From: an uncultured Dehalococcoidia bacterium
GTDB taxonomy: Bacteria; Chloroflexota; Dehalococcoidia; DSTF01; JALHUB01
Direction of reading: 5' to 3'
DNA length: 64,000 bases
Assembly (NCBI GenBank): GCA_964565775.1
Contig: CAZMGB010000006.1
Coordinates: forward strand, 82,941-146,940
Shown here: positions 1 to 64,000 of the stretch, in pieces
Layout of the letters: every line of letters starts with the position of its first letter
Numbering within the stretch: the first letter of the stretch is position 1
The notes under the pieces: generated by a model
Told to the model about the DNA's origin: nothing
Database searches by the model: none
The model's input: the letters and a program-made list of their open reading frames with translations, nothing else
Made by a program: the position numbers and the translations under genes

Positions 1-444
1 GACCCGCCCAAGGCCGGCGGAAACTACCCCCTTTGGTTCAGTGGCGGCCACACCCGCTGGAGCATACACGCCATCTGGCGCACCAGCAAAATCCTTCTCA
101 ACCTCCAGCGCGGGGAGCCCGTCATGTACATGAACCCGCAGGACGCCCAGGCCCGTGGCCTACAGGACCATGACATAGCCTGGGTCTACAACGATGTGGG
201 CGGTTTCAAGATCCACGTCAAGGCGTCGGCGGCTGTGCAGCCGGGCCAGGTCATCGTCTACCACGCCTGGGAGCCGTACCAGTTCGCCGACTGGATGGGC
301 AGCCAGGCCGTGGTGGCTTCTCCCTGGAAGCCCCTTCACCTGCTGGGCGACTACGGGCACCTGACGTGGAGGACGATCCTGGGCCAGCCCAGCCACATCA
401 TGCGGGCGATGGCCGTCGAGGTGGAGAAGGCAAGGCCCGCCTAG
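1..444 (+). CDS. Partial (5'-truncated) molybdopterin oxidoreductase, C-terminal molybdopterin dinucleotide-binding domain
   Basis: Frame 1 is open from base 1 (DPPKAGGNYPLWFSGGHTRW...) and continues into the listed ORF 124..444. The C-terminal segment is typical of the DMSO/nitrate-reductase family Mo-bisPGD enzymes. No start codon lies in the window. Confidence 0.55.
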   Translation, partial: DPPKAGGNYPLWFSGGHTRWSIHAIWRTSKILLNLQRGEPVMYMNPQDAQARGLQDHDIAWVYNDVGGFKIHVKASAAVQPGQVIVYHAWEPYQFADWMGSQAVVASPWKPLHLLGDYGHLTWRTILGQPSHIMRAMAVEVEKARPA

Positions 445-1313
445 CCCCCGGACGCTTCGGCACGCCCCCTTCGTGGCGTGGCGGGGGCCACCGCCGCTTC
501 CGTCATAAACGCTTCAGCGAGCTTGCGAACGCGCGCCCTTCGGCTCGGCGTCATCGCCTCGTATGCCTCGGCAAGCGCGACGTTCTCCTCCACCTCCCTG
601 GGGAAGCGCATGCCCGGGATCACCACCGAGATCTGAGCGTTCGAGAGCGCATACCGGAGCAGCGTGCCGGCGCTCAGCCGCTCGTCGTAGGGCGAGTGCT
701 TCAGGGAACCCAGCATCCCGAACCCACCGAACGGCTTCATTACGATGATGCCGATGTCCCTCCTTCTCGCCAGCCGCAGCGCCGCCTCCGCCGAGCGGCT
801 GAACGGGCTGTAGGCGAGCTGAACGGTGTCGAACTCGGCGCTCTCGACGGCCAGCCGCAGCACCTCAGGCGAGTGGCTGGATATGCCGATGAACCGCACC
901 CGGCCCTCGTCCCGCGCTTCCTTGAGGCCGTCGAGAGCGCCGCCGGGCGCCATCACCGCCTCCCAGTCCTCCTCGCCGACGTTGCAGGCCTGATAGATGG
1001 CGACCCTCTCCAGCCCCAGGTGGTCGAGGCTGCGCTCGAGGTCGCGCAGGGCGCCATCCCGCGACCGGCGCAGCGTCTTGCTCGCCACGTGAACCGCCGC
1101 GCCGCCATCGGGCAGCTGCCGCAGTACCCGGCCGATCAGAAGCTCGCTCCCCCTGTAGAGGCGGCCGGTCTCCACGAAGTCGACACCGAGAGCGAAGGCG
1201 CGCAGCAACGCCTGCTCGCCCTCGGGGGCGCCGGCCACATGCGCCGCACCGAAACCCAGCTCGCTGACTGAAAGCCCGGTCCTGCCCAGCCGTCTCCTAC
1301 GCAAGTCAGTCAT
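441..1313 (-). CDS. Aldo/keto reductase family oxidoreductase
   Basis: 290 aa. The N-terminus RRLGRTGLSVSELGFG and an overall TIM-barrel AKR signature (IGISSHSPE, GISNAQ-like) point to this family. Confidence 0.85.
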   Translation of the reverse strand: MTDLRRRRLGRTGLSVSELGFGAAHVAGAPEGEQALLRAFALGVDFVETGRLYRGSELLIGRVLRQLPDGGAAVHVASKTLRRSRDGALRDLERSLDHLGLERVAIYQACNVGEEDWEAVMAPGGALDGLKEARDEGRVRFIGISSHSPEVLRLAVESAEFDTVQLAYSPFSRSAEAALRLARRRDIGIIVMKPFGGFGMLGSLKHSPYDERLSAGTLLRYALSNAQISVVIPGMRFPREVEENVALAEAYEAMTPSRRARVRKLAEAFMTEAAVAPATPRRGRAEASGG

Positions 1314-1441
1314 CTCCCTGTCGAACCGGCGCTCCCCGGACGGTAGCCCATTATCGCCCTAAAGGGATTACCTTTGCGCCGAGCTGGGTAGCGCTTCGTA
1401 GCCGCAGATTTAGGGTCATCAACGAATTGTTGGCGGGATAC

Positions 1442-1494
1442 GTAGGGGCAGGGCTCGCCCCTGCCCCAGGGGCGCCTGCGAGAGGCGCCCCTAC
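1442..1494. other. Nested GC-rich inverted repeats (two adjacent perfect hairpins enclosed by a GTAGGGG...CCCCTAC outer repeat) in a 550-bp divergent intergenic region
   Basis: The sequence is gtaggggcagggc-tcg-cccctgcccc followed by aggggcgcc-tgcgag-aggcgcccctac. Its function is unknown; it could be a regulatory RNA structure or a REP-like element. Confidence 0.3.
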
Positions 1495-1861
1495 GACCGG
1501 GGGCAACGTCTTGCGCCACTATTCTCTTCATGCCCATTAGCCCTGCCAACAGAGCAGTCTCAAGGGCAGACCTGATGATCATTGCCGAAATAAGGTATCA
1601 TCGCGCAACGCTCGCAGGCGGGGGTCTTTTCCGCCGAAGGCGGATGCGCCTCTGGCGCAAGACCCTCGCGCACCTGTCGGGGTCTCAAGACCCCGACCTA
1701 CGAAGTTCGAACTCTGTCGGGTTATCTCAGCAATGACCTGAAGGTCTGCAGCTACGGCGGCGGACCGCAGAGTCACCTCGTTGATGACCAAGATGGGCTG
1801 ATCGCAGCCAAACGACGCTCCAAGACCGGCCTCCGAGGGCTCGCGATCGGCTATAATCGGC

Positions 1862-4393
1862 GTGTCCAACCACGGGCCGACCGAGCAGCAGGGAAGGGCC
1901 TCGGGCCGAGCCATGGCCTTCGCGCTTCGACGAAGGATTCTCAAGCGGCTGGCGCTCGCCGGCATCGTCGCCCTTGTGCTGGCCGCCGCGGCTCTGGCAG
2001 TCGCCCTCTACTTCGCGCCACTCCCCGCCGACCCCACCGACCGTCTGTCCGGCGACGCCACGAAGATCTACGACCGCCACGGCCGTCTCCTCTACGAGCT
2101 GGCGGGGCCGGCCGGCAGCCACACCTACGCGCACCTCGAGGAGATCTCGCCTGCCCTGCGCAAAGCGACCGTCGCCACGGAGGACGCCAGCTTCTTCGAC
2201 AACCCCGGCGTTGACTTCTGGGCCGCCATCCGCGCCCTCCTCCAGAACCTGCGAGAAGGCAAGCTCGTCTCCGGCGGCAGCACCATCAGCCAGCAGCTCG
2301 CCCGCAACCTCTACCTCTCGCCCGACGAGCGGTCCTCGCCGAGCCTCTGGCGCAAGCTGCGCGAGACCCTTCTGGCGATCCGGCTCAACCGCCAGCTCAG
2401 CAAGGACGATATCCTCGAGCTCTACCTGAATCAAGTCTACTACGGCAACCTGGCCTACGGCGCCGAGGCCGCTGCCCGCACCTACTTCGGCAAGCCCGCC
2501 CGCGACCTCGACCTAGCCGAGGCAGCGTTGCTCGCCGGCCTGCCCCAATCGCCTTCGGCCTACGACCCGTTCCTGCACCGCGCTGCCGCCCGGGAGCGCC
2601 AGCGCACCGTGCTCTCGCGCATGGTCGCCGCCGGCTATATCGACGAGGCGGAGGCCGACGCCGCCTCGCGGGAGCCGCTGGTGTTCAACTCTACCCCTTT
2701 CCCCATCGAGGCGCCGCACTTCGTCGTCTACGTCCAGGCGCTCCTGGAGGAGATGCTGGGGAGGGAGCGCGTCGAGAAGGGCGGCCTTCGCGTCTACACG
2801 ACCCTTGACCTCGACATGCAGGCAGCCGCGGAGGCGACGGCCCGCCGCCACGTCGAGGAGCTCGGCGACAGGAACGTCAGCAACGCGGCGCTCGTCGCGC
2901 TCGATCCGAGCAGCGGCCAGATCCTCGCCATGCTCGGCAGCGTCGACTACTTCGATGAGAAGATAGACGGTGCCGTGAACGTGGCGATCTCACCGCGCCA
3001 GCCGGGCTCTGCCATCAAGCCCATTCTCTATGCCGCCGCCCTGGGCATGGGCCTCACGCCCGCTACGCCGATCTACGACGTACATACCGCCTTCACGACA
3101 CGCCAGGGCGAGCTCTTCGTCCCGAACAACTACGACGGCCTGTTTCACGGCATCGTGCCCCTGCGCATCGCCCTCGCCTCCTCCTTCAACGTGCCGGCGG
3201 TGCGGGTCCTGCGGCAGGTCGGCCTCGAACGCTTCCTCAACCTGGCGAGCGCGCTCGGAATCAGCACCTTCGGCAACCGCGATCGCTTCGACCTGAGCCT
3301 GACCCTGGGCGGCGGCGAGGTGACGCTGCTCGATCTGACGAGCGCCTACGCCGCCTTCGCCTCAGGCGGCCTGCGTCGCGACCCTGTCGCCATACTGAGG
3401 GTAGAGGATGCCTCGGGCAATGTCCTGCACGAGTGGCAGCCGGCGCCCGACCAGCAGGTTCTCAGCCCTCAGGTGGCCTATCTCATCACCGACATCCTAT
3501 CGGACGAGCAGGCCCGCGTCCCCGGCTTCGGTTGGGCGAGCCCGCTGGACCTCTCCCGGCCCGCCGCCGCCAAGACCGGCACGACCACGGACTGGCGCGA
3601 CAACTGGACTGTCGGCTACACGCCCGATCTCGTCACCGGAGTCTGGGTGGGCAACGCCGACAACCAGCCGATGCGCAACGTCTCGGGCATCACGGGCGCC
3701 GCCCCAATCTGGCACGACTTCATGGAGCAGGCCCTCAAGGCCGCCGCTCCGCGCGAATTCCCCCGGCCCGACGGGCTCGTGCAGGAAGAGGTCTGTTCCC
3801 CTATGGGCGGGCGGCCCGGCCCCTGGTGCCAGGACCGACGCCTGGAGCTCTTCATCGCCGGCACCGAGCCGCAAGAAGTCGATGACTATTACCGGCCGCT
3901 TCAGATCTGCGCCCCCACGGGCGAGGTGGCGACGGCCGCCTGCCCGCCCGACCAGGTTGTCCAGCGTGTCTTCGAGTTTCCGCCCGCCGAGGTGATCCCC
4001 TGGGCGCGTGCCTCAGGCGTGGCGCTGCCACCCCTGCCGCCCTACCGGGAGGGGCCATCGCCCTTGGCAGCGACACCTGGCAGCGATGAGAGCTCGGCGG
4101 CCTTCGCGGTGCGGCTGGTGAGCCCGGACCCCGAGCTCGTCCTTCGCATCAGCGACGAGCTTCCCCGCGAGAGTCAGGCCCTCGGCGTCGAAGCCTTGAC
4201 CAGCGGGCCCGTCGCGGCCTCAGAGGTCCAGCTCTACGACAACGGCCGCCTGCTGGCGACCATCGATGAGCCACCCTTCCGCGTGACGTGGCCCCTGGAA
4301 GAGGGCCAGCACCAGTTTCAGGCCAGCGCCTTCGACAGCCAGGGTACACGAGTCGACAGCGAGACGGTGAGCGTTACCGTGCTCCCGCCGTAG
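1862..4393 (+). CDS. pbpC: Class A penicillin-binding protein (transglycosylase + transpeptidase), PBP1C-like
   Basis: The GT51 motifs ([30 protein letters not shown]) and the transpeptidase motifs SAIKP, SFN and KTGTT are present. A roughly 200-aa C-terminal extension and the adjacent alpha-2-macroglobulin gene suggest PBP1C. The annotated start is GTG 1862; an ATG at 1913 (MAFALRRR..., TM anchor) is an alternative start. Confidence 0.8.
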
Positions 4394-4407
4394 AAAGGGG
4401 AACGCCA

Positions 4408-7400
4408 GTGAATGCGCTGCTATCCGCCGCCCGCAAGCCGCGGTTCCTGATTGCCGCCGTCATCATCGCCCTTGTGCTGGCCTCAGTCGGCGGTGGCCTG
4501 GCCTACATGCTGACGCGACCGCCCTCCGAATGTCCCGAAGGCCTCTGCGTCGAGAGCGTCTCCCCCACCGGCGACGACGTGGACCGCACCACGCCCGTGA
4601 CCATCAAGTTCCTAAGCGGCGTCGACAAAGACAAGGCTGAAGGGGCGCTTCGGGTCTCGCCCGAGGCCAAGGGCACCCTCTCCTGGAAGGAGAACACGCT
4701 GACCTTCGTGCCCGAATGGCCCGGCTTCGCCCGCGGCGTCGCCTACGAGGTGGAGCTCGCCACCCCTGAGGCGCACCTGCCCCAGGGCGAGCCCGTCTCC
4801 TTCTCGTTCGCGACGGCCGGCAAGCTCAAGGTGGAGAGCGTCGTCCCCGACCCCGACGCGACCGAGGTAAGCATCACGGCCGACCTCATGGTGCAGTTCA
4901 ACCGGTCGGTCGCGCCCCTGACTGTGCTCGAGGAAGCGCCACAGGGTCAGATACTCGAGTTCGACCCGCCCGTGCAGGGCGAGGGGCGCTGGGTCAACAG
5001 CTCCCTCTACAGCTTCAAGCCGGACGGAGGCTGGCAACCGGCCACCCACTACGTCGTGACGGCGCCCGCCGCCCTCACGGACGTCCTGGGCGGCTCACTG
5101 GAAAAGGACTACGTGTGGTCCTTCGAGACCGTCCTGCCCGCCGTCGCGGAGGTCAGCCCGGCGGACAACGCCGAGTTCGTGGGGCCGCTGCAAGCAGTGA
5201 AGGTGACTTTCAACCAGCCGATGGACCGCGCGGCGGCGGAGGCGGCCTTCTCCCTCGTGAGCGAGAGCAGCGGCGCCAGCCCGACGGGCTCCTTCTCCTG
5301 GAGCGACGACTTCACGCTCGTGTTCAAGCCCTCCAGCCCCTTCGAGCCTGAGGCGCGTTACGCAGCGACCATGCCCGCGGGCGTCCCCAACGCCCTGGGC
5401 TCGGCCTCCACCGCCGGCGAGGAGCGCTGGAGCTTCACGACGGTGGGCCCGCCACGGGTGGCGAGCAGCGACCCGGCCAACGGCGAGACGCAAGCCAGCA
5501 GGTTCGGCGTGTCAATCGACTTCAGCAACCCGATGGTCCGCGCGTCGGTCGAGGACAACGTCTCGCTGGAGCCGGAGCCCGAGGACGGGCCCTACTTCTG
5601 GTGGGAGATGCCGAACACGCTTCACATCGGCCTCACCTTCAAGCCGTCGAGCCCCTACACGGTATCTCTGGACGGCGCCAAGGACCGCTACGGCCAGCCC
5701 CTGCCGCCGTTCACCGTCTCCTTCGTGACGGAGCCCGTGGAGCCGAGCCTTTCCGTCATGCGATCAGGGCAGAGCGGCACCTACAACGCCTATCTGGAGC
5801 CGCGCGTCGTCGCGCGCGCCATCAACGTTTCGCGAGTCGACTTCGCCCTCTACCGGCTCGATCGTGATACCTTCGTGCGCTTTGAGTCTCAGTACAACGC
5901 CGCCAGCGAGTACGCGCCGCCGGCCACCGACCTGATCCGCCGCTGGTCCGAGAACATCACGAACCCGCCGCTCGATAGCCCCGTCACCGTATCGAGTGAC
6001 CTCCTCGGCGTTGGCGGCGGCAAGCTCGATCCGGGCTTCTACTTCCTGGAGGTCAGCGCTCCGGGCGCCACCTACTCCGACACGATACCGCTCGTGGTCA
6101 GCAAGACGAACCTGACCCTCAAGCGCACCGACACCAGCCTTCTGGTCTGGGCTCTCGACATGAGTACGGGCCAGCCCCTCGCCGACCTCTCCCTGGAGAT
6201 CATAGACTGGCAGGGCAAGCACATCGGCGATGGCACCACCGGCAGCGACGGCATCTTCGAGGGCACCCTTCCCAAACCCGCCCCCGAAGACGCATACCGC
6301 CCCTTCTTCGTCGTTGGGGACCGGCCCGGCGACGTGGCGCTCGCATCGTCGCAGTGGAGCGCCGGCATCTCCCCCTGGGACTTCGATCTGCCCGCCGCCT
6401 ACACCACCCTCGACTACGCCGGCCACGTCTACACCGACCGGCCCCTTTACCGTCCGGGCGAGACGGTCTACTACAAGGGCATCCTGCGAACGGACGACAA
6501 CGCTAAGTACGGCCTCCCTCCGGCCGACCCCGGCGCCACGCTGAGCATCACCGACAGCATGGGGCACGAGATCCTCTCCTCGAAGATCGAGCTGAGCGAC
6601 TACGGCACCTTCGACGGCGAGCTCGACCTGGGCCCCGAGGCAAGCACCGGCTACTACAGCATCCGCATAGTCATGAACGAGGAGAGCATCGCCTGGGGCA
6701 GCTTCTCGGTCGCCGAGTTCCGCAAGCCCGAGTTCGAGGTCGACCTCAGCACTGACCGCGACGCTTATGTCAACGGCGACAGCATCAAGGCGGACGTCAC
6801 AGCCACCTACTACTTCGGCGCCCCCACCGCCGACTCTCAGGTCAAATGGAACGTCACGTCTCAGGACTACATCTTCCGGCCTGACGACTACCCCGAATAC
6901 TCCTTTATCGACTTCGATCAGTACGAGTCTCGCTTCTACGGCCAGCCCCGCTCGGAAGGAGAAGGGCGCACCGACGCCGAGGGCGCATTCGCGTTCGAAA
7001 CACCCGCCAACGTGAGCAGCGACCTGGTGAGCCAGGCCTTCCGCGTCGAGGCCACCGTCACCGACGTCAACGAGCAGGAGGTCAGCGCCTCGAAGGAGGT
7101 GGTGGTGCACAAGGCCGACTTCTACGTCGGTCTCAAGCCGGAGGGCTACGTCTACAGCGCGGGCGAGCCGGCGGCCGTGGACATAGTCAGCGTTGACCCG
7201 GAAGGCAAGCCGCGGCCCGATACGCCCATGACCGTATCGATCTTCCGCCGTCGCTGGATCACCGCACGCGTAAGCGAGCCGGACGGCGAACAGCACTACC
7301 AGAGCGAGCCCGAAGACACCCTCGTAGAGAAGCACGACGTGACTACGGGCTCCGATGCCACCGCCTCCGTCACCTTCACCCCCGATAAGGGAGGCGAGTA

Positions 7401-10272
7401 CCGGGTCGTCGCCGATGCCCGCGACGCCAGGGGCAACGATGTCCACAGCGCGACATCGGTGTGGGTGAGCAGCGGCGAGTACGTAAGCTGGCGCGTCACT
7501 AACGACGACCGCATCGAGCTTGTGGCCGACAAGGCCGAGTACCAGCCGGGCGACACCGCCCGCATCCTCGTCAGCGCGCCCTTCGAGGGCAGTATCGGCC
7601 TTGTGACCGAGGAGCGTGGCAAGATCCTGAGCAGCCACGTCCAGGACTTCGAAACGAACAGCACGATCCTTGAGGTGCCGATCAGCGAAGACGACGTGCC
7701 AAACGTCTTCGTCTCCACGGTGCTCTTCAAAGCGCCGACCGCCGATAACCCGATGCCCGCCTTCAAGGTCGGCTACGTGGAGCTACCCGTCTCGATCGCC
7801 GAGAAGAAGCTGTCCATCACCATCGAGCCCAGCGCCGAACAGCTCGAGCCACGCGACGAGATCAGCTACACGATCACGACCCGCGACAGCAGCGGCAAAG
7901 GGGTGCCGGCGGAGGTGACGCTGGCCCTGGTCGACAAGGCGCTCCTCTCACTCACGGATCAGCAGGGCCAGGGCGCCCTCGAGGCATTCTGGAGTCGCCG
8001 CGGCCTGGGCGTCACCACGTCCTCCGCGTACACGGTCTCCATCGACCGTGCCAATGAGATCTCCCTGTCGCGCGAGGGCGGGGGCAAGGGAGGCGGCGGT
8101 GGCGGCGGCGCTCCCGGCGAGAGCCGTACCTTCTTCCCCAACACCGCCTACTGGAACCCCGATCTCCACACCGACGACAACGGTCGCGCCACGGTCACCG
8201 TCGAGCTTCCGGATACGCTGACGACATGGCGCCTGACCGCTCACGCCCTTACCAAGACGACGCAGGTGGGCGACGGCACCAATGAGGTTGTGACCAGCAA
8301 AGACCTCATCGTTCGCCCCGTTGTGCCCCGCTTCCTCATCGCCGGGGACACGCCTACCCTCAAGGCCATCGTCCACAACTTCTCGGACAAGGACCGCGAG
8401 GTGGAGGTGACCTTCTCGTCGGACGTGGTATCGCCGTCGGGCGAAAAGACGCAGAAGGTAGCCGTCGCCGCCGGCGAGCTGGGGGAGGTGAGCTGGGAGA
8501 CGACCGTCTCCCAGGACACGAGCGCCGACCTCAAGTTCGACGCCAAGGCCGGGGGTGGGCTCTCGGACTCGGTCGACGTCAGCGTGCCCGTGTACGAGTT
8601 CGTCTCGCCGGAGGTCACGGCCAGCGGCGGCGAGGTGGTGGATGAGGCCACCGAGGCCGTGAACCTCCCCTACTACGTCGACCCGTCCCGCGGCGAGCTC
8701 ACCGTGGACGTCGCTTCATCCCTCGTGGCCGGACTCGACGAGGGGCTGCACTCCCTCGAGGAGTACCAGTACGAAAGCGCCGAGCAGACGGTGGGCCGGC
8801 TGATCACGCGCCTGGCGCTGCACCGCGCCATCACAGAAGCAGGGCTGCCCGACACCCTGGGCATCAGCGAGGACCTGGACGGGCTGGTCGCCCGCTCGAC
8901 GCTGCGCCTCTACAGCGACCAGCACTTCGACGGCGGCTGGGGCTGGTGGATCAACAGCCCCAGTGACCCCTTCCTTACGGCCTTCACGATGTTCGGTCTG
9001 GGCCAGGCCATCCACGCGGGCTACACCGTGGACGACTTCGCACTGGAGAGGGCCAGCGATTACCTGCGTCAGGAGCTCGACCGCCCCTTCGACGTGGAGA
9101 GCCCCCAGGACCCCGACCTGCGGGCCTTCATCCTGCTGGCGATGGCCGAGGCGGGCCAGGGCGACCTGGGCCGCACCTATGCCCTGGCGGAGCAACGGGC
9201 CACCCTGGGACCCTTCGGCATGGCATCGCTCATAATGGCCATCCAGGAGCTCAGCCCCCAGGCCACGGACGACCCGAGGCTCAAGACGCTCATCTCCGAC
9301 CTCACGAACGCCGCCATAACCAGCGCCACCGGCAACCACTGGCAGGAGGAGACGCCCGACTTCGCCATCATGGGGACGAACGCGCGCGCGACGGCGGCCG
9401 CCCTCAGCGCCTTGATGCGCGTCGACCCCAATCACCCGCTGGTCGACGAGACGGTGCGCTGGCTCATGGTCGCACGCAGCGCGTCCGCCTCAGGCGGATG
9501 GGAGACCACCCAGGAAACTGCCTTCAGCGTCCTCGCCCTGGCGGAGTATATGGTCGCACGCGGGGAGTCGGGCGACTTCTCATATCGTGTCGAGGCGAAC
9601 GGCGAGACCGTAGGCGAAGGGGACGCGAAGGCCAGCGAGCCCGCCGCGACGAACGAGGTGACGGTCGAACTCAAAGACCTGCGCATCGGCGAGGAGAACC
9701 TGGTTCGCCTGGTGCGCACGCCGCCGGAGAGCAAGGGTAGACTCTACTACACGATGCACCTCCGCTATTTCACCCCCGCCGAGGACGTGGAGGCGGCCAG
9801 CCACGGCGTCGGCGTCGGACGCGACTACCTGCCGGCCGAGGGGGCGGCGGCAAGTATCGAATCGGTGGCCGTCGGCGACCTCGTCAAGGTCCGCCTTACC
9901 GTCTATGCGCCCACCGACCTGCACTTCCTTGTCGTGGAGGACTTCCTGCCGGCCGGCCTGGAAGCCGTCGATACCAGCCTCAAGATCACGAGCATAGAGG
10001 TGCGTGAGCTGCTCGCGGAGGAGCAACGCCGCATCTACGAGGAGCAGCGGCGCCAGGGGCTGTACTTCAACCCCTTTACGCACGTCGACATCCGCGATAA
10101 CCGGGTGGTGCTCTTCGCGAGCTTCGTCCCCAAGGGCACCTACGAGTACGTCTACGTCGCACGCGCCACCACAGCGGGCGAGTTCCACCTGCCCCCCACC
10201 AACGCCTTCGAGACGTACTTCCCCGAGGTGTGGGGGCGGACGGACGGTAGCCTGTTCACGGTGACCCCCTGA
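4408..10272 (+). CDS. Bacterial alpha-2-macroglobulin family protein (MG domains, A2M domain)
   Basis: The ORF 4288..10272 overlaps the PBP. The likely start is GTG 4408, preceded by aaagggga, and it opens an N-terminal TM anchor (VNALLSAARKPRFLIAAVIIALVL). The A2M hallmarks GGGKGGGGGGGAPGE...FFPNTAYWNPDL...TTWRLTAH are present. The thioester position reads YESAEQT rather than CxEQ. Confidence 0.85.
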   Translation: MNALLSAARKPRFLIAAVIIALVLASVGGGLAYMLTRPPSECPEGLCVESVSPTGDDVDRTTPVTIKFLSGVDKDKAEGALRVSPEAKGTLSWKENTLTFVPEWPGFARGVAYEVELATPEAHLPQGEPVSFSFATAGKLKVESVVPDPDATEVSITADLMVQFNRSVAPLTVLEEAPQGQILEFDPPVQGEGRWVNSSLYSFKPDGGWQPATHYVVTAPAALTDVLGGSLEKDYVWSFETVLPAVAEVSPADNAEFVGPLQAVKVTFNQPMDRAAAEAAFSLVSESSGASPTGSFSWSDDFTLVFKPSSPFEPEARYAATMPAGVPNALGSASTAGEERWSFTTVGPPRVASSDPANGETQASRFGVSIDFSNPMVRASVEDNVSLEPEPEDGPYFWWEMPNTLHIGLTFKPSSPYTVSLDGAKDRYGQPLPPFTVSFVTEPVEPSLSVMRSGQSGTYNAYLEPRVVARAINVSRVDFALYRLDRDTFVRFESQYNAASEYAPPATDLIRRWSENITNPPLDSPVTVSSDLLGVGGGKLDPGFYFLEVSAPGATYSDTIPLVVSKTNLTLKRTDTSLLVWALDMSTGQPLADLSLEIIDWQGKHIGDGTTGSDGIFEGTLPKPAPEDAYRPFFVVGDRPGDVALASSQWSAGISPWDFDLPAAYTTLDYAGHVYTDRPLYRPGETVYYKGILRTDDNAKYGLPPADPGATLSITDSMGHEILSSKIELSDYGTFDGELDLGPEASTGYYSIRIVMNEESIAWGSFSVAEFRKPEFEVDLSTDRDAYVNGDSIKADVTATYYFGAPTADSQVKWNVTSQDYIFRPDDYPEYSFIDFDQYESRFYGQPRSEGEGRTDAEGAFAFETPANVSSDLVSQAFRVEATVTDVNEQEVSASKEVVVHKADFYVGLKPEGYVYSAGEPAAVDIVSVDPEGKPRPDTPMTVSIFRRRWITARVSEPDGEQHYQSEPEDTLVEKHDVTTGSDATASVTFTPDKGGEYRVVADARDARGNDVHSATSVWVSSGEYVSWRVTNDDRIELVADKAEYQPGDTARILVSAPFEGSIGLVTEERGKILSSHVQDFETNSTILEVPISEDDVPNVFVSTVLFKAPTADNPMPAFKVGYVELPVSIAEKKLSITIEPSAEQLEPRDEISYTITTRDSSGKGVPAEVTLALVDKALLSLTDQQGQGALEAFWSRRGLGVTTSSAYTVSIDRANEISLSREGGGKGGGGGGGAPGESRTFFPNTAYWNPDLHTDDNGRATVTVELPDTLTTWRLTAHALTKTTQVGDGTNEVVTSKDLIVRPVVPRFLIAGDTPTLKAIVHNFSDKDREVEVTFSSDVVSPSGEKTQKVAVAAGELGEVSWETTVSQDTSADLKFDAKAGGGLSDSVDVSVPVYEFVSPEVTASGGEVVDEATEAVNLPYYVDPSRGELTVDVASSLVAGLDEGLHSLEEYQYESAEQTVGRLITRLALHRAITEAGLPDTLGISEDLDGLVARSTLRLYSDQHFDGGWGWWINSPSDPFLTAFTMFGLGQAIHAGYTVDDFALERASDYLRQELDRPFDVESPQDPDLRAFILLAMAEAGQGDLGRTYALAEQRATLGPFGMASLIMAIQELSPQATDDPRLKTLISDLTNAAITSATGNHWQEETPDFAIMGTNARATAAALSALMRVDPNHPLVDETVRWLMVARSASASGGWETTQETAFSVLALAEYMVARGESGDFSYRVEANGETVGEGDAKASEPAATNEVTVELKDLRIGEENLVRLVRTPPESKGRLYYTMHLRYFTPAEDVEAASHGVGVGRDYLPAEGAAASIESVAVGDLVKVRLTVYAPTDLHFLVVEDFLPAGLEAVDTSLKITSIEVRELLAEEQRRIYEEQRRQGLYFNPFTHVDIRDNRVVLFASFVPKGTYEYVYVARATTAGEFHLPPTNAFETYFPEVWGRTDGSLFTVTP

Positions 10273-10297
10273 GTAATCAACGCCGGAGGACTGTCAA

Positions 10298-10325
10298 GGG
10301 CCGCCCCTGACTAACGGGGCGGCCC
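10298..10325. terminator. Bidirectional intrinsic-terminator-like hairpin between convergent genes
   Basis: A perfect 10-bp stem gggccgcccc / ggggcggccc with an 8-nt loop sits directly after the A2M stop. It is GC-rich and lacks a T-tract. Confidence 0.4.
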
Positions 10326-10504
10326 TTCGACCATTCGGCCGCGCTCAGGGCAGGCAGGCTCAGGGTGCGGAAGCGGCGCTCGACGGCAAGGGCCATGCAT
10401 GATGACATGCTGAGATGACGGCATGCTGAGCATGTCGAAGCACCGAGCGTGAGGGACGGCCGCATTCTCGAAGCAATGACGACCGAGGAGATCGCCTCGC
10501 CCGT

Positions 10505-11398
10505 CTAGCCCTTCAGCGCACCTGCCGTCAGGCCCCGCACGAGCTGACGCGAGAAGAGGATAAGGAGAATCAGCATCGGCAGCGCCGCGATGACGGTGCC
10601 CGCCATCACGACATTCAGCGAGTCGATCTCACGGCCGTGGAGCGCCTGCAGGCCGATCTGCACCGTGCGCATGCTGTCCTCGTTGGTCACCAGCAGCGGC
10701 CAGAGGTACTGGTTCCAGGCCTGGAGGAAGGCGAAGACGGCCAGCGCCGCAAGAATGGGCCGCGAAAGGGGAATCACCACGAACATCAGAAACCGGCCGT
10801 GACCGTAGCCGTCGATGGCCGCGGCGTCCCGCAGCTCCTGAGGGATCGTCATGAAGTGCTGTCGCAGCAGGAACGTGCCGAAGGCCGTCGCCAGGAAGGG
10901 CACCGTCAGACCCTGATAGGTGTCGAGCCAGCCCAGCGTCTGAACCGTCTGGAAGTTGGGGACGATGGCCACCTCCCAGGGCACCATCAGCGTCGAGAGG
11001 AAGAGGACGAAGAGAGCGGTGCGGAAGGGAAAGCGCAGGAAGGCGAAGGCGTAGGCCGAGAGCGACGCCGTCACCAGTTGCCCGACGACGATGACGGTCG
11101 ACATGACGAGGCTGTTAAACAGGTATTTCCCCAGGGGCACGGAGCTCATCGCTTTCTTGAAGTTGGCCCACTCCGGATGCAGGGGAAAGAGCTTCGGCGG
11201 GTAGGAGATGACAGACTCCTTGGGCAGGAGGGCGTTCACGACCGCCATATAGATGGGCAGCACGACGATGGCCGCTGCCAGCAAGAGGACGCCGTAGCGC
11301 ACCGCGTAACCGACCCAGCGGCGGCGCCCGCCCTCGATCTTCCTCGCTGCGACCGACTCTCCAACCGCGCTCATCGATGCCTCACCGGTAGAACACAC
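10505..11398 (-). CDS. Carbohydrate ABC transporter permease (MalG/UgpE-type)
   Basis: 297 aa with six TM helices. An EAA-like motif (AAIDGYGHGRFLMFVVIPLSRP) is present. It overlaps the upstream permease by 17 nt. Confidence 0.85.
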   Translation of the reverse strand: MCSTGEASMSAVGESVAARKIEGGRRRWVGYAVRYGVLLLAAAIVVLPIYMAVVNALLPKESVISYPPKLFPLHPEWANFKKAMSSVPLGKYLFNSLVMSTVIVVGQLVTASLSAYAFAFLRFPFRTALFVLFLSTLMVPWEVAIVPNFQTVQTLGWLDTYQGLTVPFLATAFGTFLLRQHFMTIPQELRDAAAIDGYGHGRFLMFVVIPLSRPILAALAVFAFLQAWNQYLWPLLVTNEDSMRTVQIGLQALHGREIDSLNVVMAGTVIAALPMLILLILFSRQLVRGLTAGALKG

Positions 11399-12329
11399 GC
11401 CGCTCCAGGAGACGGAGCTGGATGCCCGTAAAAGCCAACACCAGCAGGAACAGGCCCACCGCCTGCACCGCGGCCACGCCGTAGTCGAAGTTCTGGAACG
11501 CGTCCTGCCAGATCGCGTAGACGATGACCGTGGTGGCGTCCAGGGGGCCGCCCCTCGTGAGGATGTGTATCTGGCCGAAGGATTCGAATGCCAGGATAGT
11601 GCCGACGACGAACACGAATAGAAGCGTCGGCGAGAGCATGGGCAGCGTCACGTGCCAGAACTGGCCCCAGCGTCCGGCGCCGTCGATGCGGGCGCTTTCG
11701 TACAGCTCCTCCGGGATCGACTGGAGCCCCGCCAGGATCACGATCATCGCCAGGCCCAGGTTGAGCCAGATGGTGGTGAGAGAGACGGCGAATAGCGCCC
11801 AGTCGGGATCGTTCAGCCAGTTGACGCGCGGCAGCTCCGCCTGGGCCAGTATGTAGTTGATGAGGCCGGTGCTCGGGTTGAGCAGCGTCAGCCACATGAG
11901 GGCCGCCACGGCCACCGACGTTGCCACCGTCGACGAGAAGAGGACACGGAAGACGCCGATCGCCTTCAGCTTCTGGTTCGCCAGCAGCGCCAGCAACATC
12001 CCCAGGAAGATGCCTGCCGGCACCGTGTAGAGGGAGAAGATAAGGGTGATCCAGAGCGCGTGCCGGAAATCCTCAGAGGTGAGAACAGAGCGGTACTGGT
12101 CGAGGCCGACGAAGTTGCCCGTGTGCCCGAAGGGGTCTGTCTCATACAGGCCCAGCCAGACAGACTTGACGAGCGGGTAGAAGACGAAGGTGCCGAAGAT
12201 GATGAGTGACGGCAGGAGGAAGATCATGGAGAAGGCAAAGCGCCTGGCGGCGTCCAGCCACCTCAGCGCCACGCTTGGCGGCCGCCAGGCGGCGATGAGC
12301 TCCGCAGTCTTCGCGTCGACGGCGCTCAC
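11382..12329 (-). CDS. Carbohydrate ABC transporter permease (MalF/UgpA-type)
   Basis: 315 aa polytopic membrane protein. It carries the EAA-loop ESARIDGAGRWGQFWHVTLPMLSP. Confidence 0.85.
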   Translation of the reverse strand: MSAVDAKTAELIAAWRPPSVALRWLDAARRFAFSMIFLLPSLIIFGTFVFYPLVKSVWLGLYETDPFGHTGNFVGLDQYRSVLTSEDFRHALWITLIFSLYTVPAGIFLGMLLALLANQKLKAIGVFRVLFSSTVATSVAVAALMWLTLLNPSTGLINYILAQAELPRVNWLNDPDWALFAVSLTTIWLNLGLAMIVILAGLQSIPEELYESARIDGAGRWGQFWHVTLPMLSPTLLFVFVVGTILAFESFGQIHILTRGGPLDATTVIVYAIWQDAFQNFDYGVAAVQAVGLFLLVLAFTGIQLRLLERRVFYR

Positions 12330-12360
12330 GGCGTCCTCTCCCGACTACGTATTCCCGTCA

Positions 12361-13458
<1,098 letters not shown>

Positions 13459-13750
13459 CTTTCCTCCGGAGGGACGAGGCCTCTGCCCCGAGGCCTGCCC
13501 GTGTCAGTCCTGATTCTAACACTTGTTGGCCGAAGTGGGCACCCTACGGCGCGACGTGAGAGAGCTGCCGCCCCCGAAGGCCCGGCCTGCCTCGCCCCAC
13601 CGCTGTGCCGCGGGCTCGCAGGCTGCCAGCCCAACTGTCACGGCCATTAGAGGCCGAATGGCCCTTGAAAACCCTCGCGCCCCTCTGTAGCATTCGCCCA
13701 AGTAAGCGGGCCGTTTGTCTTAGGCCTGCCAGTCGAAAGGGGCGAGGGCT
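13459..13750. promoter_or_regulatory. Divergent promoter region (ABC ATPase on minus strand / Fe-S operon on plus strand)
   Basis: A 290-bp non-coding gap lies between divergently oriented starts. No specific motif was assigned. Confidence 0.3.
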
Positions 13751-14587
13751 GTGTGTATCTGGTGTGAGCAGTATGGCGGCGAGTACAAGCGCTGGTACCT
13801 GAACCCCGCCAACTACGCCCGTAGATTGTACAAGATACGCAGAGAGGAGACGGAGGCCTCCGGCGCCGAGGCGAATCCGCAGGCGGCGGGCGGCATGAGC
13901 GCCGTCGGCAGGGAGTACCTGGAGGCCTGGGACCGGGGCGACCACGAGGCCGTCGCGCGGATGAAGAAGGAAGCGGAGCAGAGGATCTGGCAGATCCACT
14001 TCGGCCAGGTGGTGACCCGCGAGGAGATGGACGAGATTCTCGACATCATCTACCCCATCGCCCTCATGACGTGTGCGTGTCGCCGCTCCATGCGGGGCCT
14101 CCCCGACGAGGAGAACTTCACCTGCATGGGCATGGGGCCGGGCATGTACAAGTGGGAGCGCTGGCCCGAGACCTACCGCGGAGGCGTTCAGTTCCTCACC
14201 CCCGACGAGGCCCGCGAGGTTCTCGACGTCCTCAACCGGCGGGGTCTGGCCCATACCGTCTACACCTTCGGCACCCCCTACCTGGGGGGCATCTGCAACT
14301 GCGACTACCCCGATTGCGGCGGCATCCGCACTGCCGTCGACCTCGACGTCAAGACGATGTGGAAGGGGCACTACGTCGCAGAGGTAGACCCCGAGCTCTG
14401 CAACGGCTGCGGGCTCTGCGTGCGGCGCTGTCAGTTCGACGCACTGAGCTTCACCGCCAGCACCCTCAAGGCCTACATCAACCCCCTCAAGTGCTTCGGC
14501 TGCGGCCTCTGTCGCAACCCGTGCAAGCCCGACGCGATAACCATGGTCGAACGAGAATCGCTGCCTGCGCTGGCAGGGGTCTGGTAA
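13751..14587 (+). CDS. Iron-sulfur protein with a C-terminal 2x[4Fe-4S] ferredoxin domain, function unknown
   Basis: The C-terminus carries CNGCGLCVRRC...CFGCGLCRNPCKP (two CxxCxxCxxxC(P) motifs). Additional N-terminal Cys clusters are present (CIWCEQ, CACRR, CNCDYPDCGG). Confidence 0.5.
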   Translation: MCIWCEQYGGEYKRWYLNPANYARRLYKIRREETEASGAEANPQAAGGMSAVGREYLEAWDRGDHEAVARMKKEAEQRIWQIHFGQVVTREEMDEILDIIYPIALMTCACRRSMRGLPDEENFTCMGMGPGMYKWERWPETYRGGVQFLTPDEAREVLDVLNRRGLAHTVYTFGTPYLGGICNCDYPDCGGIRTAVDLDVKTMWKGHYVAEVDPELCNGCGLCVRRCQFDALSFTASTLKAYINPLKCFGCGLCRNPCKPDAITMVERESLPALAGVW

Positions 14588-14600
14588 GGGGAGATGATGC

Positions 14601-14855
14601 ATGCTTCCCACGATTAGCATCGACGACAACAAGTGTCAAGACCCCCTGAGCTGCCGCAAGTGCCTGCTGGTCTGCCCGACTCGCATCCTGGGCCTTGGAA
14701 CCAGCGTCGGGCCCCAGAAGTACCGCGAGACCGACCCGTCCCGCTTCATCGTTAGAGGCGTGCGCTATCAATTCTGCACCATGTGCATGAAGTGCGTCGA
14801 TATCTGTCCCCATGACGCCATTCGGGTAAGCCTGGACCAGGGTGTGACGGCATGA
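14601..14855 (+). CDS. Small 2x[4Fe-4S] ferredoxin-like protein
   Basis: 84 aa. Motifs CQDPLSCRKCLLVCP and CTMCMKCVDICP. Confidence 0.5.
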   Translation: MLPTISIDDNKCQDPLSCRKCLLVCPTRILGLGTSVGPQKYRETDPSRFIVRGVRYQFCTMCMKCVDICPHDAIRVSLDQGVTA

Positions 14856-15496
14856 GCATCAAATACCGCTACGGCAAACCGATACGCGAGAGGCTGATGA
14901 CTCTGGAGGAGCCCGGCAAGCCCCTGCTGTTCGACGCCGACCGTGGCCTCGTCGCCGAGATGTCCGGCCGCCATAGCCTCGACGCCCTGATGGGGGAGCT
15001 GGCGGGCAAGAACGCGAGCGCGGCGACGAAGGTCTTCACGGAATTCGGACGGCAGGTCATGGCGAGCACCATCGAGCTGGCCGACGGCAAGTACCGCGAC
15101 CGCACCGGCGAGGTCATCGAGATAGTGGCGGCCCAAACCGGCATCTCCTTCCCTCACCGCCTGGAGAAGTACGTCGAGCTTGCCATCATCGGCTCACGGC
15201 CCCTCGACCGCTGGAACATAGCGAAGGCCACCACCAAAGAGCTCTGCCTGCAGGTCTTCGGCTGCGCCGTCCAGCAGCAGATGGCCGCGAAGGGCCTCCA
15301 GTACAAGGGGTTGCCCTGCAAGGCACTGTGCCTGACCCTCTTCGAGAAGGCGGCCCGCAGGACAGGCGACCGCATCCGCACCGAGATGGACAAGACCATC
15401 CCCGATGACGGCGTCTGCCAGTTTGTCGCCTCGCTCCTAGCGGCGCCCGCTCGAGGCACACGACGCCGGAGGGCCGCGCGAGCGCCCACCGGCTAG
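14852..15496 (+). CDS. Hypothetical protein (operon partner of the Fe-S/PHP genes)
   Basis: 214 aa with no recognised motif. It overlaps neighbouring genes by 4 nt on each side. Confidence 0.4.
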   Translation: MSIKYRYGKPIRERLMTLEEPGKPLLFDADRGLVAEMSGRHSLDALMGELAGKNASAATKVFTEFGRQVMASTIELADGKYRDRTGEVIEIVAAQTGISFPHRLEKYVELAIIGSRPLDRWNIAKATTKELCLQVFGCAVQQQMAAKGLQYKGLPCKALCLTLFEKAARRTGDRIRTEMDKTIPDDGVCQFVASLLAAPARGTRRRRAARAPTG

Positions 15497-15498
15497 CC

Positions 15499-16158
15499 AT
15501 GGCCTTCTCGGTCGACCTCCACACCCACACTCGCGTCGGGTCCAACTGCTCGTACATGGAACCGCAGCAGTTGGCGCGTCGCGCCCGCGAGCTGCGGCTG
15601 GACGGCGTCTGCATCACCGAGCACAACGCTCCCTGGGACGAAGCAAGCCTCAACGCTCTCAACTCGCCCGAAGGGCCCCTCTTCTTCGCCGGCGTGGAGG
15701 TCAGCACCGAGTGGGGCGACGTGCTCGTCTACGGCGTCGACGGGCTCGGCGGCGGGCTGCGAGTGCGGGAGCTCAGGTCGCTGGTCGATCGGGCCGGAGG
15801 CGTCATGGTGGCCGCTCACCCGTTCCGGCGCTACTCCGTAGTCGGCGTGGCGCTGGACCCGGAAGAGGCGCGGCGCAACCCTCTCTTCGAGTTCGTCGAC
15901 GCGATCGAGGTCTTCAACGGAATGGGGCCGCGACGGGAGCTGGAGTTCGCCAGCGACGTGGTGCGACGCCTGAGGCTACCGGGCGTCGGCGGCAGCGACA
16001 GCCATGCGCCCCACACCGTCGGCCAGTGCTTCACTGAGTTCGAGAGGTCGCTGGCGACGACGGAGGAACTGGTGGCCGAGCTCAAGGCGGGTCGCGTCCG
16101 GGCTGTGCAGCCGCTGATGGGTCTGGTATTCGAGCAGAACCACGCCGGAGGGGCCTGA
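15499..16158 (+). CDS. PHP (polymerase/histidinol-phosphatase) domain metal-dependent phosphoesterase
   Basis: The N-terminal VDLHTHTRVGSNCSY, then ITEHN, and a C-terminal GGSDSHAP match the PHP-domain His/Asp metal ligands. Confidence 0.7.
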   Translation: MAFSVDLHTHTRVGSNCSYMEPQQLARRARELRLDGVCITEHNAPWDEASLNALNSPEGPLFFAGVEVSTEWGDVLVYGVDGLGGGLRVRELRSLVDRAGGVMVAAHPFRRYSVVGVALDPEEARRNPLFEFVDAIEVFNGMGPRRELEFASDVVRRLRLPGVGGSDSHAPHTVGQCFTEFERSLATTEELVAELKAGRVRAVQPLMGLVFEQNHAGGA

Positions 16159-16168
16159 GGTCCAAGCT

Positions 16169-16429
16169 ATGCACGAGCCCTTTGAGCCCCAGTGCGGCCG
16201 CTGCGCCAAGTTCGTCTATTGTTTCCCGCGCGAGAGCCTGCTGGCCGATTGGGGCTACTGCGGCGACAAGGTCGGATCCTGGACGCCGACGAAGATCGTG
16301 CTGCTGCGCCTCCAGAGGCTGGCGGCAGCGGGGCAGTACCAGGCCCTCTACTCCCTCCCCCTCGCTCTCTTCCAGGTTACCGACGACGGCTGTGAGAGCT
16401 TCGTCGCCGCCGACCCTGCGCCGGCCTGA
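16169..16429 (+). CDS. Small Cys-containing hypothetical protein
   Basis: 86 aa. The N-terminus CGRCAKFVYC...YCGDK has a zinc-ribbon-like look. It is the last gene of a plus-strand operon. Confidence 0.3.
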   Translation: MHEPFEPQCGRCAKFVYCFPRESLLADWGYCGDKVGSWTPTKIVLLRLQRLAAAGQYQALYSLPLALFQVTDDGCESFVAADPAPA

Positions 16430-16556
16430 CGCCCGTACCCCTGTTCAACCGCGCCGCGCTCCGTCCCATCGGCCGGACTGATGCGCCGCTCTGCCCACAG
16501 CTTGCCGACCGCCGACGCCACCGGGCACCCGCATCTCCAACGAAGCTCTCCGCCGG

Positions 16557-17579
16557 CTACTCCTGGAGAGCGCGGATCATGGCGCGCAGTCGCTCCTCGT
16601 CAGCCGGGCCGCGCACGGGCATGGTGAATCCGACGCGGTTCACCACCCAGCCCCAGCGCTCCTTGATCTTGTCGACGATCTCGTCGTAGGTGCCGATGAC
16701 GGCGAACTCCTCAAGCATCTCGTCCGTGATCTCCTCCGCCATCTCCGTCCAGAGGCCCTCGGAGGACATGCGGTGCAGCTTGAGGGCGGTGTCACCCCAG
16801 CCGTGGGCGTCCATGACCGACTTGTAGGTGCGGGTCGAGCCGTAGAAGGACACCTGCCGGCGCGTGTCCTGCTTGCCCCGCTCGATCTCCTCCTCCGTAT
16901 CGCCGGCGATGATGAAGTTGCCGCCCGAGATATCGATGTCGGCGAGGGAACGTCCGGCCTTCTTCGCGCCCGCCTCCAGGTTGGGCAAGATGACATCACG
17001 GAAGTACTTCGGCGTGTTGAATGCGTGCAGCCTGATGCCGTCGCAGAGCTCGCCCGCCAGCCGGCAGATGTAGGGGTTGAGAGCAGAAACGTAGATGCGG
17101 ACGTGCGGATGCTCGATGGGCCCGGGGTTGAAGAAAGGAGTCATGAGGGTGAACGTGTAGTGTTCCCCCCGAAAGTCGAGCTTGGTGCCGTTCTGCCAGC
17201 AGTCCCAGATGGCCCGCAGCGCGAGGATGTACTCGCGCAGGCGGGGGCCGGGCGCCGTCCAGGGCACGCTGAACCGGCGCTCGATGTGGCCCTTCACCTG
17301 CGTGCCCAGGCCCAGCAGCAGCCGGCCCTTGGACATCGCCTGGAGGTCCCAGGCCTCATACGCCGTGATCATCGGGCTGCGCGGAAAGGCGATGGCCACG
17401 GCCGTCCCCAGCTCCACTCGCTCCGTGTGCTCGGCCGCCAGGACGAGGGGCAGGAAGGGGTCGTGGCTCGTCTGGGGCACGACGAAGCCGTCGTAGCCCC
17501 GCTCCTCCGCCTTGCGGGCGGCGGCCGGCACCTCTCTGAGGTTGCCAGTCATGATCCCGGTTTCTACTTTCATGCCCAT
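16557..17579 (-). CDS. LLM-class (luciferase-like) F420-dependent oxidoreductase
   Basis: 340 aa bacterial luciferase-like TIM barrel. Typical F420-dependent LLM features are present (RGYDGFVVPQTSHDP, the C-terminal pattern). Confidence 0.75.
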   Translation of the reverse strand: MGMKVETGIMTGNLREVPAAARKAEERGYDGFVVPQTSHDPFLPLVLAAEHTERVELGTAVAIAFPRSPMITAYEAWDLQAMSKGRLLLGLGTQVKGHIERRFSVPWTAPGPRLREYILALRAIWDCWQNGTKLDFRGEHYTFTLMTPFFNPGPIEHPHVRIYVSALNPYICRLAGELCDGIRLHAFNTPKYFRDVILPNLEAGAKKAGRSLADIDISGGNFIIAGDTEEEIERGKQDTRRQVSFYGSTRTYKSVMDAHGWGDTALKLHRMSSEGLWTEMAEEITDEMLEEFAVIGTYDEIVDKIKERWGWVVNRVGFTMPVRGPADEERLRAMIRALQE

Positions 17580-17595
17580 GTGACTTCGATCCGTT

Positions 17596-18546
17596 CTAGT
17601 AAGGGCCCGTGCGCTCGAATATGCGGCGCGGGTTCTCGACGGTCATCTGCTGGATCTGCTCCTCCGTGACGCCCGCCTGCCTCAGGGCCGGAATGACGTC
17701 GTCGACGACATGGTTGTAGTGCCAGTTGGGCAAGGTCCGCTCCATGGCGGCGCGCTCCGCGTACCAGTCCATGTAGGAATGGGCGTCCTGCGAGAGAACC
17801 ATCCTGTCGGCGTGGCCCATCTCGCAGAGGCGGGCGATCGTGGCGACGCGCTCTGCCATCGGGAGGATGAAGTCGATTCCGAAGCGGTCCATGCCGATGT
17901 AGCTGCCGCGCTCGATGAGCCGCGTCAGGTAGCCGGTATCCGCCGAGTCGCCGCTATGGCCGATGATGACGCGCGAAAGGTCAACTCCCTCTGACGCGAA
18001 GATGTCCTGTTGCGCCGTCCCCACCTCGCTCGCGGCGTGGGTGTGAGTGGAGATCGGTACGCCGGTGGCGCGGTGGGCGCGGGCGGCGGCGCGAAACACC
18101 TTCTCCACCTGCCCTGTCATCCCCGGCCCGTTGCTGGCGCACTTGATGATCGCCGCCCTGATGCCTGTTCCGGAAATGCCATCGCGGATGTCTCCCACGA
18201 AGAGCTCGGCCATCACGTCAGGGCTGCGGGCATGGAAGTAGCGCGGCACATCGTAGTAGAGGCCCGTGGCGACGATGACCTGCATCCCCGAACGGCGCGC
18301 TGCCTCCTCCACAAAGGCGATGTCGCGGCCGATGTCAGCGACGGTGAGATCGACCAGGGTCTTCACACCACGCGACTTCACCTCCCGCAGACGCTCCACG
18401 GCGCGGTCGATCTCCTCCTGGCGGTTCCAGACGGAAGGAAAGTTCTCGGCCACACCCGGCGAGCGAATGACGATGTGCTCGTGCATCAGGGTGAAGCCGA
18501 GCTCGCTGGTGTCGATGGGGCCGGCTACTGTGTTGACGCTCGCCAT
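17596..18546 (-). CDS. Phosphotriesterase-family (PTE/PLL) metal-dependent hydrolase
   Basis: The diagnostic motif is GFTLMHEHI; downstream His/Asp ligands (HTHA, GHSGD, SQDAH) follow. The ORF extends to 18615. An ATG at 18546 with a GAGGAGG RBS 6 nt upstream is the probable start (MASVNTVAGPI...). Confidence 0.8.
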   Translation of the reverse strand: MASVNTVAGPIDTSELGFTLMHEHIVIRSPGVAENFPSVWNRQEEIDRAVERLREVKSRGVKTLVDLTVADIGRDIAFVEEAARRSGMQVIVATGLYYDVPRYFHARSPDVMAELFVGDIRDGISGTGIRAAIIKCASNGPGMTGQVEKVFRAAARAHRATGVPISTHTHAASEVGTAQQDIFASEGVDLSRVIIGHSGDSADTGYLTRLIERGSYIGMDRFGIDFILPMAERVATIARLCEMGHADRMVLSQDAHSYMDWYAERAAMERTLPNWHYNHVVDDVIPALRQAGVTEEQIQQMTVENPRRIFERTGPY

Positions 18547-18643
18547 GTCCGCCTCCTCGGAGCCCGGCCGACTCCTGCCATCGACCGGGACACCGGCGTC
18601 ATACGCTGAGTGCATCCGGCGGATCGTTGGGCGATGGGGTCTC

Positions 18644-20221
18644 TCACCCCTGATGGGCGCCCTTGTGCTTGGCGCGCTCCTGGTCGATCAGGTCACGGCG
18701 CAGGATCTTGCCGGAAGGGTTCTTTGGGATCGCCTCTACGAACTCGACCTCTCGCACCTTCTTGTAGGGGGCAACCCGCTCCGAGACGAACTGCATCAGC
18801 GCCTCGTCACTGATACGAACGCCCTCGCGCAGCACGACGAACGCTTTCGGCCGCTCGCCCGACTCGAAGTGCGGCTGGGGCACCACCGCCGCGTCCCGCA
18901 CGTCTGGGTGCTCCATCAAGACGGCCTCCAGCTCTGCGGGCGCGACCTGGTATCCCTTGTACTTTATCATCTCCTTCATACGGTCGAGGACATACACGTA
19001 GCCGTCCTCGTCCATACGGGCGACGTCGCCGGTGCGCAGCCAGCCGTCCTCGGTCATGCTGTCGGCGGTGGCGTCGGGATGGCGCCAGTAGCCCTTCATC
19101 ACCTGGGGGCCGCGGACCAGCAACTCTCCCACCTCGCCCACGGGCAGCTCCTCGCCGGAGTCCATGTCCACGATCTTCTCTACGGTATCGGCGACGGGCG
19201 GCCCCACCGAAGTCATCTTCACCCGCTCCAGGGGGTTCGAGTTGGTCGTGGGGCTGGTCTCCGTCAGCCCGTACCCCTGGAGGATAGCGCACCCATAGCG
19301 CCGTCCGGCCTGTATGCCGACCTCTGGCGGCAGCGGCGCGGCCCCCGACAGCACGTAGCGCAGCGACGAAGTATCGAACCTCTCCACACCAGGAAAGTGA
19401 ACGAGCGCCAGGAGGGCCGGCGGTACGACGAACAGGTCGCTGATGCGATACTTCTCGATCAGGTGCAGTGACACCTCCGGGTCGAAGCGGGGAAGGATGA
19501 TCTGGGTGGCGCCCGCGAAGAGCCCGATGTTGAGAAGGATCGTCTGCCCGTAGATGTGATAGAAGGGGAGGAAGTCCAGGAACACCGACTCGCCCGGCTT
19601 CACCAGGCCCGTCGCCAGCACCTGGCGCATGTTGCTGGTGATGTTGTGATGGGCAAGCATCACGCCCTTCGGCAGGCCGGTGGTACCGCTCGAATAGGGC
19701 AGGACCGCGATATCGTTCTCGTAGTCGAGCGCCACCGGTTCCGGCTCGTCCGATACCTCGCGGGCCATCTCCCGCACGTCACCCAGGACGTAGACGTGGC
19801 GCAGGCTGGGCACATCGTGCCGGGCCGTGTCCAGCAGCGGCACAAGGGGCCGCGCCACGAAGCACGCCACCGCGTCCGTGTCGCGGAGCTGATGTGCCAC
19901 TTCGCGCTCCCTGTAGAGGGGGTTGAGCGTGGTAGCGATTCCGCCGGCCAGCAGGATGCCGTGCAGGGCCACCGCGTATTCGGGGCAGTTAGGCGACAGG
20001 ATGCCCACAGCCTGCCCCTTCCCGACGCCAGCGTCCTGAAGCATGCGGGCTATCTTGCGCGACGCCTCCCAGACGTCGCGGAAGCTAAACGCCTTCTCGT
20101 CCGGGCCGATGAGGGCAGCCTTGTCCCCGTACTGGTCCGCCGAGTCCCGCAGCATAGCCGATAGGTGGAGCTTCGGATAGGGGGCCAGGGATGACCATGG
20201 GCCGCTGACCGGCATGCTCAA
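18644..20221 (-). CDS. AMP-dependent synthetase/ligase (long-chain-fatty-acid--CoA ligase family)
   Basis: AMP-binding motif LPYSSGTTGLPKGVML, then YGLTE, the GWLRTGD hinge and a C-terminal PSGKILRR. Confidence 0.9.
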   Translation of the reverse strand: MSMPVSGPWSSLAPYPKLHLSAMLRDSADQYGDKAALIGPDEKAFSFRDVWEASRKIARMLQDAGVGKGQAVGILSPNCPEYAVALHGILLAGGIATTLNPLYREREVAHQLRDTDAVACFVARPLVPLLDTARHDVPSLRHVYVLGDVREMAREVSDEPEPVALDYENDIAVLPYSSGTTGLPKGVMLAHHNITSNMRQVLATGLVKPGESVFLDFLPFYHIYGQTILLNIGLFAGATQIILPRFDPEVSLHLIEKYRISDLFVVPPALLALVHFPGVERFDTSSLRYVLSGAAPLPPEVGIQAGRRYGCAILQGYGLTETSPTTNSNPLERVKMTSVGPPVADTVEKIVDMDSGEELPVGEVGELLVRGPQVMKGYWRHPDATADSMTEDGWLRTGDVARMDEDGYVYVLDRMKEMIKYKGYQVAPAELEAVLMEHPDVRDAAVVPQPHFESGERPKAFVVLREGVRISDEALMQFVSERVAPYKKVREVEFVEAIPKNPSGKILRRDLIDQERAKHKGAHQG

Positions 20222-20421
20222 CCTCCTTCCACCAAGGGAGTGCCACGCTCGCTGGGCCGATGGGTGAATGATACGATCTGGCGCGTCTCTGTCAAGCCGT
20301 CGCCAGACGGGAGCAGCGCCCGTTTCTCGCCCCCAGCGCCATCACCGGCCCGCAGCCTGACCACGACGAGACCACCAGTGAAGGTGACTGGCGAATCGCC
20401 ACTACCGCGTGCCAGGATCGA

Positions 20422-21654
20422 TCAAACAGGGGTTATGGGCACGTTCAGCAGCCGCTGGGCGGCCTTCTGCTGTCGCAGGTGGACTACGGTGAGGAGGAGG
20501 GCCGCGCCCAGGAGGATAGCACCGAACTTGAAGGGCGCCAGCGGGCCGTACACCTGCCCCACCACGCCGCCGAGCGCCTGACCCATGGCGCCGCCCAGGC
20601 CCTGCACCGCTGTCAGCGCGCCAAGAAGCACGCCCCGACTGCCGATCTCGGTGGCGTCGAGGGCGGCAGCGCTCCAGGCGGGGATGCTGATCGCGTAGGC
20701 CAGGCCCGCGAGGACCGCCAGATTGACGGCGACGAACGGGCTGCGGGTCAGGGTGAGGGCAAACAGGCTGAGGGCGGCGACAGCAAGCCCCCCCATTAGC
20801 GGTACCTGGCGACCAAAGCGGTCCGCCAGGTGCCCGCAGCGCAACACTATCACGGCAGCGACGGCCGCAGGAATCGGGAGCATGAACGCCATCTGGTGGA
20901 GCTGCATGTGCAGCACGTTGTTCACGTACGAGCCTATGATGGGCGTGTGGACGGTCGTGCCGAGACTGAGGAAGAGGACGATGGCTCCCAGAAGAAGAAC
21001 TCCCGGCGAGCCCAGGCCGCTGAGGCCCCGCCAGAATCCCGCACCCGGCGCGAGCCGCTGTGCCACGGTGGTCAAGGTCTCCGTCTGTCGCATCGTCAGC
21101 AGCAGCGCCACACCGTTGAAGACGAGGCAGGCCACGAACGCGGACTCGTAGGAGACGTACCCGACGAGCGTAACGCCGGCGAACGTGCCCACTCCGAGGC
21201 CCGAGAGTTGGGCCAGGTTCAGCATGTGCATCGTCCTGGCCCGGCTTGAGGGCTCCTGCGTATCACCGACGCGGGCCAGGAACGCCGGCCACATGGTGGC
21301 GGCGCTAAGCCCGTAGAGGGCGGAGAAGAGCAAGAACAGGTGCCCTTCCCTCACCTGGGCCATCAAGACGAGTATCGGGATGGCGGTGGCGACGCCTACG
21401 AGGAGAACAGGACGCCTGCCGACCCTATCGGCCAGCCAGCCAGCCGGGGGCTGCCAGAGAAAGCGCGCAAGGCTATAGACGGCGAGCGCGTAGCCGGGGA
21501 AGGCGGGTGAGGCCCCCAGCTCTTTCGGCAGGTACTCCTGCACCAGCGAGAGGAAGAATATCCCCAGCGACGCATGCCAGAGAAAGAGGGTGAGAGCGAG
21601 TTCCGCTAGATGAACCTTGTGAGGGCTGAATTTGACTCTGATCGCTCTCGGCAT
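20422..21654 (-). CDS. MFS transporter
   Basis: 410 aa with about 12 TM helices. An MFS motif-A-like GWLADRVGRRP is present. Confidence 0.8.
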   Translation of the reverse strand: MPRAIRVKFSPHKVHLAELALTLFLWHASLGIFFLSLVQEYLPKELGASPAFPGYALAVYSLARFLWQPPAGWLADRVGRRPVLLVGVATAIPILVLMAQVREGHLFLLFSALYGLSAATMWPAFLARVGDTQEPSSRARTMHMLNLAQLSGLGVGTFAGVTLVGYVSYESAFVACLVFNGVALLLTMRQTETLTTVAQRLAPGAGFWRGLSGLGSPGVLLLGAIVLFLSLGTTVHTPIIGSYVNNVLHMQLHQMAFMLPIPAAVAAVIVLRCGHLADRFGRQVPLMGGLAVAALSLFALTLTRSPFVAVNLAVLAGLAYAISIPAWSAAALDATEIGSRGVLLGALTAVQGLGGAMGQALGGVVGQVYGPLAPFKFGAILLGAALLLTVVHLRQQKAAQRLLNVPITPV

Positions 21655-22122
21655 GCCTGGTCCGGTGTGCCTCCCATGTGCTGTGACGAAGATGCGAGAT
21701 ACGGCTCACCCTCGCCACCGCTGGTTGGCACGACCAGGCCGTCGCCAGGGCCGCGTGAGCACCTACATCAATCATCGGCCGCAGTCCGCTCTACCCGTAT
21801 CGGTTGAGGCCTATCATAAGAAAAATATCTCCAAAGCCGTCTCGCGGTCAATCCCAGCGACGGGCCAGGGGGCCACGCTAGCCCCATGACCGACGCCTTT
21901 TCGCGCCCAGGCTGGACTAACGGCAGCCTACGCGAAGAATGCCACGATTACCTTCAACGCACGGGGATGGGGACGGCTTCCTCCGGCTCGCGAGCGCGGC
22001 GGGGCTGTCCGACGCGAGCCCCGAGAATGCTAGAACCGTGCCCTTTGTCTCGTGCCAACCACCGCCGGCAGCCTGACCACCTTCGCGTTGCCGTCCGACC
22101 AGGAATCAGCCAGAGAATGAGC

Positions 22123-23475
22123 CTACTCTCCGAATGCGGCCTTGACACGCGCCAGTATCGCGTCCAGGTCACCGCCGGCAACGTAGTCCTGGACACCTTG
22201 GAACACCGCGGTCTGCGCCTGCGAAGGCATGGCATCGTCGAGGTCGAACCGGAAGACCGCATCCGGACTGCTTAGCTGCGCGGCGATGGCGCGATCCAGG
22301 TCGTTCGGATAGACGTCCAGCGAGACGTCCTTGTTGACGGAGAGGAAGCCTCCCGCCGCTGCCCAGATCTCCTGCGCCTGGGCGCTGGCGACGTACTCCA
22401 TGAACGAGCATGTCGTGGCATCGCTGTTGAACATCACTGCTATGTTGCCGTCGCCCGTCACCGCGCCGGCGTACTCCGGGGTGATGCTGGGGAAGGGAAA
22501 GAAGTCGTAGTCCTCGCCCGCGACCAAGCCCTCTGGAAAGCCCAGAGTCGGGTCGGTGATGAAGCCCGAATTGAAGGCGCCGAGGTAGTGCATGAACGCC
22601 CCCGGAGGGTCGGTGAACAGAGGAAGGCTGCCCTTCGAATACGTCGTTGTGAGAATGACGTTTGGACCTCCCAGAGCGTACCCCTCCGTATGGACTATCT
22701 TGCCGTACTTCTCCCAAGCTGCCTTGACCCGCTCATCCGTGTAAGGGATCGCGCCCGTCGCCACCTGGTCGTAGACATCGGGGCCGGATTCCCTGATCAG
22801 GAACTCCTGGATGAAGTCGGAGCCCGGGAAGCCCGTGCCGCCGTCGGCGAACTCAGCGACGGACCAGGGCGTGTTGCCGTCGGCCACCATCTGGTCGGAT
22901 AGGGCGATCAGCTCATCGTAGGTAGAGGGCACCTCATAGCCGTTGGCGGCGAAGGCCTTGGGGCTATACCAGATCTGGCCCTTGGAGCCGGCCTTGAAGA
23001 AGAAACCGTAGATCTCGCCGTCAATGGTGACATCACTAAGCGATTCGCCGTAGGCGGCCTTCAGCGCGTTCAGGTCGATGTTCGAGCACGCGCTAAGGGG
23101 CACAAGCTCTCCCGCCGCCTGCAGCTCCTTGAAGAACCCCAGGCTGGCCGGGAAGTAGACGTCGGGCGGGTTGCCGCCCTTGACGCGGGTGTTGATGAGC
23201 TCCACGTCGTCGCGGGTACCGACGTAGGCCAGGCCGCCTCCCGTCGCATCCTCCCACGGCGCCACCACCGCCCTGAAACTGGCCTCCTCCTCGGCGCTCC
23301 AGAGGCCGACGACGTCAACCGTGCCCATCCCTTCGACCGGCGTGACCTCAGCGCCGGGTGTCTCCGCGACAGGTGTCGTCCCCTGTTCCTTCTCCCCCTC
23401 TCCGCAGGCGGTGAAGGTCAGGAGGCCGGCTGCAAGAGCGACCGCAAGAATCCAGAGTCGTCGCATGTGGAGCAC
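22123..23475 (-). CDS. ABC transporter substrate-binding lipoprotein (family 1, carbohydrate)
   Basis: 450 aa. It has a signal peptide with a lipobox (LTFTAC) and the SBP_bac_1 fold. It is co-directional with, and 20 nt downstream of, the enoyl-CoA hydratase gene. Confidence 0.75.
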   Translation of the reverse strand: MLHMRRLWILAVALAAGLLTFTACGEGEKEQGTTPVAETPGAEVTPVEGMGTVDVVGLWSAEEEASFRAVVAPWEDATGGGLAYVGTRDDVELINTRVKGGNPPDVYFPASLGFFKELQAAGELVPLSACSNIDLNALKAAYGESLSDVTIDGEIYGFFFKAGSKGQIWYSPKAFAANGYEVPSTYDELIALSDQMVADGNTPWSVAEFADGGTGFPGSDFIQEFLIRESGPDVYDQVATGAIPYTDERVKAAWEKYGKIVHTEGYALGGPNVILTTTYSKGSLPLFTDPPGAFMHYLGAFNSGFITDPTLGFPEGLVAGEDYDFFPFPSITPEYAGAVTGDGNIAVMFNSDATTCSFMEYVASAQAQEIWAAAGGFLSVNKDVSLDVYPNDLDRAIAAQLSSPDAVFRFDLDDAMPSQAQTAVFQGVQDYVAGGDLDAILARVKAAFGE

Positions 23476-23494
23476 TGCTGGTCTCCTTTCCCTG

Positions 23495-24298
23495 CTATCT
23501 GCCCTGGAACCGGGCCGGGCGCTTCTCGATGAAGGAGCGCACGCCCTCCTTGAAGTCCTCGGTCTGGAAGAGCGGCAGGAGCTGGAGGAAGACGTGGTGG
23601 ACGTTAGCCTCGAACGTCTCCTCCAGGCCCAGGCGCATCATCCGCTTTGTGGCCTGAACAGCGAGAGGCGCGTTGGCGGCTATCTCCGCCGCGACCTCCT
23701 GAGTGACCGGCATGAGCTGGTCGGGCTCGACGACGCGGTTCACCAGACCCAGCTCAAGCGACTCCTGAGCGCTCAGGGTCATCCCGCAGAACGCCACTTC
23801 CGAGGCCTTCGCCCAGCCGATGAGCCTCGGCAACAGCCAGCTACCGCCGCTCTCGGGCAGGATGCCCCGCTTCGTGAACACGGCCGCCAGCTTCGCCTCG
23901 CTGGAGGCGATGCGGATGTCGCAACCGAGCGCCAGGTCCATCCCGTAGCCGGCGGCAGCGCCGTTTAGGGCGCAGATGACGGGCTTGTCCGTCGTATGGA
24001 GGACGACCGGGGGACTGCCCGCCAGGTCGAAGCGGGTGGCCGCGAGGCCTCCACCGTCAGCGCCGATCCCGGTGCTGGCGGCCTGATCCTTCAGGTCGAG
24101 CCCGGCGCAAAACCCACGACCGGCGCCCGTCATAACAATGACGCGCACCTCGCGGTCGAGATCGGCGTCCCGCAGGGCTTTGCTGAGGGACACGAGCATC
24201 GGCAGGCTGATGGCGTTCAGACGCTCGGGCCGGTTGAGGGTGATCGTTGCAACGCCCCCGGCCACCTCGTACAGCAGATCAACGTAGTCAGACATCAC
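23495..24298 (-). CDS. Enoyl-CoA hydratase/isomerase (crotonase) family
   Basis: 267 aa. Crotonase motifs GAGRGFCAGLDL and ALNGAAAGYGMDLAL. Confidence 0.9.
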   Translation of the reverse strand: MMSDYVDLLYEVAGGVATITLNRPERLNAISLPMLVSLSKALRDADLDREVRVIVMTGAGRGFCAGLDLKDQAASTGIGADGGGLAATRFDLAGSPPVVLHTTDKPVICALNGAAAGYGMDLALGCDIRIASSEAKLAAVFTKRGILPESGGSWLLPRLIGWAKASEVAFCGMTLSAQESLELGLVNRVVEPDQLMPVTQEVAAEIAANAPLAVQATKRMMRLGLEETFEANVHHVFLQLLPLFQTEDFKEGVRSFIEKRPARFQGR

Positions 24299-24615
24299 GC
24301 ACCTCTCTCCGGGCCGGCGCGAGGTCCCGGCCCCCAGATACAGTCTTCACCACAGTCCGTAAGGTTGGAGCGGGGGACGGGACTCGCCCGGACAGGCAGG
24401 CCCGGACCCGCGACAACCTGCTTGGAAGAAGAAGGGTTACGCCTCCGAATCATGTCGGCCCGTCCCGGCCCTCTCCTTTCGCGACGGCCGGCCCGTCGCC
24501 TCTACTAGACACTACCGCAGACGTGCGTCTGGGGAAACCGGCTTTGCTCGGCGAAGAGCAGGCCAGCGGTCTTCTCGCACTCGATGTGGCGGACGGACCA
24601 TGCGGGAGCCACCGC

Positions 24616-26154
24616 TCAGCCATCGGCCGCTTCGTCTCCTGACGGTGCGAAGGCGGGGGCAGGAACGGGGGCCTGGATTTGTTGCGGCCCTCGCAGCGCC
24701 GAGAACAGAATGCCGATCAGCAACACGGCCATCGCACCATACATGGCGACATGGACGCCGTCGAGGAAGATGGGCGTCACCTCCCCCCTTATTGCAGGGT
24801 TGTTGACGGCCCCCTGAAGGCTTCCTTCGAACCCCTGCGACACCAGCCGCGAGGTGACGAGCGTACCCCACAGGGTGATGCCCAGCGAGCTTCCCGCGTT
24901 GCGCATAGTCGCAATGAAGCCGGATGCCACGCCGTACTGCTCACGTGGCACGGAGCCGAAGATGAAGCTGTTGTTGGGGGACTGGAACATACCAAAGCCC
25001 AGCCCCAGGAGAATCAACGTGCCAATGATGGGAGCGTAACCCTGGTCGGCGGTGGTGACCTGGGAGAGAAGGAATAGACCCGCCAGCGACATCGACAGGC
25101 CGGCTGTGGCGAGACCGCGCGAGCCGTAGCGGTCGGACCAGCGACCGCTGAGCGGCGCGATCAGGGCCATGGCGAAGGGCACCGTCGTCAAGAGAACACC
25201 CGCGGTCCGGGCGCTGAGCGCCAGCGCAATCTGGAGGTAGAACGGCATGAGAAAGGTGCTCGCCTGCTGAGCGACGAACGACGAGAAGCTGGCGGTGCAG
25301 CCCGCCGAGAAGCCCCAGATGCGGAAGAGGCTCAGGCGAATCGTGGGGTATGCGTTCTTGAGCTCGACAGCCACGAAGACGACCACCAAGACAAGGCTGG
25401 CGGCGAACATGGCCAGGAGAGCCGGCGAGCTCCAGCCGATGTCCGGGCCGCGGTTCAGCGCGAACAGGAGCATGAAGAGGAAGGCAGCCCAGAGAGCCGC
25501 GCCCAGCAAGTCGAAGGGTTCGCGCCTCGCGCCACGGCCAAGGGAGATGCGCTCTTCCCTCAAGACCAGAGACGCGAAAGGAATGGACAGCAGCCCGACG
25601 GGCATGGCGACGAAGAAGATGGAGCGCCAGCCCAGCGCATCGGTCAGCACGCCGCCGATAGTGGGGCCGGTCACGAGCCCGGCGGCCACGATCGTCCCGT
25701 TGAGCCCAAGGGCCTTGCCCCGCTCTTCCGGCGGGAAGACGGCCGCGGTGATCGCGGCGCCGTTGGCCTGGATCATGGCGCCGCCGACGCCGGTCAGGGC
25801 CCGCGCCAGGATGAGCTCGGTGACGCTGTGGGAGAGGCCCGCCAGCACGTTGCCCGCGGTGAATACGACGAAGCCTGCGATGTAGACTCTCTTGCGCCCC
25901 ATGAGATCAGCAAGGCGCCCGAAGGTCAGGAGGAGGGAGGTGATCGAGAGCAGGTAGGCCAGCACAACCCACTGGATCGCGCTCAGGTCTGCGTGCAGGT
26001 CGCCCATGATGCGGGGCAAGGAGATGTTGACGATGCTGATGTCCAGGGTGGACATGAAGACGCCAACAGAAACGGCGGCGAGGGCCCACCACTTGTGTTG
26101 GGGGCCCTCGGCGGCGCGTCCAATCCTCCGCATCAAATCGACGGGGTTTCGCAT
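24616..26154 (-). CDS. MFS transporter, DHA2 (EmrB/QacA, 14-TMS) drug:H+ antiporter family
   Basis: 512 aa with 14 predicted TM helices. The motif GRLADLMGRKRVY is present. Confidence 0.85.
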   Translation of the reverse strand: MRNPVDLMRRIGRAAEGPQHKWWALAAVSVGVFMSTLDISIVNISLPRIMGDLHADLSAIQWVVLAYLLSITSLLLTFGRLADLMGRKRVYIAGFVVFTAGNVLAGLSHSVTELILARALTGVGGAMIQANGAAITAAVFPPEERGKALGLNGTIVAAGLVTGPTIGGVLTDALGWRSIFFVAMPVGLLSIPFASLVLREERISLGRGARREPFDLLGAALWAAFLFMLLFALNRGPDIGWSSPALLAMFAASLVLVVVFVAVELKNAYPTIRLSLFRIWGFSAGCTASFSSFVAQQASTFLMPFYLQIALALSARTAGVLLTTVPFAMALIAPLSGRWSDRYGSRGLATAGLSMSLAGLFLLSQVTTADQGYAPIIGTLILLGLGFGMFQSPNNSFIFGSVPREQYGVASGFIATMRNAGSSLGITLWGTLVTSRLVSQGFEGSLQGAVNNPAIRGEVTPIFLDGVHVAMYGAMAVLLIGILFSALRGPQQIQAPVPAPAFAPSGDEAADG

Positions 26155-26303
26155 CCGAGTCTCGCTAGCACACCGGCGAAGCTGGTCTCACTTCCTGGCC
26201 ATAGTCGCAGGCGAGAAGCCCGCTGTGCAAGAAGGCCTGCGGCGCCCTCTTCGTCCAGAGTAGGGACTGCCATGGGTGAGTCGGAAGAGGGCAGAAGTGA
26301 ATG

Positions 26304-26378
26304 TGGAGCGGGGGACGGGACTCGAACCCGCGACAGCCTGCTTGGAAGGCAGGAGCTCTACCACTGAGCTACCCCCGC
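26304..26378 (-). tRNA. tRNA-Gly (anticodon UCC), 75 nt including encoded CCA
   Basis: The reverse complement GCGGGGGTAGCTCAGTGGTAGAGCTCCTGCCTTCCAAGCAGGCTGTCGCGGGTTCGAGTCCCGTCCCCCGCTCCA folds into a cloverleaf. It has a 7-bp acceptor stem, a D arm, the anticodon loop CTTCCAA (anticodon TCC) and a TTCGAGT T-loop. Confidence 0.85.
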
Positions 26379-26498
26379 TGGTGCCTCATTCTAGCATGGC
26401 GGCAAGCGGGCAACCAGAGCGATTCCGGCGCGAGGGCGCTGCCGGGGCCCGGTGTGCGGTCGCGGTCGCGTGGCCGACAGCGGCGCAGCGAGCTGGGA

Positions 26499-27374
26499 TC
26501 ACACGAGCCCGACTTGTTTTCGTTCGCCCTCGCTGAGAAGGTCAATTGCCATTATTTTGCCCGCTGAAGCGTGGTCCCTATCCGGCAGGAAGGCCAGGTG
26601 GAGTAGGGGATTCTTCTTCAGGTCTGGAACAAGTACCCAGTGCATGACCGCGATCTCACCCGAGTCGTAGCGTGATTGTCGCAAGAGTTGGGCAAGGAAC
26701 GCGAGATAGCCTCCTGGAAACGGCCGTCCGCCGCCTAAGGGGTCGGTGGGATCTGCAAGGCGGAGGATAACGCTGACCCACACGAAGATATCCGAAAACC
26801 TGTGGCCGCTGTAGAAGTGCCCAACTCTAGACTCACGTGTTAGGTTGAAAATGGCATCCACAGTGTAGGCAATAGTATCGTGTCGTAGAAACTTGTGGAT
26901 AGGCGAGTCGGCGGCAAGCTCGGCGTGGAGCCGTTGCAGGACTGCGCCTATGTGACTTCGGATGGCAGGGTGATCCTTCCAGATTAGCAGTATGTCTGTC
27001 GACGAACAGTCAGGGTGTTGGCAGCGTCCAGCTAGGAAGCGGGTAAGAGAACCGCCGCCCGGCGAGTCGGTCAAGATTATCGTCTTGTCTGGATAGAAGC
27101 CGCGAATAGAGGACGGTCCGGCAAGAGTAGCGGAGTCGGCCCAGGTGCCGCACAGAGGACAGATGCCGCGCAGGCTGTCCGTGACTTCTTTGACCAGTTC
27201 CTTACCGGAGAGGCGTCCGTCCATTAAGCGCTGGACAATTGCGTCGTAGTAGTTCGGGATGTCTAGAATGGCTATCCGGCTCCAGGTATGTCCGGATTGC
27301 ATGGATTGGAGAAAGTGAGATAGTTCGGAAGGCTTCCGTGGGGGAGTGGGCAGGGAAAAGGAATGAATGTCCAC
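26499..27374 (-). CDS. Hypothetical protein in a lower-GC islet bounded by tRNA-Gly repeats
   Basis: 291 aa with no recognised domain. Local GC is about 55-58%, against about 68% in the flanks. Confidence 0.4.
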   Translation of the reverse strand: MDIHSFSLPTPPRKPSELSHFLQSMQSGHTWSRIAILDIPNYYDAIVQRLMDGRLSGKELVKEVTDSLRGICPLCGTWADSATLAGPSSIRGFYPDKTIILTDSPGGGSLTRFLAGRCQHPDCSSTDILLIWKDHPAIRSHIGAVLQRLHAELAADSPIHKFLRHDTIAYTVDAIFNLTRESRVGHFYSGHRFSDIFVWVSVILRLADPTDPLGGGRPFPGGYLAFLAQLLRQSRYDSGEIAVMHWVLVPDLKKNPLLHLAFLPDRDHASAGKIMAIDLLSEGERKQVGLV

Positions 27375-27695
27375 TCTTCAGGCTCCGCTATGGCACAATC
27401 GCTTTGCGTCCGGGGCACACGGGAATTGTAATACAGATGTCAAGAGCGCGCCGTGTTTGGGGCTTGGTAGCGAAGGGGAGCCATGTCCATCGGCGGGTGG
27501 TCGGGATGTTTGCTGAGCCCAGCTCAGTCGCGTGGGGCGAAGATGCAGCCGCGACCGGGAGGTGGAGAGCGCCAGAAGCCGACCGGGGATGGGGGGCCAG
27601 CTATGGTGTGTTGGAGCGGGCGGTGAATGCTTGATAACTGTGGCCATTTCGGTTTGGGGTGCGCATTCCGGGGCTCAGCGCAGATGTTCGGATGT

Positions 27696-27732
27696 TTGGA
27701 AGGCAGGAGCTCTACCACTGAGCTACCCCCGC
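27696..27732 (-). repeat. Direct repeat: copy of the tRNA-Gly 5' half (nt 1-37, 5' end through anticodon loop) plus about 20 nt of diverged upstream flank
   Basis: The 37 nt here are identical to 26342..26378. The similarity continues in diverged form (ctcattctagcatgg against ctctattctagcacgg) into the 5' flank. This is a truncated tRNA pseudo-copy or an att-like repeat. Confidence 0.7.
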
Positions 27733-27955
27733 TCGGCCTCTATTCTAGCACGGACGACGTACTCCAGCGCGCTCCTGCCACCGATCCCGGCACCTCCGAC
27801 GGCAGCTTGACACACCCAAACGCTTCCCGCACACTACCGCACGAACAACCGTCACATATAGCCGTCGTGGTAATCGACTGCCCGCTCGCAGCCGGCCAAG
27901 ACCGCCGCAAGCGACCGGAGCGACGCCGCGGCATGAGCGCAAGGAGGACAGTGCA

Positions 27956-29203
27956 ATGGTGGGATCGCTCAGGCACCGGCGAATGGGCTTTCGTTCCGGC
28001 ACGGGGAGGGCCGGGCGACGAGCCAGGCGGGCGATCCTGGCCGGCGTCGCCCTGTGCCTCATCTCCGTGGTCGGCGTTTCCTGCGGCGGTTCGTCCGAGA
28101 CCGTCTCGCCCTCAGCAACCGCGGGGCCCCCAGCGACCGCGTCGCCAACGGCGCCGTCGAATACGGTCTGGCTGTGCCGTCCGGGGCTCGCCGACAACCC
28201 CTGCGAGAGCGATCTCACGACTACGGTGGTGCCCGCCGACGGCTCGAGCACGACTGAGGCAGCGGCTCCGGCGGAGGACCCGCCGATCGACTGCTTCTAC
28301 GTGTACCCGACGGTCAGCGAGCAGCAGACAGAGAATGCCAACCTCAACATCGACCCGGAGGAGAGGACAGTGGCCATCCTGCAGGCGGCCCGCTTCTCGC
28401 AGGTATGTAAGGTGTACGCCCCGATGTACCGGCAGTACACCCTGTCGGCGATCGCCAAACCGCGTGAGAACAGGTCGGCAACCGTCGACCTGGCCTACAA
28501 CGACGTGCTCTCGGCCTGGCAGGACTATCTCGCCCACTACAACGACGACCGGGGGGTCGTCCTCATCGGCCACTCCCAGGGAGCGGGGATGCTGACCCGG
28601 CTGATCGCGTCCGAGATCGATCCCAACCCGGACGTGCTTCGTCGGCTTGTCTCGGCGCTGCTCTTCGGCGGCAACGTGGAGGTTGCCGTCGGTCAGGATG
28701 TAGGCGGCGACTTCCAGAACGTCCCCGCCTGTCGGTCTGCCGATCAGACAGGCTGTGTGGTCGCCTACTCAAGCTTCCTCGAGGCGCCGCCGCCCGACAG
28801 CGGCTTCGGCAGGGTGGGGGTCGGCCCGCGGGCGACCGAGCAAGCCGATGGGAATCTAGAGGTGCTCTGCGTCAATCCGGCCTCACTCTCTGGGGGAACG
28901 GGGGCACTGCTGCCCTACTTCTTGGCCACTCCGCTCCCCGTAGTGTTTGGTAGCAAGCTGATCGGAACACCGTCCGCGCCAACGCCGTGGCTGGCCTACC
29001 CCGGCCTCTACACCGCCCGCTGCGAGAGCTCCGGCGGCGCCGACTGGCTACAGGTCGACACCACGAACATCGCCGGCGACGAGAGGTGGGTGGCGCAACA
29101 GGTGCTGGGGCCGACGTGGGGGCTGCACCTCGTCGATATCAACATCGCGCTCGGCAACCTGGTGGACCTCGTTCGCCAGCAGACGGCTGCGTTCTCGCAG
29201 TGA
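27956..29203 (+). CDS. DUF3089-like alpha/beta-hydrolase lipoprotein
   Basis: 415 aa. It has a signal peptide plus a lipobox (GVSC), the esterase-like motif GHSQGAG, and a Pro/Ala/Thr-rich linker after the lipobox. Confidence 0.6.
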   Translation: MVGSLRHRRMGFRSGTGRAGRRARRAILAGVALCLISVVGVSCGGSSETVSPSATAGPPATASPTAPSNTVWLCRPGLADNPCESDLTTTVVPADGSSTTEAAAPAEDPPIDCFYVYPTVSEQQTENANLNIDPEERTVAILQAARFSQVCKVYAPMYRQYTLSAIAKPRENRSATVDLAYNDVLSAWQDYLAHYNDDRGVVLIGHSQGAGMLTRLIASEIDPNPDVLRRLVSALLFGGNVEVAVGQDVGGDFQNVPACRSADQTGCVVAYSSFLEAPPPDSGFGRVGVGPRATEQADGNLEVLCVNPASLSGGTGALLPYFLATPLPVVFGSKLIGTPSAPTPWLAYPGLYTARCESSGGADWLQVDTTNIAGDERWVAQQVLGPTWGLHLVDINIALGNLVDLVRQQTAAFSQ

Positions 29204-29311
29204 TCTGATCCGCTGCTTCAACGCCCTCGGCGAACATGCGCCCGCCGGTGGGCGTCGGCCAGGGCGCGGGCAGGAGTCGCCGTCACGCCGGCCCGGCATG
29301 CCGTCGCTTGT

Positions 29312-30481
29312 TCAGGCCGTAGCAGACGCCGTCGGAGTCGGCGTTGACTGTGGGTTGGGTGCCCACGTATACGGCGGCCTGGGCACGGGAGTAGCTGCTG
29401 GCGGCTTCCCCCCCGCATTGCGGAGACGGGCCCGGACATCCGGCAACTTGGCCGCGGTCTCCGGGTCATTGAAGCTGCCTCGGTGGAGCGTCAGGTAGTC
29501 GATCTGGTAGCCCCGGCTGAAGATGTCGTCGATCAGCTCATCAAACCCCTCGCCGGTGCGTGGATATGCCGCGATCTCCATGGCGATCTTCGTCTTGTCC
29601 TGGTACGCCTGGAAGATGTCCACCACATCCCCAACGAAGCGACCGCTGTTCTGCTGGAGATACATGCCCTTGTCGACGGCATACGCCGAGGCGTCCTCCA
29701 TGATGTTCCAGCCGATGAAGTTGATCATGAGGGCCAGCTCAGTGTGCGGGAAAGCGTCGTGCCAGCGGTCAATCCAGTACTTCACAGTGGAGAGGTTCTC
29801 TTCAGGTGTCCAGTCCGGGGGCCTGAACTCGGCCGGCGAGGCCCATACCATCTCACCGTATTCGCCCATGCCGGCGTTCGTCTGGAAGTACTCGATACGC
29901 GGATCACCGTCGTAGCGAGAGCCAAGTGCTTTCAAGAATGCGCCGAACTTCGCTGTGAATACCGGGTCCGTCGGCACCGGTTGCCTCATGCCGTTGTCGC
30001 GCGAAAACTCAGTGTTGTAGTACCACTCCGCTCCCGCATCGAACACCCAGCTTGGCGTAGCCTGCCCAAAGCCTGCGACGTTCGTATAAACGCGGGGGAT
30101 GGCCGTCTTGCCTGCGCTCGCGGCGGCCTCAAGAGCCTGGTCGAGCGCATCCCAGTTGTACGCGCCCTCCTGGGGCTCCAGCGTGGCCCAGTAGAAGAGG
30201 GGGTTCGGGCCGGCTGCGTAGGGGCTGGTGTAGCCTGGGCCGGACATGAGCGCATCGAAGACAAACAGGCCCGAGCCGGCATTGGTGGAAAGGTGCCCCA
30301 TCCCGTGGAATTCGTAGATGATCAGGCCGAGAACCAGGACGGCCAGCGTTCGGACGGGGATGCGGGACGCTGCGCCGGTGACGATAATGCGAAGCCTCTG
30401 GCCGCCGAGCGCGGTATAACGGGGCCAGTGACGCTCGCGGTTCTGTTCGCCCAATGCTCGCCCATTGTCGCGATGCCTCAT
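29312..30481 (-). CDS. Membrane-anchored TIM-barrel glycoside-hydrolase-like protein (family not resolved)
   Basis: 389 aa with an N-terminal TM helix. The catalytic-looking region resembles GH (beta-galactosidase/cellulase-type) barrels, and there is a C-terminal Pro/Thr tail. This is a low-confidence functional call. Confidence 0.35.
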   Translation of the reverse strand: MRHRDNGRALGEQNRERHWPRYTALGGQRLRIIVTGAASRIPVRTLAVLVLGLIIYEFHGMGHLSTNAGSGLFVFDALMSGPGYTSPYAAGPNPLFYWATLEPQEGAYNWDALDQALEAAASAGKTAIPRVYTNVAGFGQATPSWVFDAGAEWYYNTEFSRDNGMRQPVPTDPVFTAKFGAFLKALGSRYDGDPRIEYFQTNAGMGEYGEMVWASPAEFRPPDWTPEENLSTVKYWIDRWHDAFPHTELALMINFIGWNIMEDASAYAVDKGMYLQQNSGRFVGDVVDIFQAYQDKTKIAMEIAAYPRTGEGFDELIDDIFSRGYQIDYLTLHRGSFNDPETAAKLPDVRARLRNAGGKPPAATPVPRPPYTWAPNPQSTPTPTASATA

Positions 30482-31157
30482 TGGGAGCTACCTCGCCCTT
30501 GGCGCGTCCCGGCCAGCGACTGAGCAGCGGCGGAGCAACTCAGCCCTACCCTGCCCATGAGGGCGATTGCAGGCTCGCTCGCCAGCGACCAACGAGGCGG
30601 GACTCAGCGCGCCGCATCGCTTGGGACGGGGCCAGTACGGGCATGTCGTGACGTGGTCAACAAGTGCACAGCCCTCGACCGTCCCGCGGTTGGCGCCTGC
30701 CATGCCAGGGTAGCCAAGCCCACCCTGGCCGCTTCGGGGTCGACGTTCCCGGACCGCCGGTGGTGTGAGCACCGGCGATCCCTTCACGCCCGTAATGGCA
30801 GACTACTCCTGGCCAGAGGAGTTGTCAAGAGTAGCAGGCTAATGGCCTCGATGGCCCTGCGTCGTTGTCTGAGCACAGGTAGTGGAGAACGCCTGTCTGA
30901 TGCGAGTATCCCATTCCTCCATGCCGGGCCAGGCGGCCTCCCACTCGTACTCGGGGCCGGGTGACTCAGGATGTCAAGCCTGCAAATGGAGCACGGGCGC
31001 CATGCCGTGACGCCCGCTTCTTTCCTGGAGATGGGAAGCATCGAGTGTGATGCGCTTGAAGAATCCGAGACAAGGGAGTAGTGTAACCCTCGCATCGGCA
31101 GAGGAACAGCCTCATCAACCGGAAAGTGGCGACGATTCCTAGGGATAGGAGGCGAAC

Positions 31158-32585
31158 ATGATCAGGACACCCGAGCAGTATGTGCAGAGCCTGAGGGACG
31201 GAAGAGTGGTCTATCAGGATGGAGAGAGGGTCGAAGACATCCCGACGCGGTATAAGCAGTCGGTGGAGCGCGCCGCCTCGGAGTTCTGGATCAGCAACCA
31301 GCCCGAATATCGCTCCCTGTTCAACATGATCGAGGATGGGGAGGAAGTCTCGTTCTCCTTCAAAATACCCCAAACCGGCGAGGACCTACAGAGGCGAAGG
31401 GACATAATTCAGACGCTCAACCGCAATGGCATCGGTGGATCCCGGCTCACCGGCATCGATGGCCTGAACGGCGTGGCCTACGCTACCGAGAAGATCGATG
31501 CAGCCCTGGGCACCCACTACAGCGAGAACATGCGGGCTTATCGCGCCTGGTGCAAGAAGAACGACCCCAGTATCTGCGCCACCGTGAGCGACCCCAAGGG
31601 CAACCGCAGCCTGCACGCCCAGGACCCCAAGCAGGCCCACAAGGACTTCTACGTCCGCATCGTCGACCGCAACAACGAGGGGATATACATCACGGGCTGC
31701 AAGCTCCACATCAGCGGTTCGATCCTCTCGAACGAGCTGATGGTCCTCCCCTCTCGCAACCATGATGAGGGGGGTAAGGACTACAGTGTGGCCTGCGCCG
31801 TGCCGTGTAACGCCAAGGGTGTGACTTTCCTCGGCTCGGCAGGGGCGGCGGGTGGCGGACACCCGATGATCATCTTCGAGAACGTCTTCGTCCCGATGGA
31901 GAGAGTCTTCCTGGCGGGCGAGTGGCAATTCTCGCGACTGGTGGCCACCTCATTCGCTCGCTACCATCGTCTTACTGCCGCCACCTACAAGCACGTACAC
32001 CTCCAGGCGGTCGCCGGGCTGGCCATGCTGATGGCCGAATACAACGGGTTGACGCATGCCACGCGCATCCGGGACATGCTGGCCTGGCTTGCCATGTACG
32101 CCGATGTAACGGAGGCCCTGGGCAAAGCCGCTGCCCTGGCCCCCGTAGTCGATCCTGAGAGCGGCTTCGCGCTGCCCAATCCGGTCTATACCAACTGCGC
32201 CAAGTACTGGTTCGCCTCCCAGTGGCACGAGGCGATGAAGTACCTCCAGGACATTACAGGCGGGATCGCCGCCACCATGCCTTCGATGAAGGACTGGGAG
32301 AACCCCGAGACTCGCCCCTACATGGAGAAGTACTTGCAGGGTGACGCCAAGTACCCGACTGAGGAGAGGATACGAGCCATCAACATGGTCATCCGCGAGG
32401 GCTCCACGTTTGGCGGCGTCCTCAGCATTCACGCTGAGGGGTCCTTGGCCACCCAGAGGATGGTTCTCTACCAGATGGCCGATTGGGAGCGTTTCAAGGC
32501 CGCTGCCAGGCGTTCCTTGGGACTGCCCACAGACCATCCTGATTTCAAGGATCTGCCCACAGAGCCTCCGTTCAAGCTGCCGTAG
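31158..32585 (+). CDS. 4-hydroxyphenylacetate 3-hydroxylase (HpaB) / 4-hydroxybutyryl-CoA dehydratase family protein
   Basis: 475 aa. The N-terminus TPEQYVQSLRDGRVVYQDGERVEDI matches the HpaB/AbfD family start; the acyl-CoA dehydrogenase-like fold fits. Confidence 0.7.
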   Translation: MIRTPEQYVQSLRDGRVVYQDGERVEDIPTRYKQSVERAASEFWISNQPEYRSLFNMIEDGEEVSFSFKIPQTGEDLQRRRDIIQTLNRNGIGGSRLTGIDGLNGVAYATEKIDAALGTHYSENMRAYRAWCKKNDPSICATVSDPKGNRSLHAQDPKQAHKDFYVRIVDRNNEGIYITGCKLHISGSILSNELMVLPSRNHDEGGKDYSVACAVPCNAKGVTFLGSAGAAGGGHPMIIFENVFVPMERVFLAGEWQFSRLVATSFARYHRLTAATYKHVHLQAVAGLAMLMAEYNGLTHATRIRDMLAWLAMYADVTEALGKAAALAPVVDPESGFALPNPVYTNCAKYWFASQWHEAMKYLQDITGGIAATMPSMKDWENPETRPYMEKYLQGDAKYPTEERIRAINMVIREGSTFGGVLSIHAEGSLATQRMVLYQMADWERFKAAARRSLGLPTDHPDFKDLPTEPPFKLP

Positions 32586-32749
32586 CCGTCGACGACATGT
32601 CTCAGAGGGGCGCAGGGAGCCCGGTCTGGACCTCCGTGGGGAGATTGCGACTCTTGGCCGCGAGGCGGTGATAGGCGGGCATCTTCAGCCCTTTTTCGTG
32701 CGTGACGGACGGGGCGGCTTCCCGACGGCACGCGCTGGCGACCGGCAGG

Positions 32750-33514
32750 TCAGGCTGCCGGCCCTGTCCTCGGCTCGAAAGTGTAGTCGATGCCCTTCCT
32801 GACCGTGACACGCATCACGGCCCCCGCGCGCGAATCATCACGGATCAGCTCCAGCACGCCCTCCGCCACCAGCTCGGGGCTCACGAGCCCGCCAACCTCT
32901 CGCCTCATCTCGTTCAACACTTCTTCCCCGTGCACGCGTGTCAGCGGCGTATCGGTGAACGTGGGACAGATAGCGTTGACTCGGATTCCCTCGTTCGCAA
33001 GGAAAGCGAGCGACCGGCTGAAGTGGATGACGCCAGCCTTGCTGGCGGCGTACACAGAACCCGTTGGCATCGGTACCAGGCCGCCCATGGATGCGGTGTT
33101 GATGATCACGCCGCCGCCGCCCTGTCGGCGCAGATGCTGCACTGCGAGCTGGGTGCCGCGAATTACGGCTGTCAGATTGATCGCCAGCACCTTCTCCCAC
33201 TCGTCCGAGGCGGCAGCGAAGAAGTCCCCAATCCCCGAGACGCCAGCGTTGTTGTGGACGATATCGACGCGCCCGAAGTGACTCACGGCAAAGCCCAGCA
33301 TGCCCTGCACGTCCTCGCATCTCGTCACGTCGGTAAGGACGAAGCGTGCCTCGCCGCCGCTCGCTTCGATGTCGCGTGCGGCCGCCGCACCAGCGTCCGA
33401 CTGGAGGTCGGCAATGACCACCCGGGCACCGCTTGCTGCGAGCAGCCTTGCTGTTGCCAACCCTATCCCGGAGGCACCTCCAGTAATGATTGCGACTTTG
33501 CCCTTCGGATCCAT
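32750..33514 (-). CDS. SDR-family oxidoreductase
   Basis: TGGASGIG cofactor motif, NNAG, and the catalytic S...YAASK tetrad. Confidence 0.9.
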   Translation of the reverse strand: MDPKGKVAIITGGASGIGLATARLLAASGARVVIADLQSDAGAAAARDIEASGGEARFVLTDVTRCEDVQGMLGFAVSHFGRVDIVHNNAGVSGIGDFFAAASDEWEKVLAINLTAVIRGTQLAVQHLRRQGGGGVIINTASMGGLVPMPTGSVYAASKAGVIHFSRSLAFLANEGIRVNAICPTFTDTPLTRVHGEEVLNEMRREVGGLVSPELVAEGVLELIRDDSRAGAVMRVTVRKGIDYTFEPRTGPAA

Positions 33515-33847
33515 GCGACCTCCCCACTCAGCGAGAACTCCGACCGGTCGGCGCCGGTCACCCAGCTCAGAATCAGCTTACTCGGATAGAGACGGCGCTG
33601 ACAACAGCGTTCATGCTCGCGGCGCTAGCGGGGCGCTGAGACCACGAGTGACGCGCGCCTGACCATCATCATCCTGGCCTCTCTACCCCTTGGGGGAGCC
33701 GCAGTATGCCTACTGGTCGATATTCGGTCCCGCAAGCGGCTCCGAAACATCACGTGAGGAAGCGCTGAGGTCTCGCCGGCCGGGCCGGGCGGGCGAGTCC
33801 CGCCATGTCACGAGCACCACCACGCACAAGGACGACCGGCACGAACA

Positions 33848-36307
33848 ATGCCTAGCTGGAGATCAGCCCGAGGACGAGCCATCCTTGCAGGAGCGATGTT
33901 CATGCTGCTCCTGGCGGCCGTGGCAGCGGTGGCGATCTGGTGTGCGCACGACATGCAGCATCGATACAAATCACTGGAGCACAGATCCGCTGTCGCTGCC
34001 TCTCTTGAGGATGCCCGTGCCTTCATCTTCCAGGGCACTACCTTGCTTGTCGCCATGGTATTCGCAAAGGATCCGGCTCCCCTCGCCGATTCGTACCGCG
34101 AAGTCACGGCGGCGCAGGACGAAGAGCTAGGTGAGGCTCGATCTGGCCTGATCGCTTTGGGCGAAACCGGCGCACTCGCCGCGCTCGACGAGTTCACTGG
34201 GCAGTCAGCTCACACGCGGCAAGAGGTTGACGCGATTCTCGACTACGCCCTCAAGGCCGACCTCGCCACAAGGATCGCGGTGGGCCAGCGGTACTTCCCG
34301 GAATTGTGGCCCAATGCCGAGGCGCAGATGGCCAGGATGGACACGCTGGCCGCGGAACAGCAGAGCAAGCTGGCAGCCGAGCGGGCGGCAGCAAACCGCT
34401 CCTCGGACTCCACACTGGCGCTGTTGATCGGGCTCAGCACGCTAGCCTTCCTGGGCGGGAGTATGACGCTGATCGGTCTCATCATGTCGGTAGTGCGCCC
34501 TCTCGCTGCGCTTCAGGCAAGCGCCAGGGCCGTCGCGTCGGGCGACCTGGGGACCAGGGTCAAGGTGTCCGGCCCCGAGGAAACGGCTTCCCTCGCCCGG
34601 GACTTCAACGAGATGGTCAGCGAGCGCAGGCGGGCGGAGGAGGCGCTGCGGGAGCAGGCGCGGCGCGACCCGCTCACCGGCGTGCTCAACCACGCTGCGA
34701 TCGTCGAGCAGTTGCGCGACCTGATCTCCGGTGAAGGCGGAGGCTCCTCACACGCCGTAGCAATGGTCGACGTCGACGGTCTCAAGGCGACGAACGATAC
34801 GTACGGCCACCAGGCGGGCGACGCCGTGCTCGTTGCGGTGGCACACGCGCTCTCGAGGGACGGCGCCACGCTGGGCCGCTACGGAGGGGATGAGCTCGTG
34901 GCCGTCCTGCCGGAAGCCGACCGGCGCGCGGCCGAACGTTACCGCGACGCCGTGCTGAACACGCTCGCAGAAGCTGGCGTGACCGATCCGGAAACGGGGG
35001 TAAGCGTGCCTGTCAGCGCCAGCATCGGATTGGCCGTCTATCCGGACGAGGCAGCGGCAGTCGAAGACCTGATCAGGCTATCGGACAGTGAGATGTACGC
35101 CGCGAAACGGCAGCGGCCTGTCCGGCAGAGCGACCTGAGTAGCACGTCTTCCCTCAGTCGCGCGCTCGCCGCGGAGATGGCGGCTGAGCTCGCGCCGCTC
35201 CTCACGTCCCCAGGCAACCTCGACGACAAGCTGCGGCTGGTGGCGCGTCGTTTGTCGGTCGCCGCTGGCTACGACGGGGTTGACTTCCTCGTCGGCCAGC
35301 GTAGGTCCGGCGCACAACTGGCGCAGAACACGTTCGCCCGAGTGCCCAAGGAGTTCGTCGACGCGTGGAACCGTGAACGCCGCCAGCTCGCGGAGCACCC
35401 GCTGCGCCCGGCCCTGGAGCGCATCCGCCGGCCGATCATCCTCGACGACCCACGCCACGACCCACGCCTCACCGATCGCGAGCGGGAGCTGCTGCGCGCG
35501 GCTGGACTGCGGTCGGCTATGGTCGCGCCCATGATCTGGCAGAACAGAGTGATCGGCAGCCTCTCGGTCGCCAGCAAGCGGGAGGCAGCCTTCACACCCC
35601 GCGACGCCCAGTTCTTGATGGCCGTTGTCACGCAGGTCACCGCCATCGTGCGCATGGCGACGCTGGTCGAGGAGCTCAAGTCGGCCTCCACCCACCTCGG
35701 GGAGGCCCACACCGAGACGGTGATGCTGCTCGCCGCCGCCGCCGAAGCCCACGACCAGACCACCGGTCTCCACCTCCAGAATGTCCGCGCCATCACCGAA
35801 GCCCTGGCACGCCAGCTCGGCTACGGCGAGGAGGACGCGAGGGAGCTTGGCCTGGCGGCCGTCCTCCACGACATCGGCAAGATCCGCGTGCCAGACACCA
35901 TCCTCTCTACAGCCGGCCGTCTCACCGAGGAGGAGTGGGAGGTGCTGAAGCGCCACAGCACCTGGGGTGAGGAGTTCCTGAAGGGGAGACCGGGCTTCGA
36001 GCTCGCCGCCACCATCGCCCGCTCTCACCACGAGCACTGGGACGGCAGCGGCTACCCGGACGGCCTCACAGGCGAAGCCATCCCCGAGGCCGCCACCATC
36101 GTCGCCGTCGCCGACGCCTTCGATGCGATGATCAGTGACCGGCCCTACAGGGCGGCCCGCACGGTCGCTGCGGCCTTGCAGGAGATCGCGGCTTGTTCCG
36201 GGCGACACTTCAGTCCCAGAGTTGCGCAAGCCATGGCACGGCTCGACGAGCGAAAGATGCTGCCCATCGCCCTGGGCGAGCTCGCGGATGAGAAGGCTGC
36301 CGCCTAG
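33848..36307 (+). CDS. Multidomain c-di-GMP signalling protein: TM/HAMP - GGDEF (motif GGDEL) - GAF - HD-GYP
   Basis: HAMP-like region after the TM segment. The GGDEF domain carries RYGGDELV (F to L) and the I-site region. A GAF domain follows. The HD-GYP motifs HDIGKIRVP ... HHEHWDGSGYP are present. Confidence 0.8.
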   Translation: MPSWRSARGRAILAGAMFMLLLAAVAAVAIWCAHDMQHRYKSLEHRSAVAASLEDARAFIFQGTTLLVAMVFAKDPAPLADSYREVTAAQDEELGEARSGLIALGETGALAALDEFTGQSAHTRQEVDAILDYALKADLATRIAVGQRYFPELWPNAEAQMARMDTLAAEQQSKLAAERAAANRSSDSTLALLIGLSTLAFLGGSMTLIGLIMSVVRPLAALQASARAVASGDLGTRVKVSGPEETASLARDFNEMVSERRRAEEALREQARRDPLTGVLNHAAIVEQLRDLISGEGGGSSHAVAMVDVDGLKATNDTYGHQAGDAVLVAVAHALSRDGATLGRYGGDELVAVLPEADRRAAERYRDAVLNTLAEAGVTDPETGVSVPVSASIGLAVYPDEAAAVEDLIRLSDSEMYAAKRQRPVRQSDLSSTSSLSRALAAEMAAELAPLLTSPGNLDDKLRLVARRLSVAAGYDGVDFLVGQRRSGAQLAQNTFARVPKEFVDAWNRERRQLAEHPLRPALERIRRPIILDDPRHDPRLTDRERELLRAAGLRSAMVAPMIWQNRVIGSLSVASKREAAFTPRDAQFLMAVVTQVTAIVRMATLVEELKSASTHLGEAHTETVMLLAAAAEAHDQTTGLHLQNVRAITEALARQLGYGEEDARELGLAAVLHDIGKIRVPDTILSTAGRLTEEEWEVLKRHSTWGEEFLKGRPGFELAATIARSHHEHWDGSGYPDGLTGEAIPEAATIVAVADAFDAMISDRPYRAARTVAAALQEIAACSGRHFSPRVAQAMARLDERKMLPIALGELADEKAAA

Positions 36308-36478
36308 GCCGAGCGGCCAAGGGCCCGGCCCGACAGACGTCCTCCCCACCGTCCTGCTCGCCTCCGCCTCCGCGCAGCGCCTTTCCTTAGGGCGAGATCG
36401 CCGGACCGAAAGAGGGAGACCCGACTCTCTCAGTCGAAGGAGTTGTGTGCAGCCGAACGGCAGGGCTACAATGCCGGC

Positions 36479-37321
36479 ATGGAGGGGCGCATCGTCGCTA
36501 CAGGAGTGGGCTTCTGCGAGGGGCCCGTCTGGACTCGGGATGGGCGGCTCGTCTTCACTTCCATCGACCAGGGCTGTCTGTATGAGCTGACACCCGCGGG
36601 CCTCAGAGTCCAGGCGGAGACGGGCGGTGGCCCCAACGGCCTGACGGAGGGCCGTGGCGGCATCCTCTACGTCGCTCAGAACGGGGGCTTCTTCGCCATG
36701 GGGGAGAGCTCTCCAGATCGGGCCGAGCCGGGCATCCAGCGAGTAGAAGGGGATCATGTCAGCTACTTGGCGCGAGGCGTGGACGCCCCCAATGACCTCT
36801 GCTTCGGCCCCGATGGAAGGCTGTACTTCACAGACCCGCGCGGTCCCGCCGTCCTTGATAACGACAAGCCCGGGCGGGTCTACGCCCTCGCGGAGGGTCG
36901 GGAGCCCCAGCTCCTGACCGAGGGCCCCGCATTCGCCAACGGCATCGCCTTCGGCCCCGACCCCTCGCACTTATACATTGCCGAAACCTTCCGCCAGCGC
37001 GTGCTGCTCTACCAAGTCCGGGACGGCACCCTCGGTGAGCCCGTCGAATTCTGCCGCACGGATCCTGGCTTCCCCGACGGCATGTGCTTCGACGCGGAAG
37101 GCCGCCTGTACGTGGCTGCCACGCTGGCCAACCAGGTACAGGTGTTCGACGCCCGCGGCTCCCTGGTGGAGAGGCTGCCCTGTGGTGAGAACTCCATGCC
37201 CACGAACTGCTGTTTCGGCGGCCCCCAGCTCAAGACCCTGTTCGTCACGGACTCGCGCGGCGGCCGCGTCCTGGCCTTCGACCTGGCGACGGCAGGCCTC
37301 CCTCTCTACCCCTTCCGGTAG
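36479..37321 (+). CDS. SMP-30/gluconolactonase/LRE-family lactonase
   Basis: Six-bladed propeller motifs (EGPVW, PNGL, FTD, PDGMCFD). The ORF begins at TTG 36443; an ATG at 36479 (MEGRIVATGVGFCEGPVW) fits family N-termini better. Confidence 0.75.
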   Translation: MEGRIVATGVGFCEGPVWTRDGRLVFTSIDQGCLYELTPAGLRVQAETGGGPNGLTEGRGGILYVAQNGGFFAMGESSPDRAEPGIQRVEGDHVSYLARGVDAPNDLCFGPDGRLYFTDPRGPAVLDNDKPGRVYALAEGREPQLLTEGPAFANGIAFGPDPSHLYIAETFRQRVLLYQVRDGTLGEPVEFCRTDPGFPDGMCFDAEGRLYVAATLANQVQVFDARGSLVERLPCGENSMPTNCCFGGPQLKTLFVTDSRGGRVLAFDLATAGLPLYPFR

Positions 37322-37432
37322 CCCCCGCAGCATCCGCGACGCCACGGGTGCGATGGCGGCACCCCACGCCTGCTGAAGCCGAGTCGTGCACGATCTCCGA
37401 TTTCCGCACGAAGCTGAGAAGGAGGTGGCTGT

Positions 37433-38062
37433 ATGTCAACCGCCGTGGAGCCAACGGACAAGACGACCGCGGCAGCCTGTTCGCGCCAGACTTGCGAGGA
37501 TTGCGAGATTCACGGCCGGCTGCTCTGCATTCACACGCCACGAGACCTGATGGACTTCGGGGTCCTGGTCATCGGCTACATGATCCCCTTTCTGGCTGGC
37601 ATGATAGCCGGCAAGTTCTGGATTGGGCTGGCCGTCTGGATAGGTCTGGCAGTCTTGTTCTTCGGCTATGTCGAAGCGCTGGTCCTCTGCCGCCACTGTC
37701 CACACTACGCAGAGGAAGGCTTCTTGCTCAGGTGTCACGCCAATTGGGGTCTCCCCAAGATCCCGGGGTTCAGTCCGCGCCCCATGAACGCCATCGAGCA
37801 GGTGACTTGGCTTGTGTACGGCGCCGTCCTCTTTCTCTACTACGTCCCCTTCTTCGTCGTCAGCCAGCAGTGGTTGCTCTTGGCGTTGACATCGTGGGCG
37901 CTGATTGCCGCTTGCTGGACGGTGCAGCGGACCCAGTGCAACCGCTGCTACCACCTGTCATGCCCGGTGAACCGCGTTCCTGACGACGTACGGAAAGGGT
38001 TCTTCAAGAACTTCGCCGGATTCGCCGAGGCCTGGAAGCAACAGGGAAAAGCGCGCGGCTAG
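37433..38062 (+). CDS. Hypothetical polytopic membrane protein with conserved Cys pairs
   Basis: 209 aa with about 4 TM helices. Cys motifs CSRQTCEDCEIHGRLLC and CRHCPHY are present. Confidence 0.4.
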   Translation: MSTAVEPTDKTTAAACSRQTCEDCEIHGRLLCIHTPRDLMDFGVLVIGYMIPFLAGMIAGKFWIGLAVWIGLAVLFFGYVEALVLCRHCPHYAEEGFLLRCHANWGLPKIPGFSPRPMNAIEQVTWLVYGAVLFLYYVPFFVVSQQWLLLALTSWALIAACWTVQRTQCNRCYHLSCPVNRVPDDVRKGFFKNFAGFAEAWKQQGKARG

Positions 38063-38197
38063 CTACGTGCTCGCCGCTCCGCCTCGCGTCGCCAGGCCCA
38101 CCAGGCGTCAGGCTCCTTCCGTAGCAGCGACGGTGACATGCCAAGTCGTCCAGGCCTACGCCCCAGGAGCGAGCCGGCCGAGAATTCCTGAGACGCC

Positions 38198-39082
38198 ATG
38201 TTTCGCAACGACGACCTCATAGAAAGCCTCATCGGTCAGGAGCCGCTTCTGACTCGCCTCTTCGCGGCCGCGGCCGTGCTCGGACTGCTGGTCATCGGGG
38301 TCTGGGAATGGCTGGTCGCCGACGCTCTGCCCCAGGTTCTGGCAGTGGCGCTGACCGCCAGCCTGGCGGCCACGTACGCCGGCCTACTGGTCGTACTGGC
38401 TGTGTTGGCAGTCTGGCGCCTCGGCCGCTCGAAGGACAGCCTCCTTCTGGAGGCGCAAGAGGAGGCGCAGAGCGGCAGGAGGCTGGCGATCTACGACCGG
38501 GCGACGGGGCTGTTTCATAGCTGGTACTTCGAGCTCAGGCTCAATGAGGAAGTGGAACGTTGCCAGCGTTACGGCTCATCCATGGCAGTCCTGGCGATCA
38601 GTGTAGAGCCCCGCGACAAAGAGGAGTATCGCCGTAACTGGAAGGAGCTCAACTCCAGGCTGGGTAAACTGATCGCCGGTACCGTCCGCAGCGTCGACAT
38701 CTCGGCGAGCTTCGGCCACCTGGAGTATGCCGTCTGCCTTCCTCAGTGCGACGGCGACGGCGCCAGGGCGGCGGCGACGCGGCTGGTCAACGCCCTTGGC
38801 GAACACTCAGCCAACATCGGCTTCGGGCTCTACCCGGAGGATGGCACGGACGGAAAGACGCTGCTGGAGCACGCGAGACAGCGGCCCCATCGGGAGTGGG
38901 CCTCGATTGGAGACGCCGGTTCGCCCGGCGCCACAGGCGCGCGTGGGCACGAAAAACTCGACGACCTGTCGCCTGAAGCGCTCGCCGCCGCAGTGATTAG
39001 GCGGTTGAATCTTTCCTCGGCCGCTAGGGACGACAGCACTCATGACGATCCGGGGGCGCCGGGTGGCCCGGCGCGCCCATAG
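38198..39082 (+). CDS. Membrane-anchored protein with a degenerate GGDEF domain
   Basis: Two N-terminal TM helices. The GGDEF fold is present (LAIYDRATGLF...RYGSSMAVLAI) but the catalytic GG(D/E)EF is replaced, so the protein is probably non-catalytic. Confidence 0.5.
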   Translation: MFRNDDLIESLIGQEPLLTRLFAAAAVLGLLVIGVWEWLVADALPQVLAVALTASLAATYAGLLVVLAVLAVWRLGRSKDSLLLEAQEEAQSGRRLAIYDRATGLFHSWYFELRLNEEVERCQRYGSSMAVLAISVEPRDKEEYRRNWKELNSRLGKLIAGTVRSVDISASFGHLEYAVCLPQCDGDGARAAATRLVNALGEHSANIGFGLYPEDGTDGKTLLEHARQRPHREWASIGDAGSPGATGARGHEKLDDLSPEALAAAVIRRLNLSSAARDDSTHDDPGAPGGPARP

Positions 39083-39184
39083 GCACTTGCAGCGTTCTCG
39101 GCGCTCTGTCTCGAATCCGCACTCACGCGGACTCCGAATGAAGAGTTCCTGACGGACACCTACGGTCTTGCGGCCGGCCGGGTC

Positions 39185-40345
39185 CTAGGCCACGCCGAAG
39201 TGAGCGCGGTTCCACTTCCGCCCCTCGTCGAGCATGGCGAGGAAGTTCTGCCGGGGAATGTAGTTGGCAGGGGTGTTGCCTGTGCTGAGGCAGTAGCCGG
39301 TGCCTTTGGCGGCGCAGACCGCCAGGATTTCGCGGGTGCGCTGGCGTACGTGCTCCTCGCTCCCCCGCGCCAGATCGTCCATGTCCACGCCTCCGAGAAT
39401 GGTGACGCGGTCTCCCCAGCGACGATAGACCTCCTCCACCGGCATGATCTTGTCCTCGAAGGAGTGCTTGGCGTCGATGCCAAGGTCTATGAGTTCGTCC
39501 ATGATCGTCTCCAGATTGCCACAGGAGTGGAGGAGGAAGGGCTTACCGGCGGCATGAACGATCTCGACGAGACGCTTGTGGTGGGGAAAGATGTACTTGC
39601 GGAGCACAGCCGGCGAGACGAGCGTGCCCGTGGCAAAGCCCATGTCGTCGCCCAGGAAGACCATGCCTACGTTGTCGACGGTGACTGCGTGAGCGACAGC
39701 GGCCGCCGTGAGCTCGCCCACTTTCTGGGAGATCGCCTCAATGAGCTCAGGCTGATCGGCCAGCGCGAAGGAGAAGGACTGCAGCCCCATCAGCCACGAG
39801 GTGTTTTCGAAGATGCCGCCGAAGTTCACGCAGATCTTCATTCCCTCGGGCACGACCGCGTTGAGGTACTCTATCGCGCCGTATCTGATCTCCTCCGGCT
39901 TCTGCCAGGGGTAGGCCTCGAAGTCGGCCCAGCTCTGGATGGGCCCGGTGCTCTCGTCCTGCCAGAACCGACTGCCGCCGGGCCAGTTTCCGAGGGCCGC
40001 GGTATCCGCCGCCACGCCGAAGTTGGCGCGTGGGAAGTTGAGGCCGGTCCACGTGTACACGTAGTCGTAGCCGCTCTCATAGCAGAAGCGAAGGGTGAGA
40101 TCGATGGCTGCACGGCCCCTGAGTGTGCGTGACGGCGAGGTGCGGTCGCCCCCGTCGCCGGCAAGAGCGAGTTCGTCCCAGGTGAACTTCTCGCCTAGGA
40201 CCGCTTCGATCATGCCCGGATCGGCGAACAGCTCGACGAACGGGACGGGGCCGGGAGGGCCCTGCCGGAACAGGGTGCGGCGCAAATTGTTGAAGTTGGG
40301 CTGGCGTTTCACCCGGAACCGCGGGCCGTTCGGTGCAGCTTTCAT
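39185..40345 (-). CDS. URO-D-family methyltransferase (MtaA/MtbA/CmuA-like methylcobamide methyltransferase)
   Basis: 386 aa. The URO-D fold has the Zn/thiol-activating motifs HSCGN and GYCLSTGN. It is an inverted paralogue (about 65-70% aa identity by eye) of the gene at 43661..44791. Confidence 0.75.
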   Translation of the reverse strand: MKAAPNGPRFRVKRQPNFNNLRRTLFRQGPPGPVPFVELFADPGMIEAVLGEKFTWDELALAGDGGDRTSPSRTLRGRAAIDLTLRFCYESGYDYVYTWTGLNFPRANFGVAADTAALGNWPGGSRFWQDESTGPIQSWADFEAYPWQKPEEIRYGAIEYLNAVVPEGMKICVNFGGIFENTSWLMGLQSFSFALADQPELIEAISQKVGELTAAAVAHAVTVDNVGMVFLGDDMGFATGTLVSPAVLRKYIFPHHKRLVEIVHAAGKPFLLHSCGNLETIMDELIDLGIDAKHSFEDKIMPVEEVYRRWGDRVTILGGVDMDDLARGSEEHVRQRTREILAVCAAKGTGYCLSTGNTPANYIPRQNFLAMLDEGRKWNRAHFGVA

Positions 40346-40559
40346 CTCGATCTGACTCTCTCAGACAGTCGCGCGTGGACGCCAGCCGAACCGGCGCGCC
40401 AATTGTACGCTCGCCTGCAGGTGCGAAAAAGCAGTCTGGCGGCGAGGCCAACACCCGTGACGCTCTGCGTGCTCCTTCGTTTCTGCTTGCGCCGTCCGGT
40501 TGCCAGCGGCCGGAGCGCGCGCGAGTGGCCGACCGCAGGACGGAGCGGGGGGAGCGGCA

Positions 40560-41483
40560 TCAGTCGAAGTACGCCGCCTCTGGGCTGTCTTTGAACGCCG
40601 CGTACAGCTCGTCGTAGTTCGCAATCAGGTCACGCAGCGGTTCGGGGTTCTGCCTGCGCGTCGTTACGGCCAGCGGCCTCGGCTTGAGATCGAGGAACGA
40701 CTGAACCCGATTGAACACGGCTCTACGATCCTTGAGCAGGTCTTCGAAGTACAGGGTGAGCTGCGGATGCTCGTGGAAGAGGCCGTCATAGTAGTCGGAG
40801 TCCCGCTCTATCTCCTTGAAGAACTCCCGGCACTCCGTCTCTGAGAGTGTCAAAGGGACTCGGAGCGACTTCCAGGCCGGCTCCCTCGGCCTGAGAAACC
40901 TCCACAATCGGTTGGTCGCCATCAGCGGGTGTCGCGCTGCCCCCGGCACGTTCGACAGCCTGAACTTACTGGCGAGCGTCGCCTTTCGATCTTCAGACCA
41001 TCCTCCGGTCCTCTGTGCGATTCTCAGCGACACGAGCATCCTCAGCAAGTTGCGCCTCCTGAGATGCAGCACACGCAGCTCCGTGTCCTCGACCAGCCCC
41101 TCCAGGAGCCCCGGAAAAGACGAGAAGTGGACATGGGGCATCTTGAAGCCGACGGCACGGATCGCCTTGGGATGCTGGCAGAAGATGCGCTCCCGGAGGA
41201 ACTTCCTCAAGTCCTCGTTCCGTAGCACCCGGTCCTCTGCGCTTGAGTTGTCATATCCTTCGACATGGTAGCCTATGCCGTCCATGATCGGGTTGAAGAG
41301 TTCACGAAAGCAGATGATGTTGGGGCTGGAGTTGAGTGATGAGGCGAGCATGGTAGAGCCAGCCCTGGCATAGGTCAAGATGATGAAGCGGACGTACTCC
41401 GTTGAGCCGATGTTGGTGGCTTGTGGCTTCCCTGTCGAGTCCGTGGCAGCCATCCTCCTCCCGGCGTTCGTCACCGGGCCCAT
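40560..41483 (-). CDS. Sulfotransferase-family protein
   Basis: The PAPS 5'-phosphate-binding-loop-like motif ILTYARAGSTML and overall Stf0-type sulfotransferase features are present. GC is somewhat lower than the surroundings. Confidence 0.55.
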   Translation of the reverse strand: MGPVTNAGRRMAATDSTGKPQATNIGSTEYVRFIILTYARAGSTMLASSLNSSPNIICFRELFNPIMDGIGYHVEGYDNSSAEDRVLRNEDLRKFLRERIFCQHPKAIRAVGFKMPHVHFSSFPGLLEGLVEDTELRVLHLRRRNLLRMLVSLRIAQRTGGWSEDRKATLASKFRLSNVPGAARHPLMATNRLWRFLRPREPAWKSLRVPLTLSETECREFFKEIERDSDYYDGLFHEHPQLTLYFEDLLKDRRAVFNRVQSFLDLKPRPLAVTTRRQNPEPLRDLIANYDELYAAFKDSPEAAYFD

Positions 41484-41756
41484 CCTATTTCAGCGATACC
41501 ACGGATTGCAGTCAAGTCACATGCCGAGCCCGCATTGTTCGAGTGCCCGGCTCACTTGGGCTCGCTCCCCCTGAGGAGGTTGTGGGCGGCGTGGTAGACG
41601 GCACAGGCGCAGACACGCGGGGCCGGCCACGTTCCGTTGTTCCTGTCTGCGCCGTCCGTTTGGCACTTGCCCAAGCGCGGACGACATAGCACAATTGCGC
41701 TCGACAATTGCGGGAGCGCCCGAGAGGGTCCATTTTCGGCGGGAGAGCCTCTGTCC

Positions 41757-42926
41757 ATGGGAAACGGCGCCGTACCCATAAGCCGCGAGCCTCGGTACAA
41801 GGAGGTCATCGCCCGCTGGGAGGCGTTCTGGTCGCTTGAGGACGTGGGCCAGCCTCTGTGGATGGTCCCCACGCACCCCGTTCTCACCGCCACCGCGACT
41901 GGCCACGTCCCCATGCGGCCCTTGCTCCAGGACCGGGAGACGCAGCTCAACGCTCAGGTGGGACTGCTCCGGTGGCGCGAGTCCGTCGACCTGGGAGACG
42001 ACTTCGTACCACATCTTCAGGCCCACCAGGGGGTCACGGTCTTTGCCTCGGCGTTCGGCTGCGAGGTCGAATACTTCGACCACACGCTGCCCTGGGCCCA
42101 CCCCGTGATCAGACCTGAAGACCCGCCGGAGAAGGTCTACGAGCTGCCATCTCCCGCGATCACCGACGGCCAGCTCGGCACGATCCTTGAGTGGGGAGAC
42201 TACTTCGTCGAGCGAACGGAAAGACGCTACGCTCTGGCGGTGACCGACCTTCAGGGCCCTCTGGACAGCTCCTACCTGGTCTGGGAGCCGATGGCGTTCA
42301 TGGTCGCCATGAACACCAACCCCAGGGAAGTGCACCACCTGATGCGCCTGATGACCGACCTGATCATCGCCTTCGTCAAGGAGCAGCGCTCGCGCGTGCC
42401 CGAGTTCATGGCCTGCCACTTCCCGCCCGTCTGGCTTCCCGACGGAAGCGGCATCAGTATGAGCGACGACTGCCTGGCCGTCCTCAGCCCCGCCCTCTAC
42501 GAGGAATTCGTTCTGCCTTATGTCAACGAGTTCTCCGACGAGTTCGGGGGTGTGTTCATCCACTCCTGCGGGAACTTCATGCATCAGCTCAACAACCTCG
42601 AAAAGGTGCACAACCTGCGAGGCCTGAACTTCGAGGCGTCGGAGATGCCCTTCGAGGCCGTATGGGAACGCTTTGGCGGCCGGACGGCCATAGTAGTCCA
42701 CCGGGGCCTCAACAAGCAGATCCACTTCGATTCAGAGGCTGACTACGTGCGGCACGTGCTGCGGGTCAAGACCCACGACCGCGGCCTCTGCGTGTTGGTG
42801 TATCCGCCCGCGACGCGGAGGACGGCGCCTGACAGTCATGCCTCCGCCGCGATCTCCGGGACGGAGGCGGTGTCCCTGATGGATTTCGTTGGGCAAATGC
42901 GCGAGCTTCTGGCCCCTGTTCGCTGA
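41757..42926 (+). CDS. URO-D-family protein (corrinoid methyltransferase-like), paralogue 2
   Basis: The ORF starts at TTG 41637. An ATG at 41757 with a GGGAGAG RBS is the likely start. URO-D-like HSCGN motif; about 390 aa. Confidence 0.65.
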   Translation: MGNGAVPISREPRYKEVIARWEAFWSLEDVGQPLWMVPTHPVLTATATGHVPMRPLLQDRETQLNAQVGLLRWRESVDLGDDFVPHLQAHQGVTVFASAFGCEVEYFDHTLPWAHPVIRPEDPPEKVYELPSPAITDGQLGTILEWGDYFVERTERRYALAVTDLQGPLDSSYLVWEPMAFMVAMNTNPREVHHLMRLMTDLIIAFVKEQRSRVPEFMACHFPPVWLPDGSGISMSDDCLAVLSPALYEEFVLPYVNEFSDEFGGVFIHSCGNFMHQLNNLEKVHNLRGLNFEASEMPFEAVWERFGGRTAIVVHRGLNKQIHFDSEADYVRHVLRVKTHDRGLCVLVYPPATRRTAPDSHASAAISGTEAVSLMDFVGQMRELLAPVR

Positions 42927-42952
42927 GGGCCGGATGACGACGGAGGTGCAAC

Positions 42953-43609
42953 GTGGACCTTTCATCTATCAAGCAGCGGCTGGTTGAGGGGGACGCCCCG
43001 GGGACGGCCGAGGGCACCCGAGAGGCGCTGGCCGAAAAGATCCCGCCGGAGACCATACTCAAAGATGCCCTCATGGTCGGCATGGAGGAGGTGGGTGACC
43101 TCTTCTCCCGCAACGAGTACTTCGTACCTGAGCTCCTACTATCGGCTCGGGCCATGTATGCGGCGCTCGATGTCCTGCGCCCGCTGCTCGTGGGCAGCGG
43201 CTACGAGCCGGCCGGGAAGGTGGTCATGGGCACCGTCCAGGGCGACCTGCACGACATCGGCAAGAAGCTCGTGGGCATGATGCTCGAGGGCAGCGGCTTC
43301 GAGGTCGTCGACCTGGGGGCCAACGTCGCACCCGAGCGCTTTGTGGAGGCCATCAAGGAGAGCGGCGCCAAACTGGTGGGTCTCTCCGCGCTCCTCACCA
43401 CCACCCTCCCCGCCATGGAGGAGACGGTGCGCGCTATCCGCCAGGCGGAGCTCGCGACCGAGGTGCACGTCATGATCGGCGGCGCCCCGGTCACTGACTC
43501 CTTCGCCCAGCAGATCGGGGCCCAGGGCTACGCGCCCGACGCCTCCTCCGCTGCCGCTCTCGCTCGGCGACTGCTCGACCTGCCCGCTCGGCAGGGCGGC
43601 CCCGCCTGA
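42953..43609 (+). CDS. Corrinoid (B12-binding) protein, MtaC/MtbC-like
   Basis: N-terminal B12-binding cap (4-helix) domain, then a Rossmann B12-binding domain with GDLHDIGKK (DxHxxG). GTG start with a GGAGGTG RBS. Confidence 0.9.
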   Translation: MDLSSIKQRLVEGDAPGTAEGTREALAEKIPPETILKDALMVGMEEVGDLFSRNEYFVPELLLSARAMYAALDVLRPLLVGSGYEPAGKVVMGTVQGDLHDIGKKLVGMMLEGSGFEVVDLGANVAPERFVEAIKESGAKLVGLSALLTTTLPAMEETVRAIRQAELATEVHVMIGGAPVTDSFAQQIGAQGYAPDASSAAALARRLLDLPARQGGPA

Positions 43610-43660
43610 GGACCAGCCCGCCCCGAGCGTCGGTGTCCCCCTTAGCGAAGGAGGCTAGGC

Positions 43661-44791
43661 ATGCAGCACCAACCTGACTTCGAGAACCTTCGCCGGACGA
43701 TCCTCCGCCAGGGTCCGCCGGGCCCCGTGCCCTTCTTCGACCTGTTCGCCGACCCGGGCATGGTTGAGGCCGTGCTGGAGGAGAAGTTCCCCGTAAACCT
43801 GCACCGCTACATCGAAGAGCCCACCCTGGAGTTTCCCGAGGATGAGCTGCTGGGTCTGATGAAGTCAATCGAGATGTACGTCCGCTTCTGCCGCGAGGTG
43901 GGCTACGACTACGTGTTCATGGTGACGGGCTTCAGCCTTCAGCGAACCTTCCAGGCCGCCGCCGACACCGCCACAGCCGAGAACTGGCCCGGTGGTCAGC
44001 GCTACTGGCAGGATGAGAGCACCGGCCCGATCCAGAGCTGGGCGGACTTCGAGGCCTATCCCTGGCCCAAGGCCGAGGATCTGAACCACGCAGCGCTCGA
44101 GTACGTCAACGCCATCTTGCCGGAGGGGATGAAGATCGCGGCATTCATGTACGGCGGCATCTTCGAGCACTCTACCTGGCTCATGGGCCTGCAACCCTTC
44201 TCTTTCGCTCTCCGCGACCAGCCCGACCTGATAGAGGCGATCTGCCAGCGAGTGGGCGAGCTCGCCACAGCCACCTGCGCCCAGGCCGTCACCATTGACA
44301 ACGTCGACATGGTGTTCCTCAGCGATGACCTTGGATTCTTCAGTGGCACCCTCGTTTCGCCGGACGTGATCCGTCGCTACATCCTCCCCCATTACAAGAA
44401 GATCACCGACACTGCGCACCAAGCCGGCAAGCTGCTCGTCTTCCACTCCTGCGGGAACATGTACAAGCTAATGGACGACCTTGTCGACGACGTCGGCATC
44501 GACGCCAAGCACTCGTTCGAGGACAAGATCGTGCCCGTGGAGGAGGCCTGCCGTCGCTGGGGTGACCGGGTCGCGATCCTGGGTGGAGTGGACATGGACG
44601 TGCTCGGTCGGGGCACGGAAGAGCAGGTTCGGGCTCGCACCCGTCAAATCCTGGAGGTCTGCGGAGTCAAAGGCACCGGCTACTGCCTGGGCAGCGGCAA
44701 CACGGCCGCTAACTACATCCCAAAGCAGAACTACCTGGCCATGCTGGACGAGGGGCGTCGCTGGAACCGAGAGCATTTCGGGGCGGGCTAG
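43661..44791 (+). CDS. URO-D-family methyltransferase (MtaA/MtbA/CmuA-like), paralogue 3
   Basis: 376 aa. Same motifs as 39185..40345 (HSCGN, GYCLGSGN). GGAGG RBS. Confidence 0.75.
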   Translation: MQHQPDFENLRRTILRQGPPGPVPFFDLFADPGMVEAVLEEKFPVNLHRYIEEPTLEFPEDELLGLMKSIEMYVRFCREVGYDYVFMVTGFSLQRTFQAAADTATAENWPGGQRYWQDESTGPIQSWADFEAYPWPKAEDLNHAALEYVNAILPEGMKIAAFMYGGIFEHSTWLMGLQPFSFALRDQPDLIEAICQRVGELATATCAQAVTIDNVDMVFLSDDLGFFSGTLVSPDVIRRYILPHYKKITDTAHQAGKLLVFHSCGNMYKLMDDLVDDVGIDAKHSFEDKIVPVEEACRRWGDRVAILGGVDMDVLGRGTEEQVRARTRQILEVCGVKGTGYCLGSGNTAANYIPKQNYLAMLDEGRRWNREHFGAG

Positions 44792-44888
44792 GGCGGTCGT
44801 GGGCGGGGGTCCCCAGACCCGCGCGACTCCGTCGGGGTGTGAAGACCCCAACTTGCGAAGATGCATCCGCGTGGAGGTGAGGTAAGCC

Positions 44889-45770
44889 GTGACTAACGAT
44901 GATTCGCCGGCCGCGAGCCCAAGTGCACAACTGGGCATCCTCAAGCTGCTAGGTCTGGTAGAGGCCTTCGACCCAACTCGACGTTTCAAGCTCGTTCGTC
45001 ACCAAGAGCAAGGCCTTGACCTGCAGGACTTCCCCAAGGACTGGCTCGAAGCCTACCAGGCCTTCCAAGAGAAACCAGTCTTCGACGGGCTTGATTTCAT
45101 CGTTTCCTTCATTGGAGCTGGCCGCACCCAGGCGCGTCTCGTGGGTGTCTACGAAGTCCTGGGACGAAAGCCAGGACATGCGGGACGCCTGCCGGAAGGG
45201 TGCCCCCATAAAGAGTGGCTGGATTCCCATTACTTCTATCAGATGCAGCGGCTATCTGCATTCGAAGCGCTTGAGGGCAGGGTGGTAATCGAGTGGGGCA
45301 AGGGAACTAGGCGCTGGCATCAAAGGCCAACGAACAAGGAGGTGGTCCAAATCCTGCCCCAGGGTCAGCCCGTCGCGATGTTCGACGACTACCTCGGGTT
45401 CACACTGAGGTACGACCAGCTGAAGGACCTGTATCGCAGGCCCGAGGTCAATAGGGAATGGCGCGCTCGCTTGAGCGCAGTTGCAGGCGTCTATTTGATC
45501 CTTGCCACGACGACAGGGGCACAGTACGTCGGCTCGGCGCATGGGGTAGAGGGGTTCTGGGGCCGCTGGGCAGCGTACGCGAAAGACGGGCACGGGGGGA
45601 ACAAGCTGCTGAGCGATCTCGTGGAGAAAGACCGTGACTACCCAGAAAAGTTCTCCTACTCGATTCTTCAGATACTCCCACCGACCTTTGCCCGAAGCGA
45701 AGTGCTGAAATGGGAGGGCTTGTACAAGCAGAAGCTGGGTAGCCGGAGCGTCGGTTTGAATGTGAATTGA
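44889..45770 (+). CDS. Protein with C-terminal GIY-YIG nuclease-like domain and N-terminal domain of unknown function
   Basis: The C-terminus has GVYLILATTTGAQYVGSA...R...H..GGN...E (a GIY-YIG-like core). GC is about 55%, against about 68% for neighbours. It lies inside an otherwise co-directional methyltransferase operon. Confidence 0.5.
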   Translation: MTNDDSPAASPSAQLGILKLLGLVEAFDPTRRFKLVRHQEQGLDLQDFPKDWLEAYQAFQEKPVFDGLDFIVSFIGAGRTQARLVGVYEVLGRKPGHAGRLPEGCPHKEWLDSHYFYQMQRLSAFEALEGRVVIEWGKGTRRWHQRPTNKEVVQILPQGQPVAMFDDYLGFTLRYDQLKDLYRRPEVNREWRARLSAVAGVYLILATTTGAQYVGSAHGVEGFWGRWAAYAKDGHGGNKLLSDLVEKDRDYPEKFSYSILQILPPTFARSEVLKWEGLYKQKLGSRSVGLNVN

Positions 45771-45836
45771 GTGCCTCGGGTTCCAGCCACCGGCACCCCG
45801 TCTCTGGCGAGGTTCACCGCCTCTTAAAGCACTTCC

Positions 45837-47021
45837 ATGAAGGAGTCGCAGGCCATGCTCCCCCGGGAGCGCGTCCTCACGGCGCTTAACCACGAAGAGC
45901 CCGATCGCGTCCCCATCGACCTGGGCAGCACGAGGGTCACCGGCATCTGCCTGGACGCCTACGAGGGGCTCCGTGATGCCCTGGGCCTGGGCCAGCGCGA
46001 GCTGCGGGTGGTGGACCGCAGCCAGGGACTGGCCGGACCGGACGAGGACGTGCTGGAGGCGCTGGGCGTCGACTTCCGGCCGGTGTGGACGAACCCGCCT
46101 TCGGGCGGCGAGCCACCCGTTGCTCAGGAGGGGGAATACGAAGTCTACTTCGACGAGTGGGGCTGTCGACGGAGCCGCCCCCGCTCGGGCGGCCTCTACT
46201 TCGATATGACCGAGCCGGCCATAATGGAGCCCAGCATGGAGGCCCTGGAGAAGTTCCGCTGGCCTGACGTCGACGACTCCGCGCGCTACGAAGGGCTGCG
46301 CGGGCTGGCGCAGCGCCTTCGCGAGGAGACGTCCTACGCTCTGGTCGGCCACTGCGATTTCGGCCACGATATGCTGGGGTCCTTCCTCAACGTGCGCGGC
46401 TACACGGAGGCGATGCTCGACCTGGCCGCCCACGCGGACTTCGTCGAGGCATTCATGGAGGGGGCAACGCGACTGGCCCTGCGGGCCTGGGAGCACTTCC
46501 TGGAGCAGGTGGGCGAGCTGGTGGACGTGGTGCTCTGCTACGACGACCTGGGCATGCAGGACCGCCCCCTCATCTCACCCGCGATGTACCGGCGACTGAT
46601 CAAGCCCTACCACGGCCGCGTCATCGCCGCCATCCACAAACGCACCCCGGCGAAGGTGTTCTTCCATACCGACGGCGCCGTGGCCGAGTTCATTCCCGAT
46701 TTCATCGAGATAGGCGTAGACATCCTTAACCCTGTGCAGGTATCGGCGGCCGGCATGGAGGATACGGGCGCCCTCAAGAGGCGCTATGGCAAGAACCTGG
46801 TCTTCTGGGGCGGGGCCTGCGACTCCCAGAGGGTTCTCCCCTTCGGAAGCCCGGAGGACGTCCGGCTCGAGTCGCGACGTCGCATCGCCGACCTGGCGCC
46901 GGGGGGAGGCTTCGTCTTCGCCCCCGTCCACAATATTCAGTGCGACGTTCCGGGCGAGAACACTCTCGCTTTCTTCCAGAGCGCGCGGGAGGCCGGCCGC
47001 TACCCGGTCGCCGGCCCCTAG
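45837..47021 (+). CDS. URO-D-family protein (corrinoid methyltransferase-like), paralogue 4
   Basis: 394 aa. N-terminus PRERVLTALNHEEPDRVPIDLG is typical of the MtaA/URO-D family; URO-D fold. Confidence 0.65.
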   Translation: MKESQAMLPRERVLTALNHEEPDRVPIDLGSTRVTGICLDAYEGLRDALGLGQRELRVVDRSQGLAGPDEDVLEALGVDFRPVWTNPPSGGEPPVAQEGEYEVYFDEWGCRRSRPRSGGLYFDMTEPAIMEPSMEALEKFRWPDVDDSARYEGLRGLAQRLREETSYALVGHCDFGHDMLGSFLNVRGYTEAMLDLAAHADFVEAFMEGATRLALRAWEHFLEQVGELVDVVLCYDDLGMQDRPLISPAMYRRLIKPYHGRVIAAIHKRTPAKVFFHTDGAVAEFIPDFIEIGVDILNPVQVSAAGMEDTGALKRRYGKNLVFWGGACDSQRVLPFGSPEDVRLESRRRIADLAPGGGFVFAPVHNIQCDVPGENTLAFFQSAREAGRYPVAGP

Positions 47022-47030
47022 ATCAGCATT

Positions 47031-48689
47031 ATGTCAGGTCCGCATACCGGAAACACTGTGCGCGTCCGCTTCCATGACTTCGACTCCGAGGTCGAGGTGG
47101 AACGCGGGAAGACCGTTCTCGAGGCGGTGCGCCAGGCCGGCCTCGCGCTGGAGTCGGAGTGCGGCGGCCGCGCCACCTGCGGAAGCTGCCGCGTCCGCTT
47201 CCTCCAGGGCGCCCCCGCGCCCGGCGCCGACGATCGCCTGCTCCTCGACGACGAAGACATCGCTCAGGGGTGGCGCCTCGCCTGCCAGACCACGCTCACA
47301 GAGGACTGCCGCATCGCCCTCCCGGCGGCCGTCGCCGAGGGCGGGCTGCGCATCCTCACCGAGACGTACGGGATCGGAGAGGCTCCACCGATCATCCCAA
47401 GCACCGCCGTCGGTGCGTACGGCGCCGCCATCGATGTCGGTACGACCACAGTGGTCTGCTACCTGCTGGACCTCGCGCACGCGCGCCAGGTCGGCGTCGC
47501 CTCTTTCGCCAACCCGCAACGGCGACTGGGCCCGGATGTCATCTCCCGCATCGTCTACGCCCACCAGAGCCGCGAGCACCTGATCGAGGCCCGCGATTGC
47601 CTGGTCGAGGCGGTAGAGGAGGCGCTGGTGGCTCTTTGCCGCGAGCACCGCCTGCCGCTGGACGCCCTATCCCGCATCACGGTGGTCGGCAACCCCACCA
47701 TGCTCCACCTTCTGTGCGCCGTCGACCCCTGGTCACTGGGCATAGTGCCTTACCAGCCCGCGTTCACCGACGCAGCCGCCGTCGCCGCGGGCGAGGTGGG
47801 CTTCCGCCGTCTGGCCGGGGCCGAGCTGATTCCTCTGCCGGGCGTGGCGGGACATCTGGGCGCCGACGCCGTCGCCGGTCTACTGGCGCTGGGCCTCTCC
47901 GGGCGCCGAGGGCTGTTCCTGTCCATGGACATGGGCACCAACGGCGAGCTGCTGCTCGTCTCAGACGATGACGCCGTCGGCGCTTCCTGCGCCGCCGGAC
48001 CCGCTTTCGAGGGGGTGCACATCTCTTCGGGGATGGCCGCCCTCCCAGGCGCCGTCGAACGGGTGGACGAGGAGGACGGACGGCTGGCACTTGAGACCAT
48101 CGACGGCGCCGCGCCCTGCGGCATCTGCGGTTCAGGACTCGTCGACGTCGTGGCGCTGCTCGTGCGCCGGAGAATGCTGACGACCGGCGGACGCCTGCCC
48201 GAGCCCGCCGAGCTTCCCGAAGGCCTGCCGCGAGACCTGAGCCAGCGCCTGCGAGCGGACGACGAAGGCCGCCGTTTCGTCCTCTACGAGGATGGCGCGG
48301 GCCCGACCGTGGCCCTGACACAACGCGACATCCGTGAGGTGCAACTGGCCAAGGCCCCCATCCGTGTAGGGGTAGAGGTGCTGCTCGAGGAGATCGGCGC
48401 TGGGCCGAACCAGGTGGACGCCGTGTTCGTGGCCGGGGCCTTCGGCAGCTCCATCCGCCCGGCCAGCCTGCTGGCCCTGGGCATCCTGCCTACCGCCATG
48501 ACGGGCCGCATCCACCCTGTCGGCAATCTGGCCGGAATGGGCGCCAAAGTGGCCCTCGCCTCGGACGAGCGCCTGGAGGAGGCCCGCCGCCTCGCCCGCC
48601 GCATCCGGCACGTGGAGCTGATGCTGCGAGAGGACTTTCACGCCCGCTTCGCCGACCACATCCCGTTCCCGGAGCCGTCTCAAACATGA
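47031..48689 (+). CDS. Corrinoid reductive activase (RACo/RamA family: N-terminal [2Fe-2S] ferredoxin + ASKHA ATPase, DUF4445)
   Basis: Plant-type ferredoxin motif CGGRATCGSCRV...C, then a DUF4445/ASKHA domain (IDVGTTTV, MDMGTNGEL). The ORF ends with an ATGA overlap onto the next gene. Confidence 0.85.
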   Translation: MSGPHTGNTVRVRFHDFDSEVEVERGKTVLEAVRQAGLALESECGGRATCGSCRVRFLQGAPAPGADDRLLLDDEDIAQGWRLACQTTLTEDCRIALPAAVAEGGLRILTETYGIGEAPPIIPSTAVGAYGAAIDVGTTTVVCYLLDLAHARQVGVASFANPQRRLGPDVISRIVYAHQSREHLIEARDCLVEAVEEALVALCREHRLPLDALSRITVVGNPTMLHLLCAVDPWSLGIVPYQPAFTDAAAVAAGEVGFRRLAGAELIPLPGVAGHLGADAVAGLLALGLSGRRGLFLSMDMGTNGELLLVSDDDAVGASCAAGPAFEGVHISSGMAALPGAVERVDEEDGRLALETIDGAAPCGICGSGLVDVVALLVRRRMLTTGGRLPEPAELPEGLPRDLSQRLRADDEGRRFVLYEDGAGPTVALTQRDIREVQLAKAPIRVGVEVLLEEIGAGPNQVDAVFVAGAFGSSIRPASLLALGILPTAMTGRIHPVGNLAGMGAKVALASDERLEEARRLARRIRHVELMLREDFHARFADHIPFPEPSQT

Positions 48690-49600
48690 GTGGCGCGGGT
48701 GGGCCGAAAGACGCGCCCCTCGGCCGCGAGCTGTCCCGCTGTCCGCTGGTCTACGACGGCTCCAAGGGAGTCTATCTGTCGGAGCGACTGGCGTCCGTCG
48801 GGCGCTCGCCCGGAGACGCCAGCGAGTGGCTGAACCTCCTCTCGCCGAAGGTCGTCCGGCAGATGCACCGCGAGTACATCGACGCCGGCGCCCAGATGAT
48901 CCAGACGAACACCTTCAACGGCAATCGACTGCGTCTGGAGGCCTACGGACTGGGCGACCGTGTGCACGAGGTGAACGTCGCCGCCGCCCGCATCGCACGC
49001 GAGGCCGCAGGCGATGACGTGTGGGTCGCGGGCGTTGTGGGCCCGAGCGGAAAGCTCCTCGCCATGGGCGAGGTGAACGAGCGGGCCCTCGTCGGCGCCT
49101 TCGCCGAGCAAGCCGCGGCCCTGGCCGAGGGTGGTGTAGACCTGTTCCACGTCGAGACCATGAGCGACTTGACCGAAGCGAGGGCCGCCGTCGAGGGCGT
49201 GCGCCGTGTCGCCGATCTGCCGCTGCTCCTCACGATGTCATTCGACACCGGGAAGCCGGAGGCGCTGCGCACGATGATGGGTGTGACGCCCGCACAACTG
49301 GTGGATGCGGCCCGGGAGATGGAGCTCTTTGGTCTCGGCGCCAACTGCGGTCGCGGCCTGGAGGGCTACCAGGAGCTGGTCCGGGCGCTGGCGCAGCCCC
49401 AGGGCGCGCTCGTCGCCAAGCTCAATGCCGGCATCCCGCGCATGGAAGGGTCTCAGGTCGTCTATGACGGCACGCCGGAGAGGATGGCCGCATACGCCCT
49501 CTGGTGCGTCGAGAACGGCGTCAGCATCGTCGGGGGCTGCTGCGGTAGCACGCCCCGCCACATCGAGGCCATGGCTCGAGCGATTGCCCGGATGGGGTAA
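48686..49600 (+). CDS. Homocysteine S-methyltransferase-domain protein (MetH Hcy-binding / BHMT family, Pfam S-methyl_trans)
   Basis: IQTNTF, GANCGRG and [11 protein letters not shown] match the Zn-binding Cys triad region of the Hcy-binding barrel. It is translationally coupled (4-nt overlap) to the RACo gene. Confidence 0.8.
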
Positions 49601-49677
49601 GCCCACGGCGGCGCTGGACGGGGCACACGGCCCTCGCATAACATGAAGCTGAGGCGGCCGACCTCGGATCCGGTGCT

Positions 49678-50751
49678 ATGGCAAATTCCGAATCGCCCCT
49701 GCAAGCGTACCTGAAGCCCGTTCCCACGCCACCGGGCGTCAGCAGCCGCGAGATCGTGCGCCGCGCCGTTGAGTTCGACGACCCGCCACGCATACCGTAC
49801 AGCTTCATCCAGCCGCTGGAGTCGGACTTCGTGGAGCTGGCGGTAGTCACCCCCAGCCGCATCGAGATGTCGAACGTCCCGAAAGGAGAGTTCATCGTCG
49901 ATGAGTGGGGCGTGGGAGTGCGCAGCTCGGGGACGAGCTGGGGCCACGCCGAATCGCATCCGCTGGCGGACCTCAACGCCCTGGACGGCTACAGCTTCCC
50001 CGACGTCACGAACCGCGAGCGCTTCCAGGCGGCAGCGGGGCTGGCGAGGGCGGGCGACGCAGCCGGCAAGTACGTCGTCGGGGCGGACCCGATCCTGGGC
50101 ATCGAGCGCCTGCGGCTGCTCGTCGGCTTCGACAACCTCATGGTGGCGCTGTACACGGAGCGTTCGCAACTCGACCGCCTGATCGACAGGCTGGTGGACA
50201 TGACGCTTGAGGTCGTGCGGATGTACGCGGACATGGGCAACGTACACGGCTTCATGACCTGGGAGGACTGGGGCCTCCAGACCACGCTCCAGATCAGGCC
50301 GGCGCAGTGGCGCGAGATCTTCAAGCCGCGCTACTCACGCATCGTCCAGGCCACGCACGCCGCCGGCATGCACTACCTCTTCCACTGTTGCGGCCAGATC
50401 CTGGACATCATTCCGGACCTCATCGAGATCGGCGTCGACGTGCTCCAGCTCGACCAGCCCCGGCTCATGGGCGTGGACCACCTCGCAGACGAGTTCGGGG
50501 GCAAGATCTGCTTCTGGAACACGGTGGACATCCAGTGGTCGCCCGACCCTGAAGTCACGCTCGATGAGCTGAGAGCCGAAGTCAAGCACATGGTGGGTGC
50601 CTTTGATCGATTCGGCGGAGGCTTCATCGCGCGGCAGTACCCCCAACCCTGGGACATCGGCATGCCTCGCGAGAAGCACCAGGCGATCTACGAGGCGTTC
50701 ATGGAATACGGCTGCGGCCTGCGCCCGGAGCCCGGCGAGGCCGGAAGCTAG
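49678..50751 (+). CDS. URO-D-family protein (corrinoid methyltransferase-like), paralogue 5
   Basis: 357 aa URO-D-like fold with an HCCGQ motif. Confidence 0.6.
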
Positions 50752-50772
50752 GCGGGCCAACGGACGACACGG

Positions 50773-51903
50773 ATGGCACCGAAGCAAGAGATGACCCCAC
50801 GGGAGCGGCTGCTGGCCGCCCTCCGTCGCCAGCCCTGCGACCGCGTCCCCTTCACGCCGCTGGTGGAGGGCTACTTCCAGCTATCACTGCCCGACGGGCG
50901 GACGCGACACATCGCCGACCTCCAGTACGAGATGTCGGGCCACATGCTCGTCCGGGCGGGGGTGCTGCGCATCAACACGCCCCTCTGGCTGGGCGCGACC
51001 GCCACGGACCTGGCGGCTGGCGTCGAGCAGCGGGCGTCGACCGTAGACGGCGACATCATCCACACCGTAGAGACCCCCGTCGGCAGCTTGACGTGGCGCC
51101 TCCGCTTCGCGCCCGAGAGTCCCTACATCCCCTGGGTCATCGAAAACCGCATCCGCACCGTCGAAGACATCAGGACGTTCCAGTACCTCATCGAGCGGAC
51201 GACGTTCGAGCTCGACACGCGCTACTTCGAGAGCCAGACGTCCTACGTCGGCGACCGAGGGATCGTGGCCATCCTGGGACCGACCTCCCCTCTCCAGCAG
51301 ATGATCAACTTCGAAATGGGGCTCGAGCGCGTGATCTACATGCTGGCCGACCACCCGGACGAGATGCACGAGATGCTGGACGCCTACCACGCCAAGCAGG
51401 CCGCAATGTGGCGTCTCATGGCCGAGGTGCCGGCCGAGGTCGCCTTCGTCCACGACAACCTGTCCAGCACCACAACCTCGCGCCCCATGTACCGCACCTA
51501 TGACCGGCGTTATGTCAATGAGTACGCGGACATATTGCACGCCAGCGGCAAGACCTTCCTCACCCACTGGTGCGGCAAGCTCACCGGCTTCGCGAAAGAC
51601 GTCGCCGAAGCGCGCCAGGACGGCATCTCAGACGTTACGCCGCCGCCAACGGGCGACCTCGACATCATCGAGGCGCGCCGCACCTGGGCCAAGCGGTTCG
51701 TCCTGCTCGGAGGGATCGACCCGACGCTCTTCGCCCTGGGCACGCCTCAGAAGATGGAGGCCTACGTAACCGACCTGCTGGAGCGGATGGGGCCGGACCG
51801 ACGCGGCTTCATACTCGGCAGCGGCGACGCCGTCCCCTACGGCACCCCGGCCGAGAATCTCCGCGCGGCCGCCGACACGGCCGCCCGCTTCCCCGTGGCG
51901 TGA
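50773..51903 (+). CDS. URO-D-family protein (corrinoid methyltransferase-like), paralogue 6
   Basis: 376 aa. N-terminus PRERLLAALRRQPCDRVPF is the family signature. The motif is THWCGK. Confidence 0.65.
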   Translation: MAPKQEMTPRERLLAALRRQPCDRVPFTPLVEGYFQLSLPDGRTRHIADLQYEMSGHMLVRAGVLRINTPLWLGATATDLAAGVEQRASTVDGDIIHTVETPVGSLTWRLRFAPESPYIPWVIENRIRTVEDIRTFQYLIERTTFELDTRYFESQTSYVGDRGIVAILGPTSPLQQMINFEMGLERVIYMLADHPDEMHEMLDAYHAKQAAMWRLMAEVPAEVAFVHDNLSSTTTSRPMYRTYDRRYVNEYADILHASGKTFLTHWCGKLTGFAKDVAEARQDGISDVTPPPTGDLDIIEARRTWAKRFVLLGGIDPTLFALGTPQKMEAYVTDLLERMGPDRRGFILGSGDAVPYGTPAENLRAAADTAARFPVA

Positions 51904-51994
51904 TCACTCTTCGGCCAGAAGGAAGCCGCCATCACGAGTAGGGGCGTCTGCCCTGCGGCGGACGCCCCTGCGGTACCCTCTGGCTCCACGTCCT

Positions 51995-54900
51995 CTACGG
52001 ACCGGGGTCGTTCAGGAGCAGATGGCGGATATGGAGCGGCGAGAACGTGATCTGAATGGCCTCGAACGTCCCGGGGCCAGCAGGACATTGGCCACTCCCG
52101 CCCACCATCAGCAGGCCTCCTTCGAACGCTATGCCGAGAAGTGCTACACGGCTGGAGAAGCGCCGCAGGACCCAGGCGTCACGCTCACCCGTGTCGAACC
52201 CTGAACCTGTGAATCGGTAGACGTGGTTATCGAGATCTATGGCAAGCTGCGTTCCCCTCGCAGGGTCCTGGAAGAGACAGACTCCTGGACTCGAGGGCGT
52301 GGCCGTCGCTGTCGGCGTCGCTGTGGCCGTAGATGTGCGTGCTGGCGTCGCGGTTTGCGTCGCGGTCTGCGTCGCGGTTGCCGTGCCGGTGGCGGTCGGC
52401 GTGCGCGTGGGCGTCGCGGTTCGCGTGGATGTGGGCGTGGTCGTAGGCGTAGGAGTGGACGTCGGAGTCGGCGTTGGCGTGGCCTCAAGCTCGACCAAGA
52501 CCTTGACCACCGGCTCCCCGATCTCGTGGTCGAACTGGAGGGGCGTGGTCAGGAGAAGGGAGCCGATGCCCGACAACTGGTTGCTTTCCTCGTTGGGGCA
52601 GCCAGGACAGACAGTAATGTCATCGCCCGTCGAGAAGCCGTCCGTGCTGGCCACCTCAAGCTCCGTCCCGCCGGCGCCGACGTGCGCGGTGAGGCCGGTG
52701 CCGACCTGGGCCATGACGCACTGAGAGAACTCCGAGGTGTTGCCGTCTTGGTCGGTTGCGGTAGACGTGATGAAGTTGCCCGGCACCGCTCCCGCCCCCG
52801 GGAACGTCGTGTCGATAACGGCGTGGCCCGCCAAGTCGGCAGTGACGTCGGCGAAGCCGAGGAAGCGATCGCCCTCGCCATAGCCGGACTCGTCGCAGGC
52901 GTCGTTGGCGAAGAACTCTATGCGGTAGGAGTGAACCCCCAGGACCGTGTCCAGTGACCCGCCGATGCGCAGGTCTCCCCCGGCCTGCACCGCGGCGAAG
53001 CCGAGGACGGGGAAGTTCAGGAGGTCGTTGGGCCCCGAGTCGGCGTCGTCCAGGTCATTGGGGTTGGGGCCGGCCGGATCCAGGTCGATCCCCAGGCCGG
53101 AACGGAACCCGGAGGCCTGGTTGTCAGTGATGGCGTTCTCGGAAAGGCGAGCGCTGCTCTGCCCCTCGACCCATACTCCCACGTGGTTGTCATGGATGGA
53201 GTTGTGCTCGACGACGTTCCCGGTCGAGTCCACCACCTGCACTGCGATGTCGTTGTCATGGATAGCGTTGTCGTCGATGGCGTTTCCGCTCGAACCCTCT
53301 ACTGCCTGCACCCCCACCTGGTTGAAGGCGATGGTATTGCCCTCGACAGTGTTGTCGAATGCTTCCTGCTGGATGCTGACGCCCTGGTCGTTGCTCAGGG
53401 CTGTCTGGGCGTCTGCCAGCGTCCCGATGAGGTTGTCGCGGATGTCGTTCTCCGATGAGCCCGCGCCCGATACGGCGACGGCCTCAAAGAAGCCAGAGAT
53501 GACGTTATCCCTCACCTGATTCTGGTACGAGTCGCCGATGCTCACACCTACTTCTTGCTGGCCGATGACGGGGCCATCGCCCTGGGCATTGGTGCCGATG
53601 AAGTTGCCGCGCACCGTGTTCTGCCCGTTCGTGGACTCAAGGCTGATCGCGTTCGCGACGGCGGAGATGACGTTTCGCTCCGCAGCGGTTCCCCCGCCGA
53701 TCACGTTCTGGGATGCGTTCCCATCGATGGCGATCCCCAGCGGCTGAGGGAGGAGGCTTTCGTCGAGATCGGGGTGGCTGGGCGGATACCGCTGGCCGGT
53801 GATGTCGACGCCGATGAAGTTGCCGATGACCCTGTTCCCCGTGGCCCCGGGACCGGAGATCAGGATGCCCTGCGGCCGCTGTTCGGAGTAGATATAAGTG
53901 ATCATGTTATTGCCGGAAATGAGGTTACAGGCCCCGTCGCATACGCCGGCGCCGTGGTTCGTGCCCCCAATTGTATTGTTGGCGGACTCGACCAGGATGC
54001 CGCCGCCGTCGTCGCTGGCGCCGTTGCCCAGCGCCCAGGTGCCCGTGGGGTCGGTGCCGATGACGTTGCTCTCCAGGACGTTGCCGCCGCCGCCCCTCAA
54101 GACAATGCCCCACTGGCAGTACCCGTGGATCACCAGGCCCCGCACCGTCGAGTTCCCCCCACTTATCACGAGGCCGGTCGCCGGCGGGATGACAGATGAG
54201 CCGCAACCAAGTATGTCGGGGCTCCAGAGCTCCACCTGGCCGCCGCCGGGCTGGGTGGTGCCGTCGATCACGACCGGCTCCGTGGCCTCGAAGCAAGTGT
54301 CCTCGCCAAAGACGCCCAACTGGCAATAGACACCCCCGGCTTGAGGGATGTCGAAGTTGATGGTGTCCTTGCCGGGGTTGGCGTTCGCCTCCTGGATGGC
54401 GGCGGTCAGCGTGCACTCATCGTCACCGCTGTCTGTCTGGTGTCCCGTGTCGCACAGCCCGTCGCCGACGAACTGGTCAGTGCTGGCCTGGGTCGAGTTA
54501 ACGGTGAACACGTGCTGCTCCTCCGGCACGCGCTGCCAGTCAAGACCGCAGATCGTATTCGATGTGGACAGGATCGTGCCGCCGTCGACGGTGCGCACCT
54601 GATAGGGTGACCCAGAGCTGGTAACATAGGCGATCTTCTGCCCATCCGGCGACCACGCCGGGTGGAGGCCCCCGCCCCCCCACAGGTGTAAGGCGCGTGG
54701 GGTCCCCACCCTCGGCGCCGATGGTGTATACCTGGTTGCCGTCCGCGGTCGTGGCGCGGCGGAACGCGATCTGCCCGCCGTCGGGGGACCAGTCCGGCTC
54801 GTCGTCTATGGCCGGATCGGGCGAGTTCTCCTGTATGGTATCGCCGACGTCCGTTAGCTGGTGGAGCCCCGTGCCATCGGAGTTGACGGCCCAGAGGTCG

Positions 54901-55511
54901 TTGAACTGGCGGTAATTGACGCTGTCGTAGTCGACGTCCCAGCTCCTGGTGAAGACGATCTCGTTACCGTCCGGGCCCGGCTGCCAGGAGGGCTGGCGGT
55001 GGTAGTCATAGCTTGTGTGGGGAAAGTACTCGGGCGGGTACCATGACCCGACCTGCTTGTGCGTGAGCTGGGTCTTCTGAAGCGTGTCCAGGTCATATAT
55101 CCACAGCTCGCCGCTGAGGACGTACACCAGCTTCTTGCCGTCGGGCGACCAGTCGGGCTGGTCTCCCCAGTCGATGGTCTGTCGGCCGCTTCCGTCGGCA
55201 TTGGCGATGTAGAGCCCGCCTCCGGTGCTATAGGCGATGTGCTTCCCGTCCGGCGACCAGGACACCCGCGAGGGGTGGTCCAAACCGCTATTCAGGGGCA
55301 GGTACTGGTAGCCGCTTCCGTCCGGGTTCACGGTATGGACGGTCCCTTGCCCACTCCCGTCGCAGCTTTCGAGAACGGCGATCTTGCCGTCCTCCCCAGG
55401 GAACGCGGCCTGCGAAGGCTTGACGACAACACTAACAAACCGCGTCAACAGCAGCAGGCCCACGACCAGCAGCGCAAGGCCGCAGACGAGAAGAATGTGA
55501 AGCAGCTTCAT
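51995..55511 (-). pseudogene. Frameshifted gene for a large secreted/anchored protein: signal-anchor + TolB-like PD40 beta-propeller + right-handed parallel beta-helix repeats + Thr/Pro linker + C-terminal domain
   Basis: Two overlapping ORFs (55511..54540 and 54709..51995, minus strand) are in different frames. PD40 repeats (WSPDGK.IAY) run across the junction. Deleting one G from the G7 tract at 54675..54681 (minus strand) gives the continuous read ...DPTRLTPVGGGGLHPAWSPDGQKIAYV... This is either an authentic frameshift, a phase-variable tract, or a sequencing error. Confidence 0.6.
52290..52490 (-). repeat. Low-complexity Thr/Pro/Ala-rich linker-coding repeat ([46 protein letters not shown]...)
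   Basis: About 200 nt of imperfect ACNCCN / ACNGCN tandem codon repeats inside the beta-helix protein gene. Confidence 0.7.
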
Positions 55512-55798
55512 GGTACGGCACCCCCGGTTATCGCCAGCGAAACCACTGCGTCACGCCGAAGGGAGGCGTCCTTCGGCGGCGCTACGTGTTTGACTTCTTG
55601 TAGTTCTAAGCGGGGCCTAAGGACGATGGCTATCTCCGTGACAGATAGCACCGACACGGTGCTCTGTCAAGCACCACGCGGGCCGATGGATCAGTCAACG
55701 GATATCGAACGGATTATCGGATACCTTCCGGTACGTATCCGCTAATCCGTTTCAGCATTCGTCGACAGACCGCCGCAGAGCCCGCAGCGCGCCGGGTC

Positions 55799-55975
55799 CT
55801 AGAGGTAGCCGTAGGTGGGATCTAGCCGTCGACGCAGCTCGTTCTCGTCTTCGGGACGCCCCGCCAGCGCCGACTGCATCCTCTCCAGCTACCGGCGCTC
55901 GATCCTGGACAGGGTGAGAAGAGAGGCGTCCGGAACCTCGCGGATCAAGTGGGTCGCCGCCCGCTTCCCGGTGAG
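55799..55975 (-). pseudogene. C-terminal remnant of an MtaB paralogue (59 codons, internal stop)
   Basis: It reads LTGKRAATHLIREVPDASLLTLSRIERR*LERMQSALAGRPEDENELRRRLDPTYGYL*, against the 58756..60165 C-terminus AATLIREAVDASLLSLSKAECRWLDRIQSSLASLPEDEEELRERVAPTCGHLYDPASYAL. DNA similarity is about 75%. It lies in frame immediately 3' of the PLP-enzyme gene stop. Confidence 0.55.
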
Positions 55976-57169
55976 CTAGCCAAGCGCCTGATCCAGGTCG
56001 GCGATGAGGTCCTCAGCGTCTTCCAGCCCGATGCTGATGCGCATGATCCCCTCGCCCACCCACTCGCGTATCGCCTTCTTCTGCTCGGCGCTCAGATACG
56101 CAGCGCTGTCCACGTAGAGGTCAGTGGGGTAGTAGAACATCAGGCTCTGGTAGTCGCCCAGCGACGTGGCATAGGTGAAGACGCGCACCTGCTGGACAAG
56201 ACCCATCGCCGTCTCCATGTCCGTCTGCGCGACGACCATGCCGCCGAAGCCCGACATCTGGCGCCGCACCAGGTCGGGCTGGGGGTGGCTCTCCAGGCCG
56301 GGGTAGAGGACGCGCCCGATCTTCGGATGCTGTTCGAGGAAGCGAGCCACCGCCAGCGCGCTCTCCTCATGCTTCTGCATCCGCAGCGATAGGGTGGCGA
56401 TGCCGCGATTGATGAGCCAGGCGTTGAACGGGCTCATGGCGCCGCCGAGATGGATCAGCATGCCCTCGCGGATTCGCTGGATGCCTTCTCGGGCTCCCAG
56501 CACGATCCCGCCCAGAGCGTCGCCGTGCCCGCCGAGGTACTTCGTCATGCTGTGGAGGACGAAGTCCGCCCCGAGGGCCAGCGGCTTCTGCAAGACCGGG
56601 GTGGCGAACGTGCTGTCGACTACGAGCGGCGCGCCTGCCTGGTGAGCGATGTCGGCGACGGCGGCGATGTCGGTCAGGCGAAGGATGGGGTTGGCAGGGG
56701 TCTCGATGTACACAAGCTTGGTGTCAGGACGAACGGCATCGCGCACAGCCTTCACGTCGCTCGTGTCCACCAGGCTCACGTCGATGCCGTAGCGGCCGGC
56801 GTGCAGCCCGAACAGCTCCGAGCTGCCCGCGTAGCATACGTCGCTCGCCACCAGGTGCTCGCCGGCGCCGACGAAGGTGAGCAGCAGGGCGGAGACGGCC
56901 GCCATGCCCGAGGCGAACGCGACGCCCGCGTCGGCGCCCTCAAGCGCAGCCATCTTCTCCTCGAGCGTGCGCAGCGAGGGGTTGCTCCAGCGGGTGTAGA
57001 CGTGCGGCGGCCGCTCTCCCCTGAGGAAGAGCGCGTCCATCAGGAGCGGGCCCGGCTCGGGCAGCTTGAAGGTGGTCGTCATGTGGATCGGCGGCGTTAC
57101 GGAGCCCGTAGTGGGGTCCGGCTCCTGACCGGCGTGGACGGCCTGCGTATCGAATCGGTACTCGCTCAT
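55976..57169 (-). CDS. Cys/Met-metabolism PLP-dependent enzyme (methionine gamma-lyase / cystathionine gamma-synthase / O-acetylhomoserine sulfhydrylase family)
   Basis: 397 aa. The PLP-lysine region HSMTKYLGGHGD is present, and the family-typical N-terminus FDTQAVHAGQ. Confidence 0.85.
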   Translation of the reverse strand: MSEYRFDTQAVHAGQEPDPTTGSVTPPIHMTTTFKLPEPGPLLMDALFLRGERPPHVYTRWSNPSLRTLEEKMAALEGADAGVAFASGMAAVSALLLTFVGAGEHLVASDVCYAGSSELFGLHAGRYGIDVSLVDTSDVKAVRDAVRPDTKLVYIETPANPILRLTDIAAVADIAHQAGAPLVVDSTFATPVLQKPLALGADFVLHSMTKYLGGHGDALGGIVLGAREGIQRIREGMLIHLGGAMSPFNAWLINRGIATLSLRMQKHEESALAVARFLEQHPKIGRVLYPGLESHPQPDLVRRQMSGFGGMVVAQTDMETAMGLVQQVRVFTYATSLGDYQSLMFYYPTDLYVDSAAYLSAEQKKAIREWVGEGIMRISIGLEDAEDLIADLDQALG

Positions 57170-57224
57170 ACCGCTTTCCCCCTTTTCGCCGAAGTGTCGG
57201 CGCGACGGATGTCGCTCCGCTTCT

Positions 57225-58688
57225 CTACTCCTCCCACTCGGCGGCCTCGAAGTCGGCCACGGTGCGCTTCCTGACCATGCTTACGTAGTCCAGGAGCTCC
57301 CTCTCCACAGACGGGTCCAGCTCGCGCCGCTGGTGACGCGCCAGGAGCTCTCGCACCCGCTCCCGCGCCAGGTCCAGCGCCGTCTTCGACCCCTTGCTCT
57401 CCCATACCTCCCGGCTGTCCCTCCGCAGCAACTTCGGAAGGAAATGCTCGCGCCGGAAGTGCTCGGCGGTGTGCGGCTCGGCCAGATAGTGGCCCTGCCA
57501 GCCCACCTGCTTGATCAGGTCGAGAGCGATGGTGTCTTCGCTCACGTCGACGCCACGCGCCAGTCGGAGCATGAGCCCGCACAGCTCATCGTCCAGCACG
57601 AGCAGGGGATGGCTCTCGGTAGTCGTGGATTCGAGCGCCCCACCGCAGGTGATGAAGTGCACCCCTGCCAGGACCGCCGGCATCAGCGTGCTGGCCCGCT
57701 CCAGCATGCACTGGAGGTCCAGCGTCTTGGCGTCAGTGGTGCCACCCACGCCTCGACAGGGCAGGCCATAGTGACGGGCCAGTTGGGCCGCGCCGGCGGT
57801 GATGAGGCCCGTCTCCACCGCGCCGAGCGCCACGTTGCCGGTCGCCATGTCGGCGAGCGTCGACACGGTGCCGTAGAGCACCGGCGTGCCCGGGGCGATG
57901 ATCTGGGCCAGGGTGATGTGGGCCAGGATCTCGGCGTTCTGCTGGGCGAGCAGTCCGGCCAGAGTGGCGGGAGCGGTGGTGCCGGCCATTGCCTCCGGTG
58001 ACATCGCCATCGGCTGGCCGTACTCGGCGAAGAGGAACATGCCCTCGAGCTGGAGGTTGATCATCTGGAGGGGGCTCATGACCGAGCAGATGCCGAAGAA
58101 GCGGGGTCGCTTCTTCAGCTCCTCCTTCCCGCCCACGGCGATCGCCATCATCCGCATCATGTCCTCGCTGGCCATCACCCCGTAGCACCCCATGCCGAAC
58201 GACTTGCGACAGTTCTGGGCCCAGGCAAGTATCGCTTCGACGTGGATGGTGGTCATTGGTATGTCGGTCGGCCAGATGTCCATCTGGCTGTTGTTGATAT
58301 GATCGAGGCCGTCGATCAGGCGGAGGTGGTTACGCACGTCCTCGAGGGTGGTGGGCCGGAGCTCACCCGTCTCCGTATCGAAGATCCTCGTCGGGGTGCC
58401 GAGCGCCGCGAAGTTCACCCGGTCGCTGCCGATCTCCAGACGCACGTCCGGGTCGGACCCGTAAAGCGTGAACTGCTTCGGCGCCTGCTCGACGGCCCGA
58501 CGCACCAGCTCCTCCGGTATGCGCACCGAGCGGGCCGCCTCATCCACATCCGCCCCCGCCTCCCGGAAGGCGTCCCTCGCCCTCTTGAGGTTCACGCGAA
58601 GGCCCACGCTCTCCAGGATGCTCATCGAAGCAGCGTCGATCTGCTCGACTTCCGCGGGACTAAGGACTTCGAAGTACGCTGGTTTCAT
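57225..58688 (-). CDS. MttB-superfamily (trimethylamine/quaternary-amine:corrinoid) methyltransferase, non-pyrrolysine type
   Basis: 487 aa. N-terminus FEVLSPAEVEQIDAASMSILESVGLRV is typical of MttB/MtgB-family proteins. The continuous ORF has no in-frame amber, so it is the non-Pyl clade. Confidence 0.75.
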   Translation of the reverse strand: MKPAYFEVLSPAEVEQIDAASMSILESVGLRVNLKRARDAFREAGADVDEAARSVRIPEELVRRAVEQAPKQFTLYGSDPDVRLEIGSDRVNFAALGTPTRIFDTETGELRPTTLEDVRNHLRLIDGLDHINNSQMDIWPTDIPMTTIHVEAILAWAQNCRKSFGMGCYGVMASEDMMRMMAIAVGGKEELKKRPRFFGICSVMSPLQMINLQLEGMFLFAEYGQPMAMSPEAMAGTTAPATLAGLLAQQNAEILAHITLAQIIAPGTPVLYGTVSTLADMATGNVALGAVETGLITAGAAQLARHYGLPCRGVGGTTDAKTLDLQCMLERASTLMPAVLAGVHFITCGGALESTTTESHPLLVLDDELCGLMLRLARGVDVSEDTIALDLIKQVGWQGHYLAEPHTAEHFRREHFLPKLLRRDSREVWESKGSKTALDLARERVRELLARHQRRELDPSVERELLDYVSMVRKRTVADFEAAEWEE

Positions 58689-58755
58689 GTCGCCACCTCA
58701 TGGGTATTAGAGACGCCTGGCGCCTTCCGACAGGGTGAAGCGGGCCTGGCCGACG

Positions 58756-60165
58756 TCAGAGCGCGTAGCTCGCCGGGTCGTACAGGTGACCGCAGGTAGG
58801 GGCGACCCGTTCGCGCAGCTCCTCTTCGTCCTCCGGGAGGCTCGCAAGGCTCGACTGAATTCTGTCCAGCCACCGGCACTCGGCCTTGGACAGAGACAGG
58901 AGAGAGGCATCGACAGCCTCGCGGATCAAGGTGGCCGCGGCGATGCCGGCCGTGACCGTACGGTGATAGTCGTCCTGCTCCCTCACGATGGCGGAGCCGA
59001 TGGCGACGGCCGCTTCCGGCGAGAGCACCAACGCCTGGGGGCTCCCGTACGCGTCAGAGGAAACGAACAGGTCGCGCAACATCTTCTCCTGCCCCCGCTG
59101 GAGCGCCGCGTTCATGAGCCGGCAGTCGTAGACCAGCAGCTCGGCGAAGACCTCGGGCGCAGAGCCCGACAGCAGAGGCACGTGCTGGACCGACTCGTTG
59201 CTCCAGAGGTCGCACATGCTGGCGGCGATGTTGCCCACGGGGCTGAAGTGGGCGCAGGCGGCCGATTTGCCCTCCATTGAGATCGGGCAGCCGGTGATCG
59301 CCTTCAGGACTGGGCCCTCATACGCGCAGTCCTTCGAAGGGCCGACCGCCCCATGCTCGAATGCGATGAGGGAGCGGGCGGCGCCCATCGCGCGAACGAC
59401 CGCCGCCAGCGTCTCCGGCAGCAACCTCTGGTGCGCGAGCTGCATGGCGGTGTTGGCGAAGCCGCAGGCGCTGTCACCGCCGGGCAGGACTGAGCGGGGC
59501 TCGGCGATCGACGCGATCTCGTCCCAGAGCCAGGCCATGTCTCGCGCGGCCAGAACGCCAAGCGCAAAGACGATCCCCTCGATGTCGCCGCTCAGCAGCG
59601 CCTCGTCAGATACCTCCTTGCCGCCGATCGACTCGATAGAGAGGACGTGTGCGCCGGCCTCGGCGCAGAGCACGAGCGACTCACGAACGGCATCCCAACC
59701 AGCGCCGGCTCTCAACTGGGGCGGCCGGCAGTCGGTCCGCACGTCCACCGGCGTGACGCGCAGGGCGCAAGGCAGCCCCGTCGCGGCGTGAGCGTCGCCG
59801 AGCACTCGGACGAGCCGCTGCGTTATCTCCGCGCCCCAGTCGGGGCTTTCGGTCATCGGCGGCAGATGCTCGAACTCGATGACGAGGCCGGGGGCGTGCA
59901 AGGCCGTGGCGCGAGCGACCACCGCCCGCGCCGTCTCCTCGTAGATGCGCAGCGTCTCGGCCCGCGTCGACGCGTCCAGCGTCATCACCGGAAGGGTGAA
60001 GTTGACCTCGGGGTAGACGGCGCCAGCACCGATGCGAAGCCCAAGTCCGCAGTCCACCGGCTTCGGCGCCCGGCCAAACACGAGCTCTTCCGGGTCATCG
60101 ACAGAGAGGGAGGTATAGCGCAAAGTCCGATTCAGCCCATCCAGCGTTCCGTCAGCGCATGCCAT
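58756..60165 (-). CDS. mtaB: Methanol:corrinoid methyltransferase MtaB homologue
   Basis: 469 aa. It is collinear with archaeal MtaB and matches across the sequence: YTSLSVDDPEELVFG, LRIGAGAVYPE, SIESIGGKEV, FEHGAVGPSKDCAYE, ITGCPISMEGKSAACAH, DLWSNESV, LVYDCRLMNAAL. Its start overlaps the upstream permease by 14 nt. Confidence 0.85.
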   Translation of the reverse strand: MACADGTLDGLNRTLRYTSLSVDDPEELVFGRAPKPVDCGLGLRIGAGAVYPEVNFTLPVMTLDASTRAETLRIYEETARAVVARATALHAPGLVIEFEHLPPMTESPDWGAEITQRLVRVLGDAHAATGLPCALRVTPVDVRTDCRPPQLRAGAGWDAVRESLVLCAEAGAHVLSIESIGGKEVSDEALLSGDIEGIVFALGVLAARDMAWLWDEIASIAEPRSVLPGGDSACGFANTAMQLAHQRLLPETLAAVVRAMGAARSLIAFEHGAVGPSKDCAYEGPVLKAITGCPISMEGKSAACAHFSPVGNIAASMCDLWSNESVQHVPLLSGSAPEVFAELLVYDCRLMNAALQRGQEKMLRDLFVSSDAYGSPQALVLSPEAAVAIGSAIVREQDDYHRTVTAGIAAATLIREAVDASLLSLSKAECRWLDRIQSSLASLPEDEEELRERVAPTCGHLYDPASYAL

Positions 60166-61033
60166 GGCCGAACGGGTCGACCACGTCCCGCACCGCCTCC
60201 GCCAGCAGGTTCGCCCCCAGGATGGTCAGGCTGAGGGCAAGTCCCGGGAAGATCGCGAGCCACGGGGCATGCTGGAAGTAGTCCCGGGCGTTGCCGCTCA
60301 GGTCGGCGCCCCAGGACGGGTTCGGCGGCGGCACACCGAGGCCCAGGAAGCTCAGCCCCGCTTCGGCCATGATGGCGCCGCCCAGGGCTACGCTGGCGAG
60401 TATTCCAGCCAGCGGGAACACCGACGGCAGGAGATGGCGAAAGAGAATGCGCGTGTTGGAGGCGCCCACGGAGCGGGCGGCCTCTATGTACGGCAGCTCC
60501 TTCTCCGCCAGGACGATGGAACGGACGATGCGCGACATGAAGGGCGCCATCACTATCCCGATGACCAGGATGACGTTCTGCACGGAGGCGCCCACGGCGG
60601 CCACGATCACGAGCAGCAGGATGAGGAGCGGGAACGCCAGGATCACCTCGACCAGCCTCTGGATGAGATAGTCTATTGAGCCGCCGAAGTAGCCGGAGAC
60701 GACGCCGATAAGGCAGCCGCCCAGCACGCCGATGGTCACGGCCGCGAAGCCGATGCCCAGCGATATGCGTGCGCCGTACACCACACGCGAGAAGACGTCG
60801 CGGCCCAGCAGGTCAGTCCCGAAGGGATGCGAGAGGCTGGGCCGCTCCAGCGCCGGTGCATTCTGCGAAAGAGGGTCGCTGGGGGCGATGAGCGGCGCGC
60901 CAAGAGCGACCAGTCCCAGCAGCACCAGGAGCGCCACGCCTGCCACTCCCATCAGGTGACGCCGGAGGAGCAGCCGCGGCTGCCACAGGCGCCGCGCCGG
61001 CTGCATCGCGAGGGCAACCTCTGCGTCAGCCAT
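60152..61033 (-). CDS. ABC transporter permease (DppC/OppC/NikC-type)
   Basis: 293 aa with six TM helices. EAA-loop EAARSVGASNTRILFRHLLP. It overlaps the upstream permease by 8 nt. Confidence 0.85.
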   Translation of the reverse strand: MADAEVALAMQPARRLWQPRLLLRRHLMGVAGVALLVLLGLVALGAPLIAPSDPLSQNAPALERPSLSHPFGTDLLGRDVFSRVVYGARISLGIGFAAVTIGVLGGCLIGVVSGYFGGSIDYLIQRLVEVILAFPLLILLLVIVAAVGASVQNVILVIGIVMAPFMSRIVRSIVLAEKELPYIEAARSVGASNTRILFRHLLPSVFPLAGILASVALGGAIMAEAGLSFLGLGVPPPNPSWGADLSGNARDYFQHAPWLAIFPGLALSLTILGANLLAEAVRDVVDPFGHGMR

Positions 61034-61985
61034 GTCTCCCTCCCGTCAGGCGCACCCGCGGGTCGAGCCAGGCGTAGGCGAGGTCGATCATCAGAGACAT
61101 GACCACGAAGACGACCGCAGCGTACAACGCCATCACCTGAATGACGGGGTAGTCCCTGGCAGTCACCGACTCCAGCATCAGACGGCCAAGGCCGTTGATG
61201 GCGAATACCTGCTCGATGATGACCGTGCCACCCATAAGGGTTGCGACCTCCAGGCCGAGGATGGTGACCACGGGCAGCATGGCATTGCCCAGGGCGTGGC
61301 GTCGCATCACCACACGCTCCTCCAGACCCTTGGAGCGAGCCGTCCGAATGTACTCGGAGTTCAGCACGCCCAGGAGGCCCCCGCGGACGATCCGCGCCAG
61401 CCCGCAAGCGGAGGCGAACCCCAGTACCAGGGCGGGGGGCCCGTACTCTCGCAGGTTGTCCCAGGGGTTTTCGAAGAAGGACACGTGCCGGAAGGGCGGC
61501 GCGTATGAGAAGAAGATGGACGGAAGCAGGATGACCAGAGTGGCGGTCCAGAACGTCGGCACAGACATGCCGAAGATGCTCACCCCGCGCAGGATACCGT
61601 CTGCGGGCCGGCGGTGATTCATGGCCGCCAAGACGCCAAACGCCAGCCCAAGCAGGATTGTGACGCCCATAGTCATGATCAGTAGCTCGCCGGTGATCGG
61701 CAGCCGATCGAGGAGCTCGCTGGCGACGCTACGGTCCCGTATGTAGGAGTCTACCAGGTCGCCGCGCACGACGCCGCCCACCCAATCGACGTACTGCTCC
61801 ACGAGCGGCCTGTCGATGCCGAACTCGTGCTCCAGCTCCTGGACCTGCTCCGGCGTGGCGTTCGGTCCCAGCATGAGCTGCGCGACGTTGCCGGGCATGA
61901 TGCGCACGAGGGCGAATACGACGATGGAGACGCCGATGAGGATGGGTACCAGAGCTGCCAGTCGCCGGATGATGTAGCCTATCAC
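61026..61985 (-). CDS. ABC transporter permease (DppB/OppB/NikB-type)
   Basis: 319 aa. N-terminus MIGYIIRRL, and the EAA-loop region TARSKGLEERVVMRRHALGNAMLPV. Confidence 0.85.
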   Translation of the reverse strand: MIGYIIRRLAALVPILIGVSIVVFALVRIMPGNVAQLMLGPNATPEQVQELEHEFGIDRPLVEQYVDWVGGVVRGDLVDSYIRDRSVASELLDRLPITGELLIMTMGVTILLGLAFGVLAAMNHRRPADGILRGVSIFGMSVPTFWTATLVILLPSIFFSYAPPFRHVSFFENPWDNLREYGPPALVLGFASACGLARIVRGGLLGVLNSEYIRTARSKGLEERVVMRRHALGNAMLPVVTILGLEVATLMGGTVIIEQVFAINGLGRLMLESVTARDYPVIQVMALYAAVVFVVMSLMIDLAYAWLDPRVRLTGGRHG

Positions 61986-62015
61986 GTGCCGCTCCCGGTG
62001 CAGGGCCCGCCCGGG

Positions 62016-63620
62016 CTACGCCTTGTCGATCCAGTAGTCGTACTTGTAGAGGCCGAAGCCATAGGCCGTGGGCGTGTATCCCTTGATATAGTCGTAGGCG
62101 CACCAGTATCCGTACGGTTCGTAGAGCACCAAGGTGGGCCCGTGACGCTTCAGAATCAGCCGCTGCACATCGCGGGCCAGCTTAATCCTCTCCGTGTCGT
62201 CAATCGTCTCATGGATCTGGTCGAGAAGGGCGTCAACCTCGGGATCCTCGACTCCCTTGAAGCCTTCCGGCGTGCGACCCCACCCGAGGCTGTGATGCCA
62301 CTGGAGCTGGATATCGTCTGAGAGATAGGCCAGGTGTGAGTACGTGGTCGTCTCGTAGTTGGTGGCCAGCAGGTCAGCCAGCCACGCGCCGAGCTCCTCG
62401 GCCCGCAGGTGGACCCCGACGCCGATGTCGGCCATGTTCTGCTGGATGATAGCCGCACGGTCGGCGGTGGTGCCGAGATCGGTGAAACTGAGCTCGAAAC
62501 TCAGGTCTTCGGCGCCGGCGGCAGAGAGCAGTTGCTTGGCCTTTCCCACGTCTCGCACGTAAGCCGCCTCTATCTCCTCCGCCGGAAGGGACGAATCCCA
62601 GAGGGGGCCCACGGGGCCCGCTAGCTCGGCGCCGCCGAAGTGCAGCTTGTCGATCATGCCCTTGCGGTCCAGCCCCAGGTCGATGGCCTCGCGCACTCGT
62701 TCGTCCTTGAACGCCTCCACCCTGACGCCGTTCAGCTCGAAGACAGCATATGGACGGCTGAGGTAGGACTGTACGGTCACACCGCTGACGTCCTTCACCG
62801 CGTCCGCCTTGAGCTTGTCTGCGGCGTTGTAGACGTCGAGGCTTCCGGCACGAAAGGCGACCTGAACGGCCGCATCATCCGGCATTACCTTAACGCCGAT
62901 GCCGCCGATGTACGGGTACTCGTGGTAGTAGATGGGATTCCGCACCACATCGAGGCCCTCATCGCGGCCGTACTTGGCGAGCATGAAGGGCCCGCTGCCG
63001 ATGGCGTTGGACTTCAGGTCGCCGAACTGCTCGACCGCCTCACTGGGGACGATCGCCGTCATCGGGCTGCCCATCGTCATCAACGTGTAGCCGTATGGCT
63101 TCTTCGTGCGCAGGGTGAAGGTCACGGCGTCGGGAGCCTCGTACTTCTCCGCGATCTGATCCCACTCCCCCGTGGCGCCGGGCAGGCTTCTCAGCCGGTC
63201 AATGCTGTAGACGATGTCCTCGGCCACGAGATCGCGGCCGTTAGCGGGGGCGATGTCCTGAAAGCGGACGCCGCCGCGAAGGTGGAATATCCACTCCAGC
63301 TCGTTTACGACCTCCCATGATTCGGCAAGGTCGCCGACGGTGCCCTGCCAGTCGGTCGCATGGACTACATAGCTGTAGAAGTAGACCGCGACCGAAACGC
63401 CCTCGGTAGTGTGGGGATCGAGGCTGAGAACGGGCGCGAGGGAGGCGAGGTGAATCGTGCCGCCGCGCTTCGGCGTCCCCTCAGCGGTCCCGACAGCCTG
63501 AGGAGTCGCTGGCGCCTCCTCCCCCTCCTGGCCGCCGCCGCAACCGGCCACGGCCAGCCCGGCAGCCGCCAGCGTTCCTCCCAGGAAGCCACGCCTGGAA
63601 AGCCTTGCCCTGCGCAACAT
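62016..63620 (-). CDS. ABC transporter substrate-binding protein, family 5 (peptide/nickel/opine type), TAT-exported lipoprotein
   Basis: The ORF extends to 63683, but an ATG at 63620 has a GGAGGA RBS 5 nt upstream. The resulting N-terminus MLRRARLSRRGFLGGTLAAAGLAVAGC is a TAT motif plus lipobox. SBP_bac_5 fold. Confidence 0.8.
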   Translation of the reverse strand: MLRRARLSRRGFLGGTLAAAGLAVAGCGGGQEGEEAPATPQAVGTAEGTPKRGGTIHLASLAPVLSLDPHTTEGVSVAVYFYSYVVHATDWQGTVGDLAESWEVVNELEWIFHLRGGVRFQDIAPANGRDLVAEDIVYSIDRLRSLPGATGEWDQIAEKYEAPDAVTFTLRTKKPYGYTLMTMGSPMTAIVPSEAVEQFGDLKSNAIGSGPFMLAKYGRDEGLDVVRNPIYYHEYPYIGGIGVKVMPDDAAVQVAFRAGSLDVYNAADKLKADAVKDVSGVTVQSYLSRPYAVFELNGVRVEAFKDERVREAIDLGLDRKGMIDKLHFGGAELAGPVGPLWDSSLPAEEIEAAYVRDVGKAKQLLSAAGAEDLSFELSFTDLGTTADRAAIIQQNMADIGVGVHLRAEELGAWLADLLATNYETTTYSHLAYLSDDIQLQWHHSLGWGRTPEGFKGVEDPEVDALLDQIHETIDDTERIKLARDVQRLILKRHGPTLVLYEPYGYWCAYDYIKGYTPTAYGFGLYKYDYWIDKA

Positions 63621-64000
63621 CAACGTCCTCCATTCTCGCGAGCCGTCGCCCACTCGTGGCTGAATGGCTGTCTCCGCCGCCACCTACGGCCTGTATAGCG
63701 CGCGAAGGCGTGCCCTAACTAGAGCCGATTGGCAGGTCTTTTGTATCCTGCGGGATAGGCCCGGACGCGTGAGTTCGAAGACAGCCCGAAACCCGTTGGA
63801 TCGGAATCAGGCTGGCAGGACTGTTGCCTGATGCCAAGAGCTGACGACGGCGCGCCCGGAGACGCGCCGTCCAGCGGTGGCGGCCCAACTCTTGTCCCGA
63901 TGGGGAGCTGCGGAGCACAACGCCAAAGGGGGCGTGCAGCAGCACCTACTCGACCGGACAACAGCATGTCCGACCGAAACCGACCAGAAGGCGCGGCGAC

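Follow-up and report, generated by a model that had tools for sequence, protein, structure and literature searches.

The window, the 64-kb stretch of Dehalococcoidia DNA analyzed here, contains a single tRNA gene, a minus-strand tRNA-Gly with anticodon tcc that was identified by ARAGORN and scores well in Rfam (Table 1). We found that nt 1-37 of this tRNA occur exactly twice in the window, once in the gene itself (26342-26378) and once in a displaced copy upstream. Both copies lie within a 61-nt direct repeat of 87% identity (26339-26399 versus 27693-27753), with a repeat-to-repeat distance of 1354 bp. The 37-mer was found by chance in none of 100 shuffles, even when three mismatches were allowed. 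On the tRNA strand, the two copies are identical over nt 1 through the final anticodon-loop base (…CCTGC CTTCCAA), and the first base past the block is A in the copy versus G in the tRNA. Upstream of the two copies, 17 of 21-22 positions align with two 1-nt gaps, and this similarity is centered on TGCTAGAAT, which in each case precedes the mature 5′ end by 9 nt. The initial annotation of this DNA had described the intact tRNA, the identical 5′ 37 nt, a break at the anticodon-loop boundary and about 20 nt of diverged upstream similarity, and our analysis bears out all four. Two other readings of the half-tRNA, as a gene interrupted by a group I intron or as a split tRNA, were discarded, since the interval between the repeats (hereafter the islet) is followed by a complete tRNA that has a 5′ half of its own.

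Table 1. Features at the tRNA-Gly(UCC) locus, in window coordinates. Element, arm and promoter-box designations are putative and follow the interpretation in the text.
Feature	Position	Strand	Basis or description
Intact tRNA-Gly(UCC)	26304..26378	-	ARAGORN; Rfam 72 bits
Displaced tRNA-Gly(UCC) 5′ half, nt 1-37, to 3′ end of anticodon loop	27696..27732	-	Exact 37-mer
Native upstream flank of displaced half; chromosomal side of attL	27733..27753	-	Read from sequence
Extended -10 box TGCTAGAAT in native flank	27750->27742	-	9 nt before tRNA nt 1
Element L-arm	27590..27695	-	ACATCC…GCGCTG…CCGAAA-N7-CAGTTATC, then decayed inverted repeat
CAGTTATC in L-arm	27640->27633	-	Read from sequence
Cargo ORF291	26499..27374	-	291 aa, GTG start; same orientation as tRNA
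Element R-arm	26379..26475	-	R′ box and element-borne extended -10 box
R′ box ACGCGACCGCGACCGCACACCGG	26449-26471	-	Within R-arm
Element-borne extended -10 box TGCTAGAAT	26396->26388	-	9 nt before tRNA
Second islet, on tRNA 3′ side	24433..26303	-	Bracketed by full tRNA and 3′ fragment; without integrase
MFS transporter gene	24616-26154	-	Sole gene of second islet; Pfam MFS_1 8e-68
3′ fragment of tRNA-Gly	24366..24428	-	First anticodon-loop base to CCA; blastn-short

The islet differs in composition from its surroundings. At 59.4% GC, the interval between the repeats (26400-27695) is the lowest-GC stretch of the window, which has a mean of 65.8% (SD 2.2% over 1296-nt windows). Such a low value is reached in just 0.7% of sliding windows, every one of which overlaps the islet. 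The initial annotation had set a lower-GC islet against a background of about 68%; the shift is real under this sliding-window calculation, and the background figure was too high. ORF291, which has 56.4% GC, shows a third-position GC content (GC3) of 0.63 versus 0.79-0.87 in six neighboring genes, and its codon composition is foreign.

ORF291 is the only ORF between the repeats, as had been claimed, and appears in public annotation as a 267-aa protein (P0001). It belongs to an uncharacterized family with four invariant cysteines (C72, C75, C118 and C123; Cys4) and an H245-W246 motif, of which we found and aligned 172 distant relatives. A search of defense and mobile-element databases, suggested along with the initial annotation, left the protein hypothetical: PADLOC and PHROGs gave nothing above noise, and neither did Pfam or NCBIfam. 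A Pfam scan of 24 family members found no match, a PDB profile search was likewise without a match, a profile search of a word-indexed database returned three proteins only, and an exact-sequence look-up found no record of the protein. A first AlphaFold 2 model, built from three sequences, was unusable (pLDDT 35), whereas a second run reached a pLDDT of 87; Foldseek found no match for the model in the PDB or BFVD (best E 0.016 and 0.0095, TM about 0.2). The one long contig encoding a distant homolog (L066; L numbers denote compared loci) provided no functional context. Measured against an 85%-identical homolog in L001, ORF291 has a dN/dS of 0.83 and is evolving almost neutrally.

The junction at which the displaced half ends, …CCTTCCAA followed directly by ACAT…, is also present in 26 other loci, in two related Dehalococcoidia assemblies (L005 and L009) and 24 contigs from metagenomes. 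The break falls at one invariant nucleotide in all 27 loci, and a homologous sequence, the L-arm, comes next, conserved over ~70-100 nt; at least 10 different cargo sets lie behind it. Over its first 71 nt, the window L-arm matches that of L056 at 62 positions and that of L053 at 59. It matches the arm of L069, an integrase-bearing element in tRNA-Gly-CCC, at 53 of the 71 positions, and those of L009 and L067 at 46 each, and blocks of the arm recur in tRNA-Ala elements. The junction pattern had no match among IMG/VR viral contigs. We also considered a structured RNA at the L-arm and rejected it as the favored reading. The arm has no Rfam match (the tRNA itself was the sole one), and RNAalifold found no structure in it; the inverted repeat, when specified, is 81% paired with one compensatory change only, and is thus kept by sequence conservation rather than covariation.

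The opposite end of the islet is conserved as well, with 86 of its last 110 nt matching L043 and L057 despite different cargo. This end, the R-arm, carries the R′ box. We detected the box in 10 of 76 loci, each an islet locus, behind at least seven different cargo sets. A genome-wide REP-like repeat can be discounted as its identity: the box occurs once in the window and, elsewhere, in islet loci only. The R-arms of integrase-bearing elements contain CAGTTAT repeats, whereas the window R-arm lacks these and has the R′ box, a distinct conserved sequence, in their place; the islet is therefore not explained as an L009-type element with a simple internal deletion.

Adjacent to the tRNA, the R-arm also holds the second TGCTAGAAT box. 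In relatives, this sequence is equally distant upstream of native and element-borne copies. A generic sigma-70 scan found no -35/-10 pair and called neither promoter. From the sequence we infer that the TGCTAGAAT boxes are the promoters of both tRNA 5′ copies, and the flank similarity would then correspond to a shared extended -10 box that is needed on the element to re-express the tRNA. The displaced native promoter would point into the co-oriented ORF291 and may transcribe it.

Four larger elements with the same arm encode an XerD-like tyrosine integrase beside an intact tRNA. These are L009 (6.36 kb, with integrase, Rep and an MmeI-type restriction enzyme), L067 (5.7 kb, with integrase, Rep_trans and Mrr), L069 (6.1 kb, in tRNA-Gly-CCC as noted above) and L076 (4.8 kb); a 1.55-kb element in tRNA-Ala, represented by L072-74, has an integrase only. 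Wherever the far end of an integrase-bearing element is visible, a 5′ fragment spanning nt 1-37 to 1-40 is found there. The integrase clade of L009 is tied to tRNA 5′ ends: in 11 of 11 loci examined, the gene lies 100-190 nt from the 5′ end on the opposite strand and points away from it, and the adjoining tRNAs are Gly-UCC, Gly-CCC and Ala-UGC. The window itself has no integrase anywhere in its 64 kb, by tblastn or in its ORF list. Integrase-less islets of 1.35-2.6 kb with both ends conserved are the commonest state at the tRNA-Gly(UCC) site, and many of the cargo genes look related to defense (TIR, DndB and MmeI-type domains). One such locus, L049, is a tandem cassette array; it forms a mosaic with L043, with 97% identity in one segment, 86% in the next, and a permuted cassette order.

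We compared related loci for an unoccupied site, as the initial annotation had proposed. In L010, an intact tRNA lies directly beside a DUF3089 gene, and the native flank of this tRNA shares homology with the flank that accompanies the displaced half in L009; we therefore interpret L010 as the unoccupied arrangement. Through the DUF3089 neighbor we recovered 39 loci; within the window's own lineage, the search for an unoccupied site came up empty. The closest DUF3089 loci, at 80-82% identity, either lack a tRNA or have no other neighboring genes in common, and in L003 and L004, the closest relatives, DUF3089 has no tRNA nearby.

These comparisons bear on a second possibility raised in the initial annotation, namely that the tRNA-Gly gene and its promoter were duplicated in tandem and the upstream copy later lost its 3′ half to an unrelated insertion. 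Similarity over some 21 nt ahead of the tRNA in each copy would fit such a history, but this similarity is the -10 box, which is also found at non-duplicated native genes. A duplication would leave two full copies and a variable truncation; no relative has a second full copy, and the truncation falls at the identical nucleotide in 27 loci, with a homologous L-arm next to it. Since integrase-bearing elements also occupy the same position, we consider a tandem duplication highly improbable.

The 3′ side of the tRNA presents a second islet. Beyond its MFS gene lies a 3′ fragment of tRNA-Gly, which is absent from the initial annotation. By blastn-short, its identity to the tRNA is 96% over nt 31-53 and 100% over nt 55-75; a single mismatch and a T-loop insertion of ~18 nt set the fragment apart from the tRNA. 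The 5′ fragment stops at nt 37 and the 3′ fragment begins at nt 31, and the two overlap in the 7-nt loop CTTCCAA only. The GC3 of the MFS gene (0.85) is typical of the host, and the gene is probably an insertion flanked by tRNA fragments. L067 has the same 3′-side arrangement, with BipA replacing MFS.

The two fragments could together represent a host gene that was split at the anticodon loop by a single composite element comprising the L-arm, ORF291, the R-arm, a complete tRNA-Gly and the MFS gene. The pieces at 27696-27732 and 24366-24428 would then be the remains of the host tRNA, and the internal tRNA would compensate for its loss, an arrangement that resembles phage ‘tRNA-dependent lysogeny’ (PMC10865867). 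Although nt 1-37 and nt 31-75 are exactly complementary and bracket one 3.3-kb segment containing the full tRNA, most 5′-type islet loci (L009, L043, L056 and L057) have no 3′ fragment within 2-3.5 kb downstream. L067 repeats the pattern with BipA, but the integrases of the clade adjoin the tRNA, a position that agrees with an attachment site that includes the tRNA 5′ half and not with one 2 kb away. Base composition also separates the two parts, with a host-like GC3 in the MFS gene versus the low value in ORF291. Finally, the 3′ fragment has decayed, with its T-loop insertion, while the 5′ one remains perfect; this suggests that they date from two events that differ in age. We regard a composite element as improbable.

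Instead, we consider it likely that a small element integrated site-specifically, in reversed orientation, into the tRNA-Gly(UCC) anticodon loop and left the pair of junctions behind. The integrated element without an integrase that the initial annotation had proposed is supported by the shared junction, the homologous arm, the varied cargo, the integrase-bearing relatives, L010 and the compositional shift. Before insertion, the chromosome would have carried the native promoter, the whole tRNA and the divergent DUF3089 gene upstream, and the attachment site of the element would have comprised an R-arm carrying a separate promoter, a duplicate of nt 1-37 of the tRNA, and the L-arm. A tyrosine recombinase would have exchanged strands inside the 7-nt anticodon loop CTTCCAA, a crossover position suggested by the limits of the repeat and by analogy with known integration sites. 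The chromosomal promoter and 5′ half would thereby have been pushed to 27696-27753, where they now abut the L-arm, and the promoter and 5′ half of the element would have been joined to the resident 3′ half, yielding an intact, expressible tRNA. Because of this architecture and the comparison of L009 with L010, the present tRNA appears to be a hybrid of an element-derived promoter and 5′ half with a resident 3′ half.

The 1.35 kb between the repeats hold both arms, one foreign ORF and no integrase, and the islet is therefore non-autonomous. It would be either a fixed remnant or, if mobile at present, a cassette that needs an integrase in trans. The initial annotation had called the element degraded, a description that may be too simple, as conserved ends are found in the commonest form of islet; integrase-less islets may constitute a non-autonomous family instead of randomly decayed remains.

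After the first event, the content of the site might also have turned over without further site-specific recombination. The locus would in that case be an ancient, inert scar that takes up DNA from relatives solely by homologous recombination, with the tRNA halves and arms as anchors. We judge this somewhat unlikely, while recognizing that the cargo varies as the arms stay conserved, that the window has no integrase, and that the near-neutral evolution of ORF291 would be in keeping with it. The mosaicism of L043 and L049 and their permuted cassettes also agree with such turnover, but the arrays and permuted order of L049 are equally expected from site-specific accretion and excision. Against an inert scar, the L-arm is conserved in elements that target three different tRNAs, a pattern that speaks for a role in the element and not for common descent, and the R′ box is confined to islet loci.

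Extending the reversed-integration model, we can speculate that the tRNA-Gly(UCC) anticodon loop serves as an integron-like gene-capture platform in these Dehalococcoidia, although we think this unlikely. If it did, integrase-less cassettes of one or two genes with conserved ends (the L-arm on one side; the R′ box, promoter and tRNA 5′ half on the other) would be inserted, stacked and shuffled in trans by an XerD-like clade specialized on the tRNA 5′ side, and the tRNA promoter left by each insertion would drive the next cassette. The islet offers a clear and well-populated case of what is a rare event, reversed tRNA-gene integration, in a poorly studied phylum. Because standard island finders demand an integrase and a length of 2 kb or more, the commonest form at the tRNA-Gly(UCC) site would escape them. 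In three tRNAs, a large XerD-like clade can be tied to a specific target, the anticodon loop, which it approaches from the 5′ side. Its attachment-site arms are recognizable by sequence, its recombinases are possibly useful as tools, and the tRNA promoters left by integration may be reused for expressing captured genes. For annotation, ORF291 and probably the MFS gene are best described as insertions between tRNA fragments, and the half-tRNA as a scar and not a gene.

A reversed-orientation tRNA-gene island with a 5′ tDNA fragment was reportedly described by Zhao and Williams in the Journal of Bacteriology in 2002 (184:859). Reversed, 5′-fragment islands are already known as a minority class, and the window islet is another member. 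In Islander, 159 of 3919 islands have a 5′ tDNA fragment versus 3760 with a 3′ fragment (PMC4383910). Like these reversed islands, the islet combines an intact tRNA with a displaced cognate 5′ fragment upstream in direct orientation; the 5′ part, and hence the promoter too, would be supplied by the element, and the element-borne 5′ part is preceded by a putative promoter box. The tyrosine integrase that adjoins the regenerated tRNA, and its association with the tRNA 5′ end, are seen in the integrase-bearing relatives rather than in the window. Islander requires a tyrosine integrase in the interval and a length of 2-200 kb (PMC4383910). The window copy departs from both, at 1354 bp and with no integrase in the islet or the 64-kb window, and its host is a soil or sediment Dehalococcoidia bacterium.

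Among the sublocations of integration within tDNAs, Williams reportedly distinguished an anticodon-loop class in 2002. The islet resembles this class in that the anticodon loop delimits the identity block, the two fragments overlap by exactly the 7-nt loop, and in attB this overlap would lie within the inverted repeat formed by the symmetric anticodon stem. Integration at this position corresponds to ‘site A’ in Islander (PMC4383910). The usual duplication of the class runs from the loop to the 3′ end, whereas that of the islet runs from the 5′ end to the loop; the 3′ fragment beyond the MFS gene is of the usual kind.

Related islets also recall integron cassettes, with single, mostly co-oriented genes arrayed downstream of a putative fixed promoter, a conserved recombination unit between genes, and an order that varies among related genomes. 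Unlike in integron arrays, no IntI-type integrase, attI or attC hairpins were found. The repeat unit is about 300 nt long and consists of the R′ box, promoter, tRNA 5′ half and L-arm rather than an attC hairpin, the inverted repeat of the L-arm shows no covariation, and the relatives have an XerD-like recombinase, encoded within an element that also carries a Rep gene.

CIMEs, which are known from streptococcal ICEs, are cis-mobilizable, att-flanked islets without an integrase. The window islet is similarly flanked by attL- and attR-like sequences and lacks recombination genes, its site is used by integrase-bearing relatives, and tandem arrays are possible, as in L049. The two ends differ in their relatedness to integrase-bearing elements: the L-arm has homologs in L069, L067 and L009, whereas the R side differs, with the mini-islets carrying an R′ box that is missing from the integrase-bearing elements examined. 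The tandem array and the permuted cassette order provide indirect support for a possible mobilization of such islets in trans.

Of the tRNAs, ARAGORN calls only one in the window, the intact minus-strand tRNA-Gly that the initial annotation had placed there. As that annotation had also noticed, its 5' 37 nt recur, here within a 61-nt direct repeat, and nt 1-37 are identical in the two copies (0 such matches in 100 shuffles). On the tRNA strand, identity ends after the final anticodon-loop base (…CCTGC-CTTCCAA-GCAGG in the tRNA, …CTTCCAA-ACATCC in the displaced copy). The reported repetition of diverged upstream flank is likewise found, with 17 of 21-22 positions aligning with two 1-nt gaps around a TGCTAGAAT box, common to both flanks, 9 nt before nt 1 in each copy. 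The proposed drop in GC between the copies is real, but its figures need correction: the interval has 59.4% GC, the lowest of any 1.3-kb stretch in the window, against a window mean of 65.8% (not 55-58% against 68%). The single cargo gene, ORF291, has a GC of 56.4% and a GC3 of 0.63, compared with 0.79-0.87 in six neighbouring genes.

The DUF3089 gene beyond the displaced half groups the source organism with uncultured soil or peat Dehalococcoidia. Among related assemblies and metagenome contigs (L-numbers), L009 reproduces the architecture of the window, with a 5' half beside DUF3089, a full tRNA-Gly 6.36 kb off and an identical CCAA/ACAT junction; L005 does so with an interval of 2.29 kb. 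Comparison with related genomes for an empty site yielded L010, where the intact tRNA and the DUF3089 gene are immediate neighbours. The flank upstream of this tRNA is homologous to that of the displaced half in L009; by this homology L010 is an unoccupied site, and the displaced half carries the native flank. A metagenome scan found 24 further contigs with the 24-nt junction, and intervals are 1.35-2.6 kb wherever both ends are visible, L009 excepted. Many displaced halves carry the same 26-nt D-loop insertion, (T/G)AGCATGGTGAGCCTGCCGAACCATC, which resembles a degenerate anticodon-arm copy (L005, L043, L044, L046, L047, L049 twice, L050, L052, L054, L055, L056 and L060). Since at least four different flanks precede the halves that carry it, and both L049 units have it, a single inherited decay event explains it poorly.

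The observations agree with a site-specific integration, in reversed orientation, at the anticodon loop: the element would supply a promoter and tRNA 5' half, and the chromosomal promoter and 5' half would be pushed aside. In L009 the interval codes for a XerD-like tyrosine recombinase of 315 aa, which adjoins the full tRNA, together with a Rep-like protein and a restriction enzyme of the MmeI family. We inspected relatives of this integrase in their own contigs, 11 loci in all with L009 (Table). In 11 of 11, the distance from the integrase to the tRNA 5' end is 100-190 nt and the two genes are on opposite strands; every visible far end is a 5' fragment (nt 1-37 to 1-40). Element sizes are 1.55 kb (L072-74), 4.8 kb (L076), 5.7 kb (L067) and 6.1 kb (L069). 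Conventional integrases also occur directly 3' of tRNA-Gly and tRNA-Ala.

Table. Features of the window and of comparison loci.
Locus	Feature	Position	Strand	Remarks
Window	tRNA-Gly(tcc)	26304-26378	-	Rfam 72 bits
Window	Direct repeat	26339-26399; 27693-27753
Window	ORF291	26499-27374	-	291 aa
Window	R' box	26449-26471		GGCGACGCGACGGCGACGGCA; single occurrence
Window	MFS gene	24616-26154	-	Only gene between intact tRNA and 3' fragment
Window	tRNA-Gly 3' fragment	24366-24428	-	Begins exactly at first anticodon-loop base; ~18-nt T-loop insertion, GTCCGGGC-CTGCCT-GTCCGGGC
Window	DUF3089 gene	27956-29203	+
Window	GH42-like gene	29312-30481	-
Window	Leader	~30655-30830	-	~170 nt
L001	ORF291 homologue	192-1064		85% identical
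L005	Displaced 5' half with D-loop insertion	1092-1154
L049	Tandem array	9992-12712		Two units, each 5' half + L-arm
L055/L060	tRNA-Arg(tcg)	495-570 (oriented)	opposite	With zinc-dependent dehydrogenase, inside tRNA-Gly islet
L067	Window layout repeated	7590-7634		BipA replaces MFS
L009, L067	Integrase, Gly-UCC			Adjoins tRNA 5' end; 5' fragment at far end
L068, L070	Integrase			Contig terminates within 5' part of a tRNA
L069, L076	Integrase, Gly-CCC			Adjoins tRNA 5' end; 5' fragment at far end
L071	Integrase, Gly-CCC			Adjoins tRNA 5' end; contig stops short of far end
L072-74	Integrase, Ala-UGC			Adjoins tRNA 5' end; 5' fragment at far end
L075	Integrase, Ala-UGC			Adjoins tRNA 5' end; far end outside visible sequence
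L072-L074	Minimal element	8900-10447		Integrase alone, tRNA-Ala(UGC) 5' fragment to intact gene; three assemblies
L012	3'-side integrase, tRNA-Gly	6957-7973
L072/L073	3'-side integrase, tRNA-Ala	7515-8711		Arm-DNA-binding domain
L071	BREX-like gene set	1-9027		3' of tRNA-Gly(CCC); degenerate anticodon-arm copy before it, 45 nt past the tRNA

Beyond an MFS gene, the window contains a tRNA-Gly 3' fragment as well, which puts an islet on both sides of the tRNA. Only the loop, CTTCCAA, is common to this fragment (nt 31-75) and the 5' fragment (nt 1-37); it would be the expected 7-bp overlap region. We favour two separate events, one producing the 5'-type islet and another the 3'-type islet of the conventional kind, because most 5'-type loci lack a 3' fragment, ORF291 and the MFS gene differ in composition, and only the 3' fragment shows decay, the 5' one being perfect. 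One composite element bringing its own tRNA would account for both fragments and agrees with the recurrence of the pattern in L067, but against the same three observations we consider it unlikely.

The element end abutting the displaced half (L-arm) is common to 21 distinct loci, window included: ACATCC…CAGCGCTGA…CCCCAAGCGAAA-N7-CAGTTATCG, then an inverted repeat. The repeat is upheld by sequence conservation rather than covariation and matches no Rfam family; the arm looks more like a putative protein-binding site than an RNA structure. Its conserved blocks are present in the L-arms of integrase-bearing elements (over 71 nt, 53/71 with L069 and 46/71 with L009 and L067). At the other end (R-arm), 86 of the 110 nt preceding the full tRNA match L043 and L057, whose cargo is unrelated, and an element-borne TGCTAGAAT box and the R' box are conserved. 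Among 76 loci the R' box is confined to islet loci, where it follows at least seven different cargo sets; it was not found in integrase-bearing elements or in ~600 kb of other related DNA. Beyond the window it occurs in L044, L046, L047, L048, L049, L054, L056, L057, L062 and L063, marking the distal end of integrase-less cassettes with unrelated cargo. In integrase-bearing elements the R-arm differs: the R' box is missing, and CAGTTAT(A/C)G occurs as two direct repeats.

Islet cargo varies from locus to locus: a secreted, anchored protein, DUF3089, a TIR-pentapeptide protein, a DndB-like protein, a tRNA-Arg with a dehydrogenase, an FkbM methyltransferase with a small candidate HicB-like ORF, and a long ORF with a putative NPPY methyltransferase motif (the last two likenesses read by eye). 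With representatives taken at 50% identity, the ORF291 family comprises ~170 sequence clusters; four of its cysteines are invariant, and it has an H-W motif. Searches of defence and mobile-element databases, domain libraries and structure profiles found no known domain or solved relative, and the predicted model (pLDDT 87) matched no known fold. Against its L001 homologue, ORF291 has a dN/dS of 0.83 and is evolving nearly neutrally. This homology includes 191 nt upstream of the gene and ends ~20 nt past the stop codon, giving the gene module a sharp distal boundary. Upstream of the GH42-like gene is a conserved leader, with a putative TTGACA-N17-TAGTCT promoter and then four predicted hairpins, that is found again in L043, L054, L056, L057 and L049 before a cassette gene for an unrelated secreted protein. 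Alifold gives the leader -51 kcal/mol and 2 compensatory pairs among 5 sequences; an Rfam search gave no match, and we consider it a candidate cis-regulatory RNA.

On one of its two readings, the initial annotation took the islet for a degraded integrated element with no integrase left. Integration fits, and the 64-kb window contains no integrase, but "degraded" may oversimplify. Integrase-less islets are the majority state at the site and have both ends in common, L049 carries a tandem array, and L043 and L049 share cassettes in changed order, successive segments being 97% and 86% identical; all of this argues against simple decay. Arguing against current mobility are the lack of an integrase in the window, an R-arm without the CAGTTAT(A/C)G repeats of autonomous elements, and the near-neutral evolution of ORF291. 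That the tRNA-Gly site serves as an integron-like platform is doubtful, if conceivable. Being small and integrase-less, such a feature would be missed by the usual finders; it is a further case of the islands with a 5' tDNA fragment, a documented minority of 159 against 3760 in Islander (PMC4383910).

Follow-up and report, generated by a model that had tools for sequence, protein, structure and literature searches.

A conserved Dehalococcoidia gene island for a putative hub-type corrinoid methyl-transfer system with a stand-alone homocysteine methyltransferase module

Which methyl donors and which acceptor could be served by one corrinoid protein surrounded by six genes of the URO-D family? 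The question is raised by a locus of an uncultured Dehalococcoidia bacterium from soil or sediment, of which a 64-kb stretch (the window) was analysed here. A sequence-only reading of positions 39185-51903 had described six URO-D-family genes around a single corrinoid protein, a RACo activase and a homocysteine S-methyltransferase, and had placed them in corrinoid-dependent methyl transfer. That observation is real and was partly confirmed, with the corrections given below, and its interpretation was partly supported.

Gene content of the island

PF01208 matched exactly six ORFs of the window (A to F, E-values from 4e-11 to 8e-23), and a local phmmer search found no seventh copy there. The corrinoid protein (CP), the activase (RACo) and the MetH-type homocysteine module (HcyMT) were each detected once by their domains, with no second copies in the window, so that the core is single-copy. 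CP and RACo lie among the URO-D genes, in agreement with the corrinoid setting proposed for them. The genes between A and F are as follows.

39185-40345, minus strand: URO-D paralogue A, 386 aa (PF01208, E 8e-23; HSCGN...GYCL, His-Cys-Cys type)
40560-41483, minus strand: sulfotransferase-like gene (Sulfotransfer_1/3 matches at or under Pfam cut-offs)
41757-42926, plus strand: URO-D paralogue B, 389 aa (PF01208, E 1e-14; HSCGN...GLCV, His-Cys-Cys)
42953-43609, plus strand: corrinoid protein CP, 218 aa (PF02607 + PF02310)
43661-44791, plus strand: URO-D paralogue C, 376 aa (PF01208, E 1e-20; HSCGN...GYCL, His-Cys-Cys type)
44792-45814, plus strand: 1,023-bp insertion bearing the GIY-YIG-like gene (blastn against L002, L004 and L010; GC 58%)
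44889-45770, plus strand: GIY-YIG endonuclease-like gene (Pfam E 0.03; phrog_26160 E 4e-28)
45837-47021, plus strand: URO-D paralogue D, 394 aa (PF01208, E 4e-19; HTDG...PVHN)
47031-48689, plus strand: RACo/RamA-type ATP-dependent reductive activase (Fer2 + Raco_middle + RACo_C_ter, E down to 2e-64)
48686-49600, plus strand: HcyMT, stand-alone MetH-type homocysteine S-methyltransferase module, 304 aa (PF02574, E 4e-68)
49678-50751, plus strand: URO-D paralogue E, 357 aa (PF01208, E 4e-11; HCCG, third Cys absent)
50773-51903, plus strand: URO-D paralogue F, 376 aa (PF01208, E 2e-22; HWCG...GSGD, third Cys absent)

The top NCBIfam matches of CP were MtgC/MtbC-type cognate corrinoid proteins, and its DxHxxG motif reads DLHDIG. 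RACo carries an N-terminal 2Fe-2S domain and is AcsV-like by NCBIfam.

The limits first set for the island proved too narrow, since the following genes, overlooked in the sequence-only reading, belong to it as well.

55976-57169, minus strand: Cys/Met-metabolism PLP enzyme (PF01053, E 9e-123)
57225-58688, minus strand: non-pyrrolysine MttB-superfamily methyltransferase (PF06253, E 2e-115)
58756-60165, minus strand: MtaB homologue, methanol:corrinoid methyltransferase family (PF12176, E 1e-162)
60152-63683, minus strand: ABC importer, two permeases and a family-5 solute-binding protein (BPD_transp_1 x2, SBP_bac_5)

The MtaB homologue matched 2I2X (E 3e-98), with the positions aligned to Glu164, Cys220 and Cys269 conserved, and it stands in one same-strand array with the ABC importer, overlapping a permease gene by 14 nt. 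The MttB-family protein is 35% identical to MtgB of D. hafniense and retains just the Arg of the glycine-betaine site Y97/R312/H348/F356 (PMC13080624). The PLP enzyme belongs to the family of methionine gamma-lyase, CGS and sulfhydrylase, every NCBIfam subtype scoring below its cut-off.

Conservation in related genomes

The island was compared with 12 clustered relatives, ten of them Dehalococcoidia/Chloroflexota species representatives (L006-L013, L015 and L023) and two metagenome contigs (L002 and L004). In these loci CP, RACo and orthologues of the window's URO-D paralogues are found no more than 10 kb from HcyMT, except that no RACo was found within 10 kb in L002, L004 and L010; gene order and strand are shuffled from locus to locus. 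L008 and L009 have CP and B, then RACo-HcyMT with MtaB immediately after, then F (where present) and E, then MttB, with the PLP gene following MttB in L009 as it does in the window; this contiguous block ties the 56-60 kb genes of the window to the same system. An orthologue of the solute-binding protein adjoins A-RACo-HcyMT in L006.

The sulfotransferase and GIY-YIG genes had been listed as embedded parts of the cluster. Both ORFs are present, but orthologues were found in none of the related loci and their GC content is low (60% for the sulfotransferase-like gene); they are strain-specific low-GC insertions and do not belong to the system. The spacer between C and D measures 41 bp in L004 by blastn, and the GIY-YIG-like ORF has a weak match to the I-TevI catalytic domain. 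The insertion that bears it is a putatively mobile one.

Metal sites of the URO-D paralogues

A and C, 63% identical, are the sole close pair among the six, all other pairs being 21-29% identical (D and E, for example, 24% over 317 aa) or not alignable. The count of three close MtaA-like paralogues with HSCGN/GYCL motifs must be reduced to these two; B, which also has HSCGN, diverges most of the six. Of the variants reported for the divergent trio, HCCG is that of E and HWCG that of F; the HTDG of D had not been listed. D, for which an alternative ATG at 45855 gives 388 aa, lacks Cys at the second ligand position. Two kinds of zinc site can be told apart: A, B and C carry His-Cys-Cys, and the sites of D, E and F are altered. 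As for wider relationships, none of the six is close to MtaA: C gave the nearest match (4AY7, its best PDB match, E 5e-6, H-x-C aligned), and the NCBIfam MtaA/CmuA models scored 29-59 bits where the cut-off is 235. The HMM check for genuine HemE, proposed along with the earlier claims, was negative as well (TIGR01464 at most 21 bits, cut-off 303).

Each paralogue has orthologues of its own at 60-85% identity, with metal motifs conserved group by group, and the paralogues are ancient by this evidence. Orthologues of A occur in L006 (in the RACo-HcyMT neighbourhood described above) and L023, those of E in L008, L009 and L023, and those of F in L009 and L023. B adjoins CP in the window, L002, L004, L008, L009 and L010, and is one ORF off in L007. 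More than 120 clusters share at least 78% identity with C, and a bare CP-C pair was found in L034 and L035, a different lineage. His-Cys-Cys is kept in every orthologue of A (both motifs), B (eight orthologues) and C. This site is typical of thiol-methylating URO-D enzymes (PMC10418091), and A, B and C could be enzymes of methyl acceptors (MtaA-like MT II) instead of donors.

In a reading that we consider unlikely, the system would resemble Mlp, handling methyl-sulfur (or methyl-selenium) compounds and not a broad range of donors. A, B and C, some of them true MT II, would shuttle methyls between CP and thioethers or thiols, with dimethyl sulfide, methanethiol, methylmercaptopropionate and sulfide as candidates, and the PLP enzyme and Hcy module would serve methionine or methylthio salvage. 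The invariant His-Cys-Cys sites, the linkage of a Cys/Met PLP enzyme with the island both here and in L009, and the His-Cys-Cys rule and methionine-salvage proposal made for mlp clusters (PMC10418091) fit it, but the distance of A, B and C from MtaA/MtbA-type enzymes does not, mlp clusters have been reported solely from obligate anaerobes, Firmicutes mostly, and MtaB, MttB and the non-Cys D, E and F point to O- and N-methyl donors too.

D orthologues carry H-[ST]-[DC]-G. In Dehalococcoidia they stand beside CP, RACo or HcyMT in all cases, adjoining HcyMT or RACo in L002, L004, L007, L010, L012, L013 and L015. D-family homologues of Planctomycetota and other phyla, 53-55% identical, lie in sugar-type clusters without CP, with SDR, sugar-isomerase, MFS, UxaE and TAL genes as neighbours, and D may for this reason be an enzyme of quite another kind than a corrinoid methyltransferase.

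The methyl acceptor

HcyMT has an invariant Cys triad for Zn (Cys221, Cys285 and Cys286) and equally invariant ETM and TNTF motifs. Among solved structures it comes closest to the Hcy domains of MetH (E 3e-49), with BHMT far behind (E 2e-14), and the MmuM model scored 89 bits. Its start overlaps the RACo stop (ATGA) in six genomes (the window, L006, L007, L008, L009 and L011), and from this overlap HcyMT is predicted to be translationally coupled to RACo. Together with its kept adjacency to CP, RACo and URO-D genes in shuffled order, this agrees with the earlier inclusion of the Hcy module in the system. It is very unlikely that HcyMT is a corrinoid-independent MmuM/BHMT-type enzyme lying here by chance, and that some URO-D paralogues, notably D, are TIM-barrel enzymes of a different sort that act in the breakdown of sugars or aromatics. 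MmuM-type enzymes do occur among stand-alone PF02574 proteins some 300 aa long, and the CP-free homologues of D suit such a reading; against it stand the far better scores of MetH Hcy domains, the RACo overlap, the adjacency in 12 loci and the constant company of D orthologues in Dehalococcoidia. The Hcy barrel had also been called the only obvious acceptor module. The module is confirmed, but it is not the only conceivable acceptor, because A, B and C retain the thiol-type site.

The claimed lack of a pterin-binding MT II holds: no substantial ORF of the window contains PF00809 by Pfam search, phmmer with the PF00809 seed gave no match in the window, and beyond the island no pterin-binding gene was found within 10 kb of the 12 clustered relatives. 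The contig is at least 152 kb long, of which the window covers 64 kb, and Ruegeria encodes its pterin module at a distance from the remaining components, so that absence from 64 kb does not prove genome-wide absence. By analogy, a folate branch may lie elsewhere in the genome and perhaps carry most of the flux.

Such a branch is central to a further explanation, which we consider possible though doubtful: the locus would combine a conventional split methionine synthase with demethylases of catabolism, on the pattern of Ruegeria MtgBCDE. Here HcyMT, CP and RACo would be a housekeeping split MetH, usually fed by methyl-THF via a pterin-binding subunit encoded elsewhere; MtaB, MttB and the URO-D enzymes would mainly feed this subunit in reverse, their methyls being oxidised through folate and methionine from them being incidental. 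Ruegeria and Phaeobacter do encode the pterin module far from the CP and Hcy modules, with CP common to both functions. Ten HcyMT relatives are solitary, and a derived subclade of the family is solitary in the manner of a housekeeping gene; the clustered state appears ancestral for this clade in an NJ tree. Methionine is also implausible as a bulk sink, and would be a poor stoichiometric one if the donors serve as growth substrates. On the other side, the folate methyltransferase is encoded in-cluster in most studied bacterial corrinoid methyltransferase systems (PMC10418091), PF00809 was found neither in the window nor within 10 kb of the 12 clustered relatives, and the gene retained beside the activase, apparently coupled to it, is that of the acceptor, HcyMT.

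We give about an even chance to the reading that the region belongs to an island which is conserved in Dehalococcoidia and encodes a hub-type corrinoid methyl-transfer system that makes methionine. One RACo would hold the single CP in the Co(I) state, and a variable set of donor-specific methyltransferases would methylate it: the MtaB homologue with methanol, the MttB-family enzyme with some quaternary amine that is probably other than glycine betaine, and as many as six enzymes of the URO-D family. Among these six, D, E and F show the kind of altered metal site linked with O-demethylases, and A, B and C the His-Cys-Cys kind linked with reactions of methyl-thioethers or thiols. We infer these donor chemistries, and the common use of one CP by all eight donors. 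HcyMT would then use methyl-Co(III)-CP to methylate homocysteine, the presumed physiological acceptor, to methionine.

The nearest precedents are the split MetH/MtgBCDE system, in which a stand-alone Hcy module and an MttB-family donor have CP and a RamA-type activase in common (PMC5764234, PMC12478193), and the mlp clusters, which combine several URO-D genes with CP and an activase and have no folate methyltransferase (PMC10418091). The statement that the arrangement had not been described as such is thus partly true, its parts being known from these two systems. For the bacterium studied here, the island suggests that methionine may be made from environmental methyl compounds, not from folate alone.

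Gene content and extent of the island

The sequence-only reading had listed six URO-D-family genes (paralogues A to F), one corrinoid protein (CP), one reductive activase (RACo) and one stand-alone homocysteine S-methyltransferase module (HcyMT) between 39185 and 51903. Pfam bore out this inventory with its coordinates, and the domains proposed there for confirmation (PF01208, PF02310/PF02607, PF02574 and those of RACo) were all matched. CP, RACo and HcyMT occur once each within the window, and a local phmmer search found no seventh URO-D copy in its 64 kb. Identical proteins are also present on short metagenome contigs.

Genes of the island, with the metal motifs of the URO-D paralogues
39185-40345, minus strand: URO-D paralogue A, 386 aa, PF01208; H-S-C-G-N and G-Y-C
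40560-41483, minus strand: sulfotransferase-like gene, P-loop-like YARAGST, 60% G+C
41757-42926, plus strand: URO-D paralogue B, 389 aa, PF01208; H-S-C-G-N and G-L-C
42953-43609, plus strand: CP, cap and Rossmann domains (PF02607 and PF02310), DxHxxG motif as DLHDIG
43661-44791, plus strand: URO-D paralogue C, 376 aa, PF01208; H-S-C-G-N and G-Y-C
45837-47021, plus strand: URO-D paralogue D, 394 aa, PF01208; H-T-D-G and P-V-H-N
47031-48689, plus strand: RACo-type activase, 2Fe-2S, Raco_middle and RACo_C_ter domains
48686-49600, plus strand: HcyMT, PF02574 (E 4e-68)
49678-50751, plus strand: URO-D paralogue E, 357 aa, PF01208; H-C-C-G, downstream Cys absent
50773-51903, plus strand: URO-D paralogue F, 376 aa, PF01208; H-W-C-G and G-S-G-D
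55976-63683, minus strand: second array of SBP family 5, two ABC permeases, MtaB, MttB and PLP enzyme, in this order

B, CP, C, D, RACo, HcyMT, E and F form a same-strand array with intergenic gaps of -4 to 97 nt. The promoter and terminator scan found no terminator-like site inside this B-to-F array and was otherwise uninformative. Riboswitch control of the island was considered and rejected, as a search of the window for cobalamin, SAM and other elements matched only a tRNA-Gly. Elsewhere in the window, genes for a class A penicillin-binding protein and, after it, a bacterial alpha-2-macroglobulin of 1,994 aa (1862-10272, plus strand) make up a known gene pairing that is unrelated to the island.

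The sulfotransferase-like gene and a GIY-YIG endonuclease-like gene, which had been taken for embedded features of the system, proved to be incidental. Neither has a counterpart in any related locus, and both are low in G+C (60% and 58%, against 61-69% for the window). The C-D spacer is 41 bp in metagenome contig L004, and DNA alignment showed that the window carries a 1,023-bp insertion there (44792-45814), which is bracketed by a 12-nt inverted repeat (44757-44768 and 45779-45790). The inserted GIY-YIG gene matches phage family phrog_26160 (E 4e-28) and aligns weakly across the entire I-TevI catalytic domain. The insertion looks like a mobile element of homing-endonuclease type, and the sulfotransferase-like gene is probably a strain-specific acquisition. 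Since both genes occur in this strain only and are low in G+C, with a phage-family match for the inserted GIY-YIG gene, they were rejected as parts of the system.

The limits of the island had been drawn too narrowly, because the second array, absent from the sequence-only reading, also belongs to it. Two related loci, L008 and L009, have CP and B, then RACo-HcyMT-MtaB, then (F) E, and then MttB, with the PLP gene next in L009. This arrangement implies that the two arrays of the window are one functional unit. Between the island halves lie genes for a NosD/beta-helix protein of 904 aa, whose linker is long and rich in Thr/Pro (51995-54709, minus strand), and a PD40/DPPIV-like protein (54540-55511, minus strand); a beta-helix protein follows the PLP gene in L009 too.

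In the second array, the second permease gene overlaps that of the MtaB homologue by 14 nt. This homologue matches PF12176 with E 1e-162 and Methanosarcina barkeri MtaB (2I2X) with E 3e-98, and it conserves the residues aligned to Glu164, Cys220 and Cys269, which we take to be the zinc ligands in the MtaBC structure. Its NCBIfam equivalog score is 460 bits, below the cut-off of 720, so methanol is not certain to be its substrate. The MttB homologue is of the non-pyrrolysine type (PF06253, E 2e-115) and is 35% identical to MtgB of D. hafniense. Glycine betaine is bound in MtgB by Y97, R312, H348 and F356 (PMC13080624), of which the homologue keeps the Arg only, the other three positions being L, a gap next to T/C, and T, with a consistent numbering offset of +2. 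With three of four residues lost, glycine betaine is probably not its substrate. The PLP enzyme, of the Cys/Met-metabolism type, scored similarly with the models of methionine gamma-lyase, cystathionine gamma-synthase and sulfhydrylase, all below their cut-offs.

The URO-D-family paralogues and their metal sites

All six paralogues scored 43-81.5 bits with PF01208 (gathering cut-off 23.9) and thus have the URO-D superfamily fold. The sequence-only reading had described three close, MtaA-like paralogues with HSCGN/GYCL motifs, but only two of this kind were found, A and C, which are 63% identical and form the only close pair among the six. The remaining pairs either align only in part, with 21-29% identity, or cannot be aligned. 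None of the six is near MtaA: C matches the MtaA structure 4AY7 with E 5e-6 over 148 residues, and the NCBIfam models for MtaA/MtbA/CmuA (TIGR01463 / PRK06252) gave best scores of 25.8-69.3 bits, far below the membership cut-offs of 235 and 244. As model scores, the structure match and all pairwise identities but that of A and C were low, a set of close MtaA paralogues was rejected. We also rejected an identity as genuine HemE, the outcome named in the sequence-only reading as fatal to its proposal, since F alone matched the HemE model TIGR01464, at 20.8 bits against an equivalog cut-off of 303. PDB sequence searches with B, D, E and F returned only marginal matches to UroD, MtaA or CdmB, and no function was transferred from them; against CdmB, even the best of the six paralogues, F, reached a marginal E of 0.017.

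The His-x-Cys...Cys zinc site is present in A, B and C and in all their orthologues, with the position of the third ligand inferred from spacing. It is absent from D (H-T/S-D/C, no downstream Cys at the position), whose HTDG motif the earlier motif list had missed, and from E and F. Orthologues of each paralogue are 60-85% identical and keep their own metal motif group by group, which argues that A to F are old, distinct lineages and not recent duplications. The window and 10 further species encode these paralogues together with CP and the reductive activase.

Two of the lineages also occur in other settings. The C family is very abundant and conserved, the best 120 homologues listed all being at least 78% identical, and it is found either paired with CP only, next to complex I genes (L034, 9339-11131), or by itself (L033, 6110-7240). 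Proteins 53-55% identical to D are encoded in a Pirellulaceae genome (L030, 10001-11164) and on two metagenome contigs (L031, 5408-6550 and 10001-11158; L032, 10001-11164). Their neighbours are genes for SDR, AP_endonuc_2 (sugar-isomerase-type), MFS, UxaE, transaldolase and Ldh_2 proteins, with no corrinoid protein within 10 kb. The role of the D family in these three loci is apparently corrinoid-independent. Corrinoid dependence of D itself is therefore indicated by its Dehalococcoidia context, and not by its homologues in other phyla.

The homocysteine module, its partners and their conservation

Among solved structures, HcyMT comes nearest to the MetH homocysteine domains (E 3e-49 to 2e-40), with far weaker matches to BHMT (about 1e-14). 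Among NCBIfam models, the best match was the 'Bhmt' model PRK07534, presumably the family of Sinorhizobium meliloti Bhmt, and the worst was the MmuM-type model. S. meliloti Bhmt has been reinterpreted as MtgE, the homocysteine subunit of a split methionine synthase (PMC12478193). Sixteen HcyMT homologues keep the zinc residues Cys221, Cys285 and Cys286, as well as the motifs TNTF and ETM, without any variation. Taken together, the likeness to MetH domains, the PRK07534 match and the invariant motifs identify HcyMT, at the level of sequence, as a MetH-type methyl-corrinoid:homocysteine module. In the window, and also in L006, L007, L008, L009 and L011, the stop codon of RACo overlaps the start codon of HcyMT (ATGA or GTGA), and GGAG lies upstream of the overlap.

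The claim that the window holds no pterin-binding methyltransferase II was confirmed in two ways. Pfam gave no match to PF00809 in any substantial window ORF. A phmmer search, seeded with the PF00809 domain of a protein encoded in L027 (6780-9251), was run on the window and 29 loci, which gave 2,637 stop-to-stop ORFs with a minimum length of 90 aa, and recovered only the seed itself; this single-sequence query has modest sensitivity and covers the window and loci rather than whole genomes. The seed protein, an 824-aa MetH-like fusion from a Polyangia MAG, has Hcy, pterin, cap and B12 domains without the reactivation domain. Thirty neighbour ORFs scanned singly had no PF00809 among the matches shown, nor did PF00809 appear among the best 25 of 70 families listed for a pool of 74 neighbour ORFs, a listing in which a weak match could have been missed. 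The reactivation domain PF02965 was likewise not seen in any scanned ORF, with the RamA/DUF4445-type activase present instead, and DUF1638 (PF07796) had no match among the window ORFs scanned.

Neighbourhood conservation, which the sequence-only reading had put forward as a check, supports the association of these genes. Scanning one genome per GTDB species with the HcyMT alignment gave 24 loci, 22 of them from MAGs of Dehalococcoidia or other Chloroflexota (with names such as SPRUCE, MFD and Afr_mines), and these were searched with the window proteins. HcyMT (55-80% identical) lies within 10 kb of orthologues of CP, RACo or URO-D in 10 species representatives (L006-L013, L015 and L023), and likewise on metagenome contigs L002 and L004. 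Gene order and strand vary by lineage, for example B-CP-C-C'-D-HcyMT in one arrangement, CP-HcyMT, RACo, D and C as separate units in another, and HcyMT, RACo-CP, F-E and B-A in a third. Shuffled order with proximity kept points to selection for co-location rather than to recent shared ancestry of the block. In a neighbor-joining tree, ten solitary HcyMT genes form one derived subclade nested among the clustered ones. The feature is real and conserved.

Several neighbours of these clusters were also recorded. HpaB-family flavin monooxygenase genes stand divergently beside B in L002 (1077-2507), L004 (3801-5234) and L010 (2631-4076); the window's own HpaB-family gene (31158-32585, plus strand) is 30-32% identical to these and 9 kb off. 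A P450 gene lies near the L008 cluster and a glyoxalase/dioxygenase gene near the L006 cluster. These neighbours hint at aromatic substrates, although every substrate assignment made here is one that we infer. One of the 74 neighbour ORFs, from L006-L023, matches PF00148 (nitrogenase component 1 type oxidoreductase, E 2e-60), recalling the MarDK-like genes reported near mlp clusters. In L013, a B12-binding radical SAM gene (7509-9032) is immediately upstream of the CP-HcyMT pair.

Relation to known systems and a possible folate-independent route

Of known systems, split MetH/MtgBCDE, as described for Phaeobacter inhibens, Ruegeria pomeroyi and Sinorhizobium meliloti (PMC5764234, PMC12478193), comes closest. 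It shares with the island a PF02574 homocysteine module encoded on its own (MtgE in the split system), a likewise separate cap and Rossmann CP, which in the split system is common to methionine synthesis and the donor methyltransferase, a RamA/DUF4445-type activase replacing the MetH reactivation domain, and an MttB-family donor. Unlike that system, the island has no pterin-binding MtgD in the window or near its clustered relatives and no DUF1638, and it adds an MtaB homologue and six URO-D-family enzymes. Its MttB homologue, unlike MtgB, is without most of the betaine-binding residues, its CP is closer to the MtgC/MtbC type of methanogens and acetogens, its HcyMT is translationally coupled to the activase, and its host belongs to Dehalococcoidia rather than Proteobacteria.

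Type 1 mlp clusters (Kountz & Balskus), for which methionine formation has been proposed as the fate of the methyl group (PMC10418091), are similar in combining several URO-D homologues with a single CP and a single Ram/RACE activase while encoding no H4folate methyltransferase alongside, and in having His-Cys-Cys sites, here in A, B and C. However, they are reported only from obligate anaerobes, mainly Firmicutes and Methanococcales (PMC10418091), and are without the PF02574, MtaB and MttB genes, all three of which the island has, while three of the six island paralogues are without Cys ligands. Mlps are about 30% identical to MtaA/MtbA (PMC10418091), and the much greater remoteness of A to F argues against membership in Type 1 mlp, which calls for at least one member each of the Mlp2 and Mlp3 clades.

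O-demethylase and dehalogenase systems (Odm, Vdm, Mtv, Mto, Cdm; PMC13222342, PMC8630106) also bring together a URO-D methyltransferase I, a CP and an ATP-dependent activating enzyme, and have many methyltransferase I paralogues per genome, as there are several here. These systems carry a pterin-binding or MtrH-like methyltransferase II that methylates H4folate or H4MPT, whereas the island has the homocysteine module in its place. With MtaABC of Methanosarcina and the MtaB-containing acetogen systems, the island has in common the MtaB homologue and a cognate-type CP, but unlike MtaABC it has no true MtaA, no CoM context and no dedicated MtaC adjoining MtaB. The location of MtaB directly after RACo-HcyMT in related genomes implies homocysteine, rather than CoM or H4folate, as the acceptor. 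Core-MetE/MesA-D (PMC7005905, PMC7857596) makes methionine from a methyl-corrinoid protein and not from methyl-folate, the concept proposed for the island too, and one core methionine synthase of this kind has been found in Dehalococcoides (PMC7005905, PMC7857596); those enzymes belong to the MetE fold family, while the island acceptor is a MetH-type PF02574 barrel. Full-text searches of open-access literature found no description of a cluster that joins URO-D or MtaB donors to a homocysteine module. The island is best classed with the shared-corrinoid methionine-synthase hub, as a variant of it.

In the proposed mechanism, RACo would hold the single CP in the Co(I) state, donor-specific methyltransferases would methylate it, and HcyMT would pass the methyl group to homocysteine, yielding methionine. 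A published rule for URO-D metal sites connects His-Cys-Cys with S/Se chemistry, and replacement of Cys by carboxylate or a non-ligand with O-demethylases (PMC10418091). Applied here, it would give methyl-thioethers or thiols as the substrates of A, B and C, and O-methyl donors as those of D, E and F. On the other hand, A, B and C might instead work on the acceptor side, methionine is ill suited to take up methyl groups in bulk, and in Ruegeria the pterin subunit is unlinked. A further-reaching reading is that a widespread group of Dehalococcoidia from soil, peat and sediment has no folate-linked methionine synthase, and that HcyMT and one CP, charged directly by methanol (through MtaB), a quaternary amine (through the MttB family) and methoxy- or methylthio-compounds (through the six URO-D lineages), make up a folate-independent multi-donor synthase in which interchangeable methyltransferases for environmental donors functionally replace the pterin module; we put this reading forward tentatively, as a possibility that we consider rather unlikely.

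If HcyMT did receive methyl groups collected by these donor enzymes, a fifth route would join the known folate-independent methionine syntheses, and the 'shared corrinoid hub' of marine Proteobacteria would also take in Chloroflexota, with URO-D and MtaB enzymes among its donors. Six conserved URO-D lineages without an assigned substrate would gain a testable biochemical setting, in which reconstitution is feasible because the modules are small, soluble and separately encoded; these modules are also of interest as methyl-shuttle biocatalysts. Methyl groups from lignin methoxy groups, methanol and osmolytes would then enter the methionine/SAM pool of abundant uncultured Dehalococcoidia directly, bypassing folate.

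Follow-up and report, generated by a model that had tools for sequence, protein, structure and literature searches.

A putative Uzume-type GIY-YIG nuclease gene inserted in a corrinoid methyltransferase operon

Type IV reader-nuclease proteins include SRA-, EVE- and YTH-nuclease fusions. Among enzymes that carry a GIY-YIG domain, CMoRE (PD-T4-3) is a proven single-chain type IV enzyme for 5hmC and glucosyl-5hmC, and it is the sole solved single-chain GIY-YIG defence enzyme (PMC12923530; PDB 9u75, 9u7z). Uzume is, according to the citation in PMC12926258, a single-gene anti-phage system that emerged from a screen for protection against phages (Millman et al. 2022); the name is absent from the bioRxiv version of that study. 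The system is counted among the GIY-YIG single-gene systems in a preprint (10.1101/2024.10.26.620412), and in the B. cereus group it is carried mainly on plasmids (PMC11811056). In the literature Uzume is treated as a validated defence system whose mechanism is unknown, and no paper on the mechanism was found in the literature searched.

One copy of a homologue of UzuA, the Uzume protein, is present in the window, as the whole stretch of 64,000 nt that was analysed is called here. The best explanation of the locus as a whole, and a probable one, is an inserted UzuA-family gene in which a reader domain would direct GIY-YIG cleavage of phage DNA. The features of the locus are as follows.

43661 to 44791, plus strand: UROD_c, the 5' flanking gene, a URO-D family corrinoid methyltransferase (Pfam PF01208, E = 1.1e-20; stop codon 44789-44791)
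44792 to 44888, plus strand: leader 5' of uzuA, 97 nt, G+C-rich, with short hairpins
44802 to 45785, plus strand: inserted DNA of ~984 bp (leader, uzuA and ~15 nt past the stop codon), from the alignment of occupied and empty sites, with ends good to about +/-10 nt
44873 to 44882, plus strand: Shine-Dalgarno-like GGAGGTGAGG, 6-11 nt 5' of the GTG start, read off the sequence
44889 to 45770, plus strand: uzuA-like open reading frame, GTG start, 293 aa, stop codon 45768-45770
44931 to 45353, plus strand: N-terminal domain (~residues 15-155), a proposed reader of DNA or modified bases, AlphaFold2 pLDDT mostly >90
45354 to 45482, plus strand: linker (~residues 156-198) with an invariant D167-Y168 and helices at 175-183 and 189-196 (alignment, model)
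45483 to 45767, plus strand: GIY-YIG nuclease domain (residues 199-293, the C-terminal 95), from the I-TevI profile match, Foldseek and conserved residues
45786 to 45854, plus strand: ancestral UROD_c-UROD_d spacer, now 3' of the insert, shown by alignment to the 87-94 nt spacers in contigs L032-L035
45855 to 47021, plus strand: UROD_d, the 3' flanking gene, URO-D family (Pfam PF01208, E = 4.2e-19), its conserved start being ATG 45855

UzuA family membership and the C-terminal nuclease domain

The open reading frame had been predicted at exactly these coordinates, and this was borne out. Its product matches the PADLOC model UzuA PDLC03973 with strong support (E = 1.2e-83, 278.9 bits; residues 27-293 against positions 14-278 of 278), and a second UzuA model (PDLC03974, E = 4.9e-47) and PHROG 26160 (E = 3.6e-28) are also matched. 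In all, 319 homologues of the protein were found. With tblastn, Bacillus plasmid genes named 'GIY-YIG nuclease family' are recovered that are 36-44% identical across 91-95% of the protein, and homologues are seen on 420 plasmid records, which fits the report of plasmid-borne Uzume in the B. cereus group (PMC11811056); among 50,697 phage records there are three with a homologue. The protein is thus very probably a UzuA member, and the gene would be, from its sequence, a further member of the already described Uzume family. A compact defence nuclease was one of the alternatives offered in the original prediction, and the full-length UzuA match argues for it. This membership is assigned on sequence grounds, and the anti-phage role of the protein in the window is a predicted one.

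The GIY-YIG core that had been claimed at the C-terminus is present: GVYLILATTTGAQYVGSA, residues 200-217, holds the GIY...YVG core of the domain, with the motifs G200-V-Y202 and Y213-V-G215 in the UzuA alignment. In the family alignment Y202, Y213, R226, Y230 and N238 are invariant, and conservation reaches 90% or more at H235, E276 and N291, the last two of which correspond to E75 and N90 of I-TevI in the alignment. R226 is inferred to be equivalent to I-TevI R27 from its helix position in the model, whereas the sequence alignment puts it three residues later, opposite I-TevI R30.

In the Pfam search that had been proposed, nothing is found with the full protein at E <= 0.01, and PF01541 stays below threshold (15 bits against a gathering cut-off of 22.6, E = 0.031), although 52 of 76 family members match this model at E <= 1 (best 9.3e-5). 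A PDB search with the single sequence gives only a marginal match to I-TevI. The PF01541 shortfall is offset by the UzuA family profile, which matches I-TevI (1ln0, E = 5.7e-5), and by the fold of the predicted structure, for which Foldseek finds 1ln0 and 1mk0 at TMt 0.69-0.71 and probability 1.0. Judged by these matches and the conserved positions, the C-terminal domain is a GIY-YIG domain with a complete set of catalytic residues. The gene is under purifying selection and its function is retained (dN/dS = 0.37 between the uzuA of the window and the copy in the related contig L036).

The N-terminal domain and its proposed reader role

The N-terminal 200 aa had been described as unannotated, which holds for Pfam, where no match rises above threshold, but not for PADLOC and PHROGs, whose models cover the region. 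Conserved residues of the N-terminal domain include K34, V36, R37, H38, Q57, Q60, F65, F74, Y117, W136, G137 and W143. A search for this domain gave 552 hits. In proteins P0230 and P0173 the domain is joined to an HNH nuclease that matches the PADLOC type IV model mREase_IV PDLC03656 (E = 1.3e-23 and 3.5e-8), the name of the model being 'Type IV methyl-directed restriction enzyme'. In protein P0261 it is joined to Nmad3, 'nucleotide modification associated domain 3' (E = 6.4e-21), with a gene context that is uninformative. The linker of UzuA is absent from both kinds of fusion. The fusions to nucleases mark the N-terminal domain as a portable targeting module; they do not show modification reading.

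The best Foldseek neighbour of the isolated N-terminal domain is a CMoRE/PD-T4-3 chain (E = 0.018, probability 0.77), and weak similarity is also seen to the PUA-like ASCH, EVE and YTH folds. Similarity to modified-base readers is weak throughout (TM 0.2-0.4, no E-value <0.009), and a profile of 36 N-terminal domain sequences finds no credible structure in the PDB, with OlmO, Stn1 and HNF1 at E >0.1. The fusions to type IV HNH and Nmad3, together with the weak likeness to PUA-like readers and to the CMoRE sensor, suggest a type IV-like nuclease. In such a mechanism the N-terminal domain would read DNA and respond to some feature of that of the phage, a modified base being the likeliest, and recognition would direct the GIY-YIG domain to cut that DNA. 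A modification-dependent mechanism of this kind is a possibility that falls just short of an even balance.

UzuA may instead defend without reading DNA modification, its N-terminal domain sensing DNA sequence or structure, a replication intermediate, RNA or a phage protein, and then switching on a non-specific GIY-YIG nuclease, possibly in abortive infection. Some PUA-like folds, ASCH and YTH among them, are RNA binders as well, the similarities of the domain to these folds and to CMoRE are weak, the fusions indicate a portable targeting module and nothing narrower, and the mechanism of Uzume is, in the literature, unknown. Against this reading, the HNH partner is specifically of the type IV methyl-directed kind, the other partner is a nucleotide-modification-associated domain, and CMoRE, the one solved enzyme of this build, is modification-dependent (PMC12923530). 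The alternative is considered rather unlikely, but it is the strongest of those weighed here.

Insertion between two genes of the methyltransferase operon

The host operon is one of corrinoid-dependent methyltransferases, with URO-D paralogues, a B12-binding protein, a RACo activator and a homocysteine-methyltransferase-like gene. As originally noted, uzuA is co-directional with both URO-D neighbours and separated from them by short spacers, of 97 nt on the 5' side and, on the 3' side, of 84 nt if UROD_d starts at its conserved ATG 45855 and of 66 nt if it starts at ATG 45837. On the Logan contig the predicted UROD_d is 388 aa long. Related contigs, at ~80% amino-acid identity, were used for comparison of the operon. 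In four metagenome contigs (L032-L035) the site is empty, UROD_c and UROD_d being 87-94 nt apart; in insert-free contigs UROD_c orthologues (80-87% amino-acid identity) lie directly 5' of UROD_d, the orthologues of which are 79-84% identical. L036 has the UzuA gene at the identical site, and L030 has different cargo there, a solute-binding-protein gene. From GCCACCGGCAC (45786) on, the sequence shows homology to the empty-site spacer 3' of the UROD_c stop codon. Orthologous operons in GTDB genomes gave matches only at <=45% identity, too distant to use, and exact matches to the flanking proteins came from the window's own Logan contig only, or were not found.

The base composition of the gene is also unlike that of its host. 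The UzuA gene has a GC content of 58.4% (GC3 69.0%), against 62.9% (GC3 84.9%) and 67.8% (GC3 87.6%) in the flanking URO-D genes. In 882-bp windows across the whole 64,000-nt stretch, where mean GC is 65.8% (sd 2.5%), the gene is in the lowest 0.6%, and all other equally low windows belong to one further region, ~26450-27700. A dip in GC had been claimed from hand counts and is real by this window-based check, but the value is not the ~55% given for the gene, nor are both flanks at ~68%. GC3 of the UzuA gene is 16-19 points under that of its neighbours in both lineages, the window and L036, and its GC is below that of the host at every locus examined.

Homologues of uzuA are found in varied surroundings. 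A thiamine cluster and the position after ATP synthase/mreB hold close ones (72-77% identity); further ones occupy a MoxR-DUF58 operon or neighbour toxin-antitoxin genes, and homologues are also found in other phyla. No conserved partner gene was seen, the neighbours all differing (the window, L002, L005-8, L110, L111 and L113-115), and the surroundings, here and in most related loci, are housekeeping genes and not a defence island. The empty site in four related operons, the GC below that of the host and the close homologues in unrelated contexts together identify the gene as a horizontally acquired insert, apparently of foreign DNA, in a housekeeping operon. Horizontal acquisition had been put forward before any of these comparisons and is upheld by them; the proposed survey of orthologous operons revealed a presence/absence polymorphism, and the composition of the gene is not host-like. 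Between the window and L036 the dS of the insert is 0.30 and that of the flanks 0.43-0.70, so the insert looks younger than its flanks.

The leader is identical at 91 of 97 nt (93.8%) between the window and L036, the adjacent coding sequences at ~85-86%, and it is not conserved at other UzuA loci. No Rfam family, sigma-70-like promoter or terminator was found in it, and its RNA fold is no better than that of shuffled sequence (z = -0.94). A known riboswitch was rejected on the lack of an Rfam match and on the fold, and a family-wide end of a mobile element was rejected as the leader is missing at the other loci. Co-transcription of uzuA with the methyltransferase operon is plausible given that no sigma-70-like promoter or terminator was found, which is absence of evidence only. 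In the best explanation, ~1 kb of foreign, lower-GC DNA entered a few bases 3' of the UROD_c stop codon, and uzuA probably rides on the transcription of the operon. No link to corrinoid chemistry was found with Pfam, NCBIfam or gene context, and uzuA is unrelated to the chemistry of the operon.

An insert of this form could also be that of a selfish, free-standing homing GIY-YIG endonuclease gene, as had been suggested for the locus, which would cut the empty UROD_c/UROD_d spacer and be copied in by recombinational repair, defence being secondary. The insert is a naked single gene of ~1 kb; neither an integrase or transposase nor terminal inverted repeats or a target-site duplication could be seen with it (short repeats are at chance level). 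Its presence differs at exactly the same site among related genomes, similar single-gene insertions are seen in the thiamine and MoxR-DUF58 operons and after mreB, its low dS and 94% identical leader give it a young appearance, and its catalytic domain is closest to I-TevI. Membership of the group I intron endonucleases (NCBIfam TIGR01453) was nevertheless rejected, at 16.8 bits against a cut-off of 56.05, and the PADLOC HEase model matches at E = 0.0089 over the catalytic domain only. UzuA, moreover, carries its GIY-YIG domain at the C-terminus, and its other domain does not resemble the NUMOD, helix-turn-helix and zinc-finger DNA-binding modules of I-TevI and Seg. The gene is single-copy in the window, homologues are on 420 plasmid records against three phage records, and the full-length match is to a family that PMC12926258 traces to the phage-protection screen of Millman et al. 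(2022). The homing alternative is thus not supported, and is improbable.

That the gene is instead a domesticated host gene (a repair nuclease or a methyltransferase-operon factor), ancestral at the site and lost in some relatives, would suit its co-directional setting, its short spacers and the failure to find a promoter or terminator belonging to it, and its occurrence at the same position in L036 with divergence broadly like that of the flanks, but is very improbable given its absence from four related operons with an intact spacer, its depressed GC3 in both lineages, the 72-77% identical homologues in entirely different neighbourhoods and in other phyla, and the want of any Pfam, NCBIfam or contextual tie to corrinoid chemistry.

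Returning to an inserted Uzume-type gene, a broader scheme may be drawn, more tentatively than the type IV-like mechanism itself: the N-terminal domain, of ~140 residues, would be a very divergent and hitherto unrecognised PUA-like reader that has been combined by shuffling with GIY-YIG, HNH and Nmad3 partners, Uzume would comprise type IV GIY-YIG enzymes, and the naked 1-kb genes may move from one related genome to another by replacing alleles in the intergenic spacers of housekeeping operons.

Meaning and comparison with known systems

For annotation, uzuA is best described as a putative mobile defence nuclease of the Uzume type and kept apart from the corrinoid methyltransferase pathway. 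The locus indicates that uncultured bacteria of high GC can harbour single-gene defence systems inside housekeeping operons, at a distance from any defence island. The portable N-terminal domain points to modification-dependent restriction; if this is true, it would supply a mechanism for the catalogued, uncharacterised Uzume and place it among the type IV enzymes, as a widespread family of GIY-YIG nucleases whose restriction depends on modification, and the domain might give a new modified-base reader reagent, as proposed for CMoRE.

I-TevI and the Seg enzymes are the closest to the catalytic domain of UzuA by sequence profile and by structure, and the intergenic presence/absence polymorphism of uzuA is a further likeness. 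However, their GIY-YIG domain is N-terminal, whereas that of UzuA follows a 155-residue beta-rich domain; they bind DNA through NUMOD, helix-turn-helix or zinc-finger modules, which UzuA does not have, and uzuA lies outside any phage, intron or intein.

CMoRE resembles UzuA as a defence nuclease that combines, in a single chain, GIY-YIG with a separate sensing domain. The order is reversed, with the nuclease N-terminal and the sensor C-terminal in CMoRE, and the defining GIYxY motif of CMoRE corresponds to GVYLI in UzuA, with no third Tyr. The PADLOC PD-T4-3 model has no match to the window protein at E <= 1, no sequence-level similarity is seen between the CMoRE sensor and the N-terminal domain of UzuA, and the structural match between them is weak (E = 0.018).

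The architecture of UzuA fits that of type IV restriction enzymes, a proposed reader plus a nuclease without a cognate DNA methyltransferase nearby, none being found adjoining uzuA among the open reading frames and Pfam matches of the neighbours. In the reader-HNH proteins of the mREase_IV PDLC03656 kind, P0230 and P0173, the UzuA N-terminal domain occupies the position of the reader, which implies a common modular logic in which a reader would direct a nuclease; the window protein differs in using GIY-YIG instead of HNH, and its proposed reader has no Pfam family.

Compared with Uzume as described, the window gene differs in its high-GC, uncultured and probably Chloroflexota-type host and in its position, a housekeeping operon in place of a plasmid or defence island, and its product is only ~36-44% identical to the Bacillus homologues. 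It is like Uzume in being a solitary gene without a conserved partner, of a family that is frequent on plasmids, and in its full-length model match, its length in the range of ~280-295 aa and its two-domain architecture.

The UzuA gene and its family

The open reading frame (ORF) at 44889-45770, predicted with exact coordinates, lies on the same strand as both of its URO-D methyltransferase neighbors, UROD_c upstream and UROD_d downstream. The spacers are indeed short, at 97 nt upstream and 84 nt downstream to the conserved UROD_d start (45855).

Features of the UzuA locus and of the second low-GC region
26499-27374, minus strand, 291-aa ORF in the low-GC region (GC 56.4%, GC3 62.7%)
39185-40345, minus strand, URO-D family paralogue
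40560-41483, minus strand, sulfotransferase-like gene
41637-42926, URO-D family paralogue
42953-43609, B12-binding corrinoid protein
43661-44791, URO-D family paralogue (UROD_c)
about 44802-45785, plus strand, insert of about 984 bp (97-nt leader, ORF, about 15 nt)
44873-44882, plus strand, strong Shine-Dalgarno-like GGAGGTGAGG upstream of the UzuA GTG
44889-45770, plus strand, UzuA ORF (GTG start, 293 aa)
45855-47021, URO-D family paralogue (UROD_d)
47031-48689, RACo-type reductive activator
48686-49600, homocysteine-S-methyltransferase-like gene
49678-50751, URO-D family paralogue
50773-51903, URO-D family paralogue

The whole protein has no match over threshold in Pfam. In PADLOC, it is matched end to end by UzuA model PDLC03973 (E = 1.2e-83, residues 27-293 against positions 14-278 of 278) and by a second UzuA model (E = 4.9e-47), and PHROG 26160, of unknown function, also matches (E = 3.6e-28). 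The full-length HMM match and the solitary gene by which UzuA is recognized are both found here and, on sequence grounds, it can be added to the known UzuA family, with limited novelty. Uzume, an anti-phage system with UzuA as its one and only protein, is credited to Millman et al. 2022 in PMC12926258. Uzume is grouped with systems of unknown mechanism in reviews (PMC10482375; PMC12926258), and a GIY-YIG-like domain in its protein has been pointed out in one preprint (10.1101/2024.10.26.620412).

Searching 5.8 billion proteins gave 319 homologues, among them proteins of Dehalococcoidia, Chloroflexota, Thermoguttaceae and Pyrinomonadaceae metagenome-assembled genomes (MAGs) that carry the NCBI name 'GIY-YIG nuclease family protein'. 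With tblastn, homologues are seen on 420 plasmids, including 199 from Klebsiella, 69 from Enterobacter and 33 from Bacillus, the last with 36-44% identity across 91-95% of the length. Only three phage records have a homologue, two of them Klebsiella phages (84 and 120 kb). This plasmid-rich distribution agrees with the mainly plasmid-borne Uzume of the B. cereus group (PMC11811056).

Composition and insertion into the methyltransferase operon

The predicted compositional dip is real, although smaller than the hand count had indicated: GC is 58.4% (GC3 69.0%) rather than about 55%, and the flanking genes are at 62.9% upstream (GC3 84.9%) and 67.8% downstream (GC3 87.6%) rather than both at about 68%. 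Mean GC of the window is 65.8%, and a GC as low as that of UzuA is reached in only 0.6% of 882-bp windows. All others of these fall in a single region near 26450-27700, which holds the window's minimum (56.3% for 882 bp). The ORF at 26499-27374 in that region has no match in Pfam or PADLOC, and is possibly another gene of horizontal origin. An antisense ORF of 414 aa (45252-46496, minus strand) covers the 3' half of UzuA and runs into the first part of UROD_d. It is rejected as a high-GC artefact, as it overlaps two homology-supported genes and has a GC3 of only 0.67.

The genes around UzuA belong to a corrinoid-dependent methyltransferase cluster, and the description as a methyltransferase operon with URO-D genes was correct. 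At least six URO-D paralogues, an unusually dense set, are found at 39185-51903 along with a sulfotransferase-like gene and single genes for a corrinoid protein, RACo and an S-methyltransferase-like protein, which suggests a methyltransferase or demethylase locus with multiple substrates. Elsewhere in the window, and unrelated to UzuA, a class A penicillin-binding protein gene with transglycosylase and transpeptidase domains (1862-4393, plus strand) precedes a gene for a bacterial alpha-2-macroglobulin of 1994 aa (4288-10272, plus strand), a known pairing.

To find related operons, metagenome contigs were scanned with the UROD_d protein, giving operons of 79-84% identity, onto which the window proteins were mapped. 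Contig L035 carries the B12-binding gene, UROD_c, UROD_d, RACo and the homocysteine-methyltransferase-like gene, with a gap of just 87 nt between UROD_c and UROD_d, and the two genes likewise directly adjoin in L032, L033 and L034. In L036, UzuA (80.7% amino-acid identity) directly follows UROD_c and precedes an additional UROD_c paralogue (5362-6477). At the same spot, L030 (3269-4777) has a 502-aa ORF, solute-binding-protein-like as judged by eye alone, plus that paralogue. The spacer behind UROD_c is a variable spot of this operon family, empty in L032-L035 and filled in the window, L036 and L030. In junction alignments, foreign DNA starts about 10 nt past the UROD_c stop codon and the spacer from GCCACCGGCAC (45786) onwards is the ancestral UROD_c-UROD_d spacer, which together set the limits of the insert at about 44802-45785. 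No terminal inverted repeats, target duplication, integrase or transposase were found at the insert.

UzuA is G+C-poorer than host DNA in every locus measured, including L036 (59.3% against 64.4%), L002 (54.8% against 68.2%) and L005 (54.9% against 64.3%). Close homologues occupy unrelated neighborhoods: amid the thiamine-biosynthesis genes of a Dehalococcoidia MAG (77% identity), behind the genes for ATP synthase, murA and mreB (72% identity), flanked by DinG-like helicase and PHP-domain genes, adjoining HigB, HepT-MNT and AbiEi toxin-antitoxin genes, and between MoxR and DUF58 in a Thermoguttaceae Bat-type operon. In the Thermoguttaceae contigs L113 and L114 (8001-8891) and L115 (2869-3759), UzuA homologue P0111 and two small ORFs break the conserved MoxR-DUF58-BatA operon, another housekeeping-operon insertion. 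No conserved partner gene is seen across the UzuA loci examined, in keeping with both gene mobility and a system made up of one gene.

Between the window and L036 (4228-5112), UzuA has a dN/dS of 0.37 and is thus under purifying selection, the flanks being tighter (0.15-0.22). Its dS is 0.30 against 0.43-0.70 in the flanking genes, and the 97-nt leader (44792-44888) is 93.8% identical to L036 4131-4227, compared with about 85-86% nucleotide identity in neighboring coding sequences (dS 0.3-0.5). Thus, the insert looks somewhat younger than its flanks and, as hinted by the lower dS, may have passed between these lineages after their split, by recombination via flanking homology. The leader may itself be under constraint. 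It has no Rfam family, promoter or terminator that we could find, its RNA fold is no better than that of shuffled sequence, and no counterpart was found in other UzuA loci. Spread of UzuA by a homing-like process would also fit the insertion of one naked gene into the same spacer, the existence of empty alleles and the younger insert, but seems quite improbable. Among the three options originally offered, a selfish element, a homing-endonuclease-like gene or a compact defence nuclease, the compact defence nuclease, horizontally acquired, is the one supported, by the empty sites and the end-to-end UzuA match, with its defence role putative.

Nuclease and N-terminal domains

The predicted C-terminal GIY-YIG-like core, with GVYLILATTTGAQYVGSA at residues 200-217, is supported by a profile of 76 family sequences that matches the I-TevI catalytic domain (E = 5.7e-5; E = 0.23 with the single sequence). 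In Foldseek, the AlphaFold2 model (mean pLDDT 90.7) superposes on I-TevI structures 1ln0 and 1mk0 at a probability of 1.0 and a target-normalised TM of 0.69-0.71. In the proposed Pfam check, PF01541 matches 52 of 76 family members at E <= 1 (best 9.3e-5) and is below threshold for the window protein (15 against 22.6 bits). Y202, Y213, R226, Y230 and N238 are invariant, and H235, E276 and N291 at least 90% conserved, with E276 and N291 opposite I-TevI E75 and N90. R226 is four residues into helix 222-233 of the model, and opposite I-TevI R30 in the sequence alignment; from the helix position, we infer that it would be equivalent to catalytic R27. The R-x3-Y spacing resembles that of UvrC. With this residue set and the profile and fold matches to I-TevI, the domain looks catalytically competent, as a prediction.

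The first ~155 residues are modeled as a confident alpha/beta domain of six strands. This N-domain (residues ~15-155) is not recognized by Pfam or by profile search of PDB sequences. Its Foldseek neighbors are weak, yet consistent in kind: the 5hmC-specific restriction endonuclease CMoRE/PD-T4-3 (9u75; E = 0.018, probability 0.77), ASCH (5y6b, 2p5d), EVE (2hd9) and YTH (YTHDC1) domains and, in a viral library, a PD-(D/E)XK protein and DUF3850/ASCH-type proteins. Domain architecture is stronger evidence. The N-domain alone has 552 phmmer matches among 1.8 billion representatives. It is fused to an HNH nuclease in P0230, and in P0173 follows DUF4268 and precedes HNH; both HNH domains match the PADLOC 'Type IV methyl-directed restriction enzyme' (E = 1.3e-23 and 3.5e-8, respectively). 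In P0261 it is joined to Pfam Nmad3, 'nucleotide modification associated domain 3' (E = 6.4e-21). Like these three proteins, P0146 is without GIY-YIG, and has the N-domain fused to an unannotated tail of ~650 residues. Many matches are 130-190 aa long, and may be either fragments or domains that stand alone. K34, V36, R37, H38, Q57, Q60, F65, F74, Y117, W136, G137 and W143 are kept across the fusions.

Comparison with known GIY-YIG systems

A portable domain at the reader position before interchangeable nucleases is the building principle of type IV restriction enzymes, and CMoRE, the sole solved single-chain GIY-YIG defence enzyme, is built on a reader plus nuclease (PMC12923530). We infer that the UzuA N-domain binds a DNA modification. 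The best mechanistic reading, plausible though somewhat short of probable, is that the N-domain would recognize modified phage DNA, which the GIY-YIG domain would then cut, host DNA being spared as it is without the mark. Of mild interest are the residence of UzuA within a housekeeping operon, in an uncultured bacterium of high GC, and the type IV-like mechanism that the HNH and Nmad3 fusions suggest for Uzume.

Membership of the I-TevI/Seg-type homing endonucleases is rejected, given the C-terminal position of GIY-YIG, a TIGR01453 score of 16.8 bits where the cut-off is 56, and rarity in phages (three records). The PADLOC PD-T4-3 model does not match UzuA. UzuA is not a member of the CMoRE family, as its domain order is reversed, and its motif is GVYLI, whereas that of CMoRE is GIYxY.

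Follow-up and report, generated by a model that had tools for sequence, protein, structure and literature searches.

A stand-alone MetH-type homocysteine methyltransferase coupled to a RACo activase, a candidate module of a split methionine synthase in uncultured Dehalococcoidia

The window, by which we mean the whole stretch of 64,000 nucleotides analysed here, comes from an uncultured Dehalococcoidia bacterium and holds an island with six URO-D family paralogues (a to f), an MtaB homologue, an MttB-family gene, one corrinoid protein gene and one gene for a RACo-type activase. The activase gene runs directly into a gene for a stand-alone homocysteine S-methyltransferase, hereafter HcyMT. Nine same-strand genes between 41637 and 51903 are separated by gaps of -4 to 97 nt, with no terminator-like site. 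The features are as follows.

39185-40345, minus strand: URO-D family paralogue a (PF01208, E = 7.6e-23), divergent from the array
41637-42926, plus strand: URO-D/MtaA-family paralogue b (PF01208, E = 1e-14; HSCG motif), the first gene of the array
42953-43609, plus strand: corrinoid (B12-binding) protein of the MtaC/MttC/MtgC type (B12-binding_2 and B12-binding, PF02607 and PF02310)
43661-44791, plus strand: URO-D/MtaA-family paralogue c (PF01208, E = 1.1e-20; 63% identity to paralogue a)
45837-47021, plus strand: URO-D family paralogue d (PF01208, E = 4.2e-19), 9 nt upstream of RACo
47031-48689, plus strand: RACo-type reductive activase of corrinoid proteins, 552 aa (Fer2, Raco_middle and RACo_C_ter)
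48686-48689, plus strand: ATGA stop/start overlap where the RACo gene meets that of HcyMT, as read in the sequence itself
48686-49600, plus strand: HcyMT, stand-alone homocysteine S-methyltransferase, 304 aa (PF02574 only)
49678-50751, plus strand: URO-D family paralogue e (PF01208, E = 4e-11)
50773-51903, plus strand: URO-D family paralogue f (PF01208, E = 2e-22), the last gene of the array
55976-57169, minus strand: Cys/Met-metabolism PLP enzyme (PF01053, E = 8.7e-123)
57225-58688, minus strand: MttB-superfamily methyltransferase (PF06253, E = 1.7e-115)
58756-60165, minus strand: MtaB-family methanol:corrinoid methyltransferase homologue (PF12176, E = 1.1e-162)

The corrinoid protein scored 192 bits against the MtgC-like NCBIfam model and 174 bits against pyl_corrinoid, and it carries DLHDIG (DxHxxG) at residues 98-103. 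It was the sole corrinoid protein found, as tblastn returned no second copy in the window. Five of the URO-D paralogues contain the HxCG motif that also occurs in MtaA-type enzymes, with a weak match to MtaA itself (23-69 bits), and may be either donor or acceptor enzymes, and paralogue d has HTDG in its place; when searched against solved structures, one paralogue matched MtaA at 28.8 bits and another returned no match. The MttB-family protein fell below the cut-off of the TMA enzyme model (419.8 against 525 bits) and appears to be a non-pyrrolysine member, because its ORF is uninterrupted. The PLP enzyme scored alike against NCBIfam models for methionine gamma-lyase, cystathionine gamma-synthase and sulfhydrylase, all under cut-off with methionine gamma-lyase the best, so it could be any one of the three.

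The activase consists of a [2Fe-2S] ferredoxin domain (Fer2, E = 5.7e-14), a middle domain (Raco_middle, E = 3.7e-44) and an ASKHA ATPase domain (RACo_C_ter, E = 1.8e-63), with N-terminal cysteines at 44, 50, 53 and 85; against the AcsV-like NCBIfam model it scored 313 bits, under cut-off. Direct reading of the sequence agreed with the original prediction that its stop codon overlaps the HcyMT start, with the TGA at 48687-48689 and the ATG at 48686-48688. Four-nucleotide stop/start overlaps are frequent in bacterial operons and unremarkable alone, and we therefore rejected the overlap as stand-alone evidence; its weight lies only in its conservation across loci. It was kept as (A/G)TGA in all related loci with RACo upstream of HcyMT (13 of 13), and CCGGAGCC (GGAG) was conserved 11 nt upstream of the HcyMT start.

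Residues 21-299 of HcyMT aligned to positions 1-282 of the 283 in the Pfam model S-methyl_trans (PF02574; E = 3.7e-68), a near full-length match and the only one for this protein. The Pfam scan of all 304 residues returned no pterin-binding, B12-binding or activation domain, in line with the initial reading that these MetH modules, AdoMet activation included, are missing from it. The Zn-binding signature claimed in that reading was likewise borne out: GANCGRG occupies residues 218-224 and a second, GGCCG-type motif with two cysteines lies at 283-293, and phmmer alignments place Cys221, Cys285 and Cys286 opposite the cysteines that bind Zn in Thermus MetH; all three were invariant among 16 clade members. 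HcyMT also carries the DG, TNTF, GPSG, ETM and NAGIP motifs, and the family motifs were invariant in the clade; the DG Asp and the ETM Glu presumably contact the amino group of homocysteine, as in BHMT and MetH structures. In place of the DGAxGT found in other family members, the HcyMT clade has a distinctive N-terminal DGSKG and an insertion of four residues.

Comparison with MetH, BHMT and MmuM placed HcyMT nearest to the first. Among PDB sequences the phmmer scores were 171 bits for MetH (the Thermus enzyme), 56 for BHMT and 35 for MmuM. An AlphaFold2 model (pLDDT 87) predicted a (beta/alpha)8 barrel closest to MetH Hcy domains, with Foldseek TM-scores of 0.84-0.88 to these (0.88 to Thermus MetH; rmsd 2.3-2.7 Å for the Thermus and Thermotoga domains), 0.72-0.78 to BHMT and 0.67-0.76 to MmuM. 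The sequence and the predicted fold thus support assignment of HcyMT to the MetH type and not the MmuM type.

The nearest annotated proteins in a plasmid/chromid set searched by tblastn were alphaproteobacterial 'bmt' products (37-42% identity), with MetH at about 31-33%; by BLASTP, identity was 40-41% to the S. meliloti and Terrarubrum bmt products, 33% to the E. coli MetH Hcy domain and 25% to MmuM. YitJ-type N-domains reached 42%, similar to the level of MtgE, the name given to such 'Bmt' proteins in marine bacteria (see below). In a bootstrapped neighbour-joining tree, the HcyMT clade was monophyletic (100/100) and its sister group consisted of stand-alone proteins (99/100). Grouping with the S. 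meliloti and Terrarubrum bmt products had 71-83% support, and the clade uniting the HcyMT clade with S. meliloti Bmt excluded E. coli-type MetH in 83/100 replicates. MmuM fell as a distant outgroup, so that the clustering with S-methylmethionine enzymes against which the original prediction had to hold was not seen, and an MmuM-type reading was rejected on sequence, fold and tree. Most of the nearest 50%-cluster representatives were no longer than 360 aa (92 of 149). Ten relatives of 424-781 aa were Hcy+pterin fusions, Hcy+MTHFR fusions or Hcy domains with unassigned extensions, and none of the ten fused Hcy and B12 domains without a pterin domain.

We then compared gene neighbourhoods across about 90 related metagenome/MAG loci from uncultured Dehalococcoidia, with flanks of up to 10 kb. 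In this set the neighbours of the HcyMT gene are genes for RACo, a corrinoid protein or methyltransferases of the URO-D and MtaB families, in several gene orders. In the close clade (at least 72% identity; n = 18 loci with an upstream flank), the gene immediately upstream was RACo in 9 loci and a URO-D gene in the other 9. Where such a URO-D gene had a long enough flank, a corrinoid protein lay further up (L008, L021, L022, L033 and L040); at L008, where the best-matching paralogue was recorded, the URO-D gene matched paralogue d. The 54-71% identity clade had a convergent RACo gene immediately downstream of HcyMT (16 of 23 loci) and a corrinoid protein immediately upstream (9 of 31 loci with an upstream flank) or, in others, elsewhere in the flank. 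RACo preceded HcyMT in a separate cluster at 53% identity, and a Lentisphaeria homologue at 41% identity formed a two-gene pair with a URO-D gene. An MtaB gene directly flanked HcyMT in L003 and L007 (one MAG contig), L006, L058 and L096, lying downstream in L003, L006 and L007, and L003 and L007 also had a PLP enzyme gene beside an MttB gene. With both flanks available, RACo or a corrinoid protein lay within 5 kb of HcyMT in 17 of 24 loci, and in about 30% neither did (among them L002, L075, L078 and L079). Trios of HcyMT, RACo and corrinoid protein with no further methyltransferase close by were present in L019, L059 and L070. The original prediction had HcyMT acting in trans with a corrinoid protein, and the linkage to RACo and corrinoid protein genes, conserved over about 90 loci in several orders, argues for it.

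Taken on sequence and context, HcyMT is probably a methyl-corrinoid-protein:homocysteine methyltransferase. As a Zn-dependent enzyme it would methylate homocysteine to methionine, with a separate corrinoid protein in its methyl-Co(III) state as the donor. It would thus serve as the Hcy module in a split, MetH-like methionine synthase whose corrinoid protein and activase are also used by substrate-specific methyltransferases. Its partner in the window is likely the product of 42953-43609. RACo would take the place of the AdoMet-dependent reactivation domain of MetH: with ATP and its [2Fe-2S] cluster it would reduce corrinoid protein that has lapsed into the inactive Co(II) state back to Co(I). 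Through the ATGA overlap, expression of the Hcy module would be tied to that of the activase. Whichever methyltransferase is active may load the corrinoid protein, be it a URO-D paralogue, MtaB or the MttB-family enzyme, and possibly also an unlinked methyl-THF-binding module.

HcyMT might instead work in the manner of Bmt, BHMT or MmuM, as a methyl-onium:homocysteine methyltransferase that needs no cofactor, with betaine, DMSP or S-methylmethionine as direct donors and corrinoid genes unrelated to its chemistry. The top NCBIfam model was indeed 'betaine--homocysteine S-methyltransferase' (PRK07534/NF005718), although the score of 248.8 bits stayed below its cut-off of 338; HcyMT also fell under the equivalog cut-off for MetH. 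The island does hold an MttB-family gene of the quaternary-amine type, and purified P. inhibens Bmt made methionine from betaine and from DMSP with neither THF nor cobalamin present (PMC12366255), because of which some corrinoid-independent activity of its homologue HcyMT is possible; that assay, however, used 200 µM enzyme, indicating low turnover (PMC12366255). The S. meliloti-type 'Bmt' has moreover been argued to be an MtgE module in which the residues that bind betaine in true BHMT are missing (PMC12478193), and HcyMT is far from animal BHMT and from MmuM, with the scores and identity given above. Donor chemistry independent of corrinoids is also hard to square with an activase overlap and a corrinoid protein adjacency that persist through many gene orders, and we regard it as improbable.

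It is about equally improbable that HcyMT depends on a corrinoid without being a methionine synthase, either by running in reverse, with the corrinoid protein receiving methyl groups from methionine, S-methylmethionine or a different methylthio compound, or by methylating some thiol or selenol that is not homocysteine and so filling the place that an MtaA-like acceptor has in a catabolic system. In MtsA-type enzymes, methyl groups pass reversibly between a Zn-thiolate and a corrinoid. HcyMT is the island's only methyltransferase outside the recognised substrate:corrinoid donor families (URO-D, MtaB, MttB), the PLP enzyme that scores best as methionine gamma-lyase is retained in the islands of relatives, and the clade-specific DGSKG and insertion could likewise be taken in this sense. 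Yet the family motifs do not vary, the DG Asp and the ETM Glu included, and thermodynamics disfavours methyl transfer from a thioether to Co(I). Among relatives characterised by genetics, furthermore, the closest acts in methionine synthesis (PMC5764234), the role that we prefer for HcyMT.

No folate module was found with this methionine synthase candidate. Profile scans of about 44 ORFs and tblastn with the MetH pterin domain detected no PF00809-type pterin-binding gene in the window, and none of the approximately 90 related flanks held a PF00809 or MTHFR gene; an MtrH-type gene was absent from the window, and DUF1638 (PF07796) had no match among the scanned ORFs or in any flank. HcyMT could still belong, as Hcy module, to a canonical folate-dependent split MetH that draws its methyl groups from 5-methyl-THF via an unlinked pterin-binding protein. 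Its location beside URO-D, MtaB and MttB genes would then mean only that these enzymes and HcyMT draw on one corrinoid protein and activase, and the demethylases would contribute few or no methyl groups directly to methionine. The locus tags of P. inhibens illustrate such an arrangement, with the pterin module (PGA1_c16040) and activase (PGA1_c15200) far from the corrinoid and Hcy genes (PGA1_c13350 and c13370) (PMC5764234), and therefore absence from a flank proves little; the trios in L019, L059 and L070, which have no methyl-donor enzyme nearby, fit it too. The lack of PF00809-type and MTHFR genes from every flank nonetheless counts against it, as do the URO-D genes immediately upstream of HcyMT in half of the close loci, the MtaB genes that flank it in L003/L007, L006, L058 and L096, and the URO-D pairing of the Lentisphaeria homologue. 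On balance we consider this folate-dependent form of the split synthase rather unlikely.

A bolder version of the corrinoid-dependent synthase can be put forward tentatively, as a possibility that we favour less than the split synthase as such. Here HcyMT would act as the chief, perhaps the sole, methyl acceptor enzyme of the demethylase island, with no part played by a folate module, so that methyl groups taken by URO-D, MtaB and MttB enzymes from methoxylated aromatics, methanol and methylated amines would pass over one shared corrinoid protein to homocysteine. HcyMT would then be the PF02574 counterpart of MesA/MesB, and the methionine/SAM cycle would be an environmental methyl sink in widespread uncultured Dehalococcoidia, fed directly and independently of folate.

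The closest precedents lie in marine Alphaproteobacteria. In Phaeobacter inhibens, genetics has demonstrated a three-part split MetH in which the PF02574 protein stands alone, alongside a separate corrinoid protein and an activase with ferredoxin and DUF4445 domains (Price 2018; PMC5764234), and in Ruegeria pomeroyi one corrinoid protein serves both split MetH and MttB-family demethylases (MtgBCDE; Mausz 2025; PMC12478193); the latter authors equate alphaproteobacterial 'bmt' genes with MtgE (PMC12478193). To call the organisation unprecedented would therefore be an overstatement.

Like HcyMT, the MtgE/'Bmt' proteins (P. inhibens PGA1_c13370, R. pomeroyi SPO1884, S. meliloti SMc04325) are stand-alone PF02574 proteins of about 300-340 aa that accompany a separate corrinoid protein with B12-cap and B12-binding domains and an activase with ferredoxin and DUF4445 domains, the RACo C-terminal family. 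We take DUF4445 to be PF14574. The corrinoid protein of that system also serves catabolic methyl-donor methyltransferases, as that of the island would, and the genes close to S. meliloti bmt include an MttB-family gene, one for a cobalamin-binding protein and DUF1638. HcyMT differs in forming a distinct clade under the NCBIfam cut-off, in Dehalococcoidia rather than Alphaproteobacteria. Its activase gene is translationally coupled to the Hcy module, whereas that of Phaeobacter has a distant locus tag (PGA1_c15200 versus c13370), and the methyltransferases beside it are mainly of the URO-D and MtaB types rather than of the MttB type alone. The MtgD pterin module and DUF1638 of that system were found neither in the window nor in the flanks here.

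With the Hcy domain of MetH (E. coli 1-353; Thermus and Thermotoga structures 8SSC, 9CBR, 1Q7M and 3BOF), HcyMT shares fold, Zn Cys triad and motifs, and presumably the chemistry, in which a methyl group moves from methyl-Co(III) to a Zn-activated homocysteine thiolate. Unlike that domain, HcyMT is not fused to pterin, B12 or AdoMet-reactivation domains, and reactivation would presumably be ATP/ferredoxin-dependent via RACo instead of flavodoxin/AdoMet-dependent. BHMT, MmuM and YitJ likewise belong to the PF02574 superfamily and activate homocysteine as a Zn-thiolate, but the distant BHMT and MmuM use no corrinoid, in contrast to the role proposed for HcyMT, and YitJ is fused to MTHFR (as in L010 and L011), whereas HcyMT is unfused.

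The MesA/MesB core-MetE enzymes follow the logic proposed here, being minimal Zn-dependent Hcy methyltransferases that lack a folate domain and depend on a methyl-corrinoid protein, and MesB occurs in Dehalococcoides mccartyi, a precedent within the same bacterial class (PMC7857596, PMC7005905). They are MetE-type (PF01717) proteins, however, unrelated in sequence to the MetH-type PF02574 family of HcyMT. The corrinoid methyltransferase systems with three or four components (Odm and MtoABCD for O-demethylation, MtaABC for methanol and MtgABC for glycine betaine) resemble the island in their donor-family methyltransferases, MtaC-type corrinoid protein and RACo-type activating enzyme, but their acceptor is normally a methyl-corrinoid:THF, H4MPT or CoM methyltransferase, and HcyMT is the only candidate in the island that is not from a donor-type family. 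Our literature search found no description of such a cluster in Dehalococcoidia or in O-demethylase systems; an mlp-cluster preprint describes MtaA, MtaB and MtaC homologues and no Hcy domain (PMC10418091).

The locus thus appears to encode a form of the split methionine synthase of marine bacteria that is particular to this lineage. What is new is the Dehalococcoidia lineage, the coupling of activase and Hcy module, the URO-D/MtaB context and the absence of a folate module at the loci; because the general principle has already been published, the gain is one of scope and architecture rather than of concept. If our reading is correct, split B12-dependent methionine synthase would extend beyond marine Alphaproteobacteria to uncultured Dehalococcoidia, where it would be wired into URO-D/MtaB/MttB demethylase islands. 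It would explain the many labels 'methionine synthase I' and '5-methyl-THF--homocysteine methyltransferase' on proteins of 300 aa, and a compact set of three genes (corrinoid protein, RACo and Hcy module) with one donor methyltransferase would be a candidate from which to rebuild a folate-independent MetH-type synthase. The supply of methionine and SAM in these bacteria would then be bound directly to the availability of B12 and methylated substrates.

HcyMT, a stand-alone homocysteine S-methyltransferase, and RACo, a corrinoid-protein activase, are encoded within nine genes on one strand (41637-51903; window G+C, 65.8%). Successive gaps in this array are 26, 51, 97, 66, 9, -4, 77 and 21 nt, and no terminator-like site was found within it. 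The array and the flanking genes of the island, in which the URO-D paralogues are URO-D/MtaA-family methyltransferases, are as follows:

39185-40345, divergent, upstream of the array: sixth URO-D paralogue
Array gene 1: URO-D paralogue b
42953-43609 (+), array gene 2: corrinoid protein (B12-binding_2 and B12-binding domains, DLHDIG motif)
Array gene 3: URO-D paralogue c
44889-45770 (+), array gene 4: 293-aa ORF of lower GC3
45837-47021 (+), array gene 5: URO-D paralogue d
47031-48689 (+), array gene 6: RACo, 552 aa (Fer2, Raco_middle and RACo_C_ter domains)
48686-49600 (+), array gene 7: HcyMT, 304 aa (PF02574 homocysteine S-methyltransferase, residues 21-299, E 3.7e-68)
Array gene 8: URO-D paralogue e
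Array gene 9: URO-D paralogue f
55976-60165, opposite strand, downstream of the array: Cys/Met-metabolism PLP enzyme, uninterrupted MttB-family gene and MtaB gene

The original prediction had described an activase gene overlapping that of a homocysteine-binding protein with a complete Zn-binding signature and no other MetH module, and this observation was correct as stated, since the overlap, the motifs and the single-domain content were all verified. The ORF coordinates bear out the ATGA at 48686-48689, read from the sequence, in which the RACo stop overlaps the HcyMT start. Both Zn-signature motifs are present in HcyMT (GANCGRG at residues 218-224, the second at 283-293), and a Pfam scan returned PF02574 as its single domain, with pterin-binding, B12-binding and activation domains absent. 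The N-terminal region of RACo contains four cysteines (positions 44, 50, 53 and 85).

In a sequence search against solved structures, HcyMT scored highest with MetH, as the original prediction implied (Thermus, 171 bits; Thermotoga, 142 bits; human, 113 bits), followed by BHMT (56 bits), and the Cys triad lined up in these matches. When an AlphaFold2 model of HcyMT (pLDDT 87, pTM 0.88) was superposed on known structures, MetH Hcy domains gave TM 0.84-0.88 (rmsd 2.3-2.7 Å) and BHMT gave TM 0.72-0.78. By pairwise BLASTP, HcyMT was 42% identical to YitJ-type N-domains, 41% to Terrarubrum bmt, 40% to S. meliloti Bmt and 33% to the E. coli MetH N-domain, and its top matches in a plasmid/chromid collection were alphaproteobacterial 'bmt' proteins (37-42% identity), with MetH lower (~31%). 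The top NCBIfam model was NF005718 'betaine--homocysteine S-methyltransferase' (248.8 bits, short of its cut-off of 338), with YitJ (241.3) and MetH (184.1) as runners-up. An MmuM-like identity was ruled out by 35 bits in the search of solved structures, 25% identity in pairwise BLASTP and TM 0.67-0.76. Reverse or alternative thiol chemistry is conceivable for HcyMT but is disfavoured by the fully conserved family motifs. Sequence scores, fold and identities, together with the tree described below, therefore indicate that HcyMT is MetH-type in fold and active site.

Clustering at 50% identity gave one representative protein for the HcyMT clade (P0057, 415.5 bits), beyond which the best was P0122 (240 bits) and identities did not exceed 53%; stand-alone proteins (≤360 aa) made up 92 of the 149 nearest representatives. 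One representative, P0186 (444 aa), carries PF13769 'Virulence_fact' at its N-terminus, fused to the Hcy methyltransferase domain. The nearest genome matches to HcyMT (73-80% identity) all come from MAGs labelled Dehalococcoidia, and the identical sequence was also found in a Logan assembly. A neighbour-joining tree (100 bootstraps), its deep branching otherwise poorly resolved, recovered the Dehalococcoidia clade as monophyletic (100/100 replicates) with a sister group consisting exclusively of stand-alone proteins (99/100). The smallest clade holding both the Dehalococcoidia group and S. meliloti Bmt was free of E. coli-type MetH in 83/100 replicates, of YitJ fusions in 82/100 and of any protein >360 aa in 71/100. 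HcyMT thus groups with stand-alone Hcy modules and not with MmuM, the placement that the original prediction had named as the opposing outcome, and it belongs to a large radiation of such modules that includes the 'Bmt'/MtgE group. By analogy with this group, direct activity on onium donors is possible for the HcyMT clade: purified P. inhibens Bmt, at 200 µM enzyme, needed neither B12 nor THF to convert homocysteine to methionine with DMSP or betaine as donor (PMC12366255).

We then examined gene neighbourhoods at ~100 loci encoding HcyMT relatives (L-numbers; L001 is this genome), mapping the window proteins and the MetH pterin, MTHFR and MetH activation domains by tblastn. In the close clade (≥72% identity; 18 loci with ≥1.8 kb upstream), the gene directly upstream was RACo on the same strand in 9/18 loci and a URO-D gene in the other 9/18, and, given a long enough flank, the array also included a corrinoid protein farther up (L008, L021, L022, L033 and L040, in the last at 5.4 kb). 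Wherever RACo was upstream, the (A/G)TGA overlap was kept (13/13 loci), as was a CCGGAGCC element 11 nt upstream (likewise 13/13). Relatives at 54-71% identity show the order corrinoid protein, HcyMT, convergent RACo, with RACo directly downstream in 16/23 loci with downstream flank and the corrinoid protein directly upstream in 9/31 loci with upstream flank; L058 and L096 have the order corrinoid protein, MtaB, HcyMT. A minimal trio of HcyMT, RACo and corrinoid protein, with other methyltransferases absent nearby, occurs in L019, L059 and L070. Among loci with ≥2 kb on each side, 17/24 have RACo or the corrinoid protein within 5 kb. Outside the clade, RACo is again directly upstream of a 53%-identical protein from a separate 50% cluster. 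In a Lentisphaeria MAG (L012, 8620-11980), a 41%-identical stand-alone Hcy methyltransferase and a URO-D-family gene form a compact unit behind an AraC-type regulator, so the pairing of Hcy module and URO-D protein recurs in another phylum; the corrinoid protein and RACo were both absent within 10 kb. More distant matches had other architectures, as expected (Hcy-MTHFR fusions in L010 and L011; full-length MetH in L013-L016). The same partners recur in co-directional overlapping, convergent and interleaved orders, and nothing else argues as strongly for joint action of the Hcy module, the corrinoid protein and its activase. Domain content, motifs, fold and synteny of HcyMT are direct observations.

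Several further features of the island were noted. The 293-aa ORF (GC3 0.69, against ~0.85 in adjacent genes) matches nothing except, weakly and at its C-terminus, GIY-YIG (E 0.031), and is missing at the equivalent position in L005, L008, L021 and L022; a mobile element of GIY-YIG type has probably inserted here and broken up the methyltransferase array. Directly downstream of the PLP gene lies a decayed MtaB 3' remnant (55790-55975, -; last ~65 codons, two in-frame stops; tblastn E 5e-15), and an intact MtaB immediately follows HcyMT in L003, L006 and L007, so the island has been rearranged in this genome. The HxCG motif is typical of Zn-binding MtaA-type enzymes; it is replaced by HTDG in URO-D paralogue d, directly upstream of RACo, which may differ in metal site or role from the other five, all with HxCG. 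The PLP enzyme (55976-57169, -) stays beside the MttB-family gene in relatives (L003, 16529-17731) and gets nearly equal scores, none reaching the cut-off, from the models for methionine gamma-lyase, cystathionine gamma-synthase and O-succinylhomoserine sulfhydrylase; judged by these matches, its role could be homocysteine supply or methionine cleavage. Two URO-D paralogues flank a sulfotransferase-like gene (40560-41483, -; weak Sulfotransfer_1/3 matches). An HpaB-family flavin monooxygenase gene (31158-32585, +) is near the island, as in L021 (3801-5234), and a luciferase-like monooxygenase gene is also close by; aromatic hydroxylases that depend on O2, placed next to an island of corrinoid demethylases, point to aromatic substrates and to a lifestyle that is not strictly anaerobic. 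At 1862-10272 (+), the gene for a class A penicillin-binding protein precedes one for a bacterial alpha-2-macroglobulin of 1994 aa, the usual PBP/A2M pairing, which has no bearing on the finding.

A split MetH has precedent. Fitness genetics in Phaeobacter inhibens revealed a three-part MetH (PF02574 protein PGA1_c13370, pterin-binding PGA1_c16040, corrinoid protein PGA1_c13350), with B12 reactivation served by a DUF1638 protein and by a 'RamA-like' protein that combines ferredoxin and DUF4445 (PMC5764234). In Ruegeria pomeroyi, MtgC (corrinoid) and MtgD (pterin module) are both required for methionine synthesis and also for glycine betaine demethylation by the MttB-family MtgB; Mausz et al. 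named the Hcy module MtgE and reread S. meliloti 'Bmt' as MtgE (PMC12478193), in agreement with the S. meliloti locus, where bmt has an MttB-family gene, DUF1638 and a gene for a cobalamin-binding protein in its vicinity. Price et al. 2021 (PMC7857596) described core-MetE synthases, among them Dehalococcoides MesB, that are independent of folate and are supplied by corrinoid proteins. The idea of a split MetH with a corrinoid open to methylation by alternative methyltransferases has therefore been published before, and the view that the organisation is unprecedented was overstated (PMC5764234, PMC12478193). Unlike the published split MetH/MtgBCDE systems, the present one belongs to a different lineage and a separate protein clade, keeps the activase gene translationally coupled to that of the Hcy module across loci, lies in surroundings rich in URO-D and MtaB, and consistently lacks a folate module and DUF1638 in its neighbourhood. 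No description of this arrangement was found in the literature searched.

HcyMT may instead be served by a folate (pterin) module encoded elsewhere in the genome. No pterin-binding protein was found among ~44 window ORFs scanned or by tblastn of the window with the MetH pterin domain, and tblastn found a pterin-binding or MTHFR gene in 0/24 loci with ≥2 kb on each side. Yet in Phaeobacter the locus tags of the pterin module and activase are distant from those of the Hcy module and corrinoid protein (PMC5764234), so the absence of a folate module from the flanks does not prove folate independence.

The original interpretation is thus borne out in part. Recurrent linkage to RACo and the corrinoid protein across loci supports the original prediction that HcyMT acts in trans, and its role as the trans-acting module of a split MetH is well supported by comparative genomics. 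We infer its reaction, partner and methyl source as follows. A substrate-specific methyltransferase would place a methyl group on Co(I) of the corrinoid protein, of which the window encodes one; the Hcy module would move it to the Zn-activated homocysteine thiolate, giving methionine; and RACo, using ATP and its [2Fe-2S] cluster, would rescue corrinoid protein oxidised to Co(II), taking the place of the AdoMet-dependent reactivation domain of MetH. It is plausible that methyl groups derived from the demethylases would in this way be fed directly into methionine.
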